A DNA stretch of 64,000 bases from positions 5,082 to 69,081 of the forward strand of contig CAZDEW010000005.1 of assembly GCA_964504585.1 (NCBI GenBank). Reading direction: 5' to 3'. The notes below the pieces were generated by a model. It did not search any database, was not told where the DNA came from, and saw only the letters and a program-made list of their open reading frames with translations. The translations under genes and the position numbers were made by a program. Positions 1 to 64,000 of this stretch are shown piece by piece; positions within the stretch are counted from its first letter, which is position 1, and every line of letters begins with the position of its first letter. This DNA comes from an uncultured Pseudomonadales bacterium. Its GTDB lineage: Bacteria > Pseudomonadota > Gammaproteobacteria > Pseudomonadales > UBA7434.

Positions 1-527
1 TCGCCGCGCAGCTGACGGGCTGGACCATTAACGTGATGAGCTCTGAAGAAGCTGCTGTAAAGGGTGAAAAAGAGGCCGGCAAGCTTGTCGAGATGTTCAT
101 GCAGACGCTGGACGTCGATGAAGATGTCTCGCTTCTGTTAGCAGAAGAAGGCTTTACGAGTCTTGAAGAGGTTGCTTATGTGCCTCTGGAGGAGATTGCA
201 GCGATTGAGGGCTTCGACCAGGATATTGCCGACGAATTAAGAGCGCGAGCCAAAGATGCGTTGCTGACTCAGGAAATTGCAACGGAAGAAAAGCTAGAGG
301 GCACTGAGCCTGCCGAGGACTTGCTGACTATGGAAGGCATGGACAGGCATCTTGCTTTCGTATTGGCCAGCCGAGGCATTGTCACGATGGAAGATTTGGC
401 CGAGCAGGCGACGGAAGATCTGGCAGATATCGAAGAGCTCGACGCCGAGAGGGCGGGGCAGCTGATTATGAAAGCCAGGGAGCCCTGGTTCGCCGAGGCA
501 GAAGCAGAGGCGGAAGCTGAGACCTAG
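1..527 (+). CDS. nusA: Transcription termination/antitermination factor NusA, C-terminal part (5' end outside window)
   Basis: The frame is open from the window edge (in phase with nt 3: AAQLTGWTINVM...) to TAG at 525-527. It has two acidic HhH-like repeats (EEGFTSLEEVAYVPLEEIAAIEGF and SRGIVTMEDLAEQATEDLADIEEL) typical of gammaproteobacterial NusA. It lies directly upstream of infB, as in the conserved nusA-infB-rbfA-truB-rpsO-pnp operon. Confidence 0.9.
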   Translation, partial: AAQLTGWTINVMSSEEAAVKGEKEAGKLVEMFMQTLDVDEDVSLLLAEEGFTSLEEVAYVPLEEIAAIEGFDQDIADELRARAKDALLTQEIATEEKLEGTEPAEDLLTMEGMDRHLAFVLASRGIVTMEDLAEQATEDLADIEELDAERAGQLIMKAREPWFAEAEAEAEAET

Positions 528-601
528 CGCGTAGAACCGATTTTAATTGAAGAATTTGGTTGTTAGAAAAGCATTGTGTTTTTGATTGAGGAAATGAGTT
601 T

Positions 602-3283
602 ATGGCGGAAGTGACGGTAAGTCAGCTCGCTAAAACTGTGGGAGCTACTGTTGATCGTCTGCTAGCGCAGATGAAGGAAGCAGGCCTGGATCACGAGTCT
701 GGTGACCAGACCGTTTCCGATGTCGATAAGCAGAAATTGCTCGCACACTTAAAGAATAGCCACGGAGCAAGTGCGGCGCAGCCGAAAAAAATAACGCTCA
801 AAAGGCGCACCATCGGTACCGTGAAGACTGCGGGCAGTGCCGGTGGAAAGAAAACGGTGGCAATTGAGGTTCGCAAGAAACGGACCTACGTGAAACGTGA
901 AGAGAGTGAAGCGGAAGAGGCGCTGGAAACAACGGCGCCTGCAGAAGCCGATACAAGTGTAGCGGACGTTACAGAAATCAGCAGTGAGGCTCCACTGGAG
1001 TCCCTGGCCGAGGGCGCTGTTGAAACTGTTGATGCTGCAGAAGAAGCCAGCTCAGAAGCTCCCGTGACTGAAGAGAGTGCTGTTGAGGGGGACTCAGAGG
1101 CTCCGAAAAAGCGTGTCGATCCTTTCGATGTAGAAGAGCTGCGTCGGCGCGCAGCGACCAAGCGCAAAGAGCAGGAAGACGCAGAGAAGGCGCGCCATAA
1201 GGCGATGCTTCAGTCGAAAGCCGAACAGGCGGCGCGCGAGAAGGCGGAGGAAGCTGCCAGGCTTGCCAAAGCGAAGCTCGGTGATGCCGGTAAAAAGCAG
1301 TTTCGCACTGCAGGGCCCGGTCAGGATGACGATGATCCGCTGAAGAAACCTGGCAAGAAGAAAGGTCGCAAGGGCGCCAAGTCTAATAAATCCGGCAAGA
1401 AAGGTTTTGATGAGTTTCTGGTTGATGATAGACAGCAGACCAGCAGTTTGGGTGGGCAGAAAGTGCTGCAGGCGATTAGCAAGCAGGAATTCACAATCCC
1501 AACTGAGAAAATAACCCACGAAGTTCGACTGCCTGACGAGATTGCGGTAAGTGACCTCGCCCAGCAGATGGCTATCAAGGCTAACGTGGTCATCCGCGAG
1601 CTGATGAAGATGGGCGTGATGGCGACGATCAACCAGAGTGTTGATCAGGAAACCGCGATACTACTCGTTGAAGAGCTAGGACATCGCTATGTAACGGTTT
1701 CCGACGAGGAGATTGAAGAGGATCTGCTCAACGAGTTGAAGCTGACGTTTGCAGAAGAGGGTGAACCTGAAGCAGAGCCAAGGCCACCCGTGGTTACGGT
1801 GATGGGTCACGTCGATCACGGTAAAACTTCGCTGCTCGATTACATTAGAGAATCGCGCGTTGCCAGCGGTGAAGCGGGTGGTATCACACAGCATATTGGT
1901 GCTTATCACGTTGAAACGGATATGGGCGTGATCAGCTTTCTGGATACACCCGGTCACGCCGCGTTTACCGCGATGCGAGCGAGGGGTGCGGAATGTACCG
2001 ATATTGTGATTCTGGTGGTTGCAGCAGATGACGGCGTAATGCCGCAAACCATCGAAGCAATTCAGCATGCGAAAGCTGCTGATGTGCCAATTGTGGTTGC
2101 AGTCAATAAAATTGATAAGGAGGCGGCTGATCCAGAGCGTGTCAAGAACGAACTGGTCGCTCAGGAAGTTATCCCGGAAGATTGGGGTGGTGATACGCAG
2201 TTCATACATGTCTCTGCACACACTGGTGAGGGGATTGATAAGCTGCTGGAGGCGCTGTCTCTGCAGGCGGAGGTGCTTGAGCTTACTGCGCCGGTTGATG
2301 TGCCCGCCAAGGGTATTGTTGTTGAATCGCGACTGGATAAAGGTCGGGGCAACATTGCATCAGTGTTAGTTCAGGAGGGCACGCTCAAAAATGGCGATGT
2401 TATCCTCGCTGGCCTGCATTTTGGTCGCGTTCGCAACATGACCGACGAGAGGGGTGTGCTGGTTGATCAAGCAGGCCCTTCCATCCCGGTAGAAATTCTT
2501 GGCCTTGACGGCACGCCCAATGCAGGTGATGAAGTCATTGTCGTTGGTGATGAACGCAAGGCACGTGAGCTGGTTGAGTTGCGCCGTGAAAAAGAACGCG
2601 ACGCCAAGATGGCCAGACAGCAGCGCGCTAATCTCGACAATCTGTTCTCAAGCTTTGAAGATCAGGACAAGAAGACGCTCAACGTTATTGTTAAAGCTGA
2701 TGTGCGTGGCTCTGCCGAAGCAATTGTTTCTGCATTACAGGATATCGGTAACGACGAAGTAGAGGTCAATCTCGTCTCCAGTGGGGTCGGCGCAATTTCT
2801 GACGCCGATGTGAATCTGGCGACAGCAACGAGTTCGGTTCTATTCGGTTTTAACGTTCGTGCAGAAGCCACGGCGCGCAAAAAGGCCGAAGCTGAATCCA
2901 TTGAAATCCGTTATTACAGCGTTATCTACAACCTGCTTGACGACGTCAAAGATGCATTGTCTGGCATGCTGGCTCCTGAGAAGCGCGAAGAGATTCTTGG
3001 AACGGCGGAAGTCAGAGATGTCTTCAAGTCGCCGAAATTTGGTCTGGTCGCTGGGTGCATGGTGGTTGAAGGTCAGGTGTTCCGCAACAAACCGATACGG
3101 GTACTACGCGACAATGTGGTGATTCACGAGGGAGAGCTCGATTCTCTGCGCCGCTTCAAAGATGATGTCAGCGAAGTTCGCAGCGGTACTGAGTGTGGTA
3201 TCGGTGTAAAAGATTACACGGATGTAAAAGAAGGCGACATGATCGAAGTGTTCGATATTAAAGAGATCAAGCGATCGCTTTAA
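602..3283 (+). CDS. infB: Translation initiation factor IF-2
   Basis: 893-aa ORF with GTPase motifs [19 protein letters not shown] and NKID. It has a charged low-complexity N-terminal region and a conserved C-terminal domain ([21 protein letters not shown]). Operon position is after nusA. Confidence 0.97.
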
Positions 3284-3294
3284 GTGTTCCAAAC

Positions 3295-3675
3295 ATGGCA
3301 AGAGAATTTAAGCGCGCCGATCGAGTTGCGGATTTTATCAAGCGAGAGTTATCCGTGCTCATTCAGCGTGAGATGCGCGATCCCAGAGTCAGTGGCGCCA
3401 ATATCAATGAGGTGAAGGTGACCGCGGATATGTCCCAGGCCAAGGTCTATGTGACGTTTCTGGGGCTTGAGACCGCTGATGAATCAAAAGAGGCGGTGGA
3501 GGCTCTTGAGAAAGCGTCCGGCTTTTTGCGATCTCAGCTGGCATCGGTTGCGACCATGCGCTCTGTACCGCGACTCAAGTTCTTTTTTGATGAGGTGGCT
3601 CGAAGCAGCGAGTATATTTCCGAGCTCATCGATAAAGCGGTATCGACTGATTCGAACGATAGCTCTGAGCGGTAA
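3295..3675 (+). CDS. rbfA: Ribosome-binding factor A
   Basis: 126-aa ORF (RADRVADFIKRELSVLIQREMRDPR...VKVTADMSQAKVYV), matching the RbfA pattern. It sits between infB and truB. Confidence 0.93.
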   Translation: MAREFKRADRVADFIKRELSVLIQREMRDPRVSGANINEVKVTADMSQAKVYVTFLGLETADESKEAVEALEKASGFLRSQLASVATMRSVPRLKFFFDEVARSSEYISELIDKAVSTDSNDSSER

Positions 3676-3690
3676 AAGAAGGGCGTTGTT

Positions 3691-4668
3691 TTGGGTAGGA
3701 GGAACCGCAAAGGTCGGCCGCTGAACGGCCTTTTTTTGTTAGACAAGCCCACGGGTATGACCTCTAATCATGCCTTGCAGGCCTGCAAGCGATTGTTTTT
3801 TGCTGCCAAGGCTGGGCACACGGGAAGTCTCGACCCGTTGGCAACAGGGACACTGCCGCTTTGTTTTGGCGAAGCGACCAAGTTTGCGCAGTACCTGCTG
3901 ACCTCGGACAAGTGTTATGAGGCGGCGATAGTTCTGGGTTATGAGAGTGACACGCAGGATGCTGATGGGGCGATTGAACCTGTCGCATCGGCGCGCGATT
4001 TGTCAGAGCAGGCGATCGGGCAGGCGGTGGCAGTGCTCAAGGGGGAACAGAAACAGATTCCTCCGATGTACTCAGCACTAAAGAAAGACGGTAAGCGACT
4101 TTACGATTTGGCTCGTGAGGGTATTGAAGTAGAGCGCGAAGCCAGAGATATTGCCGTGCATTCGGCCGAGGTGATTTCAGTATCGCCGTACCAGTTTCCA
4201 CCTGGTACTACCGAATTGCAAACTGATAGCTACGGCATGGAAGTGAGATGCCGCTTCAGTGTTAGCAAGGGTACGTATATTCGCAGTCTAGCGGCGACCC
4301 TCGGTGAGCGTCTGGGCGTTGGCGGGTATCTCGCTGAATTGAGAAGAACCCGGGTCGGCCCTTTTGGCATTGAGCAATGTATGCCATTAGATGAGTTGGT
4401 CGGGCTGCGTGATGACCAAGACTTTTCGGCAATGGATGATTGTCTGTTGCCTATTGAAGAGGCGTTGAGTCATTTACCTAGCTTATCGCTAGATGAACGC
4501 AGCGGTTATTACCTTGGAAAAGGAAACCCGGTGATGGTTGCGAAGGCGCCATTGCACACTGACATAGCGCTGAAAGCTGAGGATGGCAGATTTCTCGGCA
4601 TTGGCTACGTTGATAACGAAGGGCTGGTTGCGCCCAAACGACTGGTGGCGCAAACGGTACTTGATTAA
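3691..4668 (+). CDS. truB: tRNA pseudouridine-55 synthase TruB
   Basis: 325-aa ORF with a TTG start. N-terminus GRPLNGLFLLDKPTGMTSN and the catalytic-Asp motif AGHTGSLDPLATG are present. Operon position is conserved. Confidence 0.93.
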   Translation: MGRRNRKGRPLNGLFLLDKPTGMTSNHALQACKRLFFAAKAGHTGSLDPLATGTLPLCFGEATKFAQYLLTSDKCYEAAIVLGYESDTQDADGAIEPVASARDLSEQAIGQAVAVLKGEQKQIPPMYSALKKDGKRLYDLAREGIEVEREARDIAVHSAEVISVSPYQFPPGTTELQTDSYGMEVRCRFSVSKGTYIRSLAATLGERLGVGGYLAELRRTRVGPFGIEQCMPLDELVGLRDDQDFSAMDDCLLPIEEALSHLPSLSLDERSGYYLGKGNPVMVAKAPLHTDIALKAEDGRFLGIGYVDNEGLVAPKRLVAQTVLD

Positions 4669-4743
4669 GAGTTTACTTTGACTCGTCTGTAAATGTGCAC
4701 GGACGAGCCGAACTTTAACCATGCACATTAAGAGGAAATTATC

Positions 4744-5013
4744 ATGGCACTTAATGCAGTTGAAAAAGCAGCAATCGTCAAAGAGTATCAGCTAGATGCG
4801 AACGACACGGGTTCACCTGAAGTGCAGGTGGCGCTGTTGACTGAAAACATCAACAAGCTTCAGTCGCACTTTGGTGATCACAAGAAAGATCACCACTCGC
4901 GACGTGGTTTGATTCGAATGGTTAACCAGCGCCGCAAGCTGCTGGATTATCTCAAGAGCAAGGACACAGAGCGTTACTCTAGCTTGATCAAGCGCCTCGG
5001 TCTGCGTCGCTAA
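4744..5013 (+). CDS. rpsO: 30S ribosomal protein S15
   Basis: 89-aa ORF with [46 protein letters not shown], the canonical S15 sequence. Confidence 0.97.
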
Positions 5014-5031
5014 GTCAGTATTTCTGGCAGT

Positions 5032-5064
5032 GCTTCAGCGCATTGTTTGTTGATGCGTTGGAGC
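5032..5064 (+). promoter_or_regulatory. Stem-loop downstream of rpsO; possible rpsO terminator/attenuator or processing hairpin in the pnp leader
   Basis: A 12-bp stem (GCTTCAGCGCAT / ATGCGTTGGAGC, two G-U pairs) with a 9-nt loop lies 19 nt after the rpsO stop, and a T-rich tract follows at 5085-5100. In E. coli the rpsO-pnp intergenic region carries a terminator and an RNase III-processed leader hairpin. Assigning this hairpin the same role is inference. Confidence 0.4.
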
Positions 5065-5176
5065 CTGTGCAGAGCTGTGTTGGCAATATTTTTATTTTGT
5101 AAGTTTGTAAGTAAGAGAGAAAGAGTCCAGCTCACGTTGTGTGAGTTGATTATTGGAAGTTATTGGAGGATTTCGA

Positions 5177-7285
5177 ATGAATCCCGTTATTAAGCAGTTC
5201 AGTTTTGGCGACCATACGGTCACTTTGGAGACCGGTCGTGTTGCAAGACAGGCCACAGGCGCAGTTTTGGTGACGATGGGAGAAACCGTCGTTTTGTGTA
5301 CAGTGGTTGGTAACAAAAAGGCCAAGCCCGGTCAGGACTTCTTCCCGCTGTCTGTGCACTATCAGGAAAAATATTATGCCGCTGGCAAGATTCCCGGCGG
5401 TTTCTTCAAGCGCGAAGCACGTCCATCAGAAAAAGAAACGCTCACTTCGCGTCTAATCGACAGACCAATCCGCCCGCTGTTTCCCGACGGCTATAAAAAT
5501 GAGGTACAGGTTATCTGTACAGTGGTCTCTGCCGATGCAGGTGTTGATCCCGACATCCCTGCAATGATCGGTACCTCCGCCGCGCTGGCGATTTCCGGCG
5601 TGCCGTTCAATGGTCCCATCGGTGCCGCGCGTGTCGGCTTTAACGACGAACAAGGTTATCTGTTGAATCCGGATTCAGAGCAGCTGTTGAGCTCAAAACT
5701 GAATATGGTTGTCGCGGGTACTAAAGAAGCGGTATTGATGGTTGAATCGGAAGCCGATGAACTATCCGAAGACCAAATGCTTGGAGCGGTACTTTACGCG
5801 CACCAGGAAATGCAGGGAGTGATTCAGGCGATTGATGCACTAGTCGCAGATGCGGGTAAAGAGCGCTGGGAGTATACGCCAGAGCCGGTTAACGCTTCGC
5901 TTGAGGCCGCAATTCAGGATCAGTTTGGTGCCGCGTTGAGCGAGGCCTACACGATCACGGAAAAGGCCAAGCGTTACGAAACGGTTGGCGCTTTGCGTGA
6001 TCAGGCCGTGGAAGCTCTGGTCAACGATGATACCTCTGAAGAGGAAGTTAAAAACCTGTTTGGAAAAATCGAAAAGAATACAGTGCGACAGCGTATTGTA
6101 GAGGGTAAGCCACGCATCGATGGTCGCGATCATGCCACTGTGCGACCTCTGGCTATTCAAGTCGGTGTGTTGCCCAAAACACACGGTTCCGCTCTGTTCA
6201 CGCGAGGAGAAACCCAGGCGCTGGTGACGACTACGCTGGGCCCAATTCGCGATGCTCAAATCATTGATGCGCTCGAGGGTTCCTCTAAAGATCCGTTTCT
6301 TTTCCACTATAACTTCCCAAGTTATTCTGTGGGTGAAGCGGGGCGGGTTGGTCCAGTTGGTCGCCGCGAAATCGGCCACGGCCGGTTGGCCAAGCGCGGC
6401 GTTCTGGCGATGATGCCAAGTGACCAGGATTTCCCCTATACCATTCGCGTGGTATCCGAAATCACCGAATCAAATGGCTCTTCATCGATGGCGTCTGTTT
6501 GCGGAAGCAGTTTGGCGCTGATGGATGCCGGTGTTCCTATCAAGTCTCCGGTAGCCGGTATTGCCATGGGTCTAGTCAAGGAGGGAGATCAGTTTGCGGT
6601 ACTCACCGATATTCTGGGTGATGAAGATCATCTGGGCGATATGGACTTTAAGGTAGCAGGTACCGAGCAAGGCGTCACAGCGCTGCAGATGGATATAAAA
6701 ATTGAAGGCATCACCGAGGAAATCATGGAGATTGCTCTCAATCAGGCTCTGGCTGCGCGATTGAATATCCTCGGCCAGATGAACAAGGTTATTGATCGTC
6801 CTCGCGACGAGCTTTCAGATAACGCGCCAGCGATGAGCTCGTTCAAGATTCATCCGGACAAAATACGCGATGTCATCGGTAAAGGAGGCGCTACGATTCG
6901 CTCAATTACTGAGGACACCGGCGCGGCGGTGGATATTGAGGATGATGGTACTGTCCGAATCTACGGCGAAGATAAAACCTCACTGCAGGCGGCTGTCGAT
7001 CGTGTCAACGAGATCACTGCCGAGGCTGAAGTGGGTGCGGTTTACGAAGGAAAAATTTCTAAAATCGTCGATTTTGGAGCTTTCGTAACAATCTTGCCTG
7101 GCAAGGATGGCCTTTTGCACATTTCCCAGATTTCTAAAGAGCGCGTTGAAAACGTGACTGATGTGTTAGAAGAAGGGCAAATGGTTAAGGTCAAAGTGCT
7201 TGATGTAGATCAGCGCGGAAGAATCAAGCTGAGCATAAAGGAGCTTGAAGCGGAAGCCGAGGCCGAGGCGGGTGCTGAAGCTTAG
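5177..7285 (+). CDS. pnp: Polyribonucleotide nucleotidyltransferase (PNPase)
   Basis: The ORF track opens at 5153, but the conserved N-terminus [20 protein letters not shown] begins at the ATG at 5177. Two RNase PH domains are present ([28 protein letters not shown]; [17 protein letters not shown]), followed by KH and S1 domains ([33 protein letters not shown]). Confidence 0.97.
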
Positions 7286-7303
7286 TCTTTTCAATCTGTC
7301 CAA

Positions 7304-7335
7304 AAAACCTGCTCACAAGAGCAGGTTTTTTTTTG
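7304..7335 (+). terminator. Rho-independent terminator of pnp
   Basis: AACCTGCTC-ACAA-GAGCAGGTT forms a perfect 9-bp stem and is followed by a run of 9 T. It lies 20 nt after the pnp stop. Confidence 0.85.
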
Positions 7336-7649
7336 CATGCCCACCGGCAACTCGTGCCAAAACTTTAGCAACAGGGCAACTTTCTCACAAAAATAGCGCG
7401 CGGGCGTTGTTGGGCAGCTACTAGACTTAAAGCGGAGCTTCGCGCGATGCGAATCCTGATTCTTCGGGCGGTTGACGAATTTTATCAGGTCGGGGAAAAG
7501 TACCAATTTTCGCTTAATGAACCGATCTTTTGGCCGTTAGCCAATTTTAGATAATGGTTTTTACAGTGTGCAGCCAATCGCAGAGTTTTATTAACTGAAA
7601 GACAGTCCGCTTACCGAGGGATCAACGGTGGCAGTGTACGGGTTCTAGT

Positions 7650-8765
7650 ATGAAACATATCGCCATTCTCAACCCTAAAGGTGGCTGTGGTAAGACCACC
7701 ATCGCGACGCATCTTGCTGTCTATGCGAGTACCCTCGGGCTGGATGTGGCGCTGGCTGATCACGATCCGCAGCACTCCTCGCACGACTGGATGAAGGCGC
7801 GACCGCAGCGTTGCGCCGATCTGGACTTGATAGCGGCCTATCGTGGTGACGCTGTCGGCCGAGACTACGATGTTGTCATACACGATTTCCCAGCCGGCGA
7901 TCTTGCCGTCTCGCAGCTGCCTCTGGACGTGTGCTCCAAAGTTATTATTCCATTGATGCCATCCCCGATCGATCTCAAGGCTGCGCTGCAGCTTTGGATC
8001 AAGCTTAGTGAACAAGGTTGGCTCGATAGTTCTTCGGTAGACTTCTCTATTGTTGCGAATCGGGTGAAGTCCAATACCCGCTATCTGCAGACTTTCGATG
8101 CGTTTATAGAGAAGCTGGATATCCCACGTGTGGCGACGCTGCGAGATACGCAGAATTATATTCGCTCGATGGACAATGGCCTGACACTTTTTGATTTGCC
8201 GCCTGGCCAGGTAGTTAAGGATCTTGTGCAGTGGGAGCCGCTGATGGACTGGACCGGCTTCTTTGATTTCGAGGAAGATATTAGCGATTTGATGCAGGTG
8301 CTCAGTGGCGAGAGTGACGGCATGTTTGACGCAGCCTTTGATTCAGGGTTTAACAATAATCATGCCGTTGCGACTGCGGCTCCTATAGCGTCAGGCGGCG
8401 CTGGCGCGGCTAGATCAGCGTCAGCTAACGAGGCGGAGCTGGATGATGCCCTAATGAAAGCGCTGGCTACCTTATCCAAACAAGAGCTGCCCGAGGGCGA
8501 AATAGCCCAGCCAGTATCTTCGGCCGAGTTTAGCAAAGGGTCTGTGCCTGTAGAGTCAGCGCGAACAAGCTTTCTGAAGAAATCGGGTGCTGATGGTTTC
8601 TCCGAGCTTGCCACAAGCGATAGTTCAACAAGCGATGAAGGTTACGATTGGCAGAGGGTCATGGCCGACGGCGAAGAGAGTGCGGATTTTATCTCGCTTG
8701 ATGATTATCACGCGGAACAGCTCGAAGAGGAGCGCGAAGTTGACGCGTACAACCAGTACGATTGA
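7650..8765 (+). CDS. ParA/MinD-family P-loop ATPase with a long acidic C-terminal extension
   Basis: The N-terminus MKHIAILNPKGGCGKTTIATHLA carries the deviant Walker A KGGxGKT, and IHDFPAG is Walker-B-like. Residues from about 200 to 371 are low-complexity, acidic and predicted disordered. No parB-like partner gene is adjacent. Confidence 0.8.
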   Translation: MKHIAILNPKGGCGKTTIATHLAVYASTLGLDVALADHDPQHSSHDWMKARPQRCADLDLIAAYRGDAVGRDYDVVIHDFPAGDLAVSQLPLDVCSKVIIPLMPSPIDLKAALQLWIKLSEQGWLDSSSVDFSIVANRVKSNTRYLQTFDAFIEKLDIPRVATLRDTQNYIRSMDNGLTLFDLPPGQVVKDLVQWEPLMDWTGFFDFEEDISDLMQVLSGESDGMFDAAFDSGFNNNHAVATAAPIASGGAGAARSASANEAELDDALMKALATLSKQELPEGEIAQPVSSAEFSKGSVPVESARTSFLKKSGADGFSELATSDSSTSDEGYDWQRVMADGEESADFISLDDYHAEQLEEEREVDAYNQYD

Positions 8766-9626
8766 TCAGTTAATTTCGCGAGTAGTCGTGTTATCAATTA
8801 GCCGCGTTTTTTCGGCAAAAGCAGCGGCAAAAATTCCCAGGTTCTCGTAGGTTTGCCCATTTTTCGCGGTTTCAAAATTTAACAGATCTCTTATCTCGAG
8901 ATAATCCGTTTTCAGACTGGTCTCTTCGAGCGCTGCCATGCCAGTTTCAAGCAACTGCTGGTAGTCGACATTCCCCGAATTTATTTCCCGTTTTATCGTC
9001 GTCAGGATCTGACTAATAACCTGCGCTTCCTCTTTTTCTTTGGCGGTGAGCAGGCTATTGCGGCTGCTAAGAGCCAGGCCATTTTGCTCGCGCTCGGTGT
9101 CAACGCCAATGACTTCTATTGGCAGGCAAAGGTCCATAGTCATTTGCTTGATGATGAGTAACTGTTGCATATCTTTTTTGCCAAAAACAGCTACGTCAGG
9201 TTCCACCTGATTGAACAGTTTACTGACAACTGTGCAAACGCCTTCAAAGTGTGTCGGCCTGCTCTTGCCGCAAAGCACTCCCGCCATATGAGGCATATTG
9301 ATTTTGACATGATGCTGCATGCCGTTGGGATACATCTCATTGGCTGAAGGTGCGAATAGAAGATCTGTATTTCGAGTGATGAGTTTGTGTTGGTCGTCTT
9401 CGAGTGTGCGCGGATAGCTGTCCAAATCTTCGTTGGCGCCAAACTGCATTGGATTGACAAAAATGCTGCAGACGACGTAGTCGCAGTGCTCTCGGGCTAC
9501 GTCGATCAGGCGTAGATGCCCTTCATGCAAATTTCCCATAGTGGGTACAAAGCCAACGCGCAAGGCGTTTGCTTTCGCGTCTTTGATCGTGGCTTTTAGC
9601 GCTTTTATCGAATGTAGAGTTTGCAT
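8766..9626 (-). CDS. panC: Pantoate--beta-alanine ligase
   Basis: 286-aa ORF with GFVPTMGNLHEGHLRLI (HIGH-type motif) and SIFVNPMQFG. It is adjacent to panB. Confidence 0.95.
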   Translation of the reverse strand: MQTLHSIKALKATIKDAKANALRVGFVPTMGNLHEGHLRLIDVAREHCDYVVCSIFVNPMQFGANEDLDSYPRTLEDDQHKLITRNTDLLFAPSANEMYPNGMQHHVKINMPHMAGVLCGKSRPTHFEGVCTVVSKLFNQVEPDVAVFGKKDMQQLLIIKQMTMDLCLPIEVIGVDTEREQNGLALSSRNSLLTAKEKEEAQVISQILTTIKREINSGNVDYQQLLETGMAALEETSLKTDYLEIRDLLNFETAKNGQTYENLGIFAAAFAEKTRLIDNTTTREIN

Positions 9627-9684
9627 TCAGACCGTATAGCTTTGTCGATAATTCTAGCGATGAGCGACGACGCTTCTTGTCGCC

Positions 9685-10497
9685 TTAGTTGTAGCAATGT
9701 TCCGGAGCGGGATAGCTGCCATCCTTTACCGCACGGTCGTAAGCGCGAACGGCATCGAGTAGTAAATTGTCCGACGTGGAATTCTCTGCAGTCAGAAAGT
9801 TTTTTACAAAGCGAGCAGGATGCGGAGAAAGCCCTAACATGTCGTGTAAGACCAGTACCTGGCCATCGGTAGCCGGGCCGGCACCGATGCCAATCGTGGG
9901 TACCGATAATTCCTCAACCAGTGCGCTTGCCGTTGATACGGGTACACACTCGAGCAGAATAATATCCGCGCCCGCCTGTTCGAGTTCGGTTGCGTCCTGA
10001 AATAACTTTTCTTTCTGCGTGTCGGTTTTTCCTTGCACTTTATAGCCGCCGAGCTTGTCTACTGACTGCGGAGTCAGGCCGAGATGCGCGCAAACCGGAA
10101 TGCCGCAGTCTGCCAGACGCGAAACGGTGTCGGCTTGCCAGGCGCCGCCTTCTAGTTTCACCATGTTCGCACCGGCGCGCATTAAATCTGCTGCATTATC
10201 CAGGGTTTGGGATTTGCTGTGATAAGCCATAAAAGGAAGGTCAGCCATAATAAATGCCTGGTGACTGCCTCCTTTTGCGGAAGCAACGGCTTCAGTGTGA
10301 TAGACCATGTCGCGCATAGTCACCGGCACCGTGCTGTCGTAGCCTTTGACAACCATTCCGAGTGAATCGCCAACCAGAACGACATCAATCTCGGCCTGGT
10401 TGATTAGCTGCATGAAAGTCGAGTCATAGCAGGTGAGAACGCTGAACTTTGTTCTTTCGTCTTTGTGCTTGCGCAAGTGGTTGAGAGAAACTTTCAT
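9685..10497 (-). CDS. panB: 3-methyl-2-oxobutanoate hydroxymethyltransferase
   Basis: 270-aa ORF with LTCYDSTFMQL, VGDSLGMVVKGYDSTVPVT and VKLEGG, which are PanB hallmarks. Confidence 0.95.
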   Translation of the reverse strand: MKVSLNHLRKHKDERTKFSVLTCYDSTFMQLINQAEIDVVLVGDSLGMVVKGYDSTVPVTMRDMVYHTEAVASAKGGSHQAFIMADLPFMAYHSKSQTLDNAADLMRAGANMVKLEGGAWQADTVSRLADCGIPVCAHLGLTPQSVDKLGGYKVQGKTDTQKEKLFQDATELEQAGADIILLECVPVSTASALVEELSVPTIGIGAGPATDGQVLVLHDMLGLSPHPARFVKNFLTAENSTSDNLLLDAVRAYDRAVKDGSYPAPEHCYN

Positions 10498-10554
10498 GAC
10501 TTGCCTCGGGGATTGTGGTGAACCGCGTGTCTTGAGGGCAGAGTTGTGCGTGAT

Positions 10555-11265
10555 TCAGGAAAAAATCGTGGGGTTCAAGTAGTGTCTTCCACCCTTGATA
10601 TTTAACATGTAGTCGATGAGTGCGTGAAAATCTTCATCGCTCTCAGCCAGATTCATTTCACTGCAATTAACAATCAGCAGCGGGGCCTGATCGTAGTAGA
10701 GAAAAAACTCGCTATAGGCTTGATTGAGCTCTTCGATGTATTCCCTGTCAATCATTTGTTCGATCGGCACACCCCTGTGATTGATCCGTCGCATCAGCGT
10801 ATCGACAGGAGCCTGCAGATAAATCACCAGATCCGGTCGCGGCGCGTCGATTGTCATCTGCGCATAAACCTGTTGATACAGCTTGTACTCTTCTTCGCTA
10901 AGATTGACCTTGGCAAAAAGCATATCTTTGTCGATTAGAAAATCTGCCACGCGAATGGGTGAAAACAGGTCCTGCTGACGAACTTCCTGAATTTGCTGGG
11001 CACGCTGAAACAGGAAAAAAAGCTGGGTGGCTAGTGCGTTTTGCTTTCTGTTTTTGTAGAACTGGCCTAGGAAGGGGTTTTCCTCGGCTCGTTCGAGCAT
11101 CATCTCGTAGTTGAACGTTGAGGCCAGCCGTTTTGCGAGGGTTGTTTTGCCGACCCCGATTGCACCTTCTACGGTGATAAACTGAGGGACTTCACGACCC
11201 TGCAGCAGTTCGCTGAGACGATTATCGGTCGAATAGGGCGTTGTAGTCAGGTAGCTGGAATTCAT
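10555..11265 (-). CDS. Deoxynucleoside kinase family protein
   Basis: 236-aa ORF with P-loop ITVEGAIGVGKTTLAKRL and dNK-like motifs ENPFLGQFY and LVIYLQAPVDTLMRRINHRG. Its start overlaps the folK stop by 4 nt. Confidence 0.8.
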   Translation of the reverse strand: MNSSYLTTTPYSTDNRLSELLQGREVPQFITVEGAIGVGKTTLAKRLASTFNYEMMLERAEENPFLGQFYKNRKQNALATQLFFLFQRAQQIQEVRQQDLFSPIRVADFLIDKDMLFAKVNLSEEEYKLYQQVYAQMTIDAPRPDLVIYLQAPVDTLMRRINHRGVPIEQMIDREYIEELNQAYSEFFLYYDQAPLLIVNCSEMNLAESDEDFHALIDYMLNIKGGRHYLNPTIFS

Positions 11266-11753
11266 TCATTCACTGCGTTAATCGGAGTGGCGGGGCATCT
11301 TGCCACTCGCTCTGCTATCTCGCTTCCGTCCGGGAAGATAAAGCCGGGTTCCAGTTCGGCCAGCGGCACTAAAACGAAACTGCGCATATAGACGCCGGGG
11401 TGAGGAATCTCGAGCACCGGGTCCTGATGATACAGATCGCCGAACAATAATATATCTAAATCCAGCGTCCTTGAACCCCAGTGTTGGCCTCTTTGGCGGC
11501 CGTTTTCGTTTTCCAGCTGCTGCAATACCCGCAGTAGACTCCACGGTGATAGCTCAGTTGCAATCCTCGCCACCGCGTTACAATAATCGGGCTGTGCCAT
11601 GCCACCCAGCGGGGCTGACTGGTATATCGATGAGACCGCAGTAAGTTCTATTGCGTGGTGGTGGTCCATTAGTTCGACGGCGTTGTTGACTTGATAGCTC
11701 GGATCATCAAGATTGCTGCCGATGCCGATAAATACGTTTTGCTCGATGCTCAT
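11262..11753 (-). CDS. folK: 2-amino-4-hydroxy-6-hydroxymethyldihydropteridine pyrophosphokinase
   Basis: 163-aa ORF with FIGIGSNLDDP, WGSRTLDLDILLFGD and EIPHPG, which are HPPK signatures. It lies downstream of pcnB, as in E. coli and Pseudomonas. Confidence 0.93.
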   Translation of the reverse strand: MSIEQNVFIGIGSNLDDPSYQVNNAVELMDHHHAIELTAVSSIYQSAPLGGMAQPDYCNAVARIATELSPWSLLRVLQQLENENGRQRGQHWGSRTLDLDILLFGDLYHQDPVLEIPHPGVYMRSFVLVPLAELEPGFIFPDGSEIAERVARCPATPINAVNE

Positions 11754-11939
11754 ATTCGTTGGCGCCAGATTCGATCGATGCTGAAGGCCGCACAGGAAAG
11801 TGCCGGGCTACGGCTCCCAAGCCGTACAAATCTCTTGGACGAGGCTTTACGCGAGGCGGTCTCGCAAGTTACTGCTATGTTACCCGGCGCGAGATCAGCT
11901 TTGTTTTTTGTCGCAGTGGCTTGCTCGCTGAGATGAATG

Positions 11940-13325
11940 CTAGCTGGAACGATTGTTGCCACTTCTCGCGGGCTTTCCCCGATGCCTGCCACCACGATTG
12001 TTGTAGCGCCTGCTTTTGCGCTGGTCGCTATTGAGCGCCTCAGGGTGTTGTATTTGCAGTTCTGTCCAGAAGTCTGCACCTCGTTGCAGCTTCTCACCCG
12101 CCGCTTCGCGCACTAGCAGAAAGTCATAGGCTGCGCGAAATCGCGGATGAGATAGCAATGTCAATGCGCGCTTGTTGTTTGCAGTAAGCAGGCTACGTTG
12201 CAGCGACCAAATCTCTCGCATGGCGATAGAGAATCGTTTGGGGATGGTGATTGTCAGCACTTGCTCGTCTATTGCCTGAAACCCTGCCATTTGCATGGCT
12301 CGCTGAGGCGTACAGCCATCAGCAATATTCTCCTCACACAGTTGGTGTACTCGTGGCCATAACAAAGCGGCGAAAAGAAATGCGGGCGTCACGGGTTTTT
12401 GTGCCTGAACTCGACTGGCTGTGTTCTCGAGTGCTGCCAGCAGGATATCAAGGTAGCCCGGATGGGCAGTCAGTCGTGGCCCCACTTTCGGGAACAGCTC
12501 ATGAAAAAGTCCGTGATCAATGACCAACTTGAGGCATTCTACGGCCGACTCATTAAGAAGCAGTTTGTTAACTTCATCGAAAAGTCTGGCGGATGATACT
12601 TCGCGTAAGGCAGGTGCAAGTCTGCTGAGCGGCGCTAGCGTATCGCTCTCAACATTGAAGTTCAGCTTGGCGGCAAAGCGAAGAGCTCTGAGCATACGCA
12701 CCGGGTCTTCGAGGTAGCGGGTTTCCGGATCGCCGATGATTCGAATCAGGCGGTTTTCCAGATCTGCCAGGCCTCCGGCGTAGTCAATCACGCGAAATCC
12801 GTCGATGCTGTAGTAGAGTGCGTTGATCGTAAAGTCGCGCCGCAGGGCGTCTTCTTCAACGCTGCCAAAAACGTTGTCGCGCAGCAGCATGCCGGATTCG
12901 CTGGTTACCTGTGAGGTATCGAGCGGCGAGTTACTTTGCTCCGGGTCGTTCTGACCGGCCCGGAAGGTTGTCACTTCAATGACCTCTCGCCCAAACCGCA
13001 CGTGGACAATACGGAAGCGTCGACCAACGATTCTGGAGCGACGAAAAAGCGCTTTAATTTGCTCGGGCGTTGCGTTGGTCGCAACATCAAAATCTTTCGG
13101 GCTCATGCCCAACATCAAATCTCTGATGCCACCGCCGACCAGATAGGCTTCGAAGCCAGCCTTGGTCAGATCATAAATAACGTTGAGTGCGCCTTTGCTG
13201 ATATTTCGCCGGGAGATATTGTGTTCGTCACGCTGTAGAACACGCGGTTCTAATTTGCCATCCCTCGGCTGTGTGGTTTGCATCCCGGCAGTTGGTTTCA
13301 TCGGCAGTGTATTTTGATCAGGCAT
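11940..13325 (-). CDS. pcnB: Poly(A) polymerase I
   Basis: 461-aa ORF with the nucleotidyltransferase core AYLVGGGIRDLMLGMSPKDFDVAT and RDFTINALYY, and a basic C-terminal tail. Confidence 0.93.
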   Translation of the reverse strand: MPDQNTLPMKPTAGMQTTQPRDGKLEPRVLQRDEHNISRRNISKGALNVIYDLTKAGFEAYLVGGGIRDLMLGMSPKDFDVATNATPEQIKALFRRSRIVGRRFRIVHVRFGREVIEVTTFRAGQNDPEQSNSPLDTSQVTSESGMLLRDNVFGSVEEDALRRDFTINALYYSIDGFRVIDYAGGLADLENRLIRIIGDPETRYLEDPVRMLRALRFAAKLNFNVESDTLAPLSRLAPALREVSSARLFDEVNKLLLNESAVECLKLVIDHGLFHELFPKVGPRLTAHPGYLDILLAALENTASRVQAQKPVTPAFLFAALLWPRVHQLCEENIADGCTPQRAMQMAGFQAIDEQVLTITIPKRFSIAMREIWSLQRSLLTANNKRALTLLSHPRFRAAYDFLLVREAAGEKLQRGADFWTELQIQHPEALNSDQRKSRRYNNRGGRHRGKPARSGNNRSS

Positions 13326-13792
13326 GCATTGGCATGTTTGCGGAGAGAAGAGGACTTTGCCCCGTAATCAGTTCATCGTCTGCCACTGCGAATAAGAGAT
13401 GCTGCAAAGCACTAGCAGGGCGAATTGATTGTAGCGGTTGTCGTGCGGAAAGACGATGCCTTAAGTGTCTGAGCTGTCAGTAAAATTCCCGGCTGCCGCT
13501 GGTAAAGCGAACTGTTTGCTGTGATCTGGAATTCTCTCAGCCCTCCACGAGCCATCAGGCTGCTGGGAAGGGTCTACGGACTGAAAGGCTGACTCGTAGA
13601 TAGCGCTGCCCAGGCTTGGTGCCCGCTGATGTTGCCTCGCACCCAGTGGCGAGCCCACTGATGCGACTTCCGGGGTACCGGCAGTGCTTAGCGATAAGTG
13701 GGTTTCACAGGTGAACTTCAAGAGCCGCAGTAAACGCCAACGATCCGCTGGTGGAGGATTAGTAGGGGGCGCCAAATCAGTCTGGAGACAGG

Positions 13793-13854
13793 CAGGTCAG
13801 GAAAGAGCTGGGTCTTGAGAGAACTGGGTCTGGAAAAAGTGGGTTTGGAAAGAA
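13793..13854. repeat. Four imperfect tandem repeats of 15-16 nt (plus-strand consensus CTGGGTCTGGAAAGAR)
   Basis: Read directly: CAGGTCAGGAAAGAG / CTGGGTCTTGAGAGAA / CTGGGTCTGGAAAAAG / TGGGTTTGGAAAGAA, head to tail. They sit in the non-coding gap between the putative sRNA and pcnB. Confidence 0.6.
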
Positions 13855-13954
13855 CGAGTGCCGAGAAGGAAATTTCCCGGTCAGGGGGTGCTAGCGCATT
13901 TGCGGCATTGGGCGCCCAGAGAATACAGTGGCATTTCCTAAGACATTTTCTAAA

Positions 13955-14070
13955 CGCCAGAAATGACGATGGGGAGCAAGCTCCCCATCTAGGTCTTCAT
14001 CTCTAGTTATTCGTTGTTCTCGCTAGCTTCTGTTATTTTAATTGGTGAAGCTTCAGTATTATTTTTATTT
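13955..14070 (-). ncRNA. Putative sigma-54-dependent A-rich small RNA (CrcZ-like by position and motif content)
   Basis: The minus-strand sequence downstream of the -24/-12 promoter carries three A-rich blocks: AAATAAAAATAATA, AAAATAACAGAAGC and GAACAACGAATAAC. It ends in a hairpin GATGGGGAG-CTTG-CTCCCCATC (plus-strand coordinates 13968-13989) followed by GTCATTTCT. No ORF is present. The position between the sigma-54 activator and pcnB mirrors crcZ in Pseudomonas. The 5' and 3' ends are estimates. Confidence 0.5.
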
Positions 14071-14080
14071 GCCTTCTAGA

Positions 14081-14097
14081 TTGCAGAGCTTGTGCCA
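14081..14097 (-). promoter_or_regulatory. Sigma-54 (RpoN) -24/-12 promoter
   Basis: The minus strand reads TGGCACAAGCTCTGCAA. GG and GC have exactly the spacing of the consensus TGGCAC-N5-TTGCW, with 5/6 + 4/5 matches. The site is in an intergenic region immediately downstream of a sigma-54 activator gene. Confidence 0.65.
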
Positions 14098-14170
14098 AGA
14101 AAAAATAATATATAAAAAACAGTAACTTATAAAATTTTAGGTTCCTTTTCTGCGATAAAGCGGACTTTGG

Positions 14171-14228
14171 TGTTACCGATTCTCCGGTTTTTTGTTACTC
14201 CGAAGTAATAATCAAAAGTGAGTGTTAC
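14171..14228. promoter_or_regulatory. Putative enhancer (UAS): three TGTTAC hexamers upstream of the sigma-54 promoter
   Basis: TGTTAC occurs at 14171-14176, 14193-14198 and 14223-14228 (GTAACA on the promoter strand). There is also an imperfect inverted pair, TATTAC-N6-GTAACA. The sites lie about 75-135 bp upstream of the -24 element and are separated from it by a very AT-rich tract (14100-14150). As I recall, TGTTAC/GTAACA is the half-site reported for Pseudomonas CbrB. Confidence 0.45.
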
Positions 14229-14263
14229 GATTGGGAATCCGTGGTGTCAGGCGCGTTGCCGGG

Positions 14264-15763
14264 CTAGCCCTTGGCCGGTCGTATCACGCTCCTTTCCTTG
14301 CTTTTTTCGCGCGGTATTCCGAAGCGCTGGCGCCGCTCCCAAAGACATTTTCGACTGATGCCCAGCTTTTTGGCCAGTTCGGTCTCGTTCATATGAGCCT
14401 GATTTTCGATGACGAATTGCTGGAAATATTCTTCCAGCGAAACCCCGGCTTTGGGCTCCTCGAGTTTTACACCCCGATCATGGCGATGCATGGAATTGAT
14501 GACGTCATCTGCATCCTGATCCAGTTTGACCGCGGGGTGGGTTGCGCGCAGATTTCGCGAGGAGGCGAGCTCCTCACCGAGATCGATCTCCAGTGACACG
14601 CTGTCAATCGCGACACCGTTGGCCATAATCGCAGCGCGCTCGATCGTATTTTCCAGCTCTCGCACATTCCCTTCCCAGGGGTGCCGACTGATTGCTTCGA
14701 CTGCATCGGTGGTGAGGTACAGTCCCGGCTTTTCGTGCTTGAGGGCAGCCTTTTCAAGCAAGTGGTTGGCGATCAGGAATATATCGTTGCCGCGTTCACG
14801 CAGTAGCGGCAAGAAGATGCGAAAGACGTTGATCCGGTAATACAGGTCAGGTCTAAACTCACCGGTTTTACTTTGCGCCTGTAAATCACGGTGTGTCGCC
14901 GCTATCAGTCGCACGTCAACCTTCCGCGACTTATTGCTACCCACCGAGCGGACTTCGCTTTCCTGAATAAACCTGAGTAGTCTTGCCTGGGCTTCAGCCG
15001 GCAGTTCGCCGATTTCATCGAGAAAAAGCGTGCCACCTTCGGCTTCTTCTATAAGGCCAATGCGCTTGCCAGCGGCGCCTGTAAATGCGCCCTTTTCATG
15101 ACCGAAAAGCTCGGATTCAATGAGCGTTTCCGGAATCGCGGCGCAGTTGACCGCAACAAAGGGTTTGTTGGCGCGATCGCTTTGCTCATGAATCGCCTTG
15201 GCAATAAGTTCCTTGCCGGTGCCGGTTTCGCCGCGAATAAGCACTGTCGAACGCGTTGGTCCAACCTTGTAAATACGCTGGTAAACCTCCTGCATGGCCT
15301 CGCATTCGCCGATGAGTCCATCGGGCGCCCTCACAATGTCGATTGTTTCGGATTTCGCTGCTGTTGCTGAAGCTTGAGTTTGGCGCTTGAGGCTGGGGAA
15401 CCTGACTTTGGATGTATCGTTGATCGACCGCTTGAGAAAACCGCAGAGTGAGTCGATCGATGCAAAACAGCCCAGGGCGCCGGCGTGCCCATAGTCGCAG
15501 GCTTCATTGAGCGAGAGCTGATCGGACCAGATAATCCAGGGCAGGCCGGAGAGCGTGAGTTTGGCCACGTCTGCCGCTGCCAGCTCGCCATGGCAAAGCA
15601 AAATGGTTGTGGCTGTTGCCGATTCTGACTTATCGGGGCGAGACGCCTCGATGGCCAGATCCAGATCCGGCAAGTACTCCCCATCGATCTTGATGGCGTG
15701 GAGCTGCTTGGTGAGTGCTTTGGCTTGATCGGCCGAAGTGTGCGAGATAACTGCTCTGATCAT
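14264..15763 (-). CDS. Sigma-54-dependent transcriptional activator (bEBP) in the CbrB position, with a degenerate receiver-like N-terminal domain
   Basis: The AAA+ core has [15 protein letters not shown], the GAFTGA loop ([15 protein letters not shown]) and [13 protein letters not shown]-terminal HTH is present ([24 protein letters not shown]). The ORF opens at 15796, but MIRAVISH at 15763 is the more plausible start. The N-terminal ~120 aa lack the DD pair and the phospho-acceptor Asp. Confidence 0.9.
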
Positions 15764-15854
15764 AGGATTGGTTGCTCGACCTGGCGGCCGCCGCAACGGT
15801 TTTCAAATGTAAACAAAATCTGCTTTGTAACCGCTAGTATAGAAAAGTTTTACC

Positions 15855-16772
15855 TTAGGTAACAGTATCAAGCGCTATCTCGGTCGATTTGGGGATGAGA
15901 TTCACGTCCCAGTCTTGAACCGCATGCTGTAACAGTTGTTCGCAATCCATTTCTTCGCCGTGCTCCGGGATTGGCTGGCCCAGTTGTTCGAGTGCAGCCA
16001 GCAGATTGCGAACTTCGCGCCCAGGGGTCGGGTCGTCGAGCAGGTTGCTGGCGCCGGTTTGCTTGCTTAGCTTGTGCCCCTGTTGGGTGAGAATCGGCGT
16101 GTGCAGGTAGCTGGGCGAGTCGAACCCGCAGGCCTGCTGCAGGGCCCGTTGCCAGGGGGTACTGTCGATGATGTCATAACCCCTGACCACATCGGTGATT
16201 CCCTGATCGTAGTCGTCTACCACCACTGCGAGTTGATAAGCGACCAGTCCATCCCGGCGCCTCACCACAAAGTCACCAAGACGCGCGAAATCAAAGCTGA
16301 CCGCACCCTGCACGCGATCGATGATCGAAATCGTTCCCAGGCCATCGGTGTTGAATCGCAGCGAGAAGTCTGGCTCCTCTGCAGAGGCATGCTCCGGTTT
16401 CGCGCGCCTGCTGCGACAGGTTCCGGCATATACCCCGCCTTGCGCGATAACCTGCTTGCGGGTGCAACTGCAGGTGAAGAGCTTATCTCGCTCTATCAGG
16501 CGCTCGAGCACATCCCGATAACGCTCTGTCCGCATGGACTGGTGGTCAGTTTCTTCATCCCAGAGCAGGCCGTGAGCCTCAAGCGCCCGTTTGATCTGGT
16601 TTTCAGATTCAGGCACAACCCTGAGCTGATCAACGTCTTCTATGCGCAGCAACCATCGTCCGGACTGCGATCGTGCATCCAGATAGGATGCGAGGGCTGC
16701 GAGGAGTGAGCCCGCATGCAGGGGCCCTGTCGGTGATGGCGCAAAACGTCCACGGTAGTTGGAGGCGGGCAT
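15855..16772 (-). CDS. gluQ: Glutamyl-Q tRNA(Asp) synthetase
   Basis: 305-aa truncated GluRS paralog with YRGRFAPSPTGPLHAGSLLAALASYLDAR, LLRIEDVD and HKLSKQ (a KMSKS-like motif). It is adjacent to dksA, as in E. coli and Pseudomonas. Confidence 0.9.
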   Translation of the reverse strand: MPASNYRGRFAPSPTGPLHAGSLLAALASYLDARSQSGRWLLRIEDVDQLRVVPESENQIKRALEAHGLLWDEETDHQSMRTERYRDVLERLIERDKLFTCSCTRKQVIAQGGVYAGTCRSRRAKPEHASAEEPDFSLRFNTDGLGTISIIDRVQGAVSFDFARLGDFVVRRRDGLVAYQLAVVVDDYDQGITDVVRGYDIIDSTPWQRALQQACGFDSPSYLHTPILTQQGHKLSKQTGASNLLDDPTPGREVRNLLAALEQLGQPIPEHGEEMDCEQLLQHAVQDWDVNLIPKSTEIALDTVT

Positions 16773-16944
16773 AATTTGGTGTTGGACTTAGCAGGCTAAG
16801 GGCACTGCTGCTGGCGCAATGCTGTCGTGCTGCAGGGTATGGATGGAGAATATTGAGGGTATGGAGGATATGTAAGATGGCGCACCGGCCCCGCAGCACA
16901 TTGGCCGGCTGAAGGGCACTTTGGATGTCGCTGTGATGAGGGGT

Positions 16945-17415
16945 TTAGCCCAATTGGAGCTTCTCTTTGATTTCATCGAGCGTTTTACAGTCGATGCAAA
17001 GTTCTGCGGTCGGACGCGCCTCGAGGCGCTTCACCCCGATTTCGACACCGCAGGCATCACAGAAGCCGTAGTCGTCGGCGTCGATGCGGTCAATCGTGCT
17101 TTCGATTTTGCGGATCAGTTTGCGCTCTCGGTCGCGAGCCCGCAGTTCCAGGCTGAACTCCTCTTCCTGGGTGGCTCGATCAGCAGGATCCGGGAAATTG
17201 GCTGCCTCATCTTTCATGTGGCTCACGGTACGATCGACTTCCTCCATCAGCTGGTTTTTCCACTGTGTCAGGATGTTTTTGAAATGCTCCCGCTGCGCTT
17301 CGTTCATGTACTCTTCGCCTTTTTTGACCTGGTAAGGCTCGAAATGCTGGAATCCGCCGGCTGCACTCTGGCTCGCTGGCGCGCTTTTTTTGCGGGCATT
17401 AGCTTTGGCTGGCAT
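16945..17415 (-). CDS. dksA: RNA polymerase-binding transcription factor DksA
   Basis: 156-aa ORF with a coiled-coil region carrying a DxxDxA-type tip ([12 protein letters not shown]) and a C4 zinc finger, [25 protein letters not shown]. Confidence 0.95.
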
Positions 17416-17728
17416 GTCAATTGATCCTCTACGTCTCTGCGAAGGTATTGCCGCTCAGATTCGTTTAGTTTGCTAAAAGCTGCATGAATCGGAGCGGCGA
17501 CTGTTGTGCTGCTAAATACGCCATAAGGGACAGGACATTTAATGACCACCCTTACCGTTATGGGCGGGGGAATTTAGCAGAAAAGCGTTGTGCAATCTAG
17601 ACCAAAATGCGGCAAAGTGGACCTGAGTAAATTGGCGTAAAATGCGGTCAAAACGATTTGATAACTAGCGCTCTTTACCCGCATTATCCGGCCCGCAAAG
17701 GTCAAGTCTTGTCCATCAGGAGTTTAGT

Positions 17729-20700
17729 TTGATTCAACACGCATTAGCGGCGGCCATCCGGCGCGCGAACCGGTCGCTTGCTGCGCTGCCGGTTGCCAAA
17801 TCGACGCTAGCAGTCGCGGTTGCTGCGGGCGGACTCGTTGCCTGTAGTTCCGATAGCTCCAATTCGTCTTCGTTTACTTTCGTACCCAACCCCGTGGTAA
17901 TCGGTGCGCCGACAGCCGCCGGTTTCGGGACCTTTTCCGACAGCTACCAGATCAATGGCCTGGTCAATGCTGGAAGTGCCGACGAGCTGGTCTCGCAGAT
18001 CGCGATCACTGCTAGCGTTGCCCAGGTCGATGCCAGCGGGAATTTGCTGCTTGATGCATCGGGCAATACCGATAATCTCAGTGCTATCGTCGGCGCACCG
18101 CAGGTTGTCGCGGATCCGCCTCTGGGTGATCAGACGGGCGGCTTTTACTGGCAGGCCGATATCTCGGTGCTTTCGACCGGCACCAATCTGATGGAATACA
18201 CGGCGACCTACCCGGACAATCCTGATGCGCTCTCGGCTGATCTTGGTGGGGTGATCCGGGGTAATAGCTGGATGCGAGAGCTGGCAATCCAGTATGACCC
18301 AGCCGATCCCGGCGGCAACTCATATCTTTTGTTGGATCAGCTCGATACAGGTGCCGGCACCGGTATCCTGAGAGTTGACGCCACCGATGGAACGAAAGAG
18401 CGAATCGATTTGGATCAAACCGGGCTGAGCGATGGCGACCTCGATCGTCCCGTGGATTTTCTGCTTGATGACACCACAGCTTACATTCTCGACGGCGATA
18501 CTCCGCGATTAATACAGGTTGCCGACATCACTGCCGGCACTCCGGTGCTTTCGGACGTTACGGACTGCGGTGAAGTTACCGACGAGCTCGCGCTGGTTGA
18601 CCCGGTTGCGTTTGCTTACAATCCGGCGGCTGTCGGCAGCGAGCCTAGGTTCTTTGTGGCGGATCGGGGCAGCAAGGAAATTATTCTGATTGACGCTGAT
18701 GACAACTGTACCGTCCTGCCGACCTTGCGTGCGACAGAGTTCGATGATCCCTTAAGCGATGATGTAGAGGATACGCTGCTGGTATCGGATGCCAAGGCCA
18801 TATTGCCCTACGACATCGCTTACCACGCAGCCACTGAAACCTTGTTTGTCACTGGCGGCTGGCTGCTCAGCACCAGCATTGCAGTCGAAGAGACACTGGT
18901 GGATGCGAGTGGAAACCCTATCCTGGACGCCAGCGGCAATGAGCAAACCGTCGAGGTTGCCCGCGAGACCAGTCAGCCGTCGAACAATTTTGGCGTCCCC
19001 AGCATTCTTTATAAAATTGAGCTCGGGGAAGAGCTGGATGCCTCGGGCAATCCCACGAATCTCGATCGGCTGCACAGACAGCAGGTGAACTACGTATCCG
19101 AAACCGGGCCCAGCGAAGAGGGCGGCTCTGACGACACCGTGTTCAGGGTCAATCAGCCCGGCTCATTGCTGATCGACGGTGATCGGCTATTTATCGTGGA
19201 TCGCTTTGCTGGCATCAATCAAAACTCTGAGGCACTGGCGGGTGTGTTAGTGGCCGATGTCAGCGATGGCAGGCCGCGTCCGACCGATATGGACGCGACG
19301 CCGATGCAACAGCCCGAAGACTATGTCTTTACGCCCGTTAGCGGTTTTTACACCGGCCAGAATATTGGTTCGCTAGATTTGGGGAATCCCTCGAATCGAG
19401 ATTTTAAGCAGTTACTGGGCGTTGAGAGTTTTGCTATTCGCAGCGATCAGAATCAGCTTGTCACCTACAGTTCGGCGCTCGGCTCCTATCTAACTATTGA
19501 GCTTGCGCCTCCAGCAGTGGGTAGTGGCTGTATTGGCTTCGTTGGAACCGGTGCAGACCCCGACAACGCCAATCGTATTCAGTGTGATTTTGATGGTACG
19601 CGCAATCTGGTTCCCGGGGGCGCCTCGGTCGCGCGTATTATCGATGACGATGGTACTGACGAAATAGAGTTCACCCGCACCGGCAGAGCTAATTTCGATC
19701 CGCGCATTCTTACCTCGCTTGTGAACGATGGTGCTGACACCCTGGCCTTTGACCGCCTGACCGGGGAGTTCTCGCTCAATCTCGGCGTTTTGGGCACGCT
19801 ATTCGCGAGCGAGGACAATGGACTACCGAGTGACGATAACAGCGGTTTGCTGTTCAGTGATGCCCGTGCGCTGGTCAGTGACGGCGTGTCAATCTACGCG
19901 GTAGCATCATTTTATGACGCGGAAGAGAGCTGCGTTCCGTCTGCGAGCGCCGCCTGTATTCCGGAGCAGTCCTCGCAGCTCATTGAGTTTTCCATCGGCG
20001 ATCGCACGCGCAGCATCGTCGAACCCGATGCGGTTGGCTCAGCAATTGAGTTTATGGAGCCCGTTGCCTCAGAGGTAGTCTTGCCCAGGGTCTGGACCCC
20101 GGATATTGGCGATCTGGTGGGCGACGATCTGGATAATCGCCTCGCCGAGATATCCTTTGGCATTGACCTTTACACCGCTGATTCTTCGTTTGCAGGTTCG
20201 GGAACAATCATCAAGACCGAACTCGATCAGTTCGAACTGGATCTAGCAGCGGATCCGGCTGAGGTCGTCGACAATGAGACGCGTGGTACGCGGACGCTGC
20301 TGGCGAGCAACTGCCCTGCGCCCAATCTTGGCGCCGTCACAGCGATGGCCCGGGTTCGGTTCTCCAGTAGTGACATCAACGATGACGGTAACTTAACGAC
20401 TCAGGGAACCGGAGATTTTGACGAGAGCGATGGCAATGTATTCGAGACCTTGAGTGCACTGTTGCTAGCAACAGATAACAACGAACTTTTAGCGGTTGAT
20501 CTCTTGCTCGGTGACTGCGTTCAGATAGCTAGCTTCCCATCACCCGTCAACAGCCTGCAAATTACTGAGCAGCAAACTGAGCGTGATGACACCGATGGCA
20601 GTGATCAAGGGGGGGTGCTGCGCCGTGCTTTCAGAGTGGTCGCGATGAGCCCTGATGATCATACCTTGTTTGAATTGCAGTGTGAGGAGAATGACCCGCG

Positions 20701-21067
20701 TAACAACTTGAATGCCGTCAACATTGCCTGCGGGACACCGGGTAGCGGATCGCCGGTTGCCGGTCCGCCCCTGGCTCTTGGTTTGAATGCCTCAGATGGA
20801 AATCCTGTCGACTCGACTTTTATACCTTCACCCGCGACCTTTACTTTTTTCCCGGGAAACCGGGCCGCGTTCATTTTTGATGACCGTACCAACGCCACTT
20901 ACTTGAGTGATATGTCGTTTCGCGAGGATAGCGGCCCTGGTGCGGGCGGCCCTACCGACACCGAGGACGATGCTGATTTGGCAACGAGACAGACGGTGAT
21001 CACGGTTTTCGGATCCGCGCTGAACTGCGACCCAGAGAACTTTCCGGCTGCGTGCAGAAATCTATAG
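17729..21067 (+). CDS. Large (1112 aa) Asp-rich predicted lipoprotein of unknown function
   Basis: TTG start preceded by AGGAG 7 nt upstream. The signal peptide ends in the lipobox GLVAC followed by SSDSS. The long ORF has uniform coding character and recurring DASGN motifs. I recognise no family. Confidence 0.75.
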   Translation: MIQHALAAAIRRANRSLAALPVAKSTLAVAVAAGGLVACSSDSSNSSSFTFVPNPVVIGAPTAAGFGTFSDSYQINGLVNAGSADELVSQIAITASVAQVDASGNLLLDASGNTDNLSAIVGAPQVVADPPLGDQTGGFYWQADISVLSTGTNLMEYTATYPDNPDALSADLGGVIRGNSWMRELAIQYDPADPGGNSYLLLDQLDTGAGTGILRVDATDGTKERIDLDQTGLSDGDLDRPVDFLLDDTTAYILDGDTPRLIQVADITAGTPVLSDVTDCGEVTDELALVDPVAFAYNPAAVGSEPRFFVADRGSKEIILIDADDNCTVLPTLRATEFDDPLSDDVEDTLLVSDAKAILPYDIAYHAATETLFVTGGWLLSTSIAVEETLVDASGNPILDASGNEQTVEVARETSQPSNNFGVPSILYKIELGEELDASGNPTNLDRLHRQQVNYVSETGPSEEGGSDDTVFRVNQPGSLLIDGDRLFIVDRFAGINQNSEALAGVLVADVSDGRPRPTDMDATPMQQPEDYVFTPVSGFYTGQNIGSLDLGNPSNRDFKQLLGVESFAIRSDQNQLVTYSSALGSYLTIELAPPAVGSGCIGFVGTGADPDNANRIQCDFDGTRNLVPGGASVARIIDDDGTDEIEFTRTGRANFDPRILTSLVNDGADTLAFDRLTGEFSLNLGVLGTLFASEDNGLPSDDNSGLLFSDARALVSDGVSIYAVASFYDAEESCVPSASAACIPEQSSQLIEFSIGDRTRSIVEPDAVGSAIEFMEPVASEVVLPRVWTPDIGDLVGDDLDNRLAEISFGIDLYTADSSFAGSGTIIKTELDQFELDLAADPAEVVDNETRGTRTLLASNCPAPNLGAVTAMARVRFSSSDINDDGNLTTQGTGDFDESDGNVFETLSALLLATDNNELLAVDLLLGDCVQIASFPSPVNSLQITEQQTERDDTDGSDQGGVLRRAFRVVAMSPDDHTLFELQCEENDPRNNLNAVNIACGTPGSGSPVAGPPLALGLNASDGNPVDSTFIPSPATFTFFPGNRAAFIFDDRTNATYLSDMSFREDSGPGAGGPTDTEDDADLATRQTVITVFGSALNCDPENFPAACRNL

Positions 21068-21158
21068 ACGGGTTCCGGTTTAATTTTGCGCCGCAGCTGC
21101 TTTTGCTTCGATGCGTCAGGGTGAGCTCGGTTAATTGGCTCGCATAGCGTTGTTCCCG

Positions 21159-21494
21159 CTATTTTTTCAAGGTCACGAACAGCGCTTGCCCTTGCTGTTC
21201 GATGGCGATCGTTGTGAGCTGCTGTCCTGCACAGGGGCCTGAGATGCAATGACCTTCTTCAATGGTAAACAGTGCGCCATGTAGGTTGCACTGGATGAGA
21301 TCGCCGCCCGGGTTGAGAAATTCATTCTCGCTCCACTCCAGCTCTACGCCAAGGTGGGGGCAGGCGTTTTCATAAGCAAAAAACTCTGAGTTCTGCCGCA
21401 CCACGAACAGGGAAGTCTCTCCAACTTTAAAGCTTCGCGATTTACCCTCATCGATGTCATCGACATCACAAATTTTATGTTTTAATGTTTTCAT
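21159..21494 (-). CDS. Rieske [2Fe-2S] domain protein
   Basis: 111-aa ORF with CPHLG...(17 aa)...CNLHGALF, which matches the Rieske CxH / CxxH ligand pattern. Confidence 0.85.
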   Translation of the reverse strand: MKTLKHKICDVDDIDEGKSRSFKVGETSLFVVRQNSEFFAYENACPHLGVELEWSENEFLNPGGDLIQCNLHGALFTIEEGHCISGPCAGQQLTTIAIEQQGQALFVTLKK

Positions 21495-21632
21495 TTCCGA
21501 TAGTTTAACGTCTGTTGATCGCTATGGCATCGCTGTGCCAGATCTCTTTCTGGTGCTTTTCTGGGATCCGGAGCAAGCTAGATAGCGATGGTTCGATGTC
21601 AGCAGGTTTAGGGTGGCAATGGTTTTTGAAGT

Positions 21633-22328
21633 GTGTGGAGTTGCGTGAAAGACGGCGTCTTATTCGGTGTTGATGAAGAGCATCTGGTTGACTACCAGGG
21701 TGTGCGCATGCATCGAGATGTTGTCCCCCATTGGGAGCAGATACAGCGTGATGCCGCCGGTGCCGGCTTTGAGCTAAAAATCGCTAGTTGCTACCGGGGG
21801 TTTGAGCATCAGCTTCGCATCTGGAACGAGAAAGTGAGTGGGAAGCGCAAAGTTCTTGATGCCAACGAGGTAGAGCTTGACGTGACGAGCATGGAAGCGG
21901 AGGAATGTCTGTGGTCGATTCTACGCTGGACCGCTTTGCCCGGTAGCTCGCGCCATCATTGGGGTACGGATGTTGATGTCTACGAGAGTTCGACGCTCCC
22001 TCTGGGGTATCGATTACAGCTCACACAAGCTGAGGCTGCAAGCGATGGTGTCCTCGGGACGTTCCACGATTGGTTGAGCGACTATATCGAACAGCAGAAT
22101 GTCTTTTATAGGCCTTACGATGGCAGTGGCTGTGTTGCATACGAACCCTGGCATCTCAGCTGTCGACCGATCAGCGATTCATTTCAGCAGGCGCTGAGTA
22201 AGGAGCGGCTTGTTCAATTTATAGAGGGGCAGCACGAGTTGTTGCTAAAAGATCAAGTGTTGGCAAGTATCGATGAGATCTACGCCGGTCTTGTTTTGCG
22301 CGCTGACGAGCAGGTGGCACACAGCTGA
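21633..22328 (+). CDS. M15-family (VanY / D-Ala-D-Ala carboxypeptidase-like) zinc peptidase
   Basis: The LAS-metallopeptidase ligand pattern is present: SRHHWGTDVDV (H-x6-D) and a downstream EPWHLS. SCYRGFEHQLRIWNEK is typical of this family. GTG start. Confidence 0.78.
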   Translation: MWSCVKDGVLFGVDEEHLVDYQGVRMHRDVVPHWEQIQRDAAGAGFELKIASCYRGFEHQLRIWNEKVSGKRKVLDANEVELDVTSMEAEECLWSILRWTALPGSSRHHWGTDVDVYESSTLPLGYRLQLTQAEAASDGVLGTFHDWLSDYIEQQNVFYRPYDGSGCVAYEPWHLSCRPISDSFQQALSKERLVQFIEGQHELLLKDQVLASIDEIYAGLVLRADEQVAHS

Positions 22329-23116
22329 TGCAGGATGTCTGGAGCGAGATCAAACGTAATGCGGTAGCAATGTCGCAGCGAGAACCGGTGCTGGAAAAAT
22401 TTTGCCAGGATGCCGTATTGATTCACGAGCATCTATACCAGGCGTTGGTGTTTCAACTCGCCTCTCATCTTTCCACTCCTTTTGTCGGATTCGAAAATTT
22501 GCGAGAGTTGATGGCTGGTATTTATGCGCGAAATCCAAGGCTCGAGGAGGACGCGATCTTGGATCTTCTCGCCTACTTTGAGCGTGATCCAGCCTGCGAT
22601 ACCCACCTCCGGCCGCTCATACATTTCAAGGGTTTTTGGGCGATCCAGTGCCACAGGGTAGCGGCCCACTTATGGCAGAGTAAAAGGAAGTCGCTTGCGT
22701 ATTTCCTGCAATCCCGCTCGAGTGCGGTTTTCGATGTCGATATTCATCCGGCAGCGCGCCTGGGCGGTGGCATTATGTTTGATCACGCAACCGGCATTGT
22801 CATTGGTGAGTCGGCAGAGGTGGGCGATAATGTGTCGATGTTACACGGCGTGTCGCTGGGTGGTTCAGGTGTTGCTCAGGGTAAACGCCACCCATCTATC
22901 GAAGATGGTGCGCTAATCAGTGTTGGCGCCAAACTTTTGGGTAACATTCAGATCGGTAAGGGCGTCAAGATAGGCGGCGGCAGTGTGGTGCTGGGATCTG
23001 TACCGGATTACAGCACCGTTGTTGGTGTTCCCGCGAAGGTTATTGGGCGATCAGACTTTGCGATGCCGGCGTTCTCAATGGATCAGTATATTCCTGCACC
23101 TAACGGCGACGCATAG
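22328..23116 (+). CDS. cysE: Serine O-acetyltransferase
   Basis: 262-aa ORF with an N-terminal SATase helical domain (EPVLEKFCQDAVL...) and C-terminal hexapeptide repeats, DIHPAARLGGGIMFDHATGIVIGE...GVSLGG. The start overlaps the upstream stop (TGATG). Confidence 0.93.
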   Translation: MQDVWSEIKRNAVAMSQREPVLEKFCQDAVLIHEHLYQALVFQLASHLSTPFVGFENLRELMAGIYARNPRLEEDAILDLLAYFERDPACDTHLRPLIHFKGFWAIQCHRVAAHLWQSKRKSLAYFLQSRSSAVFDVDIHPAARLGGGIMFDHATGIVIGESAEVGDNVSMLHGVSLGGSGVAQGKRHPSIEDGALISVGAKLLGNIQIGKGVKIGGGSVVLGSVPDYSTVVGVPAKVIGRSDFAMPAFSMDQYIPAPNGDA

Positions 23117-23501
23117 CCAGCGCGTCTGTTCCGAAAATCCCTCCTTGTAAAATCTTCCATACGTTTGCGCTGACAGTGAAAGCTGATCGCCACAGTGTCG
23201 CTGCCAAATTTAATCGATGGCTGCAGTTAAGATAAACTGTTAGCGTCATGCGCCTGAATCTAACCGTTTTTCTATTTGGTGAATAATAGCGTTTGCTCGA
23301 AAAAAAGACCAAAAAACAATCAGGTTTTCTTGCGGTTCTCGACAAATACGCTATATACATTGTTGGGTACAGTGAAAGAGCTGCCCGGTGTAAATGGCTG
23401 ACCCCCAACAGGGTTTCTCGTCAGATGGGGCTAGCGTTGATCTATGTGTTGATGCTGCCACATAGTCAGTTTGAAATTGCTAATTCGGCTTGGAGATTAG
23501 T

Positions 23502-24173
23502 GTGAGCGTTAAATTACTAGATAATGAAGCTTTCTTTGGTTTTAGGGTGCGCCGTACCGTCGACGGCAAATTGTTCCAGGAGTATTTTAGCCTCAAGAAG
23601 AACGGCAAACGCCTAACGGGCGATGCAAGAAAGCGTGTGGAGTCTGCCGCATTGCGCCGTGATAAGGCTTTGGCCAAAGCCCAGGTGGAGGCCAAGCAGG
23701 CAAATAAGGCTGAACGTTGTTTTAATCCGAACGGGTCGGTCAGGGGTATCAGCTATCTGGTCAAGACAGAAAAAAGCGGCACTAAAACGCCAATCTTTCA
23801 GGTTGGTATCGCCTCTGAGTCCGATGGGAAGATTATTTGCACGAGCTACTCTATTAACGCTCATGGAAAAGAGGCGGCCTGGGCAATGGCTGTGGCGACC
23901 TTTGCCCAGCACAAAGATATCAAGAAGGGCACCAAACTATACAAGCAGTTGTTAGCGGCGATGCCCAAGCGAGTCTCCTCGAATAAGAGGAAGACTGTTA
24001 AAAAAGCTGGCAAGAAATCTGCAGCCAAAAAATCAGCTAAAAAGAAAGCTGTGAAAAAGAAATCGGTGAAGAAGAAAGCCGCGAAGAAAAAAACAGCGGC
24101 TAAAAAGAAAGTTGCTAAAAAGAAAACGGCGGCAAAGCGTAAAGCAACCAGGAAAAAAGCCGCGAAAAAGTAG
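23502..24173 (+). CDS. DNA-binding protein with a histone-H1-like Lys/Ala-rich C-terminal tail
   Basis: The ORF track opens at a TTG at 23490. The GTG at 23502 has GGAG 6 nt upstream and is preferred. The C-terminal ~70 aa are K/A repeats (KKAGKKSAAKKSAKKKAVKKKSVKKKAAKKK...). The N-terminal half has two beta-sheet motifs resembling AP2-type DNA-binding repeats (FGFRVRRTVDGKLFQEYFS; GISYLVKTEKSG..FQVGIASESDGKIICTSYSINAHGKEAAW). Confidence 0.75.
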   Translation: MSVKLLDNEAFFGFRVRRTVDGKLFQEYFSLKKNGKRLTGDARKRVESAALRRDKALAKAQVEAKQANKAERCFNPNGSVRGISYLVKTEKSGTKTPIFQVGIASESDGKIICTSYSINAHGKEAAWAMAVATFAQHKDIKKGTKLYKQLLAAMPKRVSSNKRKTVKKAGKKSAAKKSAKKKAVKKKSVKKKAAKKKTAAKKKVAKKKTAAKRKATRKKAAKK

Positions 24174-24191
24174 TTTTATAACAGCCCGGTA

Positions 24192-24229
24192 ATCGTGCAC
24201 CATCGCCGCGCGCTCGATGGGTGCACGAT
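24192..24229. terminator. Long hairpin between convergent genes (possible bidirectional terminator)
   Basis: ATCGTGCACC pairs perfectly with GGTGCACGAT. The stem extends inward (CATCG/CGATG) with one bulge. The hairpin lies between the stop of the H1-like gene (24173) and the stop of ppa (24248). The U-tracts are weak. Confidence 0.45.
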
Positions 24230-24247
24230 CATCGCTTTGTCGTTGCT

Positions 24248-24772
24248 TTACTTGGCGGCGGCGACGGATTTTTCGATTTCAGCCTTGGCCTCTGCTGCGC
24301 CTGCCCATCCCTGTACTTTCACCCACTTGCCTTTTTCAAGATCTTTGTAGTTTTCAAAGAAGTGTTCGACCTGTTGCAGTAGTAGGGCTGGAAGATCAGT
24401 TGCTTCCTTAACTTCACTGTAAAGCGTTGATAATTTTTCTACGGGAACTGCCATCAATTTCGCGTCGAGACCTGACTCATCTTCCATCTTGAGTACGCCA
24501 ACGGGTCGGCAGCGAATGACGGAGCCATTGATGAGTGGATAGGGCGTTACCACCAGTACATCTAGTGGGTCGCCGTCCTCTGATAGCGTGTTTGGAATAT
24601 AGCCGTAGTTACAGGGGTAGAACATAGGGGTCGCCATGAAGCGGTCCACCATCAAAGCCCCGGTATCTTTGTCGACTTCATATTTAACAGGGTCACTGTT
24701 GGCGGGTATTTCAATGATGACGTTGATTTCTTCGGGGATGTTTTTACCGGGCGCTATGTCGTTGATGCTCAT
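24248..24772 (-). CDS. ppa: Inorganic pyrophosphatase (family I)
   Basis: The conserved start [23 protein letters not shown] is at 24772; the ORF track extends it upstream to 24865. Motifs [13 protein letters not shown] and DGDPLDVLV are present. The 174-aa length matches family I PPases. Confidence 0.95.
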
Positions 24773-24933
24773 TGCTGGTCCTGTTCGTGACTGGTGGGTG
24801 GTTCGGGCGCAGTCGCGCCTGTTTTTGGCGGGCGCGATGATACAGAAGCGGTCAGTCCGCCGCAATTGGGGAGAAGGTTAATTTTTAGCCGACTGGCCGC
24901 TTGGTTGAAGGCTTGGGCCCCTGTCCGCGGAGG

Positions 24934-26196
24934 CTAGCGTATTTTGTAGCCTTTTAGTTTCTTTGCGACCATAACGGACTTCAGCTGCGCAAATTTCGGT
25001 GTCCCGTTGGCATACGGGGGGTAATCCTCGCCCTGAATCAGCGGCTGGAGGTAGTCGATCCCTTCTTGCGTGACGCCAAAGCCATCGCGAGTGATGTAGG
25101 ATCGCGGCATCTTCTTTTCTATATTGGCTACGTCGGCCAGCGCTACCTTGTCGATTTTCCAGCCATAGCGCTTGCTCTTTTTGCGCTGAATAATAGGCAT
25201 GATGGCATTTTCGCCGGCGAGGGCGTAGTCAACAGCCGCCTTGCCAACCGCGTAAGCTTGCTTGACGTCGGTGGCAGACGCAATGTGGCGAGCGGCTCGT
25301 TGTAAGTAATCAGCTACCGCATAGTGATACTTGTATCCCAAATGTCTGGCCACCAGTTCAGCCAGTACCGGCGCGACCCCGCCAAGCTGCGTATGACCAA
25401 AAGCGTCTTCGCTGGCGCGGGCCGATAAAAATTTGCCATCCGAGGTTTGTGCACCCTCGGAGGCAACCACAACGCAGTAGCCGTAGCGCCTAACGCATTG
25501 CTTTACTTTCCGCAAAAACTTTTCCTGATTAAATGCTATCTCGGGAAACAGGATGATATGTGGTGCGGCCTCGGGTTCACTGTTGGCCAGCGCGCCTGAG
25601 GCGGCGATCCATCCCGCATTGCGACCCATGACCTCGAGAATAAAAACCTTGGTCGAGGACTCGCACATCGACTTGATATCGAGCCCGGTTTCTTTGGTCG
25701 ACACAGCGACGTACTTGGCCACGGAGCCAAAGCCGGGTGAGTTGTCAGTGAACGGCAAGTCGTTGTCGACGGTTTTCGGGATGCCGATACACTGGATGGG
25801 ATAATCCTGCTGCTTGCTGAATTCCGCAACCTTGTGGCTGGTGTCCTGCGAATCACCGCCGCCGTTGTAAAGGAAATAGCCGATGTTGTGAGCTTTGAAT
25901 ACTTCAATCAAGCGCTCGTAGTCACGACGGTTTTCTTCAATACTCTTCAACTTGTAGCGACAGGATCCAAACGCCCCGCTCGGTGTGTGTCTGAGTGCTT
26001 GAATTGCACTGCTGGTCTCTTTGCTCGTGTCAATTAATTCCTCTTTAAGTGCTCCAAGAATGCCATTTTTGCCAGCGTATACCTTGCCAATCTTGCCTTT
26101 GTTTGCCCTTGCAGTTTCAATAACGCCACAGGCAGAGGCGTTGATGACGGCAGTTACCCCGCCCGACTGTGCGTAAAAGATATTTTTCGGTTTCAT
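24934..26196 (-). CDS. 6-phosphofructokinase family enzyme, probably pyrophosphate-dependent (Pfp type)
   Basis: The conserved start MKPKNIFYAQSGGVTAVINAS is at 26196. PFK motifs are present: GGGDS, GIPKTVDNDL and ILEVMGRNAGWIAA. Lys in PKT occupies the position of E. coli PfkA Gly124, and Asp in GGGDS occupies that of Gly104. These two substitutions are the classical PPi-PFK markers. Confidence 0.85.
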   Translation of the reverse strand: MKPKNIFYAQSGGVTAVINASACGVIETARANKGKIGKVYAGKNGILGALKEELIDTSKETSSAIQALRHTPSGAFGSCRYKLKSIEENRRDYERLIEVFKAHNIGYFLYNGGGDSQDTSHKVAEFSKQQDYPIQCIGIPKTVDNDLPFTDNSPGFGSVAKYVAVSTKETGLDIKSMCESSTKVFILEVMGRNAGWIAASGALANSEPEAAPHIILFPEIAFNQEKFLRKVKQCVRRYGYCVVVASEGAQTSDGKFLSARASEDAFGHTQLGGVAPVLAELVARHLGYKYHYAVADYLQRAARHIASATDVKQAYAVGKAAVDYALAGENAIMPIIQRKKSKRYGWKIDKVALADVANIEKKMPRSYITRDGFGVTQEGIDYLQPLIQGEDYPPYANGTPKFAQLKSVMVAKKLKGYKIR

Positions 26197-26543
26197 GATG
26201 ATCTCTGGTTGCTGCTGGCTAGCCCGCTGACAACGCTGCGATTGTTTCCGCAGTGCCACTCAGAAATTCGCGGGCGATGGACCAGACGCTGGTTACTGAC
26301 TTAGGGTAGCCCGATGAGGCGTTTGCCTCTTGCGGTTGATTGCATGGCTTGCGCTGCCGGTTGCAGCGCCAAATTCGAACCACTCATAGAGCGTTGACAT
26401 CGACGAGTGAGGCGATAAGGTGTCATATCTGAGGTTTTTGCCGTTTTCCGGAATTGCAATAGTTTTTCGACGAGAAGGTATCTAATTGTAGTCGAAATGG
26501 CTGGCTAATACCGGTGGCCTGGCGACCTTCCACAGGGAATATT

Positions 26544-27929
26544 ATGCAGAAAAATAGCTCGATCTACTTTCTCGGTATCGGCGGCACATTCGTCGGTAGC
26601 GTCGCGGTGCTGGCGCGTGAGCTGGGTTATCGCGTCGGTGGCGTCGATCAGGCTATCTATCCCCCCATGTCCAATCAACTGGCTGATCTGGGAATCGAGT
26701 TTGATGAGGGCTATGCCAATCACAGTCTCGGGGCTCGAGAGTATCAGCAGGTAATTGTCGGTAACGCGATCTCCCGCGGTAATCCGGCTTTAGAATATTT
26801 ACTCGACGAGGGTTTGCCCTTTTGTTCGGCGCCCGAGTGGATGGCAAAGCACTTACTGGGACAAAGGCATGTGCTCGCCGTATCGGGTACACATGGTAAA
26901 ACGACGACGAGCAGTATGTTGGCCTGGATTCTGGAGTGCGCAGGTCTAAGTCCGGGTTTTCTAATAGGCGGCGTGCCCGAGAACTTCCCGACGTCCGCTC
27001 GATTGGGAACTGGAAAGTACTTCGTGATAGAGGCGGACGAATACGACTCGGCATTTTGTGACAAGCGATCGAAGTTCGTGCATTACCGCCCGCGCACGCT
27101 GGTTATCAATAACCTCGAATTTGATCACGCCGATATCTTCAGCGACCTGGCGTCGATTCAGACTCAGTTTCATCACCTGATTCGCACTTTGCCCCAGTCT
27201 GCCGATATTTTTCTCCATCGCTCGTCTGCGCTGGATGAGGTTATTGACCAGGGCTGCTGGTCGCAACTGCATTATCTCAGCGGTGAGGGAAGCTGCTGGC
27301 ATGTGCAAACAGAGCACGCTGGTCTGCAATCGTTTTCGATTCACAAGCAGGAACCTGCGGGTGTTGGACAGGCTGAGCAGGGGTCGATTGAGTGGTCTCT
27401 GGCCGGCCGGCACAACGTCGATAATGCCGTTGCTGCCGTTGCGGCCGCCCGCAGCGTCGGCGTCCCGGTAGCTGAAGCCTGTCGCTATCTTTCAGGCTTT
27501 AAAAGTGTCAAGCGGCGCATGCAGCACATTGCCACGGTCAATCAAGTCGACGTTTTTGATGACTTTGCCCATCACCCGACCGCGATCCAGCTGACATTGG
27601 AGGGGGCGAAGCTGCGTTATCCCGACCGCCGCATTGTAGCTGTTATCGAAGCGGCCTCTAATACGATGCGTAGCGGTGTACATCATGAGCAGCTACCACA
27701 GGCCGTCGCAGCGGCAGACTCGGTCTGGTGGTATCAGGGCAAGGCGAGCAATCCCGACCTGCCGCTGCCCGAATTCGATACAGAGCGAGTCGTTATAATG
27801 TCGAGCATCGATAGTCTGATCGAATCGATCACCGGCAGCTGCAAGGCCGGTGATCTCATTATTATCATGAGTAATGGTGGGTTTGGCGGTATTCACGGTC
27901 GATTGGTTAGTAGTCTGGAGGCAGCCTGA
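26544..27929 (+). CDS. mpl: UDP-N-acetylmuramate:L-alanyl-gamma-D-glutamyl-meso-diaminopimelate ligase
   Basis: The start MQKNSSIYFLGIGGTFVGSVAVLARELGYRVGGVD is at 26544. Mur-ligase P-loop AVSGTHGKTTTSSMLAWIL is present, together with EADEYDSAF and NNLEFDHADIF. Confidence 0.9.
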   Translation: MQKNSSIYFLGIGGTFVGSVAVLARELGYRVGGVDQAIYPPMSNQLADLGIEFDEGYANHSLGAREYQQVIVGNAISRGNPALEYLLDEGLPFCSAPEWMAKHLLGQRHVLAVSGTHGKTTTSSMLAWILECAGLSPGFLIGGVPENFPTSARLGTGKYFVIEADEYDSAFCDKRSKFVHYRPRTLVINNLEFDHADIFSDLASIQTQFHHLIRTLPQSADIFLHRSSALDEVIDQGCWSQLHYLSGEGSCWHVQTEHAGLQSFSIHKQEPAGVGQAEQGSIEWSLAGRHNVDNAVAAVAAARSVGVPVAEACRYLSGFKSVKRRMQHIATVNQVDVFDDFAHHPTAIQLTLEGAKLRYPDRRIVAVIEAASNTMRSGVHHEQLPQAVAAADSVWWYQGKASNPDLPLPEFDTERVVIMSSIDSLIESITGSCKAGDLIIIMSNGGFGGIHGRLVSSLEAA

Positions 27930-27954
27930 GTCTGTCTCACACTAGGGAAATTTC

Positions 27955-30585
27955 ATGGAACTGTATAAAAAGCTCGTAATCGATCGACCCTGGCTGGCTT
28001 TGATTTTTGTGCTGCTGCTGTGTGCACTGGCGGCAAGCCAGGCCAGAAATTTTCAGGTTGATGCCTCAGCTGATGCGCTTGTTCTCGAGAGCGACGAGGA
28101 CCTGGAGTTTTATCGCGGTGTGGTAAAGCGCTTTGGCTCATCTGAGTTTCTGATTCTCGCCTACGAGCTGAGGCACCCAATCATGAGTGACGAGACGCTG
28201 CAGTCACTCGACGCATTGGTCAGTGATCTGCGGACCATCGAAGGCGTCACGTCCGTCATGTCGATACTGGATGTGCCCTTGCTCTACTCGCCCAAGGTTT
28301 CTATCGCAAGTCTTGGTGAGGGATTGAATACGCTGCGCACCAGTGGTGTTGATCGTGAGCTGGTGGGGCAGGAACTGGTTGAAAGCCCTATCTATCGCCA
28401 GCTGCTCAGTAGTCTCGATGAGAGTACGACCGCGATACAGGTCAACCTTGCTGCCGATACGCGCTATGGCGAACTGCTGGAACAACGGGAGCTGCTGCGC
28501 AAGCAAGAACTGGCAGGAGAGCTCGATGCCGAAGGTTTAATGCGCCTGAAGCTTGCGGAAGAGGCGTTTAAGGCCTACACGCCTATTGCCACGGAGCGGC
28601 AGCAGAGGTTGGTGCGCGATGTGCGTGCTGTAGTGGACGTCCACAAATCAGAAGCGAGTCAAATCTATCTGGGCGGTGTGCCCATGATTGCGAACGACAT
28701 GGTCGCATTTGTGATGAATGATCTGACTACCTTCGGGCTTGGCATTCTAGTGTTTATCGTCGTGCTGTTGACCGTGATTTTCCGGGAGCTGCGTTGGGTT
28801 GCCCTACCAATATTGGCCTGTGTTTCGACGAATGTGATGATGTTTGGTGTGCTGGGTGGATTTGACTGGAGGATGACAGTTATTTCCTCAAATTTTGTCG
28901 CGCTCTTATTAATTATTACTTTAGCGATTTCTGTGCATTTGATTGTGCGCTACCGAGAGCTTGAGGCGCGTGATCCAGACCTGTCCAGCAGTGTGCTGGC
29001 GTACGAGACGGCTAAGGCGATGTTCAGGCCCTGCGTCTATACGGTTCTCACCACCATCATCGCCTTTGCATCGCTGGTGATCTCCGGTATTCGACCTGTT
29101 ATTGATTTTGGCTGGATGATGACAGTCGGCGTCATGTTGGCGCTCATGGTGACCTTTCTGCTGGTGCCCGCGGGCATGGCGCTGGGGTGGGGCGGGCGAA
29201 AAAGTGTCGGGCAAAGTATTTCTGAGCATTCAGGGCAGAGCGATGTGTTTACCCTCAAGTTTGCCAGTTTTGCCGAGCGCTACGGGAAAGGTGTTTTGGT
29301 GTTTGCACTGCTGGCGCTGGTTCTCGCAATCGCCGGCCTGGCCAGACTCAAGGTGGAAAACCGCTTCATCGATTATTTTGACGAAAGTACAGAGATTTAT
29401 CGCGGTATGGAGCTGATCGATAGTCAGCTCGGAGGGACTATACCGCTGGATATCATTTTATATAACTCGGCGCTGGATACTGGTTTCGATGCAGCGGGCG
29501 ATGTGGATTTTGCCGACGATGATTTTGACGAGTTTGAGGAAGCCGATAGCGACGAGTTCGAAGATGAGTTCGGGGACTTTGAACAGAGCTCATTCGCACA
29601 GAGTGATTTTGATGATGACTTTGGTTTTGATGACGAGTTCGAGGCCGCTGAGTCTGGTAATGGCGCGGTTGCCTCGTCCGCTGGTCAGCAAAACGACTGG
29701 TTCACCCGCGCGGGAATGGATAAGGTGCAGGTGGTGCATGACTACCTCGATAGCCTTCCACAGACGGGTAAGGTGTTGTCATTGGCCACGCTATACACGG
29801 TGGCCAGAGATCTGCTCGGCGGCTCTGTTGATGACATTCAGCTTTCCTTTGCTCGCCGCGGGCTGCCTGACGAAATTAACGAAATCATGGTTGACCCCTA
29901 TCTTCATGCCGAATCCGGTGAGACCAGAATCAGTGTCCGGGTTAAGGAGACCAGCAGGTCACTCAATCGAAATGAGTTGCTGGAGCAACTCGATAGCCAC
30001 ATGCAAAACGAGCTGGGCTTCACGCCCGATCAGTATCGTTTTTCCGGCATGCTCGTGCTGTATAACAATATGCTCCAGAGTTTGTTCACCTCGCAAATCC
30101 TGACGCTCGGTGCGGTGTTTCTTGCAATAACCGCCATGCTTTTCGCATTGTTCCGCAATTTGCTCGTAGCAGTGCTCGGTATTTTCCCCAATTTGCTCGC
30201 AGCACTGTTGGTCTTGGGGGGCATGGGGTGGTTCGGTTTGCCGCTCGATTTGATGACAATCACCATTGCTGCTATCAGTATCGGTATAGGCGTCGATAAC
30301 ACAATACATTACATATACCGGTTTCGCGTGGAGTACGAAAAGGATCGTCGATACGTTGCAGCGATGTATCGCAGTCATGGCAGTATCGGCAGAGCGATGT
30401 ACTACACCTCGCTGACGATTATTTTTGGATTCTCGATACTGGCACTTTCAAATTTCAAACCAAGCATATACTTTGGGCTGTTAACAGGCGCTGCGATGTT
30501 GTCGGCATTGCTTGGCGCTTTACTATTACTTCCTCGTCTGCTGATTTTGTTCAAGCCGTTTGGCCCCGCGGCAGAGACTCACTAG
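27955..30585 (+). CDS. RND-superfamily (MMPL/HAE3-like) exporter with an acidic low-complexity loop
   Basis: 876-aa ORF built as two halves, each with a large loop followed by about 5 TM helices (12-TM RND topology). Sterol-sensing/MMPL-like TM blocks are visible (GVPMIANDM..., IAAISIGIGVDNTIHYIYRF). A DF/EF-rich acidic insert is encoded at about nt 29500-29660. Confidence 0.85.
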   Translation: MELYKKLVIDRPWLALIFVLLLCALAASQARNFQVDASADALVLESDEDLEFYRGVVKRFGSSEFLILAYELRHPIMSDETLQSLDALVSDLRTIEGVTSVMSILDVPLLYSPKVSIASLGEGLNTLRTSGVDRELVGQELVESPIYRQLLSSLDESTTAIQVNLAADTRYGELLEQRELLRKQELAGELDAEGLMRLKLAEEAFKAYTPIATERQQRLVRDVRAVVDVHKSEASQIYLGGVPMIANDMVAFVMNDLTTFGLGILVFIVVLLTVIFRELRWVALPILACVSTNVMMFGVLGGFDWRMTVISSNFVALLLIITLAISVHLIVRYRELEARDPDLSSSVLAYETAKAMFRPCVYTVLTTIIAFASLVISGIRPVIDFGWMMTVGVMLALMVTFLLVPAGMALGWGGRKSVGQSISEHSGQSDVFTLKFASFAERYGKGVLVFALLALVLAIAGLARLKVENRFIDYFDESTEIYRGMELIDSQLGGTIPLDIILYNSALDTGFDAAGDVDFADDDFDEFEEADSDEFEDEFGDFEQSSFAQSDFDDDFGFDDEFEAAESGNGAVASSAGQQNDWFTRAGMDKVQVVHDYLDSLPQTGKVLSLATLYTVARDLLGGSVDDIQLSFARRGLPDEINEIMVDPYLHAESGETRISVRVKETSRSLNRNELLEQLDSHMQNELGFTPDQYRFSGMLVLYNNMLQSLFTSQILTLGAVFLAITAMLFALFRNLLVAVLGIFPNLLAALLVLGGMGWFGLPLDLMTITIAAISIGIGVDNTIHYIYRFRVEYEKDRRYVAAMYRSHGSIGRAMYYTSLTIIFGFSILALSNFKPSIYFGLLTGAAMLSALLGALLLLPRLLILFKPFGPAAETH

Positions 30586-30640
30586 CTAGTCTGGATCTTG
30601 CTGTCGACTTTCTTCGTATTAAAGGCCTCATGAGTTAGCA

Positions 30641-30901
30641 ATGGAATGTCGGGCTGGATGCGGGGCGTGCTGTATTGCGCCGTCAATCAATGAATCTTTT
30701 GTGGGAATGCCGCAAGGTAAGCCAGCTGGTGTGCGCTGCGTCCATCTCGATGAGGCGCTGCGCTGCGGCCTGTTTAACGATCCTAGAAGGCCTGCAATCT
30801 GTTCATCCTTTCTTCCTTCGCCAGAGTTTTGCGGCTCTTCGCAAGCGGAGGCGGTAACGATTCTTCAGGTTCTCGAGGTCGAGACTCGAGGCCCCGGTTG
30901 A
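30641..30901 (+). CDS. YkgJ-family cysteine-cluster protein (UPF0153-like)
   Basis: 86-aa ORF starting MECRAGCGACCIAPSI (CxxxCxxCC), with further Cys residues at VRCVHLDEALRCGLF and PAICSSF. Confidence 0.7.
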   Translation: MECRAGCGACCIAPSINESFVGMPQGKPAGVRCVHLDEALRCGLFNDPRRPAICSSFLPSPEFCGSSQAEAVTILQVLEVETRGPG

Positions 30902-31053
30902 TAGAAATGTGACGCGCATCGCACATCCATCTACGGCAATCACCTCTATACTGAAAGTCCAGAACAGAATTCGAGCCGGTTGAAATCTCGATGGATTCTG
31001 GATTAAACAATCAATAAATTGAGAAATGCCAAGGCATTGAGTGTCGGGACGCT

Positions 31054-31800
31054 ATGTATAACTTTATCGACTTGGAAGCATCAGGGCTGGGTGCTGGCAG
31101 TTACCCCATAGAAGTGGGTGTGGCGCTGGCTTCTGGACAGACGCGGTGCACGCTCGTATGTCCAGCGAAGGACTGGAGCCACTGGGATGACTCTGCCGAG
31201 CACCTGCACGGTATTACCCGAGATACACTCTTACTCAATGGTCGCTCGCCGTTAAAGGTGGCAATTCTCTTGAACGAATGGCTTGGGGATTCGGTTGTTT
31301 ATTCGGATGCCTGGGGTAACGACGCTTGCTGGTTGGCACGGCTGTTCGACGAGGCAGGTATGCAGCAGCGCTTCAAGATTGAAGCAGTGACGGCTATTCT
31401 CAGTGAGCGACAAATGGAGCTCTGGTCCTATGCGAAAGAGCTGGCCGAGCGCAGCCTGTTTCTCAAGCGGCATCGCGCGTCCAACGATGCCTTGATTCTG
31501 CAGTTCACCCACCAGCTTCTCGAAAGCGAGGAGCTCTCCTGTGAAGCTTTGGAACATAGAGCAGAGCTACAGCGCAAGATTCGTGGTGACATTAGTGGTG
31601 ACAAAGCGGGTAGTCCAGTGTCCGCCGCAACGTCAGAGGGTGAAGATTCTGGTGTCGTCGATATCAACTCGATGAAAGCCTTGCACGCCGATGTTCAACT
31701 GCGTCAGCTGCAGGGCGAGAAAAGTATGGAGCGGCAGCTCGCTAGAGCTGAAGATGAGCATTTATTAGACATTCTGGAGAAAAAACAGCTCCAATACTGA
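31054..31800 (+). CDS. DEDDh-type 3'-5' exonuclease domain protein
   Basis: Exo I-like FIDLEASG (DxE), Exo II-like YSDAWGNDACWL and Exo III-like HRASNDALIL (H-x4-D) are present, with a charged C-terminal extension. Confidence 0.7.
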   Translation: MYNFIDLEASGLGAGSYPIEVGVALASGQTRCTLVCPAKDWSHWDDSAEHLHGITRDTLLLNGRSPLKVAILLNEWLGDSVVYSDAWGNDACWLARLFDEAGMQQRFKIEAVTAILSERQMELWSYAKELAERSLFLKRHRASNDALILQFTHQLLESEELSCEALEHRAELQRKIRGDISGDKAGSPVSAATSEGEDSGVVDINSMKALHADVQLRQLQGEKSMERQLARAEDEHLLDILEKKQLQY

Positions 31801-32389
31801 AGATCTATTGGCGTACTCGCTGCGACAGACTCCCCTATAGTCCGCGCACGTCCCGCCGATAGCGCGCCTCATCGGCGAAAAGAAAAATCTTGTAAAGGTA
31901 GGTCAAGTGATTCCGGCTCGCCTTGTTTCGGTGAATCCCAGCCATTATTCTGCGCGGCCATGCAGCGTGTAGACGGTTGCCGTCTGGCTTGTGACTATTC
32001 CAAAAAAGCGCAAATTGTCGATCGGCATGGCTTTAAGATGAGCGATTTGACCGCGATCTGCACAACAGCTGGACTTTTACTAGACACTTTTTGCCTTAAA
32101 CACGCTCACCTGTCCGGCCGTTCCGCGCAAGCTATCCCGCCTCGTCAAGACCGCTCGCTTTTTGGGAAAAAATGTAGCGAATTCAAGCACAAACATGAGC
32201 TTGAGCTATCCTTTATGTTGGGCTGAACCTGCCATGGGGCTGGCGTCTGGCGTGTTTGCCCGATCGCAACAAAACAGAGTTTTTATGGCGGCCGGTGAGC
32301 CGAGGTTCGCTAGAGGACTGGAAAACGAACTAGAGATAGCTGATTTGTCGCGCGGTCTTGCCGCTGCGAAACCCGTTAGAGAATGACTT

Positions 32390-32983
32390 ATGAAAAATGT
32401 CGATAAGTGTCGTCCCAGAAAATTGTTTGCTGTGTACCTATGGCTGACATTAATGCTTGTCACGTTTGGCGCGCAAGCCTCGGCTGAAAGCGGCAGCTAC
32501 CTGATCAATGCCGGTGATGTGCTCGCGGTCGATGTTTTCAACGAAACAAACCTCAGCGAAGAGCAGGTCGTCGTCAGGCCCGACGGCTTTATTAGCGTGC
32601 CAGTGGTTGGAGAGGTCAAAGTAGGCGGCAAGACAGTGCAGGCAGCACAGGACGCTATTGCAGCGGAGCTGGATCAGTTTTTGAAAGACGAGCCCAACGT
32701 TGTGATTCAGGTAATAGCGACGCAAGGCAGCAGGGTTTTCGTTGTTGGTAAGGTGCAGCGTCCGGGCGTTTTTGCACTGACCGGTCAGCTCGATGTTATT
32801 CAGGCTTTGGCGCTGGCCGGGGGTTTGAATCAATTTGCTGCCGAGAACCGAATCAAGGTCTTACGCCGCGACGAAAATGGAGAGCAAGCCACCTATAAAT
32901 TCCGCTACAGCGATATCCGGGATGGCGAAAAGCTTGAAACCAACATACTGCTGCGTAGTGGTGATGTGGTACTGGTTCCCTAG
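32390..32983 (+). CDS. Periplasmic polysaccharide export protein (short Wza/Poly_export type, as in XrtA/PEP-CTERM EPS loci)
   Basis: 197-aa ORF with a signal peptide. The Poly_export motif is present (YLINAGDVLAVDVFNETNLSEEQVVVRPDGFISVPVVGEVKVGGKT), followed by an SLBB-like segment (RVFVVGKVQRPGVFAL). Confidence 0.85.
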   Translation: MKNVDKCRPRKLFAVYLWLTLMLVTFGAQASAESGSYLINAGDVLAVDVFNETNLSEEQVVVRPDGFISVPVVGEVKVGGKTVQAAQDAIAAELDQFLKDEPNVVIQVIATQGSRVFVVGKVQRPGVFALTGQLDVIQALALAGGLNQFAAENRIKVLRRDENGEQATYKFRYSDIRDGEKLETNILLRSGDVVLVP

Positions 32984-32988
32984 TTGTA

Positions 32989-34347
32989 ATGAACCATTGC
33001 GCTTTATTCACGCCGCTATCAGGCCTTAGCTGCATGGCTATGCTATTGGCAGCGCAAGGCGGATTGGCAGCAGAGTACGCGCTCGACAGTCGTTACTCAT
33101 TAAAGGCGAATTACGACGACGCCTCTAACACCGCGCTGGGCGACGAGCTTTTTGACGGTGAGTTCGAGGCGAACTGGGATTTTAGACGCGGCCACGAATT
33201 GGGTAATCAAAGCATCGATCTTGATCTGAGGCAGACCAATTTCAACGATGCCGATCGATCGCGAACCAACGGCAGTTTACGGTTCACTAATTCCCGAAAC
33301 TGGGAGCGAGGCAATTACAGCTTTTCTATAGGACGCGCCTTGAGCACGGTGCGCACTAGCCGCCTTGATTCGTTTGGTGATAACCAGTTTTTTGTGCTGG
33401 ATCTGAGTCGGGTGGAAACAGATACCGCACGATTCAGCGCAAGCTATTTAATGAGCCCGCGGGACACTTTGCAGTTTTCAATTTCGGGCCGAAAGCGAGA
33501 GTATGATTCAGAATTCTTTACAGACTTTGATTCCTACAGTGGCTCCTTGCTTTACAGCAGCGCAGTCAATGAGCGTTTTTCGTTGCAGCTTGATGTGAGC
33601 GCTTTCAGACTGGAAAGTACGCCGAGTTCTCAGTTGGTGGCGAACCCTAACCTCGGGATACTTGCATTGTTTGATCCTTGCGCGTCCGCGCTTGCGGCGC
33701 GAGACCTGTCTGCTATTGGAAGTACGCCCGATGGTGATGCGGTCGATTGCCTTAAGCGGCAGGACGGAGAGAATACGCAAGATACCTATAGCTATCGAAT
33801 AGGCTTGAATTACGATTTCACCGAGAAGCTGTCGCTCAATTTTCTGGTAGGGCCTCGAGAAACGACAACCGATTCCAGATTCGAGTTTTCTAATGTTGAT
33901 GGCGCACAGAGGTTAGACCCCGTTGACCCAATATTAATCGACGATCAACGTGGCGATGGTTTGAGTTTCCAGCTCTCGCTGGATTACGTTGGAGAGCGCT
34001 TGCGTACTGAATTCAATGCAGAATCCAACGAGGTTGCTACCAGCAGGGGTATTCTCAACCAGGAGGAGCGTTTCGAGGTCTTTACCCGTTACGCGGTCTC
34101 GCCAACCATTAATGTTAGGGCGGAGGCTCAGTATATACAGTCTGAGACGCTGGATCCGCAGGATACAGTACTGTTTGAGAGGGATTCTTATCGCCTGTTT
34201 TTTTCTGGTAGCTGGGACTTTGCGCAGCATTGGTCTTTGGTCGCAAACGTCTGGAAGGACTTTCGAGAAACTGGCGGCACGGGTACGGATACTACCAACG
34301 TTAGTAATCTGACGCTGGTATGGAATCCCCAGGAGAAAGTCTGGTAG
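32989..34347 (+). CDS. Outer-membrane beta-barrel protein of the EPS export module
   Basis: 452-aa ORF with a signal peptide (MAMLLAAQGGLAAEY). It shows alternating amphipathic beta-strand character, is rich in D/N/S/R turns, and ends in ...VWNPQEKVW (aromatic terminal residue). It sits between the exporter and the chain-length determinant, as in PEP-CTERM-type loci. Confidence 0.7.
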   Translation: MNHCALFTPLSGLSCMAMLLAAQGGLAAEYALDSRYSLKANYDDASNTALGDELFDGEFEANWDFRRGHELGNQSIDLDLRQTNFNDADRSRTNGSLRFTNSRNWERGNYSFSIGRALSTVRTSRLDSFGDNQFFVLDLSRVETDTARFSASYLMSPRDTLQFSISGRKREYDSEFFTDFDSYSGSLLYSSAVNERFSLQLDVSAFRLESTPSSQLVANPNLGILALFDPCASALAARDLSAIGSTPDGDAVDCLKRQDGENTQDTYSYRIGLNYDFTEKLSLNFLVGPRETTTDSRFEFSNVDGAQRLDPVDPILIDDQRGDGLSFQLSLDYVGERLRTEFNAESNEVATSRGILNQEERFEVFTRYAVSPTINVRAEAQYIQSETLDPQDTVLFERDSYRLFFSGSWDFAQHWSLVANVWKDFRETGGTGTDTTNVSNLTLVWNPQEKVW

Positions 34348-34447
34348 AGAAAGGTTTAAGCATCTGGACTCTGCTGTCTGATGAGAGTTTGGTTAAGAGC
34401 GATTTAGACCGGTGAGGGTTCATTGGCTTTAATCGCCCAAGTTTATT

Positions 34448-36217
34448 GTGAATGATATGGTAGATACTCAGTTTGAATATGATGACGGGCCACAGCGCTC
34501 GTTAAAGGATTACATCAATATCTTCCGACGCCGGAAGTTATCGGTGGCTTATACAGCCGCTGCTATTTTGGCGATCGCGCTGCTTGCCGCCTATTTCTGG
34601 CCGCCGACCTATGAATCTGAATCGGTAATTCTGATCGAGCAACAGGAAATTCCTGCGGATCTCGTGCGGTCGACGATTACCAGCTACGCCCAGCAGCGCA
34701 TAGAGGAGATCAAGCAGCGCATTATGACAATCGGCAACATCATGGAGATTGTCGATGAATTTGAACTGTATTCACAGAATGATCTGGAGCGCAAAACGCG
34801 TACCGAGATTGCCCAGGAATTTCGCAATTCAGTTTCAATCGAACCGATCAGCGCCGAGGTTGTCGATCCGCGCAGCGGTCGACCTAGCACAGCGGTTATC
34901 GCTTTCAGTCTGGTTTATCGCGGTGACCAGCCAGCAAAAGTACAAAAGGTAACAAGCGAAATCACCGAGCTCTATCTTGAAGAGAACCTCAAAGAGCGTC
35001 GCGAGGAGTCGACCAGCACCTCCGAATTCCTTGAAAGTGAGGCTGATCAGCTTGAAGAAGAGCTTCGCAAGATGGATGTCAAAATCGCCGACTTCAAGCT
35101 CGAAAACGCCGACGCTCTACCCGAGCAAAAAGGTTTTAATCGTTCTATTGTTGAAAGAACGTCTTCCGAGATCGATACCATCAAATCCCAGGTTGCAGAG
35201 CTCAAAAAGCGCAAGGTCAGCCTTGAAAGCGACTTGGCACAGCTTAGCCCCACAGCGCCGGTTATCCTGGCTACGGGAACCGCAGTGCTTAGTGATGCCG
35301 ATCGTCTGAAAGCCGTTGATACCCAGCTGCGACAGCTGGAAGCGCAGTACAGTGACAAACATCCTTCGGTTAAGCGCCTAAAAAGGGATAAGCAGGAGTT
35401 GCTTGATCGAGGCGTTTCCTACAACGAGCGCGATGAGTTGCTAAAGCAATTGCGCCTCGAGAAGGATCGCCTGTCTGCTCTGGAGGAGCGTTATGCAGAC
35501 AGTAGCAATCCAAAGATCAGGCAGTCGCGAGAGATCATTGCTTCGCTCGAGCGCGACCTGAAAGACGATGCCCTGCTCGCCGCCGAGAAGCCCGATAATC
35601 CCGCGTATCTGGTAATCGCAAATCAACTCTCAAGTATCGATGCTGACATTGCAACCAGTACTATCCGTCTGGCTGAGCTGGAGGAGAAGCTTGAGCTTCA
35701 CGAGCTCCATCTTTCCAGAACGCCTGAGATAGAAAAACAGCTGACATCGCTGGTACGGGATTATCAGAGCTTAAATGGGCGTTACAGGGATATCCACTCC
35801 AAGCAGCTTGCAGCTGAACTGGCGCAAAGCCTTGAAACAGAGCGCAAAGGCGAGCGCTTTACACTGATCCAGCCGCCTGAATTCCCGGGTGAGCCGGTGA
35901 GCCCCAACCGTCCTGTGATCGTTTTCCTTGGCGCTGTGCTTGCTGTGTTTTCCGGTCTTGGACTTGCGGTCGCGCGCGAGGTGATCGATGAGGGTGTCTA
36001 CGGTAAGAGTGAAGTACTTGCAGCGACAGGCGCTGCGCCGCTAGTCGTCATTGGTTATATGGAGAACAAGATTGAGAAATCCAAGCACAATAGAGCGCGG
36101 CTGTATTGGGTTGCAGGTCTGGTCGTCTTTGCCTTGCTGGCGATTATATTTTTCCATAATTTCGTTAAACCGCTCGATGTGACGTGGTTTATTTTGATGC
36201 GCAGATTGGGTCTTTAA
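34448..36217 (+). CDS. Polysaccharide chain-length determinant (PCP/Wzz-type, PEP-CTERM-locus subfamily-like)
   Basis: 589-aa ORF with a GTG start. N-terminal Wzz motif (LKDYINIFRRRKLSVAYTAAAILAIALLAAYFWPPTYESESVILIE), a long coiled-coil periplasmic region, and a C-terminal G-rich TM segment (PNRPVIVFLGAVLAVFSGLGLAVA). Confidence 0.85.
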   Translation: MNDMVDTQFEYDDGPQRSLKDYINIFRRRKLSVAYTAAAILAIALLAAYFWPPTYESESVILIEQQEIPADLVRSTITSYAQQRIEEIKQRIMTIGNIMEIVDEFELYSQNDLERKTRTEIAQEFRNSVSIEPISAEVVDPRSGRPSTAVIAFSLVYRGDQPAKVQKVTSEITELYLEENLKERREESTSTSEFLESEADQLEEELRKMDVKIADFKLENADALPEQKGFNRSIVERTSSEIDTIKSQVAELKKRKVSLESDLAQLSPTAPVILATGTAVLSDADRLKAVDTQLRQLEAQYSDKHPSVKRLKRDKQELLDRGVSYNERDELLKQLRLEKDRLSALEERYADSSNPKIRQSREIIASLERDLKDDALLAAEKPDNPAYLVIANQLSSIDADIATSTIRLAELEEKLELHELHLSRTPEIEKQLTSLVRDYQSLNGRYRDIHSKQLAAELAQSLETERKGERFTLIQPPEFPGEPVSPNRPVIVFLGAVLAVFSGLGLAVAREVIDEGVYGKSEVLAATGAAPLVVIGYMENKIEKSKHNRARLYWVAGLVVFALLAIIFFHNFVKPLDVTWFILMRRLGL

Positions 36218-36252
36218 TACAATTTTTCGGGAAGTTGGCCAGGTAAATTACC

Positions 36253-37101
36253 GTGGAAAGAATTCAGGAAGCTATTGAAAAAGCAAAGCGTGAACGTTCA
36301 GGTCGTATTGGCGCCTCAGACGGGAAACCCGCGAGAGCCGATGCAGAGAGTTCGTCTGCCGTTGCGGAGGTTAAGAAGCCCGAGAGTCGCGCGACTCAGC
36401 CGAACGAGTCGATCCGCGTACAATACTCTGACACCCGTCGCGTTGAGATGACTGAGCCCGCAATGAAAGAGAAGAGAATCGTCGCCGGCTTTTCGCATGA
36501 TGCCCGATCGGAGCCCTACCGCCAGTTGAGAGGGCAGATACTCAAAAAATTTAGAGCCAACAATTGGCAGACGCTCGCTGTGACGAGCCCTACCTCGGGT
36601 TCAGGGTCAACCCTGACATCGGTTAATCTGGCGATTAGTTTGTCAATGGAGACCAATCAGACAGTTATGCTCGTTGATCTTAATCTTCGCGAACCTGGCG
36701 TAGCATCAATATTTGGTTTGGAAGGCGTTGATAAAGGCATTGCGGAGCATGTGACTGATAATTATCCGCTCGAGAAAATTCTGGTTAATCCTGGTTTTGA
36801 AAGGCTTGTGTTGGTGCCTGCTGTGGCGCGGTCAGGGTTTACCTCTGAAATTTTGAGTTCTCCAGAGATGTCTGTGGTTATGCAGGAGATCATTGATCGA
36901 TACCCTCAGCGCATTATCATCTTTGATTTGCCCGCAGTGCTCGACCACGACGATGCGCTGGTTTTTGCGCCTAAGTGTGACGCTACGTTGATGGTGCTGG
37001 CTGAAGGTGCTAGCAGTACGTCTGATATTGAGCGCACTTACCAGTTGCTTGAAGGCTGCAATATTCTCGGCTCTGTTCTCAATAAAGTTCGATATACCTG
37101 A
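36253..37101 (+). CDS. BY-kinase-like (EpsG-type) P-loop protein with a degenerate Walker A
   Basis: 282-aa ORF with a GTG start and the N-terminus MERIQEAIEKAKRER typical of this family. The Walker A region reads VTSPTSGSGSTLTSVNLAISL, with Ser where the invariant Lys is expected. The A' motif is IIIFDLPAV and the B motif is CDATLMVLAEG. There is no C-terminal Tyr cluster. Confidence 0.75.
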   Translation: MERIQEAIEKAKRERSGRIGASDGKPARADAESSSAVAEVKKPESRATQPNESIRVQYSDTRRVEMTEPAMKEKRIVAGFSHDARSEPYRQLRGQILKKFRANNWQTLAVTSPTSGSGSTLTSVNLAISLSMETNQTVMLVDLNLREPGVASIFGLEGVDKGIAEHVTDNYPLEKILVNPGFERLVLVPAVARSGFTSEILSSPEMSVVMQEIIDRYPQRIIIFDLPAVLDHDDALVFAPKCDATLMVLAEGASSTSDIERTYQLLEGCNILGSVLNKVRYT

Positions 37102-37138
37102 TCGCTGGTTGTCGAATTTTCTAAGGTTATAAATCGGC

Positions 37139-38074
37139 ATGTATCTCGAGCATTTTAAGCTAACTGAAAAGCCGTTTAGTCTTATTCCGGATCCTGGTTT
37201 TCTTCACTTCTCTGACAAGCATAAAACTGCTTACAGTTTGCTTGAGTATGGTTTGTGGGAGCAGACTGGTATTACGGTGATCACTGGTGAAGTTGGCAGC
37301 GGAAAGACTACTTTGCTGCGGCATTTGCTCCAGCAGATCGATCAGAGTGAACTGTCGATCGGTATGATTAACAATACTCATGCTGCATTGGGTGACCTTA
37401 CCCAGTGGGTCGCCTCTGCGTTTGCGATTCCGCATGAGGGAAAGGACAAGGTCAAGCTATTTGAAGACATCCAGGCTCATCTCATTGAAGAGTGGGCTAA
37501 GGGCAAGCGGGCCGTGCTCATTGTTGATGAAGCACAGAATATGGATGCAGATACACTCGAAGAGCTGCGCCTGTATAACAATATCAATAGCGATGGCTAT
37601 CAGTTATTGCAGATTATCCTGGTCGGTCAGCCAGAGCTTCGCGACACCTTGCGCTTGCCTGAGCTTTCGCAGATGGCTCAGCGAGTTTCCGTTGAATACC
37701 ATATTCAGCCGTTGAGTTGGCAGGAAACGGCCAATTACATCAGGCATAGAATGTCTACCGCTGCTGCTGAAGATGCCAAGAGCCAGGCCAGTCGAACTTT
37801 TGACTCAGTCGCAATGGCCGTAATCTTCTATTTTAGTGGCGGCGTCCCTCGATTGATTAACACTCTGTGTGATTTTGCGCTGGTGCATGCCTATGCGAAA
37901 GGCGCAATGATTGTAGATCTTGAGGTTGCGCTAGAGGTTGTGCGCGGCCGAACAATCGGAGGAGTAAATCGTTACTCCAATAATCAGGAAGAACTTGATC
38001 TGGTCTGCAAGCGCGTGGACGATGCAATTGGTCTCAACCTTGGTGACCTATACAAGGAAGTGACGGCTTCATAG
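37139..38074 (+). CDS. ExeA-like AAA ATPase (XrtA/PEP-CTERM-system-associated ATPase type)
   Basis: 311-aa ORF starting MYLEHFKLTEKPFSLIPDPGFLHFS. Intact Walker A (ITGEVGSGKTTLLRHLL), Walker B (VLIVDEAQNM), and LQIILVGQPELRDTL. Confidence 0.85.
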   Translation: MYLEHFKLTEKPFSLIPDPGFLHFSDKHKTAYSLLEYGLWEQTGITVITGEVGSGKTTLLRHLLQQIDQSELSIGMINNTHAALGDLTQWVASAFAIPHEGKDKVKLFEDIQAHLIEEWAKGKRAVLIVDEAQNMDADTLEELRLYNNINSDGYQLLQIILVGQPELRDTLRLPELSQMAQRVSVEYHIQPLSWQETANYIRHRMSTAAAEDAKSQASRTFDSVAMAVIFYFSGGVPRLINTLCDFALVHAYAKGAMIVDLEVALEVVRGRTIGGVNRYSNNQEELDLVCKRVDDAIGLNLGDLYKEVTAS

Positions 38075-38119
38075 TCAGATGGTCTTACACGAAGTCTATT
38101 CTTAATCGGACGAAAAAAC

Positions 38120-39421
38120 ATGAAGGTAGTAATGATAGGTGCCGGCTACGTCGGCTTGGTTTCCGGCGTTTGCTTTGCCGAGTTTGGTGCAGATGTCGTC
38201 TGCATTGATGTCGCGGAAGAGAAGATAAAGGCGCTAGAGTCGGGACAGATACCCATTTACGAGCCTGGGCTAGATGCCCTGGTTGAAAAAAATGTGGCGG
38301 CGCGTCGACTGTCGTTTTCTACCAGGCTTGCGGACCACATTCCCGGTGCAGACATCGTCTTTATTGCAGTGGGAACACCCACTCGCCGAGGTGATGGGCA
38401 CGCCGATCTCACCTATGTCTACGAAGCGGCCAAGAACATTGCCGAGCACCTCAGCGGCTTTACAGTCGTTGTAAACAAATCAACTGTACCGGTAGGAACT
38501 GCGCGGCAGGTTTCCAGAATTATTGGTGAGGAGAATCCCGGTGCGGAATTTGCGGTGGCTTCCAACCCGGAGTTCCTGCGTGAGGGTGCTGCGATTAGCG
38601 ATTTTATGAGGCCGGATCGTGTTGTTCTTGGCGTCAACGACGCGCGCGCTGAGGCGCTTTTGAGAGAGCTTTATCGGCCCATTAACCTTATCGAGGCGCC
38701 AATCCTGGTGACGAACTGGGAGAGTGCGGAACTGACGAAGTACGCGGCAAATGCTTTTCTGGCGACAAAAATAAGCTTTATCAACGAAATAGCAAACCTG
38801 TGTGAGGCTGTCGGCGCCGACGTACATTCGGTTGCTAAGGGAATGGGGCTTGATGGTCGAATCGGCAAGAAATTTCTGCACCCAGGGCCTGGCTATGGTG
38901 GCTCTTGTTTTCCGAAAGACACGCTAGCGCTTATTAGAATCGCTCAGGAGAATGGAGAGCCGTCAAGAATTGTTGAGAGCGTTGTAGAGGTCAATGCCGC
39001 GCAGAAGGCTCGTATGGTGCAGAAGATTCGCGGCGCACTTGGCGATGTAACTGGCAAAAAGATCTCAATACTCGGACTCACGTTCAAGCCCGAGACAGAT
39101 GATATGCGCGATTCTCCTGCGCTCTCTATCATCCCTGCGTTGCTGGATAAAGGAGCAAGCATTCATGCGCACGACCCACAGGGGATGGATGAGGCGAAGA
39201 AATTGCTCGGAGATTCCATTGTCTATGAGGCAAATGTGAATGATCTGGTTGTTGACGCAGATGCTCTGGTGCTACTGACGGAATGGAATGAATATCGCAG
39301 TCTCAATCTGGAAGACATTCGCGAAAATATGCAGGGCAATGCGTTTATAGATCTAAGGAACGTTTATGAGCGCGAACAGATGGAAGCACGTGGTTTTGAA
39401 TACTTTGCCGTTGGCAGGTAA
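38120..39421 (+). CDS. ugd: UDP-glucose 6-dehydrogenase
   Basis: 433-aa ORF with MIGAGYVGLVSGVCFAEFG (Rossmann), the catalytic GGSCFPKD motif, and FKPETDDMRDSPA. Confidence 0.93.
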   Translation: MKVVMIGAGYVGLVSGVCFAEFGADVVCIDVAEEKIKALESGQIPIYEPGLDALVEKNVAARRLSFSTRLADHIPGADIVFIAVGTPTRRGDGHADLTYVYEAAKNIAEHLSGFTVVVNKSTVPVGTARQVSRIIGEENPGAEFAVASNPEFLREGAAISDFMRPDRVVLGVNDARAEALLRELYRPINLIEAPILVTNWESAELTKYAANAFLATKISFINEIANLCEAVGADVHSVAKGMGLDGRIGKKFLHPGPGYGGSCFPKDTLALIRIAQENGEPSRIVESVVEVNAAQKARMVQKIRGALGDVTGKKISILGLTFKPETDDMRDSPALSIIPALLDKGASIHAHDPQGMDEAKKLLGDSIVYEANVNDLVVDADALVLLTEWNEYRSLNLEDIRENMQGNAFIDLRNVYEREQMEARGFEYFAVGR

Positions 39422-39490
39422 GTGCGCTCGTATGTTTGCGGTTAGGAAGATTAGTGATTGGCTTCTTTTGGGTCGAGGACTGGCGATAGT

Positions 39491-40507
39491 ATGAGTAAAA
39501 CTAGCTATCTGGTGACCGGCACGGCAGGGTTTATTGGTAATGCTGTTGCCCTGAAATTGGTCGAGCGCGGTGAGTCGGTTATTGGTATTGATTCAGTCAA
39601 CGATTATTACGATGTTAAGCTGAAACGCGACAGACTTGAGCGGCTCTCTGTCGCTGACAATTATCGCCATTTTGAGTTTTGTCTCTCTGATAAAGAAAAG
39701 CTGGGACAGGTTTTCTCACAGTGCTCGCCTAAATTTGTTATCCATCTCGCTGCGCAGGCTGGAGTCCGGTACTCGCTCGAGAATCCCTATGCTTATGTCG
39801 ACTCTAATATCGTTGCGTTTGTGAACATTTTAGAGCAGTGTCGGCACCACGACGTTGAACATCTTGTTTATGCTTCCAGTAGCTCTGTATACGGTGCGAA
39901 TACAAAGCAGCCATTCTGTGTTTCGGATGCCGTTGATCATCCCGTTAGTTTGTATGCGGCGACAAAGAAATCGAATGAACTAATGGCACATACTTATAGC
40001 CATCTCTACCAGCTGCCGACCACCGGGCTACGATTTTTTACTGTATACGGACCTTGGGGGCGGCCCGATATGGCGCCGATAAAGTTTGCCACCAAGATTT
40101 CCAGAGGCGAAGAAATCGATGTCTACAACTTTGGCGACCACAACAGGGACTTCACTTATATCGACGATATTGTAGAGGGTGTTTTGGCGACTTGCGAAAG
40201 AACTGCGCGCCCGAACCCTGCGTGGACCAGCGATGCGCCAGACGCAGCCTCCTCCAACGCGCCCTACAGACTCTACAATATAGGCTGTAATCACCCGGTC
40301 AATCTGCTCGACTTTATTGTTTGTCTGGAAGATGCGCTCGGCGTCAAGGCTAAGAAGAATATGCTACCCATGCAGCCAGGCGATGTTAAAGATACCTATG
40401 CAGACGTGTCATCTTTGATTGAGGATGCTGGTTATACGCCGTCTATCTCGGTCGAAGAGGGTGTGAGCAAATTTGTCGACTGGTTTAAAAGCTATTACTC
40501 CAACTAG
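39491..40507 (+). CDS. NAD-dependent UDP-glucuronate 4-epimerase-type SDR
   Basis: The start MSKTSYLVTGTAGFIGNAV is at 39491; the ORF track opens at 39458. Motifs SSSSVYG, YAATKKSNELMAHTY (YxxxK) and RFFTVYGPWGRPDMA are typical of UDP-GlcA 4-epimerases (Cap1J/LpsL-like). It follows ugd. Confidence 0.88.
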   Translation: MSKTSYLVTGTAGFIGNAVALKLVERGESVIGIDSVNDYYDVKLKRDRLERLSVADNYRHFEFCLSDKEKLGQVFSQCSPKFVIHLAAQAGVRYSLENPYAYVDSNIVAFVNILEQCRHHDVEHLVYASSSSVYGANTKQPFCVSDAVDHPVSLYAATKKSNELMAHTYSHLYQLPTTGLRFFTVYGPWGRPDMAPIKFATKISRGEEIDVYNFGDHNRDFTYIDDIVEGVLATCERTARPNPAWTSDAPDAASSNAPYRLYNIGCNHPVNLLDFIVCLEDALGVKAKKNMLPMQPGDVKDTYADVSSLIEDAGYTPSISVEEGVSKFVDWFKSYYSN

Positions 40508-40536
40508 CGAAGAGCTATTTAAAAACGAACGTATTA

Positions 40537-41772
40537 ATGACTTCTCCTTCAGAATATAAAAAGATTTGCGTAGTCGGGCTCGGCTATATTGGTCTGCCCA
40601 CTGCTTCGTTGTTGGCGACTAAGGGTTTCACGGTGGTTGGTGTCGATGTGTCGCAGAGCGTCGTCGACACCATTAACGATGGCAAGATTCATATCGTTGA
40701 ACCGGATCTCGATATTCTGGTTAAGTCCGCGGTGAACTCGGGGAACCTCTCTGCAAGCCTGGAGCCAACGGAAGCGGATGTGTTTATTATCGCGGTGCCG
40801 ACGCCCTTCACCGATGGCGGTGCCGATCATATATCGGGCAAGAAGCCCGACCTTAGTTATATTGAAGCGGCTACTCGAAAGATATCTCCCTACGTTAAGG
40901 AAGGGAATCTAGTTATTCTGGAATCGACCAGCCCAGTTGGAACCACCGATGAAGTTGTGGCGCAGATTCTAAAAGAGGGGGGGCATAAAGTTGGTGAAGA
41001 CGTTTTCGTATCTCACTGTCCAGAGCGTGTCCTACCAGGGCGGATTCTGATTGAGCTCGTTGAGAATGATCGGGTTGTTGGGGGTATTAACGAGCCTTCG
41101 ACAAGTGTGACGGTGGATTTTTACGAGCGATTCGTGCGCGGCGCTGTTTTGCCAACCACGGCTAAAACTGCAGAAATGGTCAAACTAACCGAAAATTCGT
41201 CGCGTGATGTACAGATCGCTTTTGCGAACGAACTCTCCATGATTTGCGACTCTGAAGGTATCAACACCTGGGAAGTGATCGAGCTTGCAAACAGACATCC
41301 CAGAGTTAACATTTTGCAGCCGGGCCCCGGGGTTGGAGGCCACTGTATTGCAGTGGATCCGTGGTTTATTGTCGATCGATCGCCGATGCAGTCAAGACTG
41401 ATCAAGACAGCGCGAGAAGTGAACGACTACAAGCCAAATTGGGTTCTGGAGCGTGTGAAAGCCTGTGCTGCAAAATTTAAAGATCCAAAAATCGCTTGCC
41501 TCGGCCTGGCTTTTAAGGCGGATGTTGATGACCTTCGTGAATCACCGGCCTGTGGCATTGTGCGCGAGCTGCGAGACAGCAATGTGGCCGATTTGCTGAT
41601 TTGCGAGCCGAACCTGTCGAGCAGCGACGAGTTTGATTTGACCGATGTTGATACAGCCGTACAGGCCTGTGATATCGTTTTGCTTCTCGTAGACCATAAG
41701 CCATTTCGTCGTTTGTCAGCCGCCGACTTTAAGGAAAAAATAATTATTGATACGCGTGGCATCATACGATGA
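40537..41772 (+). CDS. wecC: UDP-N-acetyl-D-mannosamine dehydrogenase
   Basis: 411-aa ORF with ICVVGLGYIGLPTASLLATKGFTVVGVDVSQSVVDTINDGKIHIVEPDLD and IIAVPTPF, closely matching the WecC/Cap5O N-terminus, plus the catalytic GVGGHCI. Confidence 0.85.
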   Translation: MTSPSEYKKICVVGLGYIGLPTASLLATKGFTVVGVDVSQSVVDTINDGKIHIVEPDLDILVKSAVNSGNLSASLEPTEADVFIIAVPTPFTDGGADHISGKKPDLSYIEAATRKISPYVKEGNLVILESTSPVGTTDEVVAQILKEGGHKVGEDVFVSHCPERVLPGRILIELVENDRVVGGINEPSTSVTVDFYERFVRGAVLPTTAKTAEMVKLTENSSRDVQIAFANELSMICDSEGINTWEVIELANRHPRVNILQPGPGVGGHCIAVDPWFIVDRSPMQSRLIKTAREVNDYKPNWVLERVKACAAKFKDPKIACLGLAFKADVDDLRESPACGIVRELRDSNVADLLICEPNLSSSDEFDLTDVDTAVQACDIVLLLVDHKPFRRLSAADFKEKIIIDTRGIIR

Positions 41773-41806
41773 TGAGACACCCTAAGCGCGGTTTGGACTC
41801 CAGGCA

Positions 41807-43357
41807 TTGAAGCAATTTAGGGACATCGGTTCATTATCATTCCTTAGTTTTGCCGGAATCGTTACATCGCTCTGCTATACGATAGCGGTAGCGATTGTCT
41901 TTGGTGTCAGTCGCGATGTAGAGATCTTTTTCGCCGCTAGTCAGGTCTTTATGGTCTTTGCCGCACTGGCACAGGCTGGACAGCTGACAGAGGCTTTCAT
42001 ACCCATATTCCAGAAGATTAAGGTCGAGCAGAGTGTTGAGCAGGCTCATCGGGCCGCAGGCGTGATGTTTGTCTGGTTGCTGGTATTCGCAACCATCGTC
42101 GCCACACTGGTTTTCATATTCTCTAAAGCGATAGTTTCGGTTCAGGTTAGCGGTTTTTCCGCTAGCGATCAGTTGCGTGTCGCTGAACTTCTGCTCGTGT
42201 TTTGTCCGCTAGTAGTCGTGCAGGTGGGACTGGCTTTTCTAAAAGGTGTTGCGCAGGCTGAGAAAATTTTCCTCTGGCCTGAATGGGCGGGCATTGCTGG
42301 AAGCCTGATCAGTTTAGCGGCGGTTGTGTTCCTTTATGATATGGGTGCTATGGCGCTCGTTATCGGGTTGGTCTCTAATGTTGTTTTACAGTTTCTAGTT
42401 TTATCCTCCGGTCTTTTGAGAAATGGCTTTAGATTTTATCTGGGTATGCGTTCCGAGTTTTTTAGCGTGCGTGAGGTTTTTGGCAAGCTACTATCGACGT
42501 CATTCTATGCATTGACTGCGCAGGTAAGTGCTATAGCCATGACCTCGGCGCTAAGTAACCTCCCGCAAGGTGTCCTGGGTGCTTACAATTATGCGATGCG
42601 AATTTTTTCAAAGGTCGGCTCCGTCATTCTGAGACCGATTACGATTATATTTTTCAGTCATTACTCAGAGGCCTATGCCCGAGGCGGCAGCGAGTTGAAT
42701 TCACTGGCAGATAAAGCGCTTGGTTTCGCGCTTGCTCCTATTGCGCTGAGTGCGGTTTGCTGTTTCGCTGCGGGTCAGTATTTCCTGAGCGCAGTTTTCT
42801 TGGGCGAAAAGTTTCCGCTTGAGATGATAGAGGTGACTTACTGGTTTGTTGTGGCTTATATGCTTTCTTTTCTGGCTTCCGGCTTCGCCCAGATTGCCCG
42901 CAAAGTTGTTGTTTCCATCGGGCAATTCAACCTGCTGTACTTTTATTTGAGTTTGGGCAGAGTGCTGTTGGCGATATTGACGCTGTGGCTGATTGCTGAG
43001 TTGGCTATCCCCGGTGTTTCCGTCATCATACTGTTAAACACGCTGATTACGGCTGCGGTTGCCGGGATAGTGTTGTATGTCAAAAAGCGCGAGCTGTTCA
43101 GGTTCTATCGCTACGGTATGCTCTTTAAGTGGCTGCTCGTTTGCGTATTAGCATTGAGTTGCAATTATTATCTGATGAGCGTCGTGACGCTTCCAGCTCT
43201 GGGCTCTTCAGTGCTGACAGACTTGCTGGGCGGAACGCTGCAGGCGGCTATAACAGCTTTCGTCACGATCTTGCTAGCCTGGCTCATTAATATTGAAGAG
43301 GTGAGAGTTGCTTTCTCCTGGTTGGCGTCCCGCATCGAGAAGCGAACTTCACAATAG
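41807..43357 (+). CDS. Polysaccharide flippase (MOP/Wzx-type multi-pass membrane protein)
   Basis: 516-aa ORF with a TTG start. It is uniformly hydrophobic, with roughly 12-14 predicted TM segments and short basic loops. The position and size are typical of Wzx/MurJ-like flippases. Confidence 0.72.
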   Translation: MKQFRDIGSLSFLSFAGIVTSLCYTIAVAIVFGVSRDVEIFFAASQVFMVFAALAQAGQLTEAFIPIFQKIKVEQSVEQAHRAAGVMFVWLLVFATIVATLVFIFSKAIVSVQVSGFSASDQLRVAELLLVFCPLVVVQVGLAFLKGVAQAEKIFLWPEWAGIAGSLISLAAVVFLYDMGAMALVIGLVSNVVLQFLVLSSGLLRNGFRFYLGMRSEFFSVREVFGKLLSTSFYALTAQVSAIAMTSALSNLPQGVLGAYNYAMRIFSKVGSVILRPITIIFFSHYSEAYARGGSELNSLADKALGFALAPIALSAVCCFAAGQYFLSAVFLGEKFPLEMIEVTYWFVVAYMLSFLASGFAQIARKVVVSIGQFNLLYFYLSLGRVLLAILTLWLIAELAIPGVSVIILLNTLITAAVAGIVLYVKKRELFRFYRYGMLFKWLLVCVLALSCNYYLMSVVTLPALGSSVLTDLLGGTLQAAITAFVTILLAWLINIEEVRVAFSWLASRIEKRTSQ

Positions 43358-43543
43358 TGGGTTTGATGGCGGGCCAACGCCTAAGCGTGGCGGCTTAGAA
43401 TTCTGGCGTTAATCTTGTTAGCAAGTTGAAGGAGAGGGCACTTTTAGCCTAAGTTGCTCTGAGTCTGGGAGAGGGTATTTACTATAAGTAGTATTAACGG
43501 GTGTATCGTTAAAGACAGAAGTTCAAACTATCGACGCAACATG

Positions 43544-44614
43544 TCATCCTAGCCACTCCAAAAGCTGGTCGCGCATCTTTATGGCGCTTTTTTCTTGTGG
43601 GTGTGCGTGTGAACTGTCAGTGGTTTCAAGTGATAGCATCTTTTGTACTGCATCTGATAGTTGTTCTTCCGTTGGTGTATCCGAAATGGTTATCGAGTTT
43701 TCAAAAAAGCTTGATGCAAATTTCAGTTTTTGGTGTAGCGAAACTCCAACACAAGGAATGCCAAGCATCCCAGCTATATAGATTGCGTGCATTCTGGCGG
43801 TTATTACCAGCTTTGCGCCAATAAAAATTGCATAAGCATCATCTATCCGCATGCTGTTGGGGTCCCACTTCCATACTGCATACCCTGCAGCCTCGATTTC
43901 TTCTATAACAGCTGTGTCGTATTCAGGTTGAAATGAGGCCCATCTGACCTTGTGTCCGTCTTTCTCAAGTCTTTTTGCATTTGCAAGCAGCGCACTGAGG
44001 TACTTATTTTTCGCACCTCCGTATCGATATGTTCTGATAACGATCAAAATTGTGCTTTCTTGCGATCTAGCATCGATTCCCCGCAATTTGGAGCCATCAA
44101 GAAAGCACAAGTCGGTTCCGAGGGTTGCGCCTTTCGCACCTGCTTTTATCGCCAGTCTGAGTGACTCGGAATCTCTTACATAGGTGTGATCCTCTAGTCG
44201 TAGCCTAAGCGTGCAGATACGTTCTAGAGTTGAGTGATGGAAAGGACCAATGCCCAGACCAATGGACATGAATCGGGTGCCGCGAAGCTTTGCGCTCCAT
44301 ATAATGGCAGCTTCCCTCAGGAGTCGCCTTGAAATATAACGAAGTGAGGGTTTTTCGGTGTAATCGAAAAGCGTTCCACCGCCCCCGAAAATTACTCTTG
44401 TGTCTCCCCAGTATATTCGTTGCTTGGCTTGGGCAGGGTCGACTAATTCAGCTGAGGGAAACCAGCTGGCAAGGTAGCTCGCTTCCGGGTTGGCGCAACT
44501 AATTCTGATCTTCTCGTTGCGACTATGAGGCTCAATGGCTGAATAGACGATGCTGAGAAGTAGGTCATCACCAAAGTTGTGATGGCCGTAGTACCCGGCT
44601 ATGTGGATAGTCAT
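43544..44614 (-). CDS. Polysaccharide pyruvyl transferase family protein
   Basis: 356-aa ORF. The N-terminus MTIHIAGYYGHHNFGDDLLL is the characteristic PS_pyruv_trans start (WcaK/CsaB-like). The C-terminal motif ITARMHAIYIAGMLGIPCVGV is present. Confidence 0.8.
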   Translation of the reverse strand: MTIHIAGYYGHHNFGDDLLLSIVYSAIEPHSRNEKIRISCANPEASYLASWFPSAELVDPAQAKQRIYWGDTRVIFGGGGTLFDYTEKPSLRYISRRLLREAAIIWSAKLRGTRFMSIGLGIGPFHHSTLERICTLRLRLEDHTYVRDSESLRLAIKAGAKGATLGTDLCFLDGSKLRGIDARSQESTILIVIRTYRYGGAKNKYLSALLANAKRLEKDGHKVRWASFQPEYDTAVIEEIEAAGYAVWKWDPNSMRIDDAYAIFIGAKLVITARMHAIYIAGMLGIPCVGVSLHQKLKFASSFFENSITISDTPTEEQLSDAVQKMLSLETTDSSHAHPQEKSAIKMRDQLLEWLG

Positions 44615-44618
44615 GTTT

Positions 44619-46250
44619 CTAGCTCCAATGCTTTGTCGCGTCTTCGGGCATCAAAAATTGATCTTTGTTCTCGATCGCCCTGGTTACGAGTTGCATTGTC
44701 TTATAGTTTGCAAGCTCATCTATCGTACTGTGCTTGAGAGCTACAACATTAGTGTGGCTGGGTTCAATAAACACATGAAACGGAAGTTGATATCGCTCGA
44801 AAAGTAGGTAGGCGTATCTCTCGGCAAAAATACGGTTTTTCTCCTCGTCTATGCCTTCTGTGTTCCAGTCAGAGAGCAATTCGAAATACTTCTCTTTGCT
44901 ATCGATGTCGATGGTAAACCCTTTTCCTCTGAAGTGTGTTCTGGAAACTACCATACATGGGACTCCTTCCAACGGAAGCTCCATTCCAACTGTAGATGTA
45001 TGGACAATTCCAAGATCCGTTATTCCAATTATCGACCAGCTGTTTACTTTTTCGTGCGGCTCGATAATTCTTATGTGATTCGGCAGTGAGGAAAAGTGCT
45101 CACGGACAACTTGAGCAAAGGGTTGGTTGGTTCCAATGACCACCTCAGCAGGGTGCACTTTGACGATGAGTTGTAAATGGGGTTTGTCTAAAAACCATGT
45201 GATTGTTTGAATTACCCAATCGATAGGATTCGAGAACGCAATTTCTCTTTGCGCGCTGGCAGCATCCCAGAGGACATTCGTAAACAGCGTGAAGGTTGTA
45301 AGGTCTTTGTTAAGCCCTAGATTTTCAAATGTTTCATTTCTGTCGCTTTCGGCGCCAAAATTGTAAACGAGTGTATCCTTAGAGTGTGAGCGGCGGGACT
45401 CCAGGTAGTCGTCTATAAGCTTCTGTTGTGATGAGGTTAAAGGCTTCTGCTTTACTTTTTCCCATTCGTCAGATACGTCCCACCAGTCACCGCCCGTTGA
45501 CCAATTGAATTTCTCAGCGTTTGCTTTTTTCGTTTTGCTGTAGGTGACAACAGGTACGTTGTTGCTGTTCAATACTAATCGTGCGGGGCCCCACGTCGTG
45601 TATATTCCATGAGACATAATAATTCTGTCTCTAGCTTTCTTAACTAAATATGCCCCTATGGCCTCAGAAATTGCGGCGCTCTTCTTAAACATAGCTCTCC
45701 GCTCGGCTAGCCTATGGTCATTTTCATCAAGAACGCCTACGCCGAAGTGCTTCAATAGCGATGAATCAATCTCATCCGGCCAGTCTTGTCGATGATCGCC
45801 GGAATCTGAAGCGATTATTTCGGAAACGCGGGTCACCGGTATGTTGTAGCTGCTCATGAGACGGTTTCCATAGCTCCAACATTTTTCACAGATTCTCGGC
45901 CATTCACTCTCATTAGCAGCCTTTTTACTATCGCATAGTGGGAGCGCTTTATCGCAAACTATAGCTTCAACCTCGTGCCCCCTATTTTTAAGGGTTAGTG
46001 CTAGCACTACATCTACAGCCGAGTTATAAGTGTGCCCTCCAATGATCGTAAGGAAGGAGACTTTCAGCGGGTTTGCGTTTCTAGGGGTCTCTGTCGAAAC
46101 AAAATCTCTCGCTTGCGCGAGAAGCACTTCTCGCCCCAGCGTCTCGCCTAATTTTTGATATGGAATACCAAATAAATTTGCGACTCTGGCTATACCTGGA
46201 ACTAGATTTATCCGCGCTTTATATTTTAATGTTCTGAGATAGCCGCTCAT
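44619..46250 (-). CDS. Capsule-biosynthesis (KpsC/KpsS, Capsule_synth-like) putative glycosyltransferase
   Basis: 543-aa ORF. The C-terminal half has LIVKVHPAE...GITDLGIVHTSTVGMELPLEGVPCMV, resembling the HP...E nucleotide-sugar-binding core of KpsC/KpsS-type proteins. The family assignment is from memory only. It is in an operon with the cytidylyltransferase. Confidence 0.55.
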   Translation of the reverse strand: MSGYLRTLKYKARINLVPGIARVANLFGIPYQKLGETLGREVLLAQARDFVSTETPRNANPLKVSFLTIIGGHTYNSAVDVVLALTLKNRGHEVEAIVCDKALPLCDSKKAANESEWPRICEKCWSYGNRLMSSYNIPVTRVSEIIASDSGDHRQDWPDEIDSSLLKHFGVGVLDENDHRLAERRAMFKKSAAISEAIGAYLVKKARDRIIMSHGIYTTWGPARLVLNSNNVPVVTYSKTKKANAEKFNWSTGGDWWDVSDEWEKVKQKPLTSSQQKLIDDYLESRRSHSKDTLVYNFGAESDRNETFENLGLNKDLTTFTLFTNVLWDAASAQREIAFSNPIDWVIQTITWFLDKPHLQLIVKVHPAEVVIGTNQPFAQVVREHFSSLPNHIRIIEPHEKVNSWSIIGITDLGIVHTSTVGMELPLEGVPCMVVSRTHFRGKGFTIDIDSKEKYFELLSDWNTEGIDEEKNRIFAERYAYLLFERYQLPFHVFIEPSHTNVVALKHSTIDELANYKTMQLVTRAIENKDQFLMPEDATKHWS

Positions 46251-46262
46251 GGCCGGTGTTCC

Positions 46263-46928
46263 TTACAGTGTTTGTGTTAGCTTTTGGACTGACTCTAGAC
46301 AACCTATGCTTTCGAGTTCTGGATAGTTTGCCTCTAGTGATTTCATGGTCAGCAGGTCTTCGAGCGTATCTAGAGTTATTCTCTTCTGATGTTCAATGCC
46401 GTAAAAATTGCTTGGAAGTGCTAACCTCTTGTATACATCGGAGTTTCGAATATCCCAGGTCACGTGTTCTTTGGCTTCGGGTGAATGATCTCCGGCATAG
46501 CACTCTCGCAAGGCATCGCATCGAACGATTTCGCCGCTAAAATGAGAGAGTGGCGCTATATAAGCATAGTCCGCATTTTCTGCTTTGGCTGCCTCAAAAA
46601 GCCCGTCAATAACAGCCGGCTGTGCAAGGTAATTGTCGCAGGTGATGCGCAGACAATACTCCCCATCGTACCCCTCAAGGGCCTGACAAAATCGGCTCAA
46701 AACGTCATCTTCACTGCCGACCAGGAACTCGGCGCCGGTATTTGCCACATAGCTCTGCATCGCCAGATTCTCCGGCCTGTCGCCGGTAGCCAGAACGACC
46801 CGGTCGACATGTTCGGCGGATTGAGCAATCGAAATCGCTCTCTCCACAATATGCTGACCAAAGAAACTAAAGAGACCTTTGCCGGGGAGTCTCGTCGAGC
46901 CGAGACGAGCCTGAAGTATCGCAATCAT
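46263..46928 (-). CDS. Cytidylyltransferase (SpsF/acylneuraminate cytidylyltransferase family)
   Basis: 221-aa ORF. MIAILQARLGSTRLPGKGL is the hallmark N-terminal motif of CMP-sugar synthetases of the SpsF/NeuA/PseF family. It is transcribed divergently from the nonulosonic-acid synthase operon. Confidence 0.8.
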   Translation of the reverse strand: MIAILQARLGSTRLPGKGLFSFFGQHIVERAISIAQSAEHVDRVVLATGDRPENLAMQSYVANTGAEFLVGSEDDVLSRFCQALEGYDGEYCLRITCDNYLAQPAVIDGLFEAAKAENADYAYIAPLSHFSGEIVRCDALRECYAGDHSPEAKEHVTWDIRNSDVYKRLALPSNFYGIEHQKRITLDTLEDLLTMKSLEANYPELESIGCLESVQKLTQTL

Positions 46929-47168
46929 GGCGGTGTTATAACGTTATTTTGTGTAAAGCTATGAAAAAGGGGATTCCACCGGCTATGCGCCGGCCCGAAG
47001 GTGGGTATCATACTTTTTTTGCACACGTAATCAACAATTTAGCAACGGGCAGATGCAGGTCTGCTCGGTTGAGTCGCGCAACAGCTGCTAGACTTAGTTG
47101 TTCACCGGGGAGCTCTGATCGCTGGTCTCCGGGGCTGAATAGAAAATCAAGAAAGGTAAAGAAATCAA

Positions 47169-48188
47169 ATGACAGATAATTTCACTCCCGAGTCCATCCT
47201 GGTGACCGGTGGTACTGGTTCTTTTGGCAAGGCATTCGTACAAACCGTGCTCGACTCGATGCCCTCCGTCAAACGGCTCGTTGTATTTTCGCGTGACGAA
47301 CTTAAACAGTTTGAGATGTCCCAGCAGTTCCCGCGCAGTAAGTACCCGCAAATGCGCTACTTTATTGGTGATGTTCGGGATGGTGCCCGGCTGACACGAG
47401 CCTGTGAGGGAATCGACACCATCATCCACGCGGCTGCGCTTAAACAAGTGCCGGCGGCCGAAGATAATCCGATGGAGTGTATTCTCACGAATGTCCATGG
47501 TGCCCAGAACGTCATCGATGCGGCCATGAATAGCGGTGTGAAGCGGGTGGTTGCCTTGTCTACCGATAAAGCCGCCGCGCCTATCAACCTTTATGGCGCA
47601 ACAAAGCTTTGCTCGGATAAGCTCTTCGTCGCAGCCAATAACATCAAGGGCGCCCGCGATTTGCGCTTTTCAGTTGTCAGATATGGCAACGTTATGGGGT
47701 CACGGGGCTCTGTCATCCCGTTTTTCCTGAATCAGCGCGCGTCTGGTACGCTGCCCATAACCGATGCAGGCATGACGCGATTCAATATTTCGCTCAAGGA
47801 AGGCGTCGATATGGTTTTACACGCACTGGAATCGGCGCTCGGTGGCGAGATCTTCGTGCCCAAAATCCCATCCTACAAAATTCTCGACGTCGCCGAGGCG
47901 GTTGGGCCCGAGTGTAAAACAGAGCTCGTTGGGATCAGACCGGGTGAAAAATTGCACGAGGAAATGATCACTGCTTCCGATTCGTTTATGACAGTCGATG
48001 TCGGCAAATATTACGTGATACTTCCGCAGACCCATCGCTTTAGCGCCCAGGATTACTGCGAGGACGTTGGTGCGAAAATGGTTGAGGAGGGTTTTACCTA
48101 TAACTCAGGCACCAATACTGAGTGGCTATCAGTAGAAGAGCTTAGAACGCTAATAAAACAGCATGTCGATCCAAACTTCGCCGCCTAG
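47169..48188 (+). CDS. pseB: UDP-N-acetylglucosamine 4,6-dehydratase (PseB/FlaA1 type)
   Basis: 339-aa ORF with ILVTGGTGSFGKAFV, IIHAAALKQVPAAEDNPMECILTNVHGAQNV, LSTDKAAAPINLYGATKLCSDKLFVAAN and RYGNVMGSRGSVIPFF, a strong match to PseB-type inverting dehydratases. Confidence 0.88.
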   Translation: MTDNFTPESILVTGGTGSFGKAFVQTVLDSMPSVKRLVVFSRDELKQFEMSQQFPRSKYPQMRYFIGDVRDGARLTRACEGIDTIIHAAALKQVPAAEDNPMECILTNVHGAQNVIDAAMNSGVKRVVALSTDKAAAPINLYGATKLCSDKLFVAANNIKGARDLRFSVVRYGNVMGSRGSVIPFFLNQRASGTLPITDAGMTRFNISLKEGVDMVLHALESALGGEIFVPKIPSYKILDVAEAVGPECKTELVGIRPGEKLHEEMITASDSFMTVDVGKYYVILPQTHRFSAQDYCEDVGAKMVEEGFTYNSGTNTEWLSVEELRTLIKQHVDPNFAA

Positions 48189-49047
48189 CGAGCGCAGTGT
48201 TTTTATCGCCGGTGGGCGTTCCTGGATTGGCTATCACCTGACAAACTGCCTTCAGGCGCTTCACTGGCAGGTATCAGCAAGCAGTAGTCAGCCCAGTGCG
48301 GCGGGTTTTTCCAAGCTTGCCACTGTACAAGACGTTGATGCGCTACTATCTCGCGCCAGCCCTGCCGTTATTGTCAATCTGTTGATTGGAATTGACGAGG
48401 AGCACTGGAAGATACACCAGGCTTTTTTGCGCTGGGCACAGGAGAATAAGGCGCACTATATATACGCTTCTTCTGCATTGGCGCTGGATGCTTACCGTGG
48501 TGAGCCTCTGCACGAAGAGATGCCGGCAAACGCTGTTTCGGAGTACGGCAGGTTCAAAGCGCGCTGCGAAGGCTCCCTGCACGAGGCGAGATCGCTGGAC
48601 GCATCGATTTTGCGATTTGCTTCAATTCACGGCTGGAGCCCTTACAAGGACACGCGCACCGAGGTTTTGCTGCGCAAAGTGGCTGCGGGTGAAACAATCG
48701 AGGTTAGTCCGGGTGTCATACAGAATCGCTTGACCGACACGATTTTGTGTTCGGCCATTGCGAATATCGTGGATCGACGCGAGCTGGGTACATTCCATTT
48801 GGGCCCGGTAGACAGCAGCGAAGAAATCGAATTTCTCCGCTCTCTGGCGACTGCTTTCGGGCATAGTGATAGTGGTATAACCGCGGGAGAGCAGCGTGAC
48901 GTCAATCTGGTCGTTATACCCGGCGCTGCTGCCGCTCGAATTGATCTTGAAACAATAACTGAAAAGCAATGCCTTGCTCGTCTGTGTGAGCGCAGCGAAC
49001 TATCGCAACATAAACATACAACTGCAACATCATTGGAAAACTCATGA
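48163..49047 (+). CDS. Extended-SDR sugar-nucleotide reductase (RmlD-substrate-binding-like)
   Basis: 294-aa ORF overlapping the pseB-like stop by 26 nt and the next start by 4 nt. It has a Rossmann-like VFIAGGRSWIGYHL, Ser in YASSALAL, and the catalytic YGRFK (YxxxK). It is not an aminotransferase fold. Confidence 0.7.
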   Translation: MSIQTSPPSERSVFIAGGRSWIGYHLTNCLQALHWQVSASSSQPSAAGFSKLATVQDVDALLSRASPAVIVNLLIGIDEEHWKIHQAFLRWAQENKAHYIYASSALALDAYRGEPLHEEMPANAVSEYGRFKARCEGSLHEARSLDASILRFASIHGWSPYKDTRTEVLLRKVAAGETIEVSPGVIQNRLTDTILCSAIANIVDRRELGTFHLGPVDSSEEIEFLRSLATAFGHSDSGITAGEQRDVNLVVIPGAAAARIDLETITEKQCLARLCERSELSQHKHTTATSLENS

Positions 49048-50219
49048 CTATCGAAATTGCCGGAAAGAAAGTAGGACCCAGCGAGCCCTGTTACTTCATT
49101 GCTGATATCGCTGCTAACCACTGTGGTGAACTCAGCATTGCCAAGGATCTGATCCATGCATGCGCCGAATCCGGCGTCGATGCCGTCAAGATGCAGAATT
49201 TCACGGCGGCGACAATCGTTTCCGACTACGGCTTTAAGAACTTGTCCGGTGTAGAAACGCACCAGTCTAAATGGAAGCAGTCGGTTTTCGACTCCTATGA
49301 CGCCGCCTCGATTCCGCTGAGCTGGACCGAGGAACTCAAGTCGCTTTGCGATAAGCTGGGGCTGGCATACTTTACTTCGCCCTATTCGCTTGAGCTCGTA
49401 CATGCGGTAGCACCGTCAGTGAGTGCCTTCAAATTAGGCTCAGGAGATATTACCTGGTTAGAAGAAATCAAGGCGATGGGAAGCTATGACTTGCCACTTC
49501 TTATCGCTACTGGCGCGTCTACGATGGCGGAAGTGGAGTCGGCCATGGATGCAGCGCTTTCGGTTTCCAATCAAACTCTCCTGATGCAGTGCAATACCGA
49601 GTACACCGCAAGTATCGAGGATACCCAGGAGCAGCGTTACAAGCGTTTTGAGCACATCAATTTGCAGGTGCTTGCGACATACGCCAAGCGATGGCCCGGT
49701 ATTCCGCTCGGGCTTTCCGATCATACTCACGGCTCGATGACCGTGCTTGGTGCAGTCGGGCTTTTCGATTGCTGTGCCGTTGAGAAACACTTTACCTTCG
49801 ATAATTCGAAAGAGGGACAGGATCATTCCTTTTCGATGACACCGGCGACCTGGCTGGAAATGAAGAATGCGACAGAAGCGCTACGCAGTGAGTTGGCATC
49901 TGAAAAGCCAGAGACTTTTGAGGAGCGCCTGGATATTGTTAAGCGTTTTGTCGACGATCCAACCGCACTGGAGCTAGCGATTGGTGATGGCGTTAAAAAA
50001 CTTGAAGCGAACGAGGTTAATACAGTTGTTGTGCAACGGCGTGCGGTACGCGCTACCCGATCGATCAAAGCGGGTGAAGTCCTCAGCAAGGAAGATCTGT
50101 TTCCTCTGCGCCCCTGTCCAAGAGATGCAGTGACCCCGGCGAATATTGATGAGCTGGTGGGTAAGACACTGCAGCGTGATATTACCGAAGGCGAGCACTT
50201 CGTGCAGGATGATCTCTAG
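49044..50219 (+). CDS. Nonulosonic acid synthase (NeuB/PseI/SpsE family) with C-terminal SAF domain
   Basis: 391-aa ORF with EPCYFIADIAANHCGELSIAKDLIHACAESGVDAVKMQNF, FKLGSGDITWLEEI and GLSDHTHG. The C-terminal SAF-like segment is AVRATRSIKAGEVLSKEDLFPLRP. Confidence 0.88.
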   Translation: MTIEIAGKKVGPSEPCYFIADIAANHCGELSIAKDLIHACAESGVDAVKMQNFTAATIVSDYGFKNLSGVETHQSKWKQSVFDSYDAASIPLSWTEELKSLCDKLGLAYFTSPYSLELVHAVAPSVSAFKLGSGDITWLEEIKAMGSYDLPLLIATGASTMAEVESAMDAALSVSNQTLLMQCNTEYTASIEDTQEQRYKRFEHINLQVLATYAKRWPGIPLGLSDHTHGSMTVLGAVGLFDCCAVEKHFTFDNSKEGQDHSFSMTPATWLEMKNATEALRSELASEKPETFEERLDIVKRFVDDPTALELAIGDGVKKLEANEVNTVVVQRRAVRATRSIKAGEVLSKEDLFPLRPCPRDAVTPANIDELVGKTLQRDITEGEHFVQDDL

Positions 50220-50270
50220 TGTCGTTCTGAATAAAAACAGTCTTACTAATCGCGCCGGTGTCACAAAACC

Positions 50271-50747
50271 ATGTCTAACGACTTATTTGAAAATCCCTAC
50301 ACGGACCAGACCCGAAGGGAGTTTTGGGAGATCTGCGTGAAGCGCGATCTCGAGGCATTTCTCGCGCAGGACTGGTCGATGACTGCCTGCGACTTTTGTA
50401 CGGACGATTTTTTTGGTCTTGATGCGCAGAACCAGACGAGCCCTGCGCAGTGGCGACCCAAATACGCGACGCTCGAGGCTTATCGTCAGGACTTTGATCT
50501 ACAGGCCGCGGAGTTTGCGACTAAGGAGTTTGCAGACGACCCCCGAGAGGCTATGTATCGGGCATTGACGATCACAGACCCTCAGATCGAGGGTGAGCGC
50601 GCTCTGGTAACCAAGATATTCAAAGGCCAGCTTAAAGAGAAGAACGGCGACATCACGCTGCTTGACTGGCAAAGCGTATTTCAGTTCAAAAGGAAGGGCG
50701 GGCGCTGGTTAATCACGGGGTTCGTCGGCTACATGCCCAACGATTAA
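50271..50747 (+). CDS. Hypothetical protein, possibly NTF2/SnoaL-like fold
   Basis: 158-aa ORF inside the nonulosonic-acid operon with good coding character. I recognise no catalytic motif. The size and the terminal beta-rich segment (GGRWLITGFVGYMP) suggest an NTF2-like fold, but this is a weak guess. Confidence 0.6.
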   Translation: MSNDLFENPYTDQTRREFWEICVKRDLEAFLAQDWSMTACDFCTDDFFGLDAQNQTSPAQWRPKYATLEAYRQDFDLQAAEFATKEFADDPREAMYRALTITDPQIEGERALVTKIFKGQLKEKNGDITLLDWQSVFQFKRKGGRWLITGFVGYMPND

Positions 50748-50763
50748 ACGAGAGCTGTTCCCG

Positions 50764-51804
50764 GTGACTCCTACAGTAGCGATCAGAGCCGATGGCAGTC
50801 AAGGCATTGGTATGGGTCACATCATGCGCTGTATTGGGCTGGCGCAGGAGTTTCGTGCCAGAGCGTATCAGGTGGTTTTTATTTCAGCTGTGCGTTCCGC
50901 ACAGATCGAAGCGTTGGTTACAAGCTTTGGCATGGACTACGTCGCATCTGATCTTGAAATCGGCAGTGCCGACGATCTAGCCTTTACGCTTGCCACCTGT
51001 CGCGATCGAGAAGCGTGTTTTCTAGTTGTCGACGGCTATAGGTTTGGTGCTGACTGGTTGTCTGGTTTACGGAGCGAGGGGCTCAGTGCCATGCTCTGGA
51101 CAGACTATTGTCAGGCGCAGCGCTTGCCAGTTGACCTGATTCTCGATCAGACCCCGGCAGACAACTTTGTACTGTACGAGGCCGCTTCAGCTGCGAACAC
51201 CTTGATTCTGAATGGCCTTGAATACGCGGTGCTGCGCGATGAGTTTTTGCGACACCCCGGCATCAGGCGGCTGCGCGAGAGTGTGGAGCGAGTGCTCGTC
51301 ACCTTTGGCGGGGCAGATCCTATCGGAGCTACGGTCAAAGTCACTGAAATACTGCTGCAGACTGCCTGCGACGTTCACTTTGATATCGTGGTGGGGCCTG
51401 CAAATACACGAGTCGACGAAGTCAGAGTGCTTGTCGAAAACAAGCCAAACTTTAGCTTGCATGTTGCCACCAAGGAGATGGCGCGACTGGTGTCCGAAGC
51501 AGATCTTGCGATATCAGCTGCCGGAACAAGCCTTTGGGAGTTTGCTTATTCGGGATTACCGACGATCGCCACCGTGATTGCGGATAACCAGATTCTGCTG
51601 GCTGATTCTTTAGAGCGGCTGCAGTGCAGTGTTAACCTGGGGCGGATTGAGGCTGTGCGGGCTGAAACACTGGAAGCGGAGCTCGCTCGTTTGCTTGCGG
51701 AAACTGATCGCTTGCGCACTTTTAGCCAGCGGATGATGCGTCTTGTCGATGGTGAGGGTCGGGCACGAGTGGTTGATAGCGTCGAGGCGATGCTTCGCGA
51801 ATAG
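50764..51804 (+). CDS. pseG: PseG/SpsG-type UDP-sugar hydrolase
   Basis: 346-aa ORF with a GTG start. VAIRADGSQGIGMGHIMRCIGLAQEF is the characteristic PseG N-terminus. The protein looks like a GT-B fold of the GT28 type, with C-terminal LAISAAGTSLWEFAYSGLP. Confidence 0.8.
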   Translation: MTPTVAIRADGSQGIGMGHIMRCIGLAQEFRARAYQVVFISAVRSAQIEALVTSFGMDYVASDLEIGSADDLAFTLATCRDREACFLVVDGYRFGADWLSGLRSEGLSAMLWTDYCQAQRLPVDLILDQTPADNFVLYEAASAANTLILNGLEYAVLRDEFLRHPGIRRLRESVERVLVTFGGADPIGATVKVTEILLQTACDVHFDIVVGPANTRVDEVRVLVENKPNFSLHVATKEMARLVSEADLAISAAGTSLWEFAYSGLPTIATVIADNQILLADSLERLQCSVNLGRIEAVRAETLEAELARLLAETDRLRTFSQRMMRLVDGEGRARVVDSVEAMLRE

Positions 51805-51859
51805 TCAGGTACTTTAAGGCGATATCCGGCGGTGTGCGGTTGCAGTTTAGGGGCATGGT

Positions 51860-52966
51860 GTGCAGAAAAAAATATTATATCTATCCAAAAACGACGGCAC
51901 CGATATCAGGATAGGGAAGGAGTGCAAGAGTCTTGTTGCGGCGGGGCATCAGGTGCTTTTTGTAGGCTGGGATCGTGGCGGTGCTGGTTTTGCAGAGGAT
52001 GTTGAACCGCTGCCGGGTGTTGAAAAGCGAATTCTCAGACAGGAGGGCGGCTACGAAAGCGCGCGAGTTCTCCTGGTTTTTTGGCGCTATCTTCTGTTTG
52101 CCTGGCGCCAGGTGCGTCAGTTTCGCCCCGACTACATTCAAGCAGTTAATGAAGACGGGGTGATTGTAGCGCTTCTTTGCAAGCTCGGGCTTAAGACACG
52201 CGTAGTCGCTGATATTTTTGACAGCATGGCGTTTCGCTATGCGGATAAAAACTTTCTGCTTCGATCGGCGGTACGATTTTTTTCCAAACTGGCGTGGCGC
52301 AGCGCCTATCGAATTATCGTGACGGATGACGAGCGAGCCAGCAAGTTTGAAAGCTACCGCGACAAGCTGATCGTTTTACCGAATTATCCCTCGGCGCCCG
52401 GGTTTTCGCCGCTAGAGATTAAGCAGCGCATTAATCGTAGCGATCAGCTACAAGTCTATTTTGGTGGCACGCTTAACTCGGCGCGAGGGCTGCATTTGCT
52501 GGAAGCTCTGGTGAAATCGCCATTAAAGGTCAAGGTGATCTGCGCGGGGTGGGTCTACGACGAGGTTGCGCAGCGTTTCGTGGATCTCGAGGATGTTGAA
52601 TTTCGCGGAGTTTTGAGTGCGGAAGAGTCGCTAAGGGTGGCGGCCGAAAGCGATGCAATCTTTGCATTCTACGAGCCGAGTAATCTCAATAATATAATGG
52701 CGAGTCCAAACAAGGTATATGATGCGCTGATTGTGGGCACACCATTGCTTATGAACTCTGAGGCCCAGATTTCCAAGTGGGTCGTCGAGCGACAGCTTGG
52801 TTTTAGCTCGCCCTATGCGGATGTGGACGGTATCTTGAGCATGGCAGAGTCGCTTCTACTCTGGAATCAACAGCGTTCCAGTCATGCACAACGTTTGCTT
52901 AGTTTGTCGGCCGAAGGATACAGTTGGCCGGCTGTGGAAAACAGGCTTACCGATATCTTTCGCTAA
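51860..52966 (+). CDS. Glycosyltransferase (GT-B fold, GT4-like)
   Basis: 368-aa ORF with a GTG start. It has an N-terminal Rossmann-like domain (KILYLSKNDGTDIRIGKECKSLVAAGHQVLFVGW) and a C-terminal domain with VYFGGTLNSARGL and NKVYDALIVGTPLLMN. The assignment is moderate. Confidence 0.62.
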   Translation: MQKKILYLSKNDGTDIRIGKECKSLVAAGHQVLFVGWDRGGAGFAEDVEPLPGVEKRILRQEGGYESARVLLVFWRYLLFAWRQVRQFRPDYIQAVNEDGVIVALLCKLGLKTRVVADIFDSMAFRYADKNFLLRSAVRFFSKLAWRSAYRIIVTDDERASKFESYRDKLIVLPNYPSAPGFSPLEIKQRINRSDQLQVYFGGTLNSARGLHLLEALVKSPLKVKVICAGWVYDEVAQRFVDLEDVEFRGVLSAEESLRVAAESDAIFAFYEPSNLNNIMASPNKVYDALIVGTPLLMNSEAQISKWVVERQLGFSSPYADVDGILSMAESLLLWNQQRSSHAQRLLSLSAEGYSWPAVENRLTDIFR

Positions 52967-53069
52967 TGGTGCATTTTCGAACAGCTCGGCCGATTTTCTC
53001 TGCGGGCTCTTGTAGTAATGGAAGTGTTTACAGAAACGACTGTTTAGTAAAACTGGGTTCAAGAAGAAT

Positions 53070-53591
53070 ATGAGCAGAAATAAACGCGATCTCTGGAACG
53101 TTCTGGTGGGCCGCCTGCCGTCCCGGCGTATTAGAAAATACTTCGCCCGCAAAACCTTTGCGGAATTTGCGGAAGGCGCGTTTATTGGTCTGCGTGTGAA
53201 CGTTTATGACCCTGCCAATATTTCGATTGGTTCGCGTTCGGTGGTCAATGCGGAATGTGTGCTTGATGGTCGTGGCAGCCCGCTTGTGATCGGCCACGAT
53301 GTCGATATTGGGACGCAATCGCATATCTGGACGCTCGAGCATGATTTTAATGACGATGATCACGCAGTCGAATCGGGCGCAGTCAGCATTGAGAATCACG
53401 CATGGGTCGCCTCAAGAGTTACGATCCTTCCTGGCGTGACAATCGGGCGTGGTGCCGTGGTCGCCGCAGGATCAGTGGTGACTCGCGATGTGCCACCCAT
53501 GGCAATTGTCGCGGGTACGCCGGCGAGACAAATCGCGGTGCGGGAAAATAAGCTGCAGTATCAATTAAACTTTAACCCCCGGTTTAGATAG
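53070..53591 (+). CDS. Hexapeptide-repeat (LbH) acetyltransferase, WcaF/LacA-like O-acetyltransferase
   Basis: 173-aa ORF with repeated [LIV]-G-x4 turns ([78 protein letters not shown]). Confidence 0.85.
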
Positions 53592-53600
53592 CGTTACGCG

Positions 53601-54656
53601 ATGAACGTTGGCTACTTTCCGTTTTCCCCGGGCGGCAACCCTTACCAGAACCTGTTCGCAGGTGCGCTTGAGTCTGCCGGTTTAACCGTAACCCGAATAC
53701 CACCCAAAAAGTGGTTTCCAATTCGTTCAGCGGTTAGCGTTGGCACTGATCTGCTGCAGTTCGATTGGCCGCACGACTGGTATAACGGCAGAAACGGGGT
53801 TAGTAGAACGATCAAGTCTTTGATGTATAGAGATGGTTTGCGCCTCTTGAAGGATCGACCTCTGGTGTGGACAGCGCACAACCTCTATACCCATGGCGCT
53901 GAGGATCTCGACTATGATAAGCGCATGATGCAGCGGCTCATCGATCGATGCGATGGAATCATAGTGCTATCCGAAAGCGCTGAGAAACAGATGCGAGAAA
54001 CCTACCGTCTCTCGGCGGGAACAGAGGTTTCCGTCATTCGTCATGGGCATTACATGGATGTCTATCCCAGTGGCGTCACGCGTGCACAGGCCAGAGAGCA
54101 GTTGGCTATCAGCGCCGATGAGAGAGTGGCTTTGTTTGTGGGTCGAATCTTGCCTTACAAGGGCCTTGAGACATTGATTGATGCTTTCAGTGAAGCCGGG
54201 GTTTCAGGTTCAACGCTAATGATTGCGGGTTCTTGCGCCGATGAATCCTATCGCAAGGTGCTCACCGATTTGGCAGCGTCACGCTCCAGTGAAAACGTAA
54301 GCATTCAGATCGATGCCCGGTTTATCCCGGATGATCAGTTACAAACTTATTATGCGGCGTCAGATGTTGTCGCGCTGCCATTCAAAAATATTCTGAATTC
54401 CGGGTCCTTGCTGCTTGCCATGAGTTTTGGTAAGTGCGTGGTTGCGCCAGATCGCGGATCCATTAGGGAGGTCGCGTTTCCTGATGGGTGGTTTCCTTAC
54501 ACGCAGGATGCTGAGCTCGGCGCCGCTTTGAGGCAAGCGCTTTTGTCTGATGATCTCGTTGAGCGGGAGGCCAGGGTGGTCGATTTCACGAGTACCAATT
54601 ACAGTTGGCAGAAGATAGGTCAACAGGCAAACGCGCTTTACGATTCAATATCCTAG
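53601..54656 (+). CDS. Glycosyltransferase family 4-like
   Basis: 351-aa ORF with VALFVGRILPYKGLETLIDAF and the C-terminal donor-binding segment ASDVVALPFKNILNSGSLLLAMSFGKCVVAPDRGSIREV. Confidence 0.75.
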   Translation: MNVGYFPFSPGGNPYQNLFAGALESAGLTVTRIPPKKWFPIRSAVSVGTDLLQFDWPHDWYNGRNGVSRTIKSLMYRDGLRLLKDRPLVWTAHNLYTHGAEDLDYDKRMMQRLIDRCDGIIVLSESAEKQMRETYRLSAGTEVSVIRHGHYMDVYPSGVTRAQAREQLAISADERVALFVGRILPYKGLETLIDAFSEAGVSGSTLMIAGSCADESYRKVLTDLAASRSSENVSIQIDARFIPDDQLQTYYAASDVVALPFKNILNSGSLLLAMSFGKCVVAPDRGSIREVAFPDGWFPYTQDAELGAALRQALLSDDLVEREARVVDFTSTNYSWQKIGQQANALYDSIS

Positions 54657-54720
54657 TTTGTTATCTACTAGCCCGTATACTGCCGTTATCTGCACTGTAG
54701 AGAAATTCGTTCACACTGCT

Positions 54721-57150
54721 TTACTGGGCGGATAGTATTTCGATCTCGCCGTCTTCACTAATGATCGCACCTCGTTTGCCCAAGCGATATTCCCTACCAA
54801 GATAAATCAATGTCAATCCTTCAAAGGGGTTGTCAATCTCACGCCATAGGCGGGTGTTCTGATAAGAGGATCCCTTATCAATTTTTTTTGCCACCGCTGC
54901 GTAGTAGTTGCCTGGTGAGCCAGTACGAGGGCGAGGGGATGCGATCTGGTTTTTGCTCCACGTTGCTTTCTCGAGCGTCTTTCCGGTATAGCTTTGTGCA
55001 TCGCCCAGCTTTATTCGCACACCGGCCTGCAATGGAGAGTCGATTCGCAGCGTCCATCTCAGTTCATGCCACGCAGGCGAATAAATCAGTTGGCCATCGC
55101 GAGCGACGTTGTCAAACTCAATGGGACCTTTAATCCATACGTATTTTGGTGGCGGATAAGGGCCGTGACCCAGACGAATAGCGGCTTTAGCGTCTCCGGA
55201 TGCACTATGCATAATATCTTCGGCACCGGTAATGCGTGTGGCCTCGATGATAGTTGCAGCATCAATTGGATCGTCGCGCGTGTCGTCATGCTTGCCGTCT
55301 TTATCGATAAAGCCTGTTAACACGAGACCAAAGGGCAGTTCGCTGCCCGCACCCAGAGTCATGCGGCTAGATAATCGCGCCCAGGGGTTTCCGCGTATAG
55401 CGATTGCCTCGTGGTTAATGGTCTGGGTAATTCGCGCGCTGGGTACCTCGGGGTAGTGCGTGGGCGGTATTAGCGGGGGTGCTGGCATTAGGTGTAGCAG
55501 ACTATTTTGCATCGTCGCTTCGACAGGTCGATCGATTTCAATGTTGCCAGCATCGTCCTTTCCCCATTCGATAGCGAGCGGTGTGTGCACTCTTTCTTGT
55601 TTGAAAGGGCCTTTAACGTTGATCTTGAGCCGGATCGCTTTGTCATCGGGGTGACTGGAAAAGCCGTCGATCTTGGGCACGCAGCACTGTCTTGCATCCC
55701 AGCTGTGTTGCCCATCTATCGAGTATCCGATCGACGAGTAAGTCATTTCAAACGGGCTGTCTGCGTCCAGCCCGGAAAGATCTCTGACAAGAAAACCCTG
55801 CAAGCCGGCGGCGCCATACTCAAAGGTCACGCGCCCTGAGGCTTTCGAGAGTACGCCAAGGTCAAGCCCGCGATTGGCCAGGCTACTGCAGACGCCGTCA
55901 AGCTGTGCCCGTGCCGCGCCGGTTCCCGGGAAGTTGGTGCCCTGACTATAGGGATCGGAAAATACCACATCGAGTAGTGTTAGCGAGCGTATGGGGTTAG
56001 CTTCTCCATGCGCTCTTATTGTCACGCCCGAATCATAGAACTTCCCGGAGAGCGTAATATCGAGCAACTCTCGACCGGCCTTTTCGCGGGCCCAGCGTTT
56101 CTGTAGTTCCCTGGATGAATTTTTTGCAAGTGGCGCGGATTGAATAAAAAGGCCGTCGCCCCAGGTATGATTGAAGTCCGCATGGATTTGAACTTCGTGA
56201 GATTCTTCAGGCGCCTGCCTGGCTTTAGGTACGTCAATGCTGATCAAACCAGAGCCGGAAAACCACCGTATGCGTGGGTAGAAGCTTTCGTGGGCCCTGT
56301 TAATTGCGCCCGCTTGATAATACGGGTTCTTGCAGTTGCCCGCCTGTACGCGCCAGCGCGATCCCTGGGTCCATCCCCATGGCTTGCTGGCGTCAAAGCT
56401 CTCGTCTCTGAAGGTGACCCGATGTTGCGAGCCTGATTCGCCGACTCGTAAAACCTGTGGGGGTGCCGGGAAGTGCCACATGCGATGGTGGGACACGGGA
56501 CCCTCCCCATTGCCGACAGTCGCAGGGTGAGACTTATCGCTGTCTGCGACATTGTAAATCATGATGTCTGCGAGCGGCGATTTCATGACCAGCGTGTGCA
56601 TATGGCCCCAATCGATAAACGACATACGTGCATCGACAGCGGGTGGTCGCCAGAACAACTTGTCGCCCCAGTTTTGTTTTAAGCGATTTAGAAAAGGCGC
56701 TAAATCCTGGCCTTGCTCAAAAGGGTACCAGGCAAATTCTATTGGCTGCGAGTTGGTATTGAAGTCCACGCCCGGTGCTCCATCCCGCACCCAGGCCCAG
56801 CCAGACGCTTTCTCCCCACGGACCCTGACCAGTACCAGACCGTCGGACTGAAGATGTTGCGCGATGCCTTTTTGGGCGATAGCGCGGCCGCCAGCGATAT
56901 TGACGATCTGCCCTTCGTTGTCGGGTACGACATTGGCGAGGTCCACAAGATAGGGTTGATCAGAGGCCAGCGCGTATGAGCTCTGCGCGAAAATGAGGAC
57001 AGCGATAGCAAAAGATTTGGCAAATACTGTTGCAGCGGTAAGGTGCCCATCATCGAAGTTAAATTGGGTAATCCCCCTGCTAAGTTTTGTAGCGCACCGG
57101 GCGGTTGCCCGAAAATTGCAATAGAATTTACGCGGCCGGGAGGGGAGCAT
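54721..57150 (-). CDS. Large secreted protein of unknown function (candidate EPS-modifying or depolymerising enzyme)
   Basis: The ORF is open from 57237, and the first ATG-type start giving an N-terminal basic region is at 57150. A hydrophobic h-region and an AxA site (FAIAVLIFAQSSYALA/SD) lie about 60 aa in, so the true start is uncertain. About 770 aa of mature protein follow, with no family I recognise. It is the only gene on the minus strand in this part of the EPS locus. Confidence 0.65.
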   Translation of the reverse strand: MLPSRPRKFYCNFRATARCATKLSRGITQFNFDDGHLTAATVFAKSFAIAVLIFAQSSYALASDQPYLVDLANVVPDNEGQIVNIAGGRAIAQKGIAQHLQSDGLVLVRVRGEKASGWAWVRDGAPGVDFNTNSQPIEFAWYPFEQGQDLAPFLNRLKQNWGDKLFWRPPAVDARMSFIDWGHMHTLVMKSPLADIMIYNVADSDKSHPATVGNGEGPVSHHRMWHFPAPPQVLRVGESGSQHRVTFRDESFDASKPWGWTQGSRWRVQAGNCKNPYYQAGAINRAHESFYPRIRWFSGSGLISIDVPKARQAPEESHEVQIHADFNHTWGDGLFIQSAPLAKNSSRELQKRWAREKAGRELLDITLSGKFYDSGVTIRAHGEANPIRSLTLLDVVFSDPYSQGTNFPGTGAARAQLDGVCSSLANRGLDLGVLSKASGRVTFEYGAAGLQGFLVRDLSGLDADSPFEMTYSSIGYSIDGQHSWDARQCCVPKIDGFSSHPDDKAIRLKINVKGPFKQERVHTPLAIEWGKDDAGNIEIDRPVEATMQNSLLHLMPAPPLIPPTHYPEVPSARITQTINHEAIAIRGNPWARLSSRMTLGAGSELPFGLVLTGFIDKDGKHDDTRDDPIDAATIIEATRITGAEDIMHSASGDAKAAIRLGHGPYPPPKYVWIKGPIEFDNVARDGQLIYSPAWHELRWTLRIDSPLQAGVRIKLGDAQSYTGKTLEKATWSKNQIASPRPRTGSPGNYYAAVAKKIDKGSSYQNTRLWREIDNPFEGLTLIYLGREYRLGKRGAIISEDGEIEILSAQ

Positions 57151-57865
57151 GCGAGCGCGCCCTGCCCATACCGCAACTCGCGGTGACGCAGATCTGGGTA
57201 AACTGGCGTGGATTTGTCTGGCACTTGGTAAAGGCATGAGTCAGAGCTGTTGTCTTAAATAAATATAGGGCAGGCCTGAGTCTCGGCACGCTTAGCGGCG
57301 GCTTTGTTGAGGCCCCGTTGGCATTGTATTCCATGAAGTCGCGCTAACGGGAATCTTTAGAGCGCAGGAGACCTTGAGCAGCAATGGGTTCGAACCCTAT
57401 GGCTCCTCGAACGGGCGCTGCGTAATGTCTTCAATGTTCGCTGATAGTCAGGCTGATTTTGGGTGTTTTAACGCTAAAAATTTGCAGTTCATCTGTATTA
57501 CAACCTATTTCCGGTACAGGGTTTTGAACTACGCTTAAACTGTGTCCATGCGCCGAGATCTGGCACAGGCAAGACCGGGTGCGGCAGGTTTCGGTGAACG
57601 GATGAGAGTTTTTTGCACGTGGCAGAACACAAAGCCGCCGTGATTGCCAATTGTTCCGAGCTGCGAGAGCCGAAGGGCGACCGGACTCTTTTTCGAGTTG
57701 ACAGGCGCGAATCATCCGATGCTCACCATAGAAGCCAATCGCAAACCAATGGCGAACCAATGAAAGAAGATTACAGTCCCGAGAACCGCCAGTTGCGCAC
57801 CTGCCAGAATCACCCCCGAACTCGTGGCGCTACCATTTTGCGCAGGGAGTAAAGTGGTCGCGAGT

Positions 57866-59044
57866 ATGCAAAAGCAATGCATTGTTTTCGTTAGCAGCGT
57901 GTTTGATGAGGCTCGAGAGGGCCCGGCAATCTATGCTCGCTATCTATGGGACTTTTTCAGGGGGCATGATCAGATAGATTTTCATCTGGTTGTGCCCAGC
58001 AGCCCATTCGTGCATCCCAACATTCATATTGCCGATTCTGCCCGGGGGTCTATCGGCCTTTATACCAAGCTACAGGAAAAAGCTTTGGAGGTTGCAGGGC
58101 AATTTCCGCAATCTGTCATACATAGCAATTCGGCGCATACAGCCTGGCTGCTATCCCGGCACAGCGGCTCCGTCGTCCTGCAGGTCAACGACTATGACGC
58201 GGCGAGTGTGTATAGCAATACAGGGTTTTATCTCAGGCAGAGGCTTTTCAGGCGTTTTTTGTCCTTTGTCTGGAGGAATTTTAACGAACGCAAAGCGGTA
58301 AGCAAGTCTACGCTCACGATTTGCAACTCGGTTTTTACCAGAGATCAGTTATTACAGAGTTACCGCGTGCCGGAGAGTAAACTAGCGGTTATACACAAGG
58401 CGGTCGACACCTCGGCGTTTGCGCGTCCTGAATCCCCGCGAGTGCAAAGACCGCAACGTATCTACCCTGAGCGCGAGGACGGCTACCGGCTTTTGTTCGT
58501 GGGTACAAACTGGAAGAGAAAGGGGCTGGATGTATTGCTTGAAGCGGTTTCTATTGCACGCGAGAGTCTCCCTCAGATCACGCTGGACGTCGTAGGTCCC
58601 AAGCCTTCTGATTTATCGCCGCAGATCCATGAATTAATCGCGGAAAAACAATTGCAGGAGAGTGTCTACTTCTCGGGTGTTATCGGTCGAGAGGCTCTGC
58701 CCACACACTTTTGGGATGCTGACCTATATGTGCTGCCCAGCAGAGCAGAGGCTCTAGGTGTGTCTATTCTGGAGTCTTTAGCAGCTGGGCTGCCGGTCGT
58801 AGCCTCCCGTGTGGGTGGAATCCCGGAGATCCTGCAGGGTGCATCTGCAGGCGTGCTGGTGGATACTTTGCAAGGTGACGACTATGCGCGAGAAATTGTT
58901 GCTCTGCTGCGTGATCGAAACAGGCGTGAACAGATGCAAGTGGCTGCGGTTAAAAGAGCCCAGGACTTCAGTTCCAGGGTTATGTTGTCTAAGCTTGAAA
59001 CGTTATATCTATCCTTTGCGGCAGCGGGTAGGCCCTCCTTTTAG
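57866..59044 (+). CDS. Glycosyltransferase family 4 (GT1-type C-terminal domain)
   Basis: The start MQKQCIVFVSSVFD is at 57866; the ORF track opens at 57824. LLFVGTNWKRKGLDVLLEAV and the E-x7-E region YVLPSRAEALGVSILESLAAGLPVVASRVGGIPEI are present. Confidence 0.85.
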   Translation: MQKQCIVFVSSVFDEAREGPAIYARYLWDFFRGHDQIDFHLVVPSSPFVHPNIHIADSARGSIGLYTKLQEKALEVAGQFPQSVIHSNSAHTAWLLSRHSGSVVLQVNDYDAASVYSNTGFYLRQRLFRRFLSFVWRNFNERKAVSKSTLTICNSVFTRDQLLQSYRVPESKLAVIHKAVDTSAFARPESPRVQRPQRIYPEREDGYRLLFVGTNWKRKGLDVLLEAVSIARESLPQITLDVVGPKPSDLSPQIHELIAEKQLQESVYFSGVIGREALPTHFWDADLYVLPSRAEALGVSILESLAAGLPVVASRVGGIPEILQGASAGVLVDTLQGDDYAREIVALLRDRNRREQMQVAAVKRAQDFSSRVMLSKLETLYLSFAAAGRPSF

Positions 59045-59111
59045 GGCGGCGGGTGTTTTTAGCGATGTTTTACGGTAAGTTGTTGTATTGTCCACAGATC
59101 AATGAATTCGA

Positions 59112-60386
59112 GTGCCGGTAACAGTGAATAGTCAAGCACCTGCCAGAGTGAAGCCTAACAGAATCGCCGATTTGTTCTATTGGGCGGTATTGGCGATTAC
59201 TGCAGCTAACTACTCTTTTATCACCTTTGCGCAGGACTCCGATGAGTTGCTGTCCTCTCCGTTAAAGCCTCTTGCATATTCTCGGCTACCTATAGCAGCA
59301 TTAGGTGTTCTGTATATGATGTCTATTCGTAGAAGATATAGAAGCGATGTCGGGATCATGTCGGCGATATGGGTACTGATGTTCTCGCTAATGATGTCGG
59401 TTCCTTTCTCTTCTGATCTGACAACTGCGGCTACCTACGCTGTGTGGTTCTTTTTTCAGATCTTCTTTTTGCTGATGTATGTGAACCATGTGTTTGAAAC
59501 GGTGGGTTTTGAGCGGGCCAAGTTTAAGCTGGCCATGCCTTTGTTTCTATTCGGTGCATACTTCCTGTTGCTGACTCTTGCCGCCTTGCCAAACTATGTC
59601 ATAGGCAGGCCATTCCCTGCTTTGTACACGACTAGAGTTCAGGTTGCCATGCTGCTGCCATTACTCTTTGGTGGTGCCGCCTGTTGTTTTACCTATCTGG
59701 GGAAATCAATGGTGCGCAAATATTTGTTGTACGGATTTCTTTTCTTCGGTGTGCTGGTCATCCTTTTCTCAGGTAAAAGGGCGTCGATTGTATGTATGCT
59801 GTTGGTTGCGGCCGGATATTTCTTTGTATCGATGCGCTGGAGCGGCAGGATTTATGCGGTTTGTTTGGTTCCTGTGCTTTTGTCCATACTGATTTTCACC
59901 TCAGTGGGTGATACGGCAGTTGAGGCCTCTGAATTTACTGTTACCCGTGTCGAGAAAGGCTTCGATAGTGATACTGCGACGTCGATTAATGCGCGCTTCG
60001 GTATCTGGAGTAGTATTGGCCAGCTCGCGGCGAGCAAACCCCTAGGAATTGGCCTGAATGTTGGCAGGCAGGAAGTTGGTGGCGGCCTGCATAATACGTA
60101 TCTAGGTTTTCTGCTTGAGACGGGTTGGCTTTCAATTATTGCGGTGATCTATCTTTTACTGCTGGCGTTTTATCGAGGGTTTTTCAGCGCCGTGGATGCC
60201 AAGAAGGAAATGCTGCTTTATTTAGTTGTACCCTGCGCACTCTATAGCATTACCGAATACAACACTTCTCCTGGTCAGCCCCTTTTCGTACCGCTGTGGG
60301 TATCGATATTTTTCTGTCTATTGCGCGATCCGCGTAAGAAGCGGCGATCTAAAGCCGTAAATACCGCAAGGGTGGAGTATGGGTAG
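59112..60386 (+). CDS. O-antigen ligase/polymerase-like (Wzy_C-type) membrane protein
   Basis: 424-aa ORF with a GTG start and about 10-12 TM segments. A large loop follows SGKRASIVCMLL, and the motif GLHNTYLGFLLETGW resembles the Wzy_C H-N-x-Y/L-E-x-G core. GC is lower than in the flanks. Confidence 0.7.
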   Translation: MPVTVNSQAPARVKPNRIADLFYWAVLAITAANYSFITFAQDSDELLSSPLKPLAYSRLPIAALGVLYMMSIRRRYRSDVGIMSAIWVLMFSLMMSVPFSSDLTTAATYAVWFFFQIFFLLMYVNHVFETVGFERAKFKLAMPLFLFGAYFLLLTLAALPNYVIGRPFPALYTTRVQVAMLLPLLFGGAACCFTYLGKSMVRKYLLYGFLFFGVLVILFSGKRASIVCMLLVAAGYFFVSMRWSGRIYAVCLVPVLLSILIFTSVGDTAVEASEFTVTRVEKGFDSDTATSINARFGIWSSIGQLAASKPLGIGLNVGRQEVGGGLHNTYLGFLLETGWLSIIAVIYLLLLAFYRGFFSAVDAKKEMLLYLVVPCALYSITEYNTSPGQPLFVPLWVSIFFCLLRDPRKKRRSKAVNTARVEYG

Positions 60387-61221
60387 TAGGGCCAATAGCG
60401 GTAGAGCGCTAGTTTTTAGTCATATTCCAAAGACTGCGGGTACCAGCCTCAATCTTTTTTTGCGCGCTAATTTTGGGTCTCAGCTGCTGGCGGCCAGAGC
60501 CAGATCGGGAACCGGTGCCCATAAGGGCGCCTATACCAGCACTGACTACGAGAAAGATAAGTGGGTCTACCGGCGTGCCCGGTGTATTTCTGGTCACGAC
60601 GTCAAGCCCTGGGTAGATTTTGGTGAAAACGAAAATCATTTCGCCTGGTTTACCTTTTTACGCAATCCACAAAAGCGCTTTGTGTCGCTGTATGTGCATC
60701 AGCAAACCAACGGCATCGCCGAACACAAAATGGACTTGCTTGACTGGAGCGCCCGTTTCGATCGATCGGACGGGATGGTAAAGATGATTGCGGGTGAAAA
60801 GAGCCTCGACAAGGCGATTGAAATTTTGGAAACCAAGGTCGAGTTCGTCGGACTTACCGAGCGCTACGATGAATCACTCAAAATGTTGGTCGCTCACTTC
60901 GGCCTGAAAAATATGACCGTCGACAACTCTACTGTCATGATGAAGTCGCGCGCATCCGGCATCGCTGAATCCATCTTTGGTGACCTTGAAAAATACGGCG
61001 AGTGCCTTGAGCAGAATAATTTGCTGGATCAGAGGCTATATCAATACGTCGTCGATCGAATCTGGAGCAGGCAGGAACAAACGCTTGTCGCCGGTCAGGC
61101 GTATGTTGACTCCATGATTGAAAAGACGATTGCCAACCCGAATCGGCACCCGGGTTATCTTGGTTTCCAGCTCAAAGAAAAGCTCGTTTATCGAAGTTTG
61201 CTGAGGTTGGGCATTCTGTAA
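60379..61221 (+). CDS. Sulfotransferase family protein (Sulfotransfer_2-like)
   Basis: 280-aa ORF. The 5'-PSB-like motif FSHIPKTAGTSL and the 3'-PB-like motif FLRNPQKRFVSLY (RxPxxRxxS) are present. It overlaps the wzy-like stop by 8 nt. Confidence 0.8.
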   Translation: MGSRANSGRALVFSHIPKTAGTSLNLFLRANFGSQLLAARARSGTGAHKGAYTSTDYEKDKWVYRRARCISGHDVKPWVDFGENENHFAWFTFLRNPQKRFVSLYVHQQTNGIAEHKMDLLDWSARFDRSDGMVKMIAGEKSLDKAIEILETKVEFVGLTERYDESLKMLVAHFGLKNMTVDNSTVMMKSRASGIAESIFGDLEKYGECLEQNNLLDQRLYQYVVDRIWSRQEQTLVAGQAYVDSMIEKTIANPNRHPGYLGFQLKEKLVYRSLLRLGIL

Positions 61222-62340
61222 ATGAAGAGCCTTTTCATCATGCCAACTCTGGACCAAACGGTCGCCAGAAACTTTACCCATGTCAATAAATGGCGTGAAC
61301 ATGGACACGACACAATCGTTGCTGGTTTCTCACGGGGAGCGTCTGCCGGCCATGGCCGTGCAGTCGACATTATTCTCGGCGAGCATGGCCACGGTAAGCT
61401 CTTTTCCCGCATAAAGATGTACAAGGATTCCCTCACGACCTTAATGTCCTTATTACCCCGTACGCAGTTTGTTTTTGTCTACACGCTCGATAATTTTTTG
61501 ATCGCATGGATGGCAAAAGTGGCCGCGCGGAGTGATGTCAAAATCGTTCTGTTTTTAATGGATATTCGAGACGGTTTTGTCGGCATCGACTTGTTCAGCA
61601 AAATTGTCCAGCAGTACCTGATTTTCGCTTTTGATCAGTGTGAAGTTATCGCCGTCAGTTCCCGACACTTCATCGAAAACTTCTCCAGAAAATATCTAAA
61701 TCGCGAACCTGGCAAATGGATCGAAATTGAGAACAAGATCAATCCACGTGAAATCGGAGAGTTGAGCGCGCAGCCGCCGGCGGCGAGAGAAGGCCTTGTG
61801 ATTGGTTATATCGGTGCCCTGCGATGCCAGCGATCGCTGGAGGTTCTCTACAATCTGCTTGCCAACAACCGGAAGTTAAGTCTGCGAATCTCGGGCGTAT
61901 TTGTTAACGTTTCAGACGAAATCCGGAGTGCGCTGACAGAGCTACCCAATGTTGAATATACAGGCCCCTACAACAACCCGGACGATCTCGAAGATATCTA
62001 CCGCCAGATAGACATTGTATGGGCGTGTTATCCGTATTCTCCAAAAGTCGAGGGTAATTATCTTTGGGCGAAGACGAATCGCTTTTACGAGGCGGGCTTT
62101 TTCAAGAAACCGATGATCGCCAGTCTGGGTACAGTTGATGCGGAGTTTGTCGAGACTAACCAGATTGGTCTGGTGGTTGATTTGTCGTCCGTAGAGGCAG
62201 CCTGCCGCCAGCTCGATACTATCGATGGCGATCGCCTGCGATTCTGGGACGAGGGCTATCAGCGAATTCCCGAGTCCAAATTTGTGTACGGCGATGACTT
62301 CGCCCGTCTGTTTGAGCTGCTACAAAGAAAAGACCAATAA
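61222..62340 (+). CDS. Putative glycosyltransferase (GT-B-like), family unclear
   Basis: 372-aa ORF abutting the sulfotransferase stop. The C-terminal half (LVIGYIGALRCQRSLEVL..., NRFYEAGFFKKPMIASLGT) resembles a GT-B donor domain. The assignment is weak. Confidence 0.5.
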   Translation: MKSLFIMPTLDQTVARNFTHVNKWREHGHDTIVAGFSRGASAGHGRAVDIILGEHGHGKLFSRIKMYKDSLTTLMSLLPRTQFVFVYTLDNFLIAWMAKVAARSDVKIVLFLMDIRDGFVGIDLFSKIVQQYLIFAFDQCEVIAVSSRHFIENFSRKYLNREPGKWIEIENKINPREIGELSAQPPAAREGLVIGYIGALRCQRSLEVLYNLLANNRKLSLRISGVFVNVSDEIRSALTELPNVEYTGPYNNPDDLEDIYRQIDIVWACYPYSPKVEGNYLWAKTNRFYEAGFFKKPMIASLGTVDAEFVETNQIGLVVDLSSVEAACRQLDTIDGDRLRFWDEGYQRIPESKFVYGDDFARLFELLQRKDQ

Positions 62341-62467
62341 AATCAGTGGTATAAGCCAAGGAGCGGCACAGAAACGGGTTTCCACGCCGGGCGTCTTGCG
62401 CAAGCGGACGTTTTGTGATCAAATGTTAGTCCCCTTGGCCCCTCCGATTCAATTCGAGGGGGTTCAA

Positions 62468-62632
62468 ATGAATGTTTTACGTTCTAGGGTAAATCGAGGG
62501 CTCGCTGAGCTTTTCGTGTTTACGTTTACTAGGAGCTTTGCGGTTTGGGCTAGATTTAAGTATCCGGCTCACACCGAAGTGACTGAACGTCCGATCGCTA
62601 TCGATCAAACGCTCAGACCTGCGCACTCCTAG
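62468..62632 (+). CDS. Possible small protein (54 aa), unknown function
   Basis: ATG preceded by GAGGGGG 5 nt upstream, with a strong intrinsic terminator 18 nt after the stop. The sequence is MNVLRSRVNRGLAELFVFTFTRSFAVWARFKYPAHTEVTERPIAIDQTLRPAHS. I recognise no family, so coding status is uncertain. Confidence 0.25.
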   Translation: MNVLRSRVNRGLAELFVFTFTRSFAVWARFKYPAHTEVTERPIAIDQTLRPAHS

Positions 62633-62650
62633 CGAGCGCATTACCTTTCA

Positions 62651-62676
62651 AAAGCCCGCCTCTGGCGGGCTTTTGT
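62651..62676 (+). terminator. Rho-independent terminator (A-tract/T-tract flanked, potentially bidirectional)
   Basis: AAAGCCCGCC-TCT-GGCGGGCTTTTGTT. The 7-bp GC stem is extended by A/T pairs and followed by T4. Confidence 0.8.
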
Positions 62677-62690
62677 TATTCTGCATCGTT

Positions 62691-62790
62691 CTTTTTTGTG
62701 CGCTTACTCGCTTTTTTGTGCGCTTACTCGCTTTTTTGTGCGCTTACTCGCTTTCTTATACGCTTAGTCGCTTTCTTATACGCTTTCTCG
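62691..62790. repeat. 20-bp tandem repeat array (3 identical + 2 variant copies, decaying further to about 62850)
   Basis: Read directly: CTTTTTTGTGCGCTTACTCG three times (62691-62750), then CTTTCTTATACGCTTAGTCG and CTTTCTTATACGCTTTCTCG. Degenerate copies follow (CCTGTATTGCGCTTTTGAGC, ...). Confidence 0.9.
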
Positions 62791-63096
62791 CCTGTATTGC
62801 GCTTTTGAGCTTTCTCGCCCTTTTTGCGCCTTCCATCCTTCTTAAGCTTTCTCGCGATCGCTGATTAGCGTTCCCGCCTCCCTGCTTGTCCTGCTCCTTG
62901 CGCCGGTGGCAGCAGCGGATCTCATTTGTCCGCTTTGACTGCAATCTGTCCACTTGCCGCGCGGAGCTATGGCAATTCTGCGCGCTTTCCGGCATGGTGT
63001 GCGGCCGTTGAGGAAGCTGCAACTATCGACGTCTATACTGAGGTATTGGTCTTCCTGTTACTTATATGTATGGCCTTACTCCAATAACCCATAACT

Positions 63097-64000
63097 ATGA
63101 AACAACTTTTGCAACACCTCGGCACCGGGGAAACGATTTTAGAAGATGTTCCTGTGCCTAAATGCTCTTCGGGATCACTGTTGATCCAGACCAGGCAAAC
63201 CCTGGTGTCCGTTGGCACCGAGAGGATGCTGGTTGGTTTCGGCAAGAGTAATTTGATTTCCAAGGCCCGGCAGCAGCCGGAGCGAGTAAAGCAGGTTTTG
63301 GAAAAGGCTAAAACTGACGGTGTTGTACAGACGCTGGAAACAGTCCGCAATAAACTGGATACGCCGCTTGCACTGGGATATTGCAACGTCGGTATTGTCG
63401 AGGAGTCGGGCGCCGATGGCTTCGTGGCAGGCGACCGGGTTGTGTCTAATGGCAAGCACGCCGAGTTTGTCTGTGTGCCGAAAAACCTCTGCGCGAAAAT
63501 TCCTGATGCGGTTGATGACGAGTCTGCCTCGTTCACGGTTGTTGCTTCGATTGGTCTGCAGGGCATTCGTCTTTTAAAGCCAACGCTCGGAGAAGTTGTC
63601 GTCGTAACCGGGTTGGGCTTAATTGGCCTAATAGCCGTTCAACTTTTGCGGGCACACGGCTGCCGGGTGCTGGGTATTGATCTTGATTCCGAGAAGTGCG
63701 CATTGGCGCGGCAGTTTGGCGCCGAGACTGTCGATATTAGCAGCGGCCAGGATCCGCTGAGCGTAGCAGAGAGTTTCTCCAGAGGGCGGGGCGTGGATGC
63801 CGTGCTGATTACCGCATCATCCAAAAGCAATGAGCCGATCCATCAGGCGGCGACCATGTGTCGCAAGCGCGGCCGGATTGTTCTGGTCGGCGATGTCGGG
63901 ATGCAGATGTCCAGAGCCGACTTCTATGAGAAGGAGCTATCCTTTCAGGTGTCCTGCTCATACGGTGCCGGTCGCTATGATGAGAGCTACGAAGAGAAAG
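63097..64000 (+). CDS. Zinc-type alcohol dehydrogenase/MDR-family oxidoreductase (3' end outside window)
   Basis: This ORF is absent from the ORF track because no stop falls within the window. From the ATG at 63097 the frame reads MKQLLQHLGTGETILEDVPVPKC...GYCNVGIVEESG...VVVVTGLGLIGLIAVQLLRAHGCRVLGIDLD, which is the GroES-like domain plus the GxGxxG Rossmann domain of MDR dehydrogenases. Such genes are common as the N-terminal part of bi-domain oxidoreductases in EPS loci. Confidence 0.85.
   Translation, partial: MKQLLQHLGTGETILEDVPVPKCSSGSLLIQTRQTLVSVGTERMLVGFGKSNLISKARQQPERVKQVLEKAKTDGVVQTLETVRNKLDTPLALGYCNVGIVEESGADGFVAGDRVVSNGKHAEFVCVPKNLCAKIPDAVDDESASFTVVASIGLQGIRLLKPTLGEVVVVTGLGLIGLIAVQLLRAHGCRVLGIDLDSEKCALARQFGAETVDISSGQDPLSVAESFSRGRGVDAVLITASSKSNEPIHQAATMCRKRGRIVLVGDVGMQMSRADFYEKELSFQVSCSYGAGRYDESYEEK

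What the first reader, a model, noticed from the sequence alone, without database searches (positions are those of the whole stretch)
13955..14228. Sigma-54 promoter, TGTTAC enhancer hexamers and an A-rich terminator-capped small RNA: a CrcZ-like module
Seen directly on the minus strand:
- TGGCACAAGCTCTGCAA (14097-14081) has the exact GG-N10-GC spacing of RpoN promoters.
- About 75-135 bp upstream there are three GTAACA hexamers (TGTTAC on the plus strand at 14171, 14193 and 14223), followed by an AT-rich tract that could bend.
- Downstream is a ~115-nt ORF-free sequence with three A-rich blocks (AAATAAAAATAATA, AAAATAACAGAAGC, GAACAACGAATAAC). These fit ARN / AAnAAnAA-type Hfq/Crc-binding motifs.
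- It ends in the hairpin GATGGGGAG-CTTG-CTCCCCATC followed by a U-containing tail.

Established knowledge: in Pseudomonas the order is cbrB - crcZ (sigma-54- and CbrB-dependent, multiple AAnAAnAA motifs) - pcnB - folK - panB - panC, with dksA and gluQ on the other side. That neighbourhood is reproduced here. The CbrB half-site I recall is TGTTAC/GTAACA.

Inference: this is a much shorter, sequence-divergent functional analogue of CrcZ that sequesters Hfq. To my knowledge, such a module has been little studied outside the Pseudomonadaceae and Azotobacter.
Basis: partly seen in the sequence, partly recalled or inferred. Interest (0 to 1): 0.7.

Follow-up and report, generated by a model that had tools for sequence, protein, structure and literature searches.

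The report
Miniature CrcZ-type small RNA gene
An uncultured marine gammaproteobacterium carries a conserved, roughly 115-base version of the Pseudomonas carbon-control RNA CrcZ with its sigma-54 promoter and CbrB-type activator, which extends a system that reviews call exclusive to the Pseudomonadaceae.

Summary

**What is on the minus strand.** Between a sigma-54 activator gene and pcnB lie, in order:
- three GTAACA hexamers
- an IHF-like AT-rich box
- TGGCAC-N5-CTGCA
- a roughly 115-nt A-rich RNA ending in a strong compound hairpin

**Conservation.**
- The same layout recurs in more than 20 syntenic loci, from relatives whose activators are 57-81% identical.
- The RNA is 82-94% identical across relatives. 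The neighbouring activator gene is 64-73% identical at DNA level, and the DNA just downstream does not align (37-52%).

**Homologue, not only analogue.** Rfam's CrcZ model matches its 3' third weakly (24.5 bits against a 95-bit threshold), here and in relatives.

- cbrA is absent.
- The activator's N-terminal domain keeps the receiver fold but has lost the phosphorylation residues.
- Only one block is a strict AAnAAnAA motif.
- Short CrcZ-like RNAs also occur in cultured Spongiibacter and Litorivivens, next to intact cbrX-cbrA-cbrB.

**Untested.** Titration of Hfq is inferred. Whether Crc is present could not be determined.

**Verdict.** This is a new variant of a known kind, of moderate to good interest.

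The parts
14264..15763 (-). Gene for the sigma-54 enhancer-binding activator (499 aa from ATG 15763). It is a CbrB orthologue with a degenerate, non-phosphorylatable receiver-fold N-domain.
   Evidence: Pfam finds Sigma54_activat at 1.6e-73 plus an AAA lid, and no Response_reg. No REC match appears even at E<=10, while the control relative scores 1e-16. The HTH ...[18 protein letters not shown] is invariant with Pseudomonas CbrB. The acidic pair and the Lys are lost, and the phospho-Asp position is Glu. AlphaFold gives a (beta-alpha)5 N-domain at pLDDT about 87. The best PDB matches are receiver+AAA+ structures NtrC1, NtrX, LuxO and FleQ. Identity to Pseudomonas CbrB is 50%, with the same synteny.
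14223..14228 (-). GTAACA hexamer 1, the distal CbrB-type half-site. It lies in R orientation, in place of the canonical inverted F1.
   Evidence: The hexamer is invariant in the clade alignment. The half-site sequence comes from PMC8871633 and PMC6296734.
14193..14198 (-). GTAACA hexamer 2, equivalent to Pseudomonas R1. Its centre is 22 bp from hexamer 3 and 30 bp from hexamer 1.
   Evidence: The N16 spacing to hexamer 3 equals the R1-N16-R2 spacing in Pseudomonas locus L001.
14171..14176 (-). GTAACA hexamer 3, equivalent to Pseudomonas R2. It lies 73 nt upstream of TGGCAC.
   Evidence: In Pseudomonas fildesensis the R2-to-TGGCAC distance is 76 nt.
14113..14129 (-). IHF-like box TAAGTTACTGTTTTTTA between the enhancer and the promoter.
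   Evidence: TA(A/T)GTTA(Y)TGTT(W)TTTA is an invariant island in the promoter alignment. Relatives L100 and L005 carry perfect YAANNNNTTGATW matches at the same place. IHF dependence of crcZ and crcY promoters is published (PMC6296734). The window copy has two mismatches to the consensus, so this assignment is an inference.
14082..14097 (-). Sigma-54 (-24/-12) promoter TGGCACAAGCTCTGCA.
   Evidence: It is unique in the window. TTGGCACA and CTGCAAT are invariant in the clade. TGGCAY-N5-xTGCA is present in every orthologous locus that has enough upstream sequence.
13957..14071 (-). Predicted small RNA of about 115 nt, a miniature CrcZ homologue. The start is inferred 12 nt after the -12 C. The end is inferred after UCAUUUCUGG.
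   Evidence: Rfam CrcZ partial hit at 14052-13959, matching model positions 280-375. Own covariance model R1 scores 142 bits and finds a single copy in the window. MFE -31 kcal/mol, z-score -4.75. Identity to relatives is 82-94%. In Pseudomonas the Rfam CrcZ start lies 13 nt after the -12 C and also opens with an A-rich motif.
14057..14070 (-). A-rich block 1, AAAUAAAAAUAAUA, at the unpaired 5' end. It has four ARN triplets and is the only strict AAnAAnAA match.
   Evidence: The AUAA-AAUAA columns are invariant over 9 sequences.
14025..14052 (-). Hairpin 1: a 6-bp stem AGCUUC/GAAGCU presenting a 16-nt A-rich loop, ACCAAUUAAAAUAACA.
   Evidence: It aligns with the last A-rich hairpin of the CrcZ model. 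The stem sequence differs between lineages (GGCUUC/GAAGCU, CUUUCGC/GCGAAAG, GCUCG/CGAGU, UAGC/GCUA), but an A-rich loop is always presented. All five pairs of this helix have changes on both sides, although only 51% of cells pair in the model-fitted alignment.
14006..14021 (-). A-rich block 3, GAGAACAACGAAUAAC, unpaired. It has 2+2 ARN triplets interrupted by one G.
   Evidence: GAGAACAAYGAAUAAY is conserved in the clade.
13957..14006 (-). Compound 3' stem: outer 10 bp (CUAGAGAUGA/UCAUUUCUGG), 7-nt internal loop AGACCUA, inner 9-bp terminator hairpin 13989-13968 with CUUG loop. The U-tract is weak.
   Evidence: The inner stem is identical in 17 of 17 sequences. The outer stem has 5 pairs with double changes, for example G.U to U-A in L088 and L090. 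The architecture is the same as the CrcZ model's terminal element.

Best explanation
This is an independent small-RNA gene, a miniature homologue of Pseudomonas CrcZ.

**Proposed mechanism.**
1. The adjacent CbrB-type enhancer-binding protein binds the three same-face GTAACA hexamers. Their centres lie about 100-155 bp upstream of the start.
2. An IHF-type bend brings the activator to sigma-54 RNA polymerase held at TGGCAC-N5-CTGCA.
3. ATP hydrolysis opens the promoter, and transcription starts near 14071.
4. The transcript of about 115 nt displays three A-rich (ARN-type) sites: one at the free 5' end, one in a hairpin loop and one single-stranded. A very stable 3' compound hairpin follows.
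5. By analogy with CrcZ, these sites occupy the distal face of Hfq, possibly together with Crc. That titrates Hfq away from A-rich sites at the ribosome-binding regions of catabolic mRNAs and lifts translational repression.

**What differs from Pseudomonas.** No CbrA kinase is encoded next to the activator, and the activator's receiver domain has lost the phosphorylation chemistry. Activator control must therefore be phosphorylation-independent. The level of the activator itself is one candidate, since its own promoter is bracketed by the same half-sites.

**Shown.** Sequence anatomy, conservation, homology and synteny.

**Inferred.** The start site, sigma-54 and activator dependence, IHF, Hfq binding and the physiological output.
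For: **Anatomy and statistics.**

**Footprinting.** The invariant islands in the promoter alignment are exactly the three hexamers, the IHF-like box and the -24/-12 element.

**Selection on the RNA.** It is 82-94% identical, against 64-73% for the activator gene DNA and 37-52% for the downstream spacer.

**Recurrence.**
- The same module sits in the same dksA-gluQ-activator-[RNA]-pcnB context in loci reached through the protein.
- It also appears in 12 metagenome contigs reached only through the terminator sequence. Every one with enough upstream sequence has the hexamers and the sigma-54 box.

**Homology to CrcZ.**
- The sub-threshold Rfam hit covers model positions 280-375, which are the last A-rich hairpin, the last A-rich stretch and the terminator. 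It recurs in relatives.
- Full CrcZ sits at the identical locus position in Pseudomonas, at 234-350 bits.
- The R1-N16-R2 spacing matches, and R2-to-promoter is 73 nt here against 76 nt in Pseudomonas.

**Activator.**
- Its DNA-binding helix is invariant with Pseudomonas CbrB, and the GAFTGA and Walker motifs are intact.

**Structure.**
- z-score -4.75.
- The hairpin presenting an A-rich loop is kept through different stem sequences.
- Covariation score 0.103 against 0.055 in shuffles (0 of 500 reach it), and above all slid controls.

**Literature.**
- The CbrB site consensus and IHF dependence are in PMC8871633 and PMC6296734.
- AAnAAnAA recognition by Hfq and sequestration by CrcZ are in PMC5113210, PMC4063720 and PMC10832556.
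Against: - No expression data exist. The start site, the 3' end and RpoN dependence are inferred.
- The window copy has only one strict AAnAAnAA motif. Its A-rich content is not above chance within the window.
- Each site offers about 4 ARN triplets, not the 6 that would fill an Hfq hexamer.
- The Rfam score is far below the family threshold (24.5 against 95). My own model does not significantly detect Pseudomonas CrcZ (at most 14.8 bits).
- The terminator tail is U-poor and predicted to be base-paired, so read-through towards pcnB is possible.
- Presence of hfq, crc and rpoN in this genome could not be checked.
- The extreme sequence invariance of the 3' module is not explained by a sponge model.
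Confidence: 0.68

Rival explanations
1. The RNA is a regulated leader or attenuator of pcnB-folK. The sigma-54 promoter's real product is the poly(A) polymerase mRNA, and the hairpin is a conditional terminator.
For: The RNA-pcnB adjacency is conserved in every locus examined. The terminator tail is U-poor and predicted to be paired. No sigma-70-like promoter was found between the hairpin and pcnB.
Against: The spacer between hairpin and pcnB varies from about 300 to 650 nt and does not align between relatives, at 37-52% identity. A leader would be expected to show conservation there. At the identical position in Pseudomonas the product is the discrete sRNA CrcZ (PMC5113210). The 9-bp GC-rich stem is strong.
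Confidence: 0.1
2. The RNA is a base-pairing (seed-type) or other protein-binding sRNA. Its functional core would be the invariant 3' element GAUGAAGACCUAG with its AGACCUA internal loop, and the A-rich parts would be secondary, for example Hfq loading or RNase E sites.
For: The 3' module is nearly invariant across lineages in which the A-rich part drifts in sequence, number and length. The inner stem shows no compensatory change in 17 of 17 sequences. That exceeds what a terminator requires.
Against: A-rich blocks are retained in all members, always in unpaired or loop contexts. The 5' AUAA-AAUAA columns are invariant too. The module is homologous and syntenic with CrcZ, which acts by sequestration. 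No target was identified.
Confidence: 0.15
3. There is no sRNA. The hairpin is just the terminator of the activator gene, and the sigma-54 motif and A-rich tract are chance features of an AT-rich spacer.
For: The sigma-54 pattern alone occurs by chance in 22 of 100 shuffles of the window. The A-rich motifs are not enriched.
Against: The hairpin lies 275 nt past the stop codon. The -24/-12 boxes, the hexamers and the RNA are conserved in more than 20 loci while flanking spacer is not. The triple-hexamer cluster has 0.00 chance expectation.
Confidence: 0.03

Closest known systems
CrcZ of Pseudomonas aeruginosa and P. putida (Rfam RF01675)
   Same: - The locus is the same, between cbrB and pcnB.
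- The promoter is sigma-54 type, with GTAACA-type CbrB half-sites and an IHF box at matching distances.
- The RNA starts with an A-rich motif.
- It has a hairpin with an A-rich loop followed by a single-stranded A-rich stretch.
- The terminal GGGGAGCUU(cg)GCUCCCC hairpin sits inside an outer stem.
- The partial covariance-model match covers positions 280-375.
   Different: - It is about 115 nt, not about 400 nt.
- It has three A-rich sites (one strict AAnAAnAA) where CrcZ has five or six.
- Its score is far below the Rfam threshold.
- The enhancer has three direct repeats and no inverted F1.
- No cbrA is adjacent, and the activator cannot be phosphorylated.
- The invariant GAUGAAGACCUAG element is absent from Pseudomonas CrcZ.
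CrcY and CrcX (Pseudomonas) and CrcZ/CrcY of Azotobacter vinelandii
   Same: They are CbrB- and sigma-54-dependent A-rich Hfq/Crc antagonists.
   Different: Those are paralogous copies of about 370-400 nt at other loci within the Pseudomonadaceae. Here a single short copy was found: none elsewhere in the 64 kb window, and every metagenome match with enough flanking sequence lies in the cbrB-pcnB context.
Short CrcZ-like RNAs next to canonical cbrX-cbrA-cbrB in Spongiibacter taiwanensis and Litorivivens lipolytica (found here, not described in the literature searched)
   Same: They are about 115-nt A-rich RNAs with a related GACCUGG(A/G)UGGGGA terminator, behind a sigma-54 promoter with an F1-R1-R2 enhancer. 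Model R1 scores them at 38.9 and 51.8 bits.
   Different: Those genomes keep CbrA, CbrX and a canonical receiver (VEDE..SDLRLPG..AKPF). The window lineage has lost all three features.
Enhancer-binding proteins with degenerate or absent receivers (FleQ, VpsR, PspF)
   Same: The AAA+ sigma-54 activator has an N-domain that keeps the receiver fold without phosphorylation chemistry. FleQ and VpsR appear among the structural matches. Some marine relatives lack the N-domain altogether, like PspF.
   Different: These are different regulons with different DNA-binding domains. The control inputs known for those proteins (c-di-GMP, FleN, PspA) have no demonstrated counterpart here.
Protein-titrating sRNAs in general (CsrB/RsmY/RsmZ)
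   Same: The logic is the same: a repeated-motif decoy RNA under an alternative regulator.
   Different: Those titrate CsrA/RsmA through GGA motifs in loops. This RNA has no such motifs.

Membership tests
CrcZ sRNA family (Rfam RF01675) | Scores at or above the family's gathering threshold (95 bits) with the covariance model | tested here: not met
   There is no hit at the gathering threshold. In E-value mode the score is 24.5 bits, E = 2.8e-4, covering model positions 280-375 only.
CrcZ sRNA family (Rfam RF01675) | Encoded directly downstream of cbrB and upstream of pcnB | tested here: met
   NCBIfam and Pfam identify the flanking genes. Full CrcZ occupies the same position in Pseudomonas loci L001, L003 and L005.
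CrcZ sRNA family (Rfam RF01675) | Sigma-54 promoter with upstream CbrB half-sites (TGTTAC/GTAACA) and an IHF site | tested here: met
   Met at sequence level. See, with the consensus from PMC8871633. The orientation of the distal site differs (R in place of F1). Function was not tested.
CrcZ sRNA family (Rfam RF01675) | About 400 nt with five to six AAnAAnAA motifs | tested here: not met
   The RNA is about 115 nt. It has one strict AAnAAnAA site and two looser ARN-type blocks.
CrcZ sRNA family (Rfam RF01675) | Binds and sequesters Hfq (with Crc) and relieves catabolite repression | not testable with these tools
   This needs EMSA, RIP-seq or genetics. hfq and crc lie outside the window. Crc homologues could not be tied to these genomes.
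CbrB response regulator (CbrAB two-component system) | NtrC-type AAA+ domain with GAFTGA, plus a C-terminal HTH that recognises TGTTAC/GTAACA | tested here: met
   Sigma54_activat scores 1.6e-73. GAFTGA, the Walker motifs and the helix [11 protein letters not shown] are invariant with Pseudomonas, Halopseudomonas and Gilvimarinus CbrB. DNA binding itself was not tested.
CbrB response regulator (CbrAB two-component system) | Receiver domain with acidic pocket, phospho-acceptor Asp and conserved Lys | tested here: not met
   Pfam finds no REC even at E<=10, while the control relative scores 1e-16. The alignment shows SHTS in place of VEDE, GEL in place of SDL, and no AKPF. The receiver fold is retained.
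CbrB response regulator (CbrAB two-component system) | Cognate kinase CbrA (SLC5-PAS-HK) encoded immediately upstream | tested here: not met
   gluQ directly precedes the activator. tblastn with Pseudomonas CbrA finds nothing in the 64 kb window or in any CbrA-less locus. It does find orthologues in Pseudomonas, Gilvimarinus and Cellvibrionaceae loci and in Spongiibacter and Litorivivens. A kinase elsewhere in the genome cannot be excluded.
Sigma-54 dependent promoter | TGGCAC-N5-TTGCW-like element with GG-N10-GC spacing, conserved, with a cognate activator nearby | tested here: met
   The transcription start and RpoN dependence are not testable here.

The most novel reading that the evidence does not exclude
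In this uncultured marine lineage the CbrB-CrcZ circuit has been rewired into a kinase-free form.
- The activator carries a pseudo-receiver. In sister lineages it carries an Asp-to-Glu receiver or no receiver at all. It would no longer be controlled by phosphorylation but by its own abundance or by an unknown ligand or partner.
- The three-site RNA would work as a minimal Hfq decoy, possibly without Crc.
- Its invariant GAUGAAGACCUAG internal-loop element would be a second, sequence-specific interaction surface that Pseudomonas CrcZ lacks.
Probability: 0.3. Interest if true: 0.72.

Novelty: new variant of a known kind. Interest (0 to 1): 0.58.

Why it matters
**It contradicts the reviews.** Reviews state that CbrAB and CrcZ are exclusive to the Pseudomonadaceae (PMC8871633, PMC6296734). 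They also state that Crc is confined to Pseudomonas and Azotobacter (PMC10832556). The data here show three things:
- The activator-sigma-54-A-rich-RNA module is widespread in marine Cellvibrionales-type gammaproteobacteria.
- The common form outside the Pseudomonadaceae is a roughly 115-nt RNA.
- Several lineages have dropped the CbrA kinase and the receiver's phosphorylation chemistry.

**What it offers.**
- It is a natural minimal CrcZ with three sites, suitable for structural and quantitative work on Hfq(-Crc) decoys.
- It gives an evolutionary series, from canonical receiver to Asp-to-Glu to pseudo-receiver to no receiver. That series could be used to ask what signal the Cbr pathway really senses, which is a long-standing open question.
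- It gives an entry point to carbon-source hierarchy control in abundant marine heterotrophs. Cultured hosts for experiments are Spongiibacter taiwanensis and Litorivivens lipolytica.

Tried and rejected
- **Rfam at gathering threshold.** It found nothing at this locus.
- **Scan of genome contigs with the activator protein.** The generic FGHEKGAF pattern saturated the scan. It returned mostly unrelated enhancer-binding proteins, and only L001-L007 were useful.
- **MAFFT alignment of the RNAs.** It mis-registers hairpin 1. Per-sequence folds and a model-fitted alignment were used in its place. That alignment leans towards the model's structure.
- **Model R1 against Pseudomonas CrcZ.** There was no significant hit with filters off, the best being 14.8 bits at E = 1.8. 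The link to CrcZ therefore rests on the Rfam model, synteny and promoter architecture.
- **A-rich motif enrichment within the window.** Not significant.
- **Search for hfq and crc in the window and all loci.** Nothing was found, which is uninformative.
- **Crc database search.** Homologues go down to 58% identity in unnamed contigs. None shares a contig-length fingerprint with the genomes that carry the short RNA, and context look-ups were exhausted.
- **Small ORFs inside the RNA.** I considered the 12-codon ATG at 13987 within the hairpin and rejected it by inspection. It has no Shine-Dalgarno sequence, it lies in the terminator stem, and its length differs in relatives.
- **A strict link between the short RNA and loss of CbrA.** I first thought the two went together. 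Spongiibacter and Litorivivens refute this.
- **Literature.** No paper in the library co-mentions CrcZ with Cellvibrionales, Spongiibacter, Oceanospirillales, Halieaceae or SAR92. No CrcZ outside the Pseudomonadaceae turned up in the CrcZ + marine search.
Full report
**1. Observation**

- GTAACA occurs at 14228-14223, 14198-14193 and 14176-14171.
- An AT-rich tract follows the hexamers.
- TGGCACAAGCTCTGCA lies at 14097-14082.
- An A-rich stretch follows the promoter.
- The hairpin GATGGGGAG-CTTG-CTCCCCATC lies at 13989-13968, with tail GTCATTTCTG.

The flanking genes on the minus strand, in order, are as follows.
- dksA
- gluQ
- a sigma-54 activator
- the 938-bp spacer
- pcnB
- folK
- a deoxynucleoside kinase gene
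- panB
- panC

Chance levels differ between features.
- The sigma-54 pattern is unique in 64 kb. That is only mildly unusual: 0.27 expected, and 22 of 100 shuffles have at least one match.
- Three GTAACA within 58 bp never occurred in shuffles. The hexamer overall is at its chance frequency, 16 against 16.9.
- The A-rich motifs alone are not enriched in this window.

**2. Comparative evidence**

*Relatives reached through the protein.*
- The activator's relatives were traced to their contigs.
- Every locus has dksA-gluQ-activator-spacer-pcnB.
- Every spacer with enough sequence has GTAACA/TGTTAC hexamers, an AAGTTATTGTTTTTTA-like box and TGGCAY-N5-xTGCA. An A-rich RNA of 110-125 nt follows, ending in GA(U)GAAGACCURGAUGGGGAG-N4-CUCCCCAUC.

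*Relatives reached through the terminator.* A metagenome scan used only the terminator sequence. It returned 12 more contigs. All of those with upstream sequence again have the hexamers and the sigma-54 box. Those with sufficient flanks have the activator upstream and pcnB downstream.

*Footprinting.* In the promoter alignment of the window's clade, the invariant islands are exactly the three hexamers, the IHF-like box, TTGGCACA and CTGCAAT.

*Conservation.* The RNA is 82-94% identical between lineages. Their activator genes are 64-73% identical at DNA level, and the spacer after the hairpin does not align at 37-52%.

**3. The RNA**

*Start.* Taking +1 at 12 nt after the -12 C gives 14071. The Rfam CrcZ annotation in Pseudomonas starts at the equivalent offset and likewise opens with an A-rich motif.

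*Fold.* The 115-nt RNA folds at -31 kcal/mol, z-score -4.75. Its elements are:
- a free 5' AAAUAAAAAUAAUA
- a 6-bp hairpin presenting a 16-nt A-rich loop
- a free GAGAACAACGAAUAAC
- a 10-bp outer stem, the 7-nt loop AGACCUA and a 9-bp inner stem

*Support for the structure.*
- In other lineages the hairpin-1 stem has a different sequence (GGCUUC/GAAGCU, CUUUCGC/GCGAAAG, GCUCG/CGAGU, UAGC/GCUA). It still presents an A-rich loop.
- On a model-fitted alignment of 17 sequences the covariation score is 0.103 against 0.055 in shuffles (0 of 500 reach it), and it exceeds all slid controls. The inner stem never varies.
- A covariance model built here finds one copy in the window, at 142 bits.

**4. 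Relation to CrcZ**
- Rfam's CrcZ model gives no hit at its threshold.
- It gives a specific partial hit of 24.5 bits, E = 2.8e-4. Window 14052-13959 aligns to model positions 280-375, which are the last A-rich hairpin, the last A-rich stretch and the terminal hairpin.
- The same sub-threshold hit is the only, or the best, Rfam match in 4 of 6 relatives.
- Full-length CrcZ (234-350 bits) sits at the same locus position in Pseudomonas.
- The R1-N16-R2 spacing is identical. R2-to-promoter is 73 nt here against 76 nt in Pseudomonas.
- The published CbrB site is TGTTAC-N12-14-GTAACA-N15-19-GTAACA, with IHF dependence (PMC8871633, PMC6296734).

I conclude that the RNA is a shortened homologue of CrcZ, not just an analogue. 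It fails two defining features of the Rfam family, score and size/motif number. I therefore file it as a variant, not a member.

**5. The activator**
- It is 50% identical to Pseudomonas CbrB.
- The DNA-recognition helix, GAFTGA and the Walker motifs are invariant.
- Pfam finds no receiver domain, not even at E<=10, whereas a relative's N-domain scores 1e-16.
- The alignment shows loss of the acidic pair and of the conserved Lys. Glu replaces the phospho-Asp here, and Thr replaces it in the 81% relative.
- AlphaFold nevertheless predicts a confident (beta-alpha)5 domain. The best PDB matches are receiver+AAA+ structures, including FleQ and VpsR, which have non-canonical receivers.
- No CbrA is encoded in the window or next to the activator in any locus of this type.

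Receiver state differs across lineages.

| Lineage | N-terminal domain |
|---|---|
| Window clade | no recognisable receiver signature; receiver fold predicted for the window protein |
| L093, L094, L096 | receiver with the phospho-Asp replaced by Glu |
| L097, L098, L102 | receiver with a decayed pocket |
| L100, L103-L105 | no N-domain at all |
| CbrA-linked loci (Pseudomonas, Gilvimarinus, Cellvibrionaceae, Spongiibacter, Litorivivens) | canonical receiver |

The short RNA is not tied to loss of CbrA. Spongiibacter taiwanensis and Litorivivens lipolytica have cbrX-cbrA-cbrB plus a roughly 115-nt RNA that my model recognises at 38.9 and 51.8 bits.

**6. Organism**

PNPase from the window is 77-83% identical to MAGs labelled Gammaproteobacteria, Pseudomonadales or Cellvibrionales. 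It is 73-74% identical to cultured Cellvibrionales such as Pseudomaricurvus, Marinimicrobium and Thalassocella. The source is therefore an uncultured lineage outside the Pseudomonadaceae.

**7. Mechanism**

*Best supported.* This is a CbrB-type, sigma-54- and IHF-dependent sRNA. Its exposed A-rich sites titrate Hfq, possibly with Crc, as CrcZ does (PMC4063720, PMC5113210, PMC10832556).

*Shown.* Anatomy, conservation, homology and synteny.

*Inferred.* Transcription start, factor dependence, Hfq binding and output. With three sites of about four ARN triplets, capacity per molecule would be about half that of CrcZ.

*Rivals.*
- A pcnB leader or attenuator. The U-poor tail and conserved adjacency favour it. 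The non-conserved, length-variable spacer argues against it.
- A seed-type or other protein-binding RNA centred on the invariant 3' element.
- A mere terminator. Conservation rejects this.

**8. Unexplained**

GAUGAAGACCUAGAUGGGGAGCUUGCUCCCCAUC is essentially fixed across lineages that differ freely elsewhere. No compensatory change is seen in the inner stem, and the internal loop is also fixed. Something appears to read the sequence itself.

**9. Novelty**

The literature searched describes CbrAB and CrcZ as exclusive to the Pseudomonadaceae. No paper links CrcZ to Cellvibrionales-type bacteria. The finding is a new variant of a known kind. It is of moderate to good interest, and hosts for direct experiments were identified.

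Noticed in passing
window 15865-15826 (minus strand), overlapping the gluQ stop codon at 15857-15855: CTGTTACCTAAGGTAAAACTTTTCTATACTAGCGGTTACA lies upstream of the activator gene and is almost invariant in the window's clade. A TGTTAC half-site sits at a -35-like position. A TATACT -10-like box lies at 15841-15836. A second GTTACA (GTAACG in other relatives) follows just after. It looks like a sigma-70 promoter of the activator gene bracketed by the activator's own half-sites, which suggests autoregulation.
   Followed up: partly
loci L093-L105, compared with L001-L007, L109 and L110: There is a graded series of activator N-terminal domains. Canonical receivers occur where cbrA is adjacent. 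Where cbrA is absent, the domain is Asp-to-Glu, pocket-decayed, unrecognisable or missing altogether.
   Followed up: partly
L109 (Spongiibacter taiwanensis CP098455.1) and L110 (Litorivivens lipolytica); also L002, L004 and L007: Complete cbrX-cbrA-cbrB loci with F1-R1-R2 sites and sigma-54 promoters exist in Cellvibrionales-type genera. This contradicts review statements that CbrAB is unique to the Pseudomonadaceae. Gilvimarinus (L002) has a very long A-rich RNA region of about 300 nt that no Rfam model detects.
   Followed up: partly
window 17729-21067 (+): A 1112-aa ORF has no Pfam or NCBIfam match. It is conserved, at 30-57% identity, divergently upstream of dksA in the related loci.
   Followed up: no
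window 13326-13956 (minus strand): About 630 nt lie between the RNA's hairpin and pcnB. No promoter-like site was detected there, and there is no conservation between relatives. The 104-aa ORF at 13461-13775 has no family match. How pcnB is transcribed here is unclear.
   Followed up: partly
window 24039-24124 (+), inside ORF 23490-24173: AAAAAGAA/AAGAAGAA motifs recur every 15 nt, which probably encodes a Lys/Glu-rich pentapeptide repeat.
   Followed up: no
window 4679-4800 (+): A ribosomal protein S15 leader (Rfam RF00114, 55.4 bits) lies upstream of rpsO-pnp. This is ordinary.
   Followed up: no
L004 about 5610-5625 (uncultured Cellvibrionaceae): The longer A-rich RNA of this CbrA-bearing lineage contains UAGAGAUGAGGAC. 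This resembles the short RNA's UAGAGAUGAAGACC box and may be an intermediate form.
   Followed up: no

What the first reader, a model, noticed from the sequence alone, without database searches (positions are those of the whole stretch)
46263..51804. Nonulosonic-acid cassette with a reductase replacing the aminotransferase and N-acetyltransferase steps
The canonical pseudaminic-acid pathway is PseB (4,6-dehydratase), PseC (PLP aminotransferase), PseH (N-acetyltransferase), PseG (UDP hydrolase), PseI (PEP condensation) and PseF (CMP activation).

Here the translationally coupled operon encodes:
- a PseB-type dehydratase (YGATK)
- an extended SDR with YGRFK, whose start overlaps the PseB stop by 26 nt and whose stop overlaps the next start by 4 nt
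- a NeuB/PseI-type synthase with a SAF domain
- an unknown 158-aa protein
- a PseG-type hydrolase

A divergent SpsF-type cytidylyltransferase completes the set. No DegT/PseC-type aminotransferase or GNAT appears anywhere in 38-64 kb. The only acetyltransferase is a WcaF-like LbH enzyme 1.3 kb away.

Inference: the 4-keto intermediate is reduced rather than transaminated, giving a UDP-6-deoxy-HexNAc. After hydrolysis and condensation with PEP this would yield a 5-acetamido-7-hydroxy-3,5,9-trideoxy-nonulosonic acid. That is a mono-amino NulO, a class I believe includes fusaminic acid, rather than a 5,7-diamino Pse/Leg sugar. I am not aware of an established biosynthetic route to that class.
Basis: partly seen in the sequence, partly recalled or inferred. 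Interest (0 to 1): 0.65.

Follow-up and report, generated by a model that had tools for sequence, protein, structure and literature searches.

The report
Aminotransferase-free nine-carbon sugar acid pathway
A conserved six-gene cassette in a polysaccharide locus looks like the pseudaminic-acid pathway, except that a reductase sits where the aminotransferase and acetyltransferase normally are; it probably makes a sialic-acid-like sugar with one amino group instead of two, a class whose biosynthesis I found described in no paper.

Summary

- **Cassette.** PseB (above the TIGR03589 cutoff) is followed by an RmlD-like SDR with an invariant S-Y-K triad, a divergent NeuB+SAF synthase, an unknown 158-aa protein and PseG (above the TIGR03590 cutoff). 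An SpsF-type cytidylyltransferase lies divergently upstream.
- **No aminotransferase.** Four DegT probes detect PseC in canonical pse clusters at 1e-40 to 1e-112. They find nothing in the 64-kb window or in 14 related loci.
- **Conservation.** The cassette is syntenic in 14 independent loci from Gammaproteobacteria, Verrucomicrobiota and Bacteroidota. These include cultured Mucilaginibacter sp. MD40 and Fulvivirga kasyanovii.
- **Synthase.** It belongs to a distinct clade of more than 120 clusters, is only 27-28% identical to PseI, and carries a clade-wide Glu-to-Asp change in the N-terminal NHxG motif.

- The 158-aa protein has an NTF2-like fold, and most of its relatives lie in N-acetylhexosamine catabolic loci.
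- A co-conserved 543-aa KpsS/KpsC-like protein is the likely transferase for the sugar.
- An LbH acetyltransferase and a GT4 are also co-conserved.

Best reading (about 0.6): 4-keto reduction yields UDP-6-deoxy-L-HexNAc, and from it a CMP-5-acetamido-3,5,9-trideoxy-nonulosonic acid of the fusaminic-acid type. Stereochemistry and all enzyme activities are inferred. I rate it a new variant of a known kind.

The parts
43544..44614 (-). Polysaccharide pyruvyl transferase, an associated tailoring enzyme
   Evidence: PF04230, E 9.5e-26. It lies beside the 543-aa gene. Homologues sit beside the cassette in L002 (38% identity) and L100 (29%).
44619..46250 (-). 543-aa KpsS/KpsC-like (Capsule_synth-like) protein; candidate glycosyltransferase using the CMP-activated nonulosonic acid
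   Evidence: On its own it has no significant Pfam hit (PF05159 E 0.058). Five of six family members hit PF05159, best E 1.5e-5. The best PDB match of the family profile is KpsC 6mgd, at a non-significant E 0.5. H366-P367 is invariant. It is co-conserved beside the cassette in L002, L005, L007, L009, L092, L096, L097 and L100. Precedent: KpsS1, a KpsS-like Pse transferase that defines GT118 (PMC12887879).
46263..46928 (-). SpsF-type cytidylyltransferase; inferred CMP activation of the nonulosonic acid
   Evidence: PF02348, E 1.7e-19. It is far below the PseF and KdsB NCBIfam cutoffs. It is present in every complete cassette locus at 29-63% identity.
46929..47168 (.). 240-bp divergent intergenic region between the cytidylyltransferase and pseB; presumed promoters
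   Evidence: Only one weak sigma-70-like site was found, on the minus strand at 47034-47007. The number of sites in the region is not above the shuffled expectation.
47169..48188 (+). PseB, the inverting UDP-GlcNAc 4,6-dehydratase (step 1)
   Evidence: TIGR03589 scores 519.8 against a cutoff of 407.75; FnlA scores only 248.9 against 730. The motif 'TDK...YGATK' is present. It is 68-71% identical to pseB genes that are followed by pseC.
48163..49047 (+). RmlD-like extended SDR; inferred UDP-4-keto-6-deoxy-L-AltNAc 4-reductase (step 2)
   Evidence: PF04321 scores 37.8 bits. S103/S104, Y128 and K132 are invariant, and the N-terminal motif is G-x-x-S-W-I-G. The AF2 model has pLDDT 93.6 and best matches RmlD 5u9c at TM 0.78. 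The family has about 77 representatives. The gene overlaps pseB by 26 nt and neuB by 4 nt.
49044..50219 (+). Divergent NeuB-family synthase with a SAF domain; inferred PEP condensation
   Evidence: PF03102 and PF08666 hit, but it is below the NeuB and PseI equivalog cutoffs. It is 27-28% identical to canonical PseI. The motifs NHxG, SDHT and EKHFT are kept. Asp replaces the Glu of the A-E-x-x-x-N-H-x-G motif seen in NeuB, PseI and SpsE, in all 120 listed clade members. An insert of about 40 aa precedes the SAF domain.
50271..50747 (+). 158-aa protein with an NTF2-like fold (U158); accessory enzyme of unknown reaction
   Evidence: No Pfam, NCBIfam or PDB sequence hit. The AF2 model has pLDDT 88.8. 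Foldseek matches NTF2, SnoaL, KSI and CaMKII-hub folds at TM about 0.55. Invariant polar residues are E20, R25, D26, D34, D41, D51, Y71, Q78 and K115. It is present in 12 of the 13 related loci that cover the position and absent in L099.
50764..51804 (+). PseG-type UDP-sugar hydrolase; inferred release of free 6-deoxy-L-HexNAc
   Evidence: TIGR03590 scores 209.6 against a cutoff of 153.55. The N-terminal 'GMGHIMR' contains the His that I recall as the PseG catalytic base (own knowledge). It is 32% identical to a canonical-cluster PseG. Cassette copies are 22-53% identical.
53070..53591 (+). WcaF-like LbH acetyltransferase; possible O-acetylation of the polymer or of the nonulosonic acid
   Evidence: NF007797 scores 86.7 bits, below its cutoff; Hexapep is present. 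Homologues at 44-68% identity lie near the cassette in L001, L002, L005, L009, L096, L097 and L100.
53601..54656 (+). GT4 glycosyltransferase, co-conserved with the cassette
   Evidence: PF00534 and PF13692. Homologues at 26-51% identity lie in L001, L002, L005, L009, L096 and L097.

Best explanation
This is a reductive, aminotransferase-free branch of the pseudaminic-acid-type nonulosonic acid (NulO) pathway, embedded in a Wzx/Wzy-type exopolysaccharide locus of a gammaproteobacterium.

Proposed steps:
1. PseB converts UDP-GlcNAc to UDP-2-acetamido-2,6-dideoxy-beta-L-arabino-hexos-4-ulose. The family assignment is shown; the activity is inferred.
2. The RmlD-like SDR reduces the 4-keto group with NAD(P)H to give UDP-6-deoxy-L-AltNAc, or its C4 epimer UDP-6-deoxy-L-IdoNAc. 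This replaces the PseC transamination and PseH N-acetylation (inferred).
3. The PseG-type hydrolase removes UDP (inferred).
4. The NTF2-like 158-aa protein acts on the free N-acetyl-6-deoxyhexose. It might speed anomer interconversion or ring opening, or epimerise next to the carbonyl. This step is speculative, and the protein is dispensable in at least one relative.
5. The divergent NeuB-type synthase condenses the sugar with PEP to give a 5-acetamido-3,5,9-trideoxy-non-2-ulosonic acid, C11H19NO8, 293.111 Da (inferred).
6. The SpsF-type cytidylyltransferase makes the CMP derivative (inferred).
7. The adjacent 543-aa KpsS/KpsC-like protein transfers it into the polysaccharide. The polymer may then be O-acetylated, pyruvylated or sulfated by neighbouring genes (inferred).
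For: - **Family calls.** The PseB and PseG models are above their curated cutoffs, while the NeuB, PseI and PseF models are well below theirs.
- **Reductase character.** The SDR has an invariant S-Y-K triad. Its high-confidence model best matches RmlD 4-ketoreductases. The nearest outgroup sequences are also RmlD-like.
- **Translational coupling.** pseB and the SDR gene overlap by 26 nt; the SDR gene and neuB overlap by 4 nt.
- **Same position as pseC.** In canonical clusters with 68-71% identical PseB, pseC follows pseB.
- **No aminotransferase.** DegT probes validated on those clusters (1e-40 to 1e-112) find nothing in the window or in 14 related loci.
- **Conserved synteny.** The cassette is syntenic in Gammaproteobacteria, Verrucomicrobiota and Bacteroidota, including cultured isolates.
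- **Distinct synthase.** It belongs to a clade of more than 120 clusters with a clade-wide Glu-to-Asp change and an insert of about 40 aa, and it is 27-28% identical to PseI. This fits a different aldose substrate.
- **A matching natural product exists.** The F. nucleatum 25586 O-antigen carries both L-6dAltNAc and a 5-amino-3,5,9-trideoxy-NulO (PMC13014188; Vinogradov 2017, cited).
- **Transferase precedent.** A KpsS-like enzyme is a known Pse transferase (GT118; PMC12887879).
Against: - No enzymology or product analysis exists for any member.
- I could examine only up to 10 kb of flank in relatives and 64 kb here, so a PseC/PseH pair elsewhere in these genomes is not excluded.
- The SDR scores far below the RmlD equivalog cutoff (39 vs 224 bits). 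Its fold matches epimerases and dehydratases almost as well, so ketoreduction at C4 of the UDP-sugar is an assignment by context.
- The second Gly of the Rossmann motif is usually Ser (GxxSxxG).
- PseG copies in the Bacteroidota cassettes are only 22-28% identical and have no Pfam hit on record.
- The role of the conserved 158-aa protein is unexplained. It could change the product.
Confidence: 0.6

Rival explanations
1. It is an ordinary di-amino pathway (Pse- or Leg-type) whose aminotransferase and N-acetyltransferase are encoded elsewhere in the genome. The SDR would then do something else, for example supply a second 6-deoxy-HexNAc residue for the same polymer.
For: PseB and PseG pass the Pse-pathway equivalog cutoffs. 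Only 64 kb here and up to 10 kb of flank in relatives were examined. DegT enzymes are sometimes shared between pathways (own knowledge). F. nucleatum 25586 uses L-6dAltNAc itself as a polymer residue, so a PseB-plus-reductase pair can have a role of its own.
Against: No DegT lies in 15 loci from three phyla, while the SDR is invariably present between pseB and neuB or directly upstream of neuB. The genes are translationally coupled. The synthase is only 27-28% identical to PseI and fails the PseI, NeuB and LegI-type cutoffs. This is hard to reconcile with the standard 2,4-diacetamido substrate.
Confidence: 0.12
2. The pathway is non-canonical, but the SDR does not act as a UDP-sugar 4-reductase. 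It might reduce or epimerise later, for example at a 7-keto nonulosonic acid or its CMP derivative, as the SDR pairs do that convert Leg or Pse into Aci, 8eLeg or 8ePse. Or the NTF2-like protein might re-set a stereocentre. Either way the product would be a different, possibly new, NulO isomer.
For: The SDR fold matches epimerases such as Mth373, WbmH and GalE-type enzymes nearly as well as RmlD. The conserved NTF2-like protein has no assigned step in the simple scheme. Post-synthesis epimerising enzymes are known for NulOs (PMC12053666, listed). Fusaminic acid has the gluco configuration, not the Pse-type manno configuration.
Against: The gene order is pseB then SDR with overlapping codons. 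The nearest sequence relatives of the SDR all lean towards RmlD. Without a 4-reduction or a transamination, the PseG and NeuB steps would have to handle a reactive 4-keto sugar. L099 lacks the NTF2-like gene but keeps the rest of the cassette.
Confidence: 0.18
3. The genes do not form one pathway. PseB and the SDR would make a UDP-6-deoxy-L-HexNAc of the L-QuiNAc, L-RhaNAc or L-FucNAc type for the polymer, while NeuB, the 'PseG' and the cytidylyltransferase would make an unrelated ulosonic acid such as Neu5Ac or Kdn.
For: PseB is homologous to FnlA, WbvB and CapE (248.9 bits to TIGR04130). RmlD-like reductases partner with those enzymes (own knowledge). The locus has many other sugar-nucleotide genes.
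Against: The FnlA model scores far below its cutoff of 730, while PseB is well above its own. No UDP-GlcNAc 2-epimerase (NeuC, FnlC or WbvD type) is in the cassette. NeuB would then lack a source of aldose. All six genes travel together across phyla.
Confidence: 0.05

Closest known systems
Pseudaminic acid pathway (PseB, PseC, PseH, PseG, PseI, PseF) of Helicobacter and Campylobacter
   Same: It has the same first enzyme (PseB, above the equivalog cutoff) and the same UDP-sugar hydrolase type (PseG, above cutoff). It also uses a NeuB-family PEP-condensing synthase and a CMP-activating enzyme, in a similar operon layout with the second gene directly after pseB.
   Different: PseC and PseH are absent and an RmlD-like SDR takes their place. 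The synthase and the cytidylyltransferase fail the PseI and PseF models. There is an extra NTF2-like gene. The predicted product has 7-OH instead of 7-NAc.
[quoted passage not shown]
   Same: It is the same predicted sugar skeleton: 5-amino, 7-hydroxy, 9-deoxy. The predicted hexose intermediate, L-6dAltNAc, occurs in the same polymer (PMC13014188).
   Different: Its biosynthetic genes are not described in any paper I could find, and I could not search the F. nucleatum genome. It carries a 5-acetimidoyl group, for which the cassette has no enzyme. Its tentative L-glycero-L-gluco configuration is the C4 epimer of what a Pse-like condensation would give (my own stereochemical derivation).
UDP-L-QuiNAc / UDP-L-FucNAc pathways (WbvB/WbvR/WbvD; FnlA/FnlB/FnlC; CapE/F/G)
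   Same: A PseB-homologous 4,6-dehydratase is followed by a 4-ketoreductase that acts on a UDP-4-keto-6-deoxy-HexNAc. WbvR is RmlD-like (own knowledge).
   Different: The dehydratase here is PseB-type (Tyr in YGATK; FnlA model 249 vs cutoff 730). No 2-epimerase is present. The product is hydrolysed and extended to a nine-carbon acid rather than used as a UDP-sugar.
Bacillus subtilis sps legionaminic acid pathway (SpsM, C, D, G, E, F)
   Same: It is UDP-linked, starts with a PseB-like enzyme (SpsM), and uses a PseG-like SpsG, the NeuB-like SpsE (joint best PDB sequence match, 98.6 bits) and an SpsF-type cytidylyltransferase (PMC7439481).
   Different: The sps pathway keeps the aminotransferase SpsC and the acetyltransferase SpsD. 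The cassette here has neither.
KpsS1 (GT118) retaining pseudaminyltransferase and KpsC/KpsS beta-Kdo transferases
   Same: The 543-aa neighbour family gives weak PF05159 hits in 5 of 6 members, its best PDB profile match is KpsC, and it has an invariant HP dipeptide. These enzymes use CMP-ulosonic acid donors.
   Different: All scores are below the Pfam gathering threshold. No structure model was made. The acceptor and the linkage are unknown.

Membership tests
Canonical pseudaminic acid pathway | PseB, the inverting UDP-GlcNAc 4,6-dehydratase | tested here: met
   TIGR03589 scores 519.8 bits against a cutoff of 407.75. The motif YGATK is present.
Canonical pseudaminic acid pathway | PseC, a DegT-family PLP aminotransferase | tested here: not met
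   No PF01041 among the scanned ORFs. tblastn with WecE, ArnB and two PseC probes gives no hit at E<=1 in the window or in the 10 related loci scanned at that threshold, and none at E<=1e-3 in the four further loci (L096, L097, L099, L100). The positive controls scored 1e-40 to 1e-112.
Canonical pseudaminic acid pathway | PseH, an N-acetyltransferase (GNAT) | tested here: inconclusive
   No GNAT Pfam hit among the scanned ORFs. The RffC and PseH-type probes give no hit. GNATs are short and diverse, and small ORFs were not all scanned. The only acetyltransferase found is the LbH enzyme at 53070-53591.
Canonical pseudaminic acid pathway | PseG, the UDP-sugar hydrolase | tested here: met
   TIGR03590 scores 209.6 against a cutoff of 153.55.
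Canonical pseudaminic acid pathway | PseI synthase and PseF cytidylyltransferase at equivalog level | tested here: not met
   PseI TIGR03586 scores 184 against a cutoff of 340.25. PseF TIGR03584 scores 28 against 205.7. The synthase is 27-28% identical to PseI.
NeuB / nonulosonic acid synthase superfamily | NeuB TIM-barrel domain plus SAF domain, with the metal- and PEP-binding motifs | tested here: met
   PF03102 scores 178 bits and PF08666 scores 44 bits. NHxG, SDHT and EKHFT align with SpsE, PseI and NmNeuB. Asp replaces the Glu of the A-E-x-x-x-N-H-x-G motif in all 120 listed clade members.
RmlD-type NDP-4-keto-6-deoxyhexose 4-reductase (extended SDR) | Rossmann fold with a glycine-rich motif and a Ser/Thr-Tyr-Lys triad | tested here: met
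   S103/S104, Y128 and K132 are invariant. The motif GxxSxxG is a variant of GxxGxxG. The model has pLDDT 93.6 and matches RmlD 5u9c at TM 0.78.
RmlD-type NDP-4-keto-6-deoxyhexose 4-reductase (extended SDR) | Equivalog-level similarity to dTDP-4-dehydrorhamnose reductase | tested here: not met
   TIGR01214 scores 39.1 against a cutoff of 224. Identity to the solved RmlDs is 14-18%. It is a separate family of about 77 representatives.
RmlD-type NDP-4-keto-6-deoxyhexose 4-reductase (extended SDR) | NAD(P)H-dependent reduction of the C4 keto group of a nucleotide sugar | not testable with these tools
   This needs an enzyme assay.
UDP-L-FucNAc / L-QuiNAc pathway (FnlA/WbvB type) | FnlA-type dehydratase/epimerase and a UDP-HexNAc 2-epimerase | tested here: not met
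   TIGR04130 scores 248.9 against a cutoff of 730. No Epimerase_2 gene is in the cassette of any locus.
NTF2-like superfamily (the 158-aa protein) | Alpha+beta cone fold | tested here: inconclusive
   The AF2 model has pLDDT 88.8. Foldseek gives probability 1.0 but TM only 0.45-0.59 to CaMKII-hub, SgcJ, SnoaL and KSI-like entries. There is no sequence-level family hit.
KpsS/KpsC-like CMP-ulosonic acid glycosyltransferases (PF05159; GT107, GT118) | Capsule_synth domain | tested here: inconclusive
   The window protein hits PF05159 at E 0.058 (13.3 bits against a cutoff of 20). Five of six homologues hit, best E 1.5e-5. The profile matches KpsC in the PDB at E 0.5. A precomputed 'weak' PF05159 hit is on record for the L096 homologue.

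The most novel reading that the evidence does not exclude
The cassette defines a fourth biosynthetic branch of bacterial nonulosonic acids, beside the Neu/Kdn, Leg and Pse branches. It would be a reductive branch that gives 5-amino-7-hydroxy-9-deoxy sugars. It would have its own synthase clade, its own RmlD-like reductase family, and a dedicated NTF2-like enzyme that sets a stereocentre or anomeric state. It would then be the missing route to fusaminic-acid-type sugars, and perhaps to isomers not yet seen, in the exopolysaccharides of environmental Bacteroidota, Verrucomicrobiota and Gammaproteobacteria.
Probability: 0.35. Interest if true: 0.75.

Novelty: new variant of a known kind. Interest (0 to 1): 0.62.

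Why it matters
Nonulosonic acids (sialic, legionaminic and pseudaminic acids) cap bacterial surfaces. They govern immune recognition, phage binding and biofilm matrix properties.

All established bacterial routes to the 9-deoxy members pass through a 4-amino sugar. A mono-amino 9-deoxy member, fusaminic acid, is known chemically from Fusobacterium nucleatum, but I found no paper that describes how it is made.

This cassette offers a concrete six-gene hypothesis that can be tested:
- It is present in culturable, non-pathogenic bacteria.
- It includes a new RmlD-like reductase family, a new synthase clade, an uncharacterised NTF2-like enzyme and a candidate transferase.

If confirmed, three things follow:
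- Genome-based prediction of surface sugars would gain a new class. At present these genes are annotated as 'N-acetylneuraminate synthase' and 'dTDP-4-dehydrorhamnose reductase'.
- Enzymes would become available for chemoenzymatic synthesis of 7-hydroxy analogues of Pse and Leg.
- There would be a basis for looking for the pathway in F. nucleatum.

Tried and rejected
- **Word-index protein searches.** They gave only 26 SDR and 6 U158 relatives. This understated both families. The exhaustive HMM search found about 77 SDR representatives, and DNA-level scans found many more U158 copies.
- **Metagenome scan with the U158 alignment.** I ran it to collect more cassettes. Of the 80 loci returned, 79 were a different context, an N-acetylhexosamine catabolic locus. 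That bears on U158 but added only one cassette (L092).
- **SDR protein against plasmids.** No match.
- **Promoter and terminator scan of the operon.** The number of sites was no higher than in shuffled sequence, so it was uninformative.
- **Literature searches.** I searched for a biosynthetic route using 'fusaminic acid', trideoxy NulO terms, 6-deoxy-L-AltNAc, ketoreductase plus nonulosonic, Mucilaginibacter or Fulvivirga plus NulO, and the NulO survey papers. None describes this cassette or a route to the 7-hydroxy class. Subscription-only papers are not covered.
- **FnlA/WbvB-type L-FucNAc or L-QuiNAc pathway.** Considered and rejected: the model score is far below cutoff and there is no 2-epimerase.
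- **The 158-aa protein as a hidden GNAT or PseH.** Considered and rejected: its fold is NTF2-like, not GNAT.

Full report
**1. What is in the sequence**

| Gene | Coordinates | Size | Family evidence |
|---|---|---|---|
| Cytidylyltransferase | 46263-46928 (-) | 221 aa | PF02348 CTP_transf_3; 28 bits to PseF TIGR03584 (cutoff 205.7) |
| PseB | 47169-48188 (+) | 339 aa | TIGR03589 519.8 bits (cutoff 407.75); FnlA 248.9 (cutoff 730) |
| SDR | 48163-49047 (+) | 294 aa | PF04321 37.8 bits (cutoff 27); TIGR01214 39 (cutoff 224) |
| NeuB+SAF | 49044-50219 (+) | 391 aa | PF03102 and PF08666; NeuB 197 (cutoff 400); PseI 184 (cutoff 340) |
| Unknown (U158) | 50271-50747 (+) | 158 aa | no family, even at E 10 |
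| PseG | 50764-51804 (+) | 346 aa | TIGR03590 209.6 (cutoff 153.55) |

- PseB contains TDK...YGATK, and the SDR contains YGRFK.
- The pseB/SDR overlap is 26 nt and the SDR/neuB overlap is 4 nt.
- The WcaF-like LbH acetyltransferase lies at 53070-53591.

The surroundings from about 32 to 64 kb form a Wzx/Wzy-type exopolysaccharide locus. It encodes:
- Poly_export, Wzz-like and AAA_22 proteins
- two UDP-sugar dehydrogenases and an epimerase
- a MurJ-like flippase and a Wzy_C protein
- a pyruvyl transferase and a sulfotransferase
- several GT4 enzymes

The left part of the window carries infB, truB, the rpsO leader, pnp, pcnB and a sigma-54 activator. The window is therefore chromosomal and probably gammaproteobacterial. 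An ENA metagenome scaffold carries the same cassette at 99-100% protein identity.

**2. Is the aminotransferase really missing?**

Pfam scans of the large ORFs across the window show no DegT family member.

To guard against missed ORFs, I took two DegT enzymes from E. coli K-12, WecE and ArnB. I added two genuine PseC proteins from canonical pse clusters found by searching plasmids with the window's PseB. These are Aureibacter tunicatorum pAT1 and Synechococcus sp. NIES-970 plasmid 1.

- In those clusters the PseB is 68-71% identical to the window's, and pseC follows pseB directly.
- tblastn with the four probes finds those PseC genes at 1e-40 to 1e-112.
- The same probes give nothing at E<=1 in the 64-kb window or in ten related loci. 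They give nothing at E<=1e-3 in four more independent loci.
- GNAT and PseH-type probes also found nothing. That negative is weaker, because GNATs are diverse.

**3. Is the arrangement conserved?**

Yes. Relatives of the SDR were found in three ways:
- the word-index protein search (26 clusters, 33-47% identity)
- a scan of species-representative genomes (7 loci, all MAGs: Pseudomonadales, Arenicellaceae, an uncultured gammaproteobacterium, Verrucomicrobiota, Opitutus, Flavobacteriia and one unclassified bacterium)
- an exhaustive HMM search of 1.84 billion representatives, which gave 77 hits at E<=1e-30. About 68 of these score 178 bits or more. The scores then step down to other RmlD-like proteins of about 270 aa

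Every locus I could read has pseB, SDR, neuB, U158 and pseG in this order. The cytidylyltransferase lies either divergently upstream or directly downstream.

| Protein | Identity to the window's copy |
|---|---|
| PseB | 55-87% |
| NeuB | 58-80% |
| Cytidylyltransferase | 29-63% |
| U158 | 37-59% |
| SDR | 33-50% |
| PseG | 22-53% |

I then searched with NeuB. It belongs to a clade of more than 120 clusters (at 90% identity) that are at least 58% identical and about 390 aa long. I picked four members only because their contigs were long or came from cultures:
- Mucilaginibacter sp. MD40
- Fulvivirga kasyanovii
- Flavobacteriaceae bacterium F08102
- a 705-kb JGI contig

All four have the SDR directly upstream of neuB and no DegT gene within 8-10 kb.

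This makes 14 independent loci besides the window. One of them (L099) lacks U158, so that gene is common but dispensable.

**4. The individual proteins**

*SDR*
- The alignment of 26 members has invariant S103/S104, Y128 and K132. The N-terminal motif is G-x-R-S-W-I-G, that is GxxSxxG rather than GxxGxxG.
- The AlphaFold model is confident (pLDDT 93.6).
- Its best PDB matches are dTDP-4-dehydrorhamnose reductases (5u9c at TM 0.78, 1vl0, 3sc6, 8g22 and others). UDP-sugar epimerases and dehydratases follow only slightly behind.
- It is therefore an intact extended SDR on the RmlD side of the superfamily. The specific reaction is inferred from context.

*Synthase*
- The catalytic motifs align with SpsE, PseI and N. 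meningitidis NeuB: NHxG, KxQ, SDHT and EKHFT.
- Three features set the clade apart:
  - Asp sits where NeuB, PseI and SpsE have the Glu of the A-E-x-x-x-N-H-x-G motif. I take this to be N. meningitidis NeuB Glu25. The Asp is present in all 120 listed members.
  - An insert of about 40 residues lies between the barrel and the SAF domain.
  - Identity to canonical PseI is only 27-28%.
- This is what one would expect if the aldose substrate differs.

*U158*
- The model (pLDDT 88.8) has an NTF2-like cone. Foldseek matches CaMKII hub, SgcJ, SnoaL-like and ketosteroid-isomerase-like entries at TM 0.45-0.59.
- Nine polar residues are invariant, which suggests an enzyme.
- Unexpectedly, 79 of the 80 best metagenomic relatives (38-48% identical, as similar as most cassette copies are to the window's) are not in NulO cassettes.
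- They lie instead in a locus with the following genes:
  - a GH20 beta-N-acetylhexosaminidase
  - a classical SDR
  - an RpiR/SIS regulator
  - an M81/MlrC-like hydrolase
  - an ABC sugar transporter
- The element common to both settings is a free N-acetylhexosamine. I therefore place U158 after PseG, acting on the released sugar. It might interconvert anomers, open the ring, or epimerise by enolisation. This is speculation.

*The 543-aa neighbour (44619-46250, minus strand)*
- Alone it has no significant family hit. It is co-conserved beside the cassette in eight loci.
- Five of six homologues hit PF05159 Capsule_synth, best E 1.5e-5. A precomputed weak hit is on record for the Mucilaginibacter copy.
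- The best PDB match of the family profile is KpsC, though not significantly (E 0.5). An HP dipeptide is invariant.
- KpsS- and KpsC-type enzymes use CMP-Kdo. A KpsS-like enzyme, KpsS1, is a proven Pse5Ac7Ac transferase and defines GT118 (PMC12887879).
- I therefore propose this protein as the NulO transferase, at low to moderate confidence.

*Other neighbours*
- The LbH acetyltransferase and the GT4 at 53601-54656 are co-conserved with the cassette.
- The pyruvyl transferase and the MurJ-like flippase recur beside the cassette in some loci.

**5. Mechanism**

The most economical reading has six steps.

1. PseB makes UDP-4-keto-6-deoxy-L-AltNAc.
2. The SDR reduces C4.
3. PseG releases the free 6-deoxy-L-HexNAc.
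4. The synthase adds PEP.
5. The cytidylyltransferase activates the product.
6. The KpsS-like protein installs it in the polymer.

The stereochemistry below is my own derivation from Fischer projections, not a tool result.
- Reduction to the altro configuration, followed by a Pse-like condensation, gives the L-glycero-L-manno 7-hydroxy analogue of Pse.
- The tentatively assigned L-glycero-L-gluco configuration of fusaminic acid is its C4 epimer. That needs attack on the opposite face, or a later change.
- Sequence alone cannot decide between these.

The F. nucleatum ATCC 25586 O-antigen contains L-6dAltNAc together with the 5-amino-3,5,9-trideoxy acid (PMC13014188; Vinogradov et al. 2017, cited). 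This shows that the intermediate-and-product pair exists in nature.

**6. Rivals**

| Rival | Probability | Main argument against |
|---|---|---|
| (a) PseC and PseH are encoded elsewhere and the product is an ordinary di-amino sugar | about 0.12 | The SDR is invariably present in a cassette that always lacks DegT, and the synthase is divergent |
| (b) The SDR or U158 acts at another step, giving a different non-canonical NulO | about 0.18 | Not excluded; the pathway would still be new |
| (c) The genes belong to two unrelated pathways | about 0.05 | Synteny across phyla, and no other source of aldose for NeuB |

**7. Novelty**

Nine full-text searches of PMC and bioRxiv found no description of this cassette, or of any route to 7-hydroxy-9-deoxy NulOs. 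Papers available only by subscription are not covered.

Databases name these proteins 'N-acetylneuraminate synthase', 'sialic acid synthase SpsE' and 'dTDP-4-dehydrorhamnose reductase'.

I rate this a new variant of a known kind of system. It is moderately surprising to a specialist, and it can be tested directly because cultured hosts exist.

Noticed in passing
L014-L093 (e.g. L017:5801-13278); relatives of window 50271-50747: Most relatives of the 158-aa NTF2-like protein sit in a different conserved locus. It contains a GH20 beta-N-acetylhexosaminidase, a classical SDR and a divergent RpiR/SIS regulator. The NTF2-like gene is followed by an M81/MlrC-like hydrolase, a protein of about 365 aa and a sugar ABC transporter. 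This looks like an undescribed amino-sugar catabolic operon.
   Followed up: partly
window 49044-50219 and P0177-P0296: All 120 listed members of this NeuB clade have Asp where N. meningitidis NeuB, PseI and SpsE have the Glu of the A-E-x-x-x-N-H-x-G motif (motif D[ILV]A[SA]NHxG; I take the Glu to be NmNeuB Glu25). They also have an insert of about 40 aa before the SAF domain.
   Followed up: partly
L099:4402-10162: One cassette variant has the order pseB, cytidylyltransferase, SDR, neuB, pseG-like. It has no NTF2-like gene and no 543-aa KpsS-like gene within 8 kb. It is flanked by two sulfotransferases and an MBOAT.
   Followed up: no
window 54721-57237 (-): An 838-aa ORF on the opposite strand, in the middle of the EPS locus. 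It has no Pfam or NCBIfam hit and no homologue in any related locus.
   Followed up: no
window 17729-21067 (+): A 1112-aa ORF with no Pfam family hit.
   Followed up: no
window 60379-61221 (+) and 43544-44614 (-): A Sulfotransfer_2 protein and a polysaccharide pyruvyl transferase lie in the same locus, so the polymer is probably sulfated and pyruvylated. Sulfotransferases also flank the cassette in L002, L097 and L099.
   Followed up: no
window 4679-4800 (+): A ribosomal protein S15 leader (RF00114, 55.4 bits) lies between truB and pnp. It marks a conserved infB-truB-rpsO-pnp housekeeping block.
   Followed up: no
window 37139-38074 (+) and L001:8077-8961: An AAA_22 ATPase (49% identical between the two) lies immediately upstream of the sugar genes in both the window's EPS locus and the gammaproteobacterial MAG locus. 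Homologues of the Wzz-like and CbiA-like proteins are present too.
   Followed up: no
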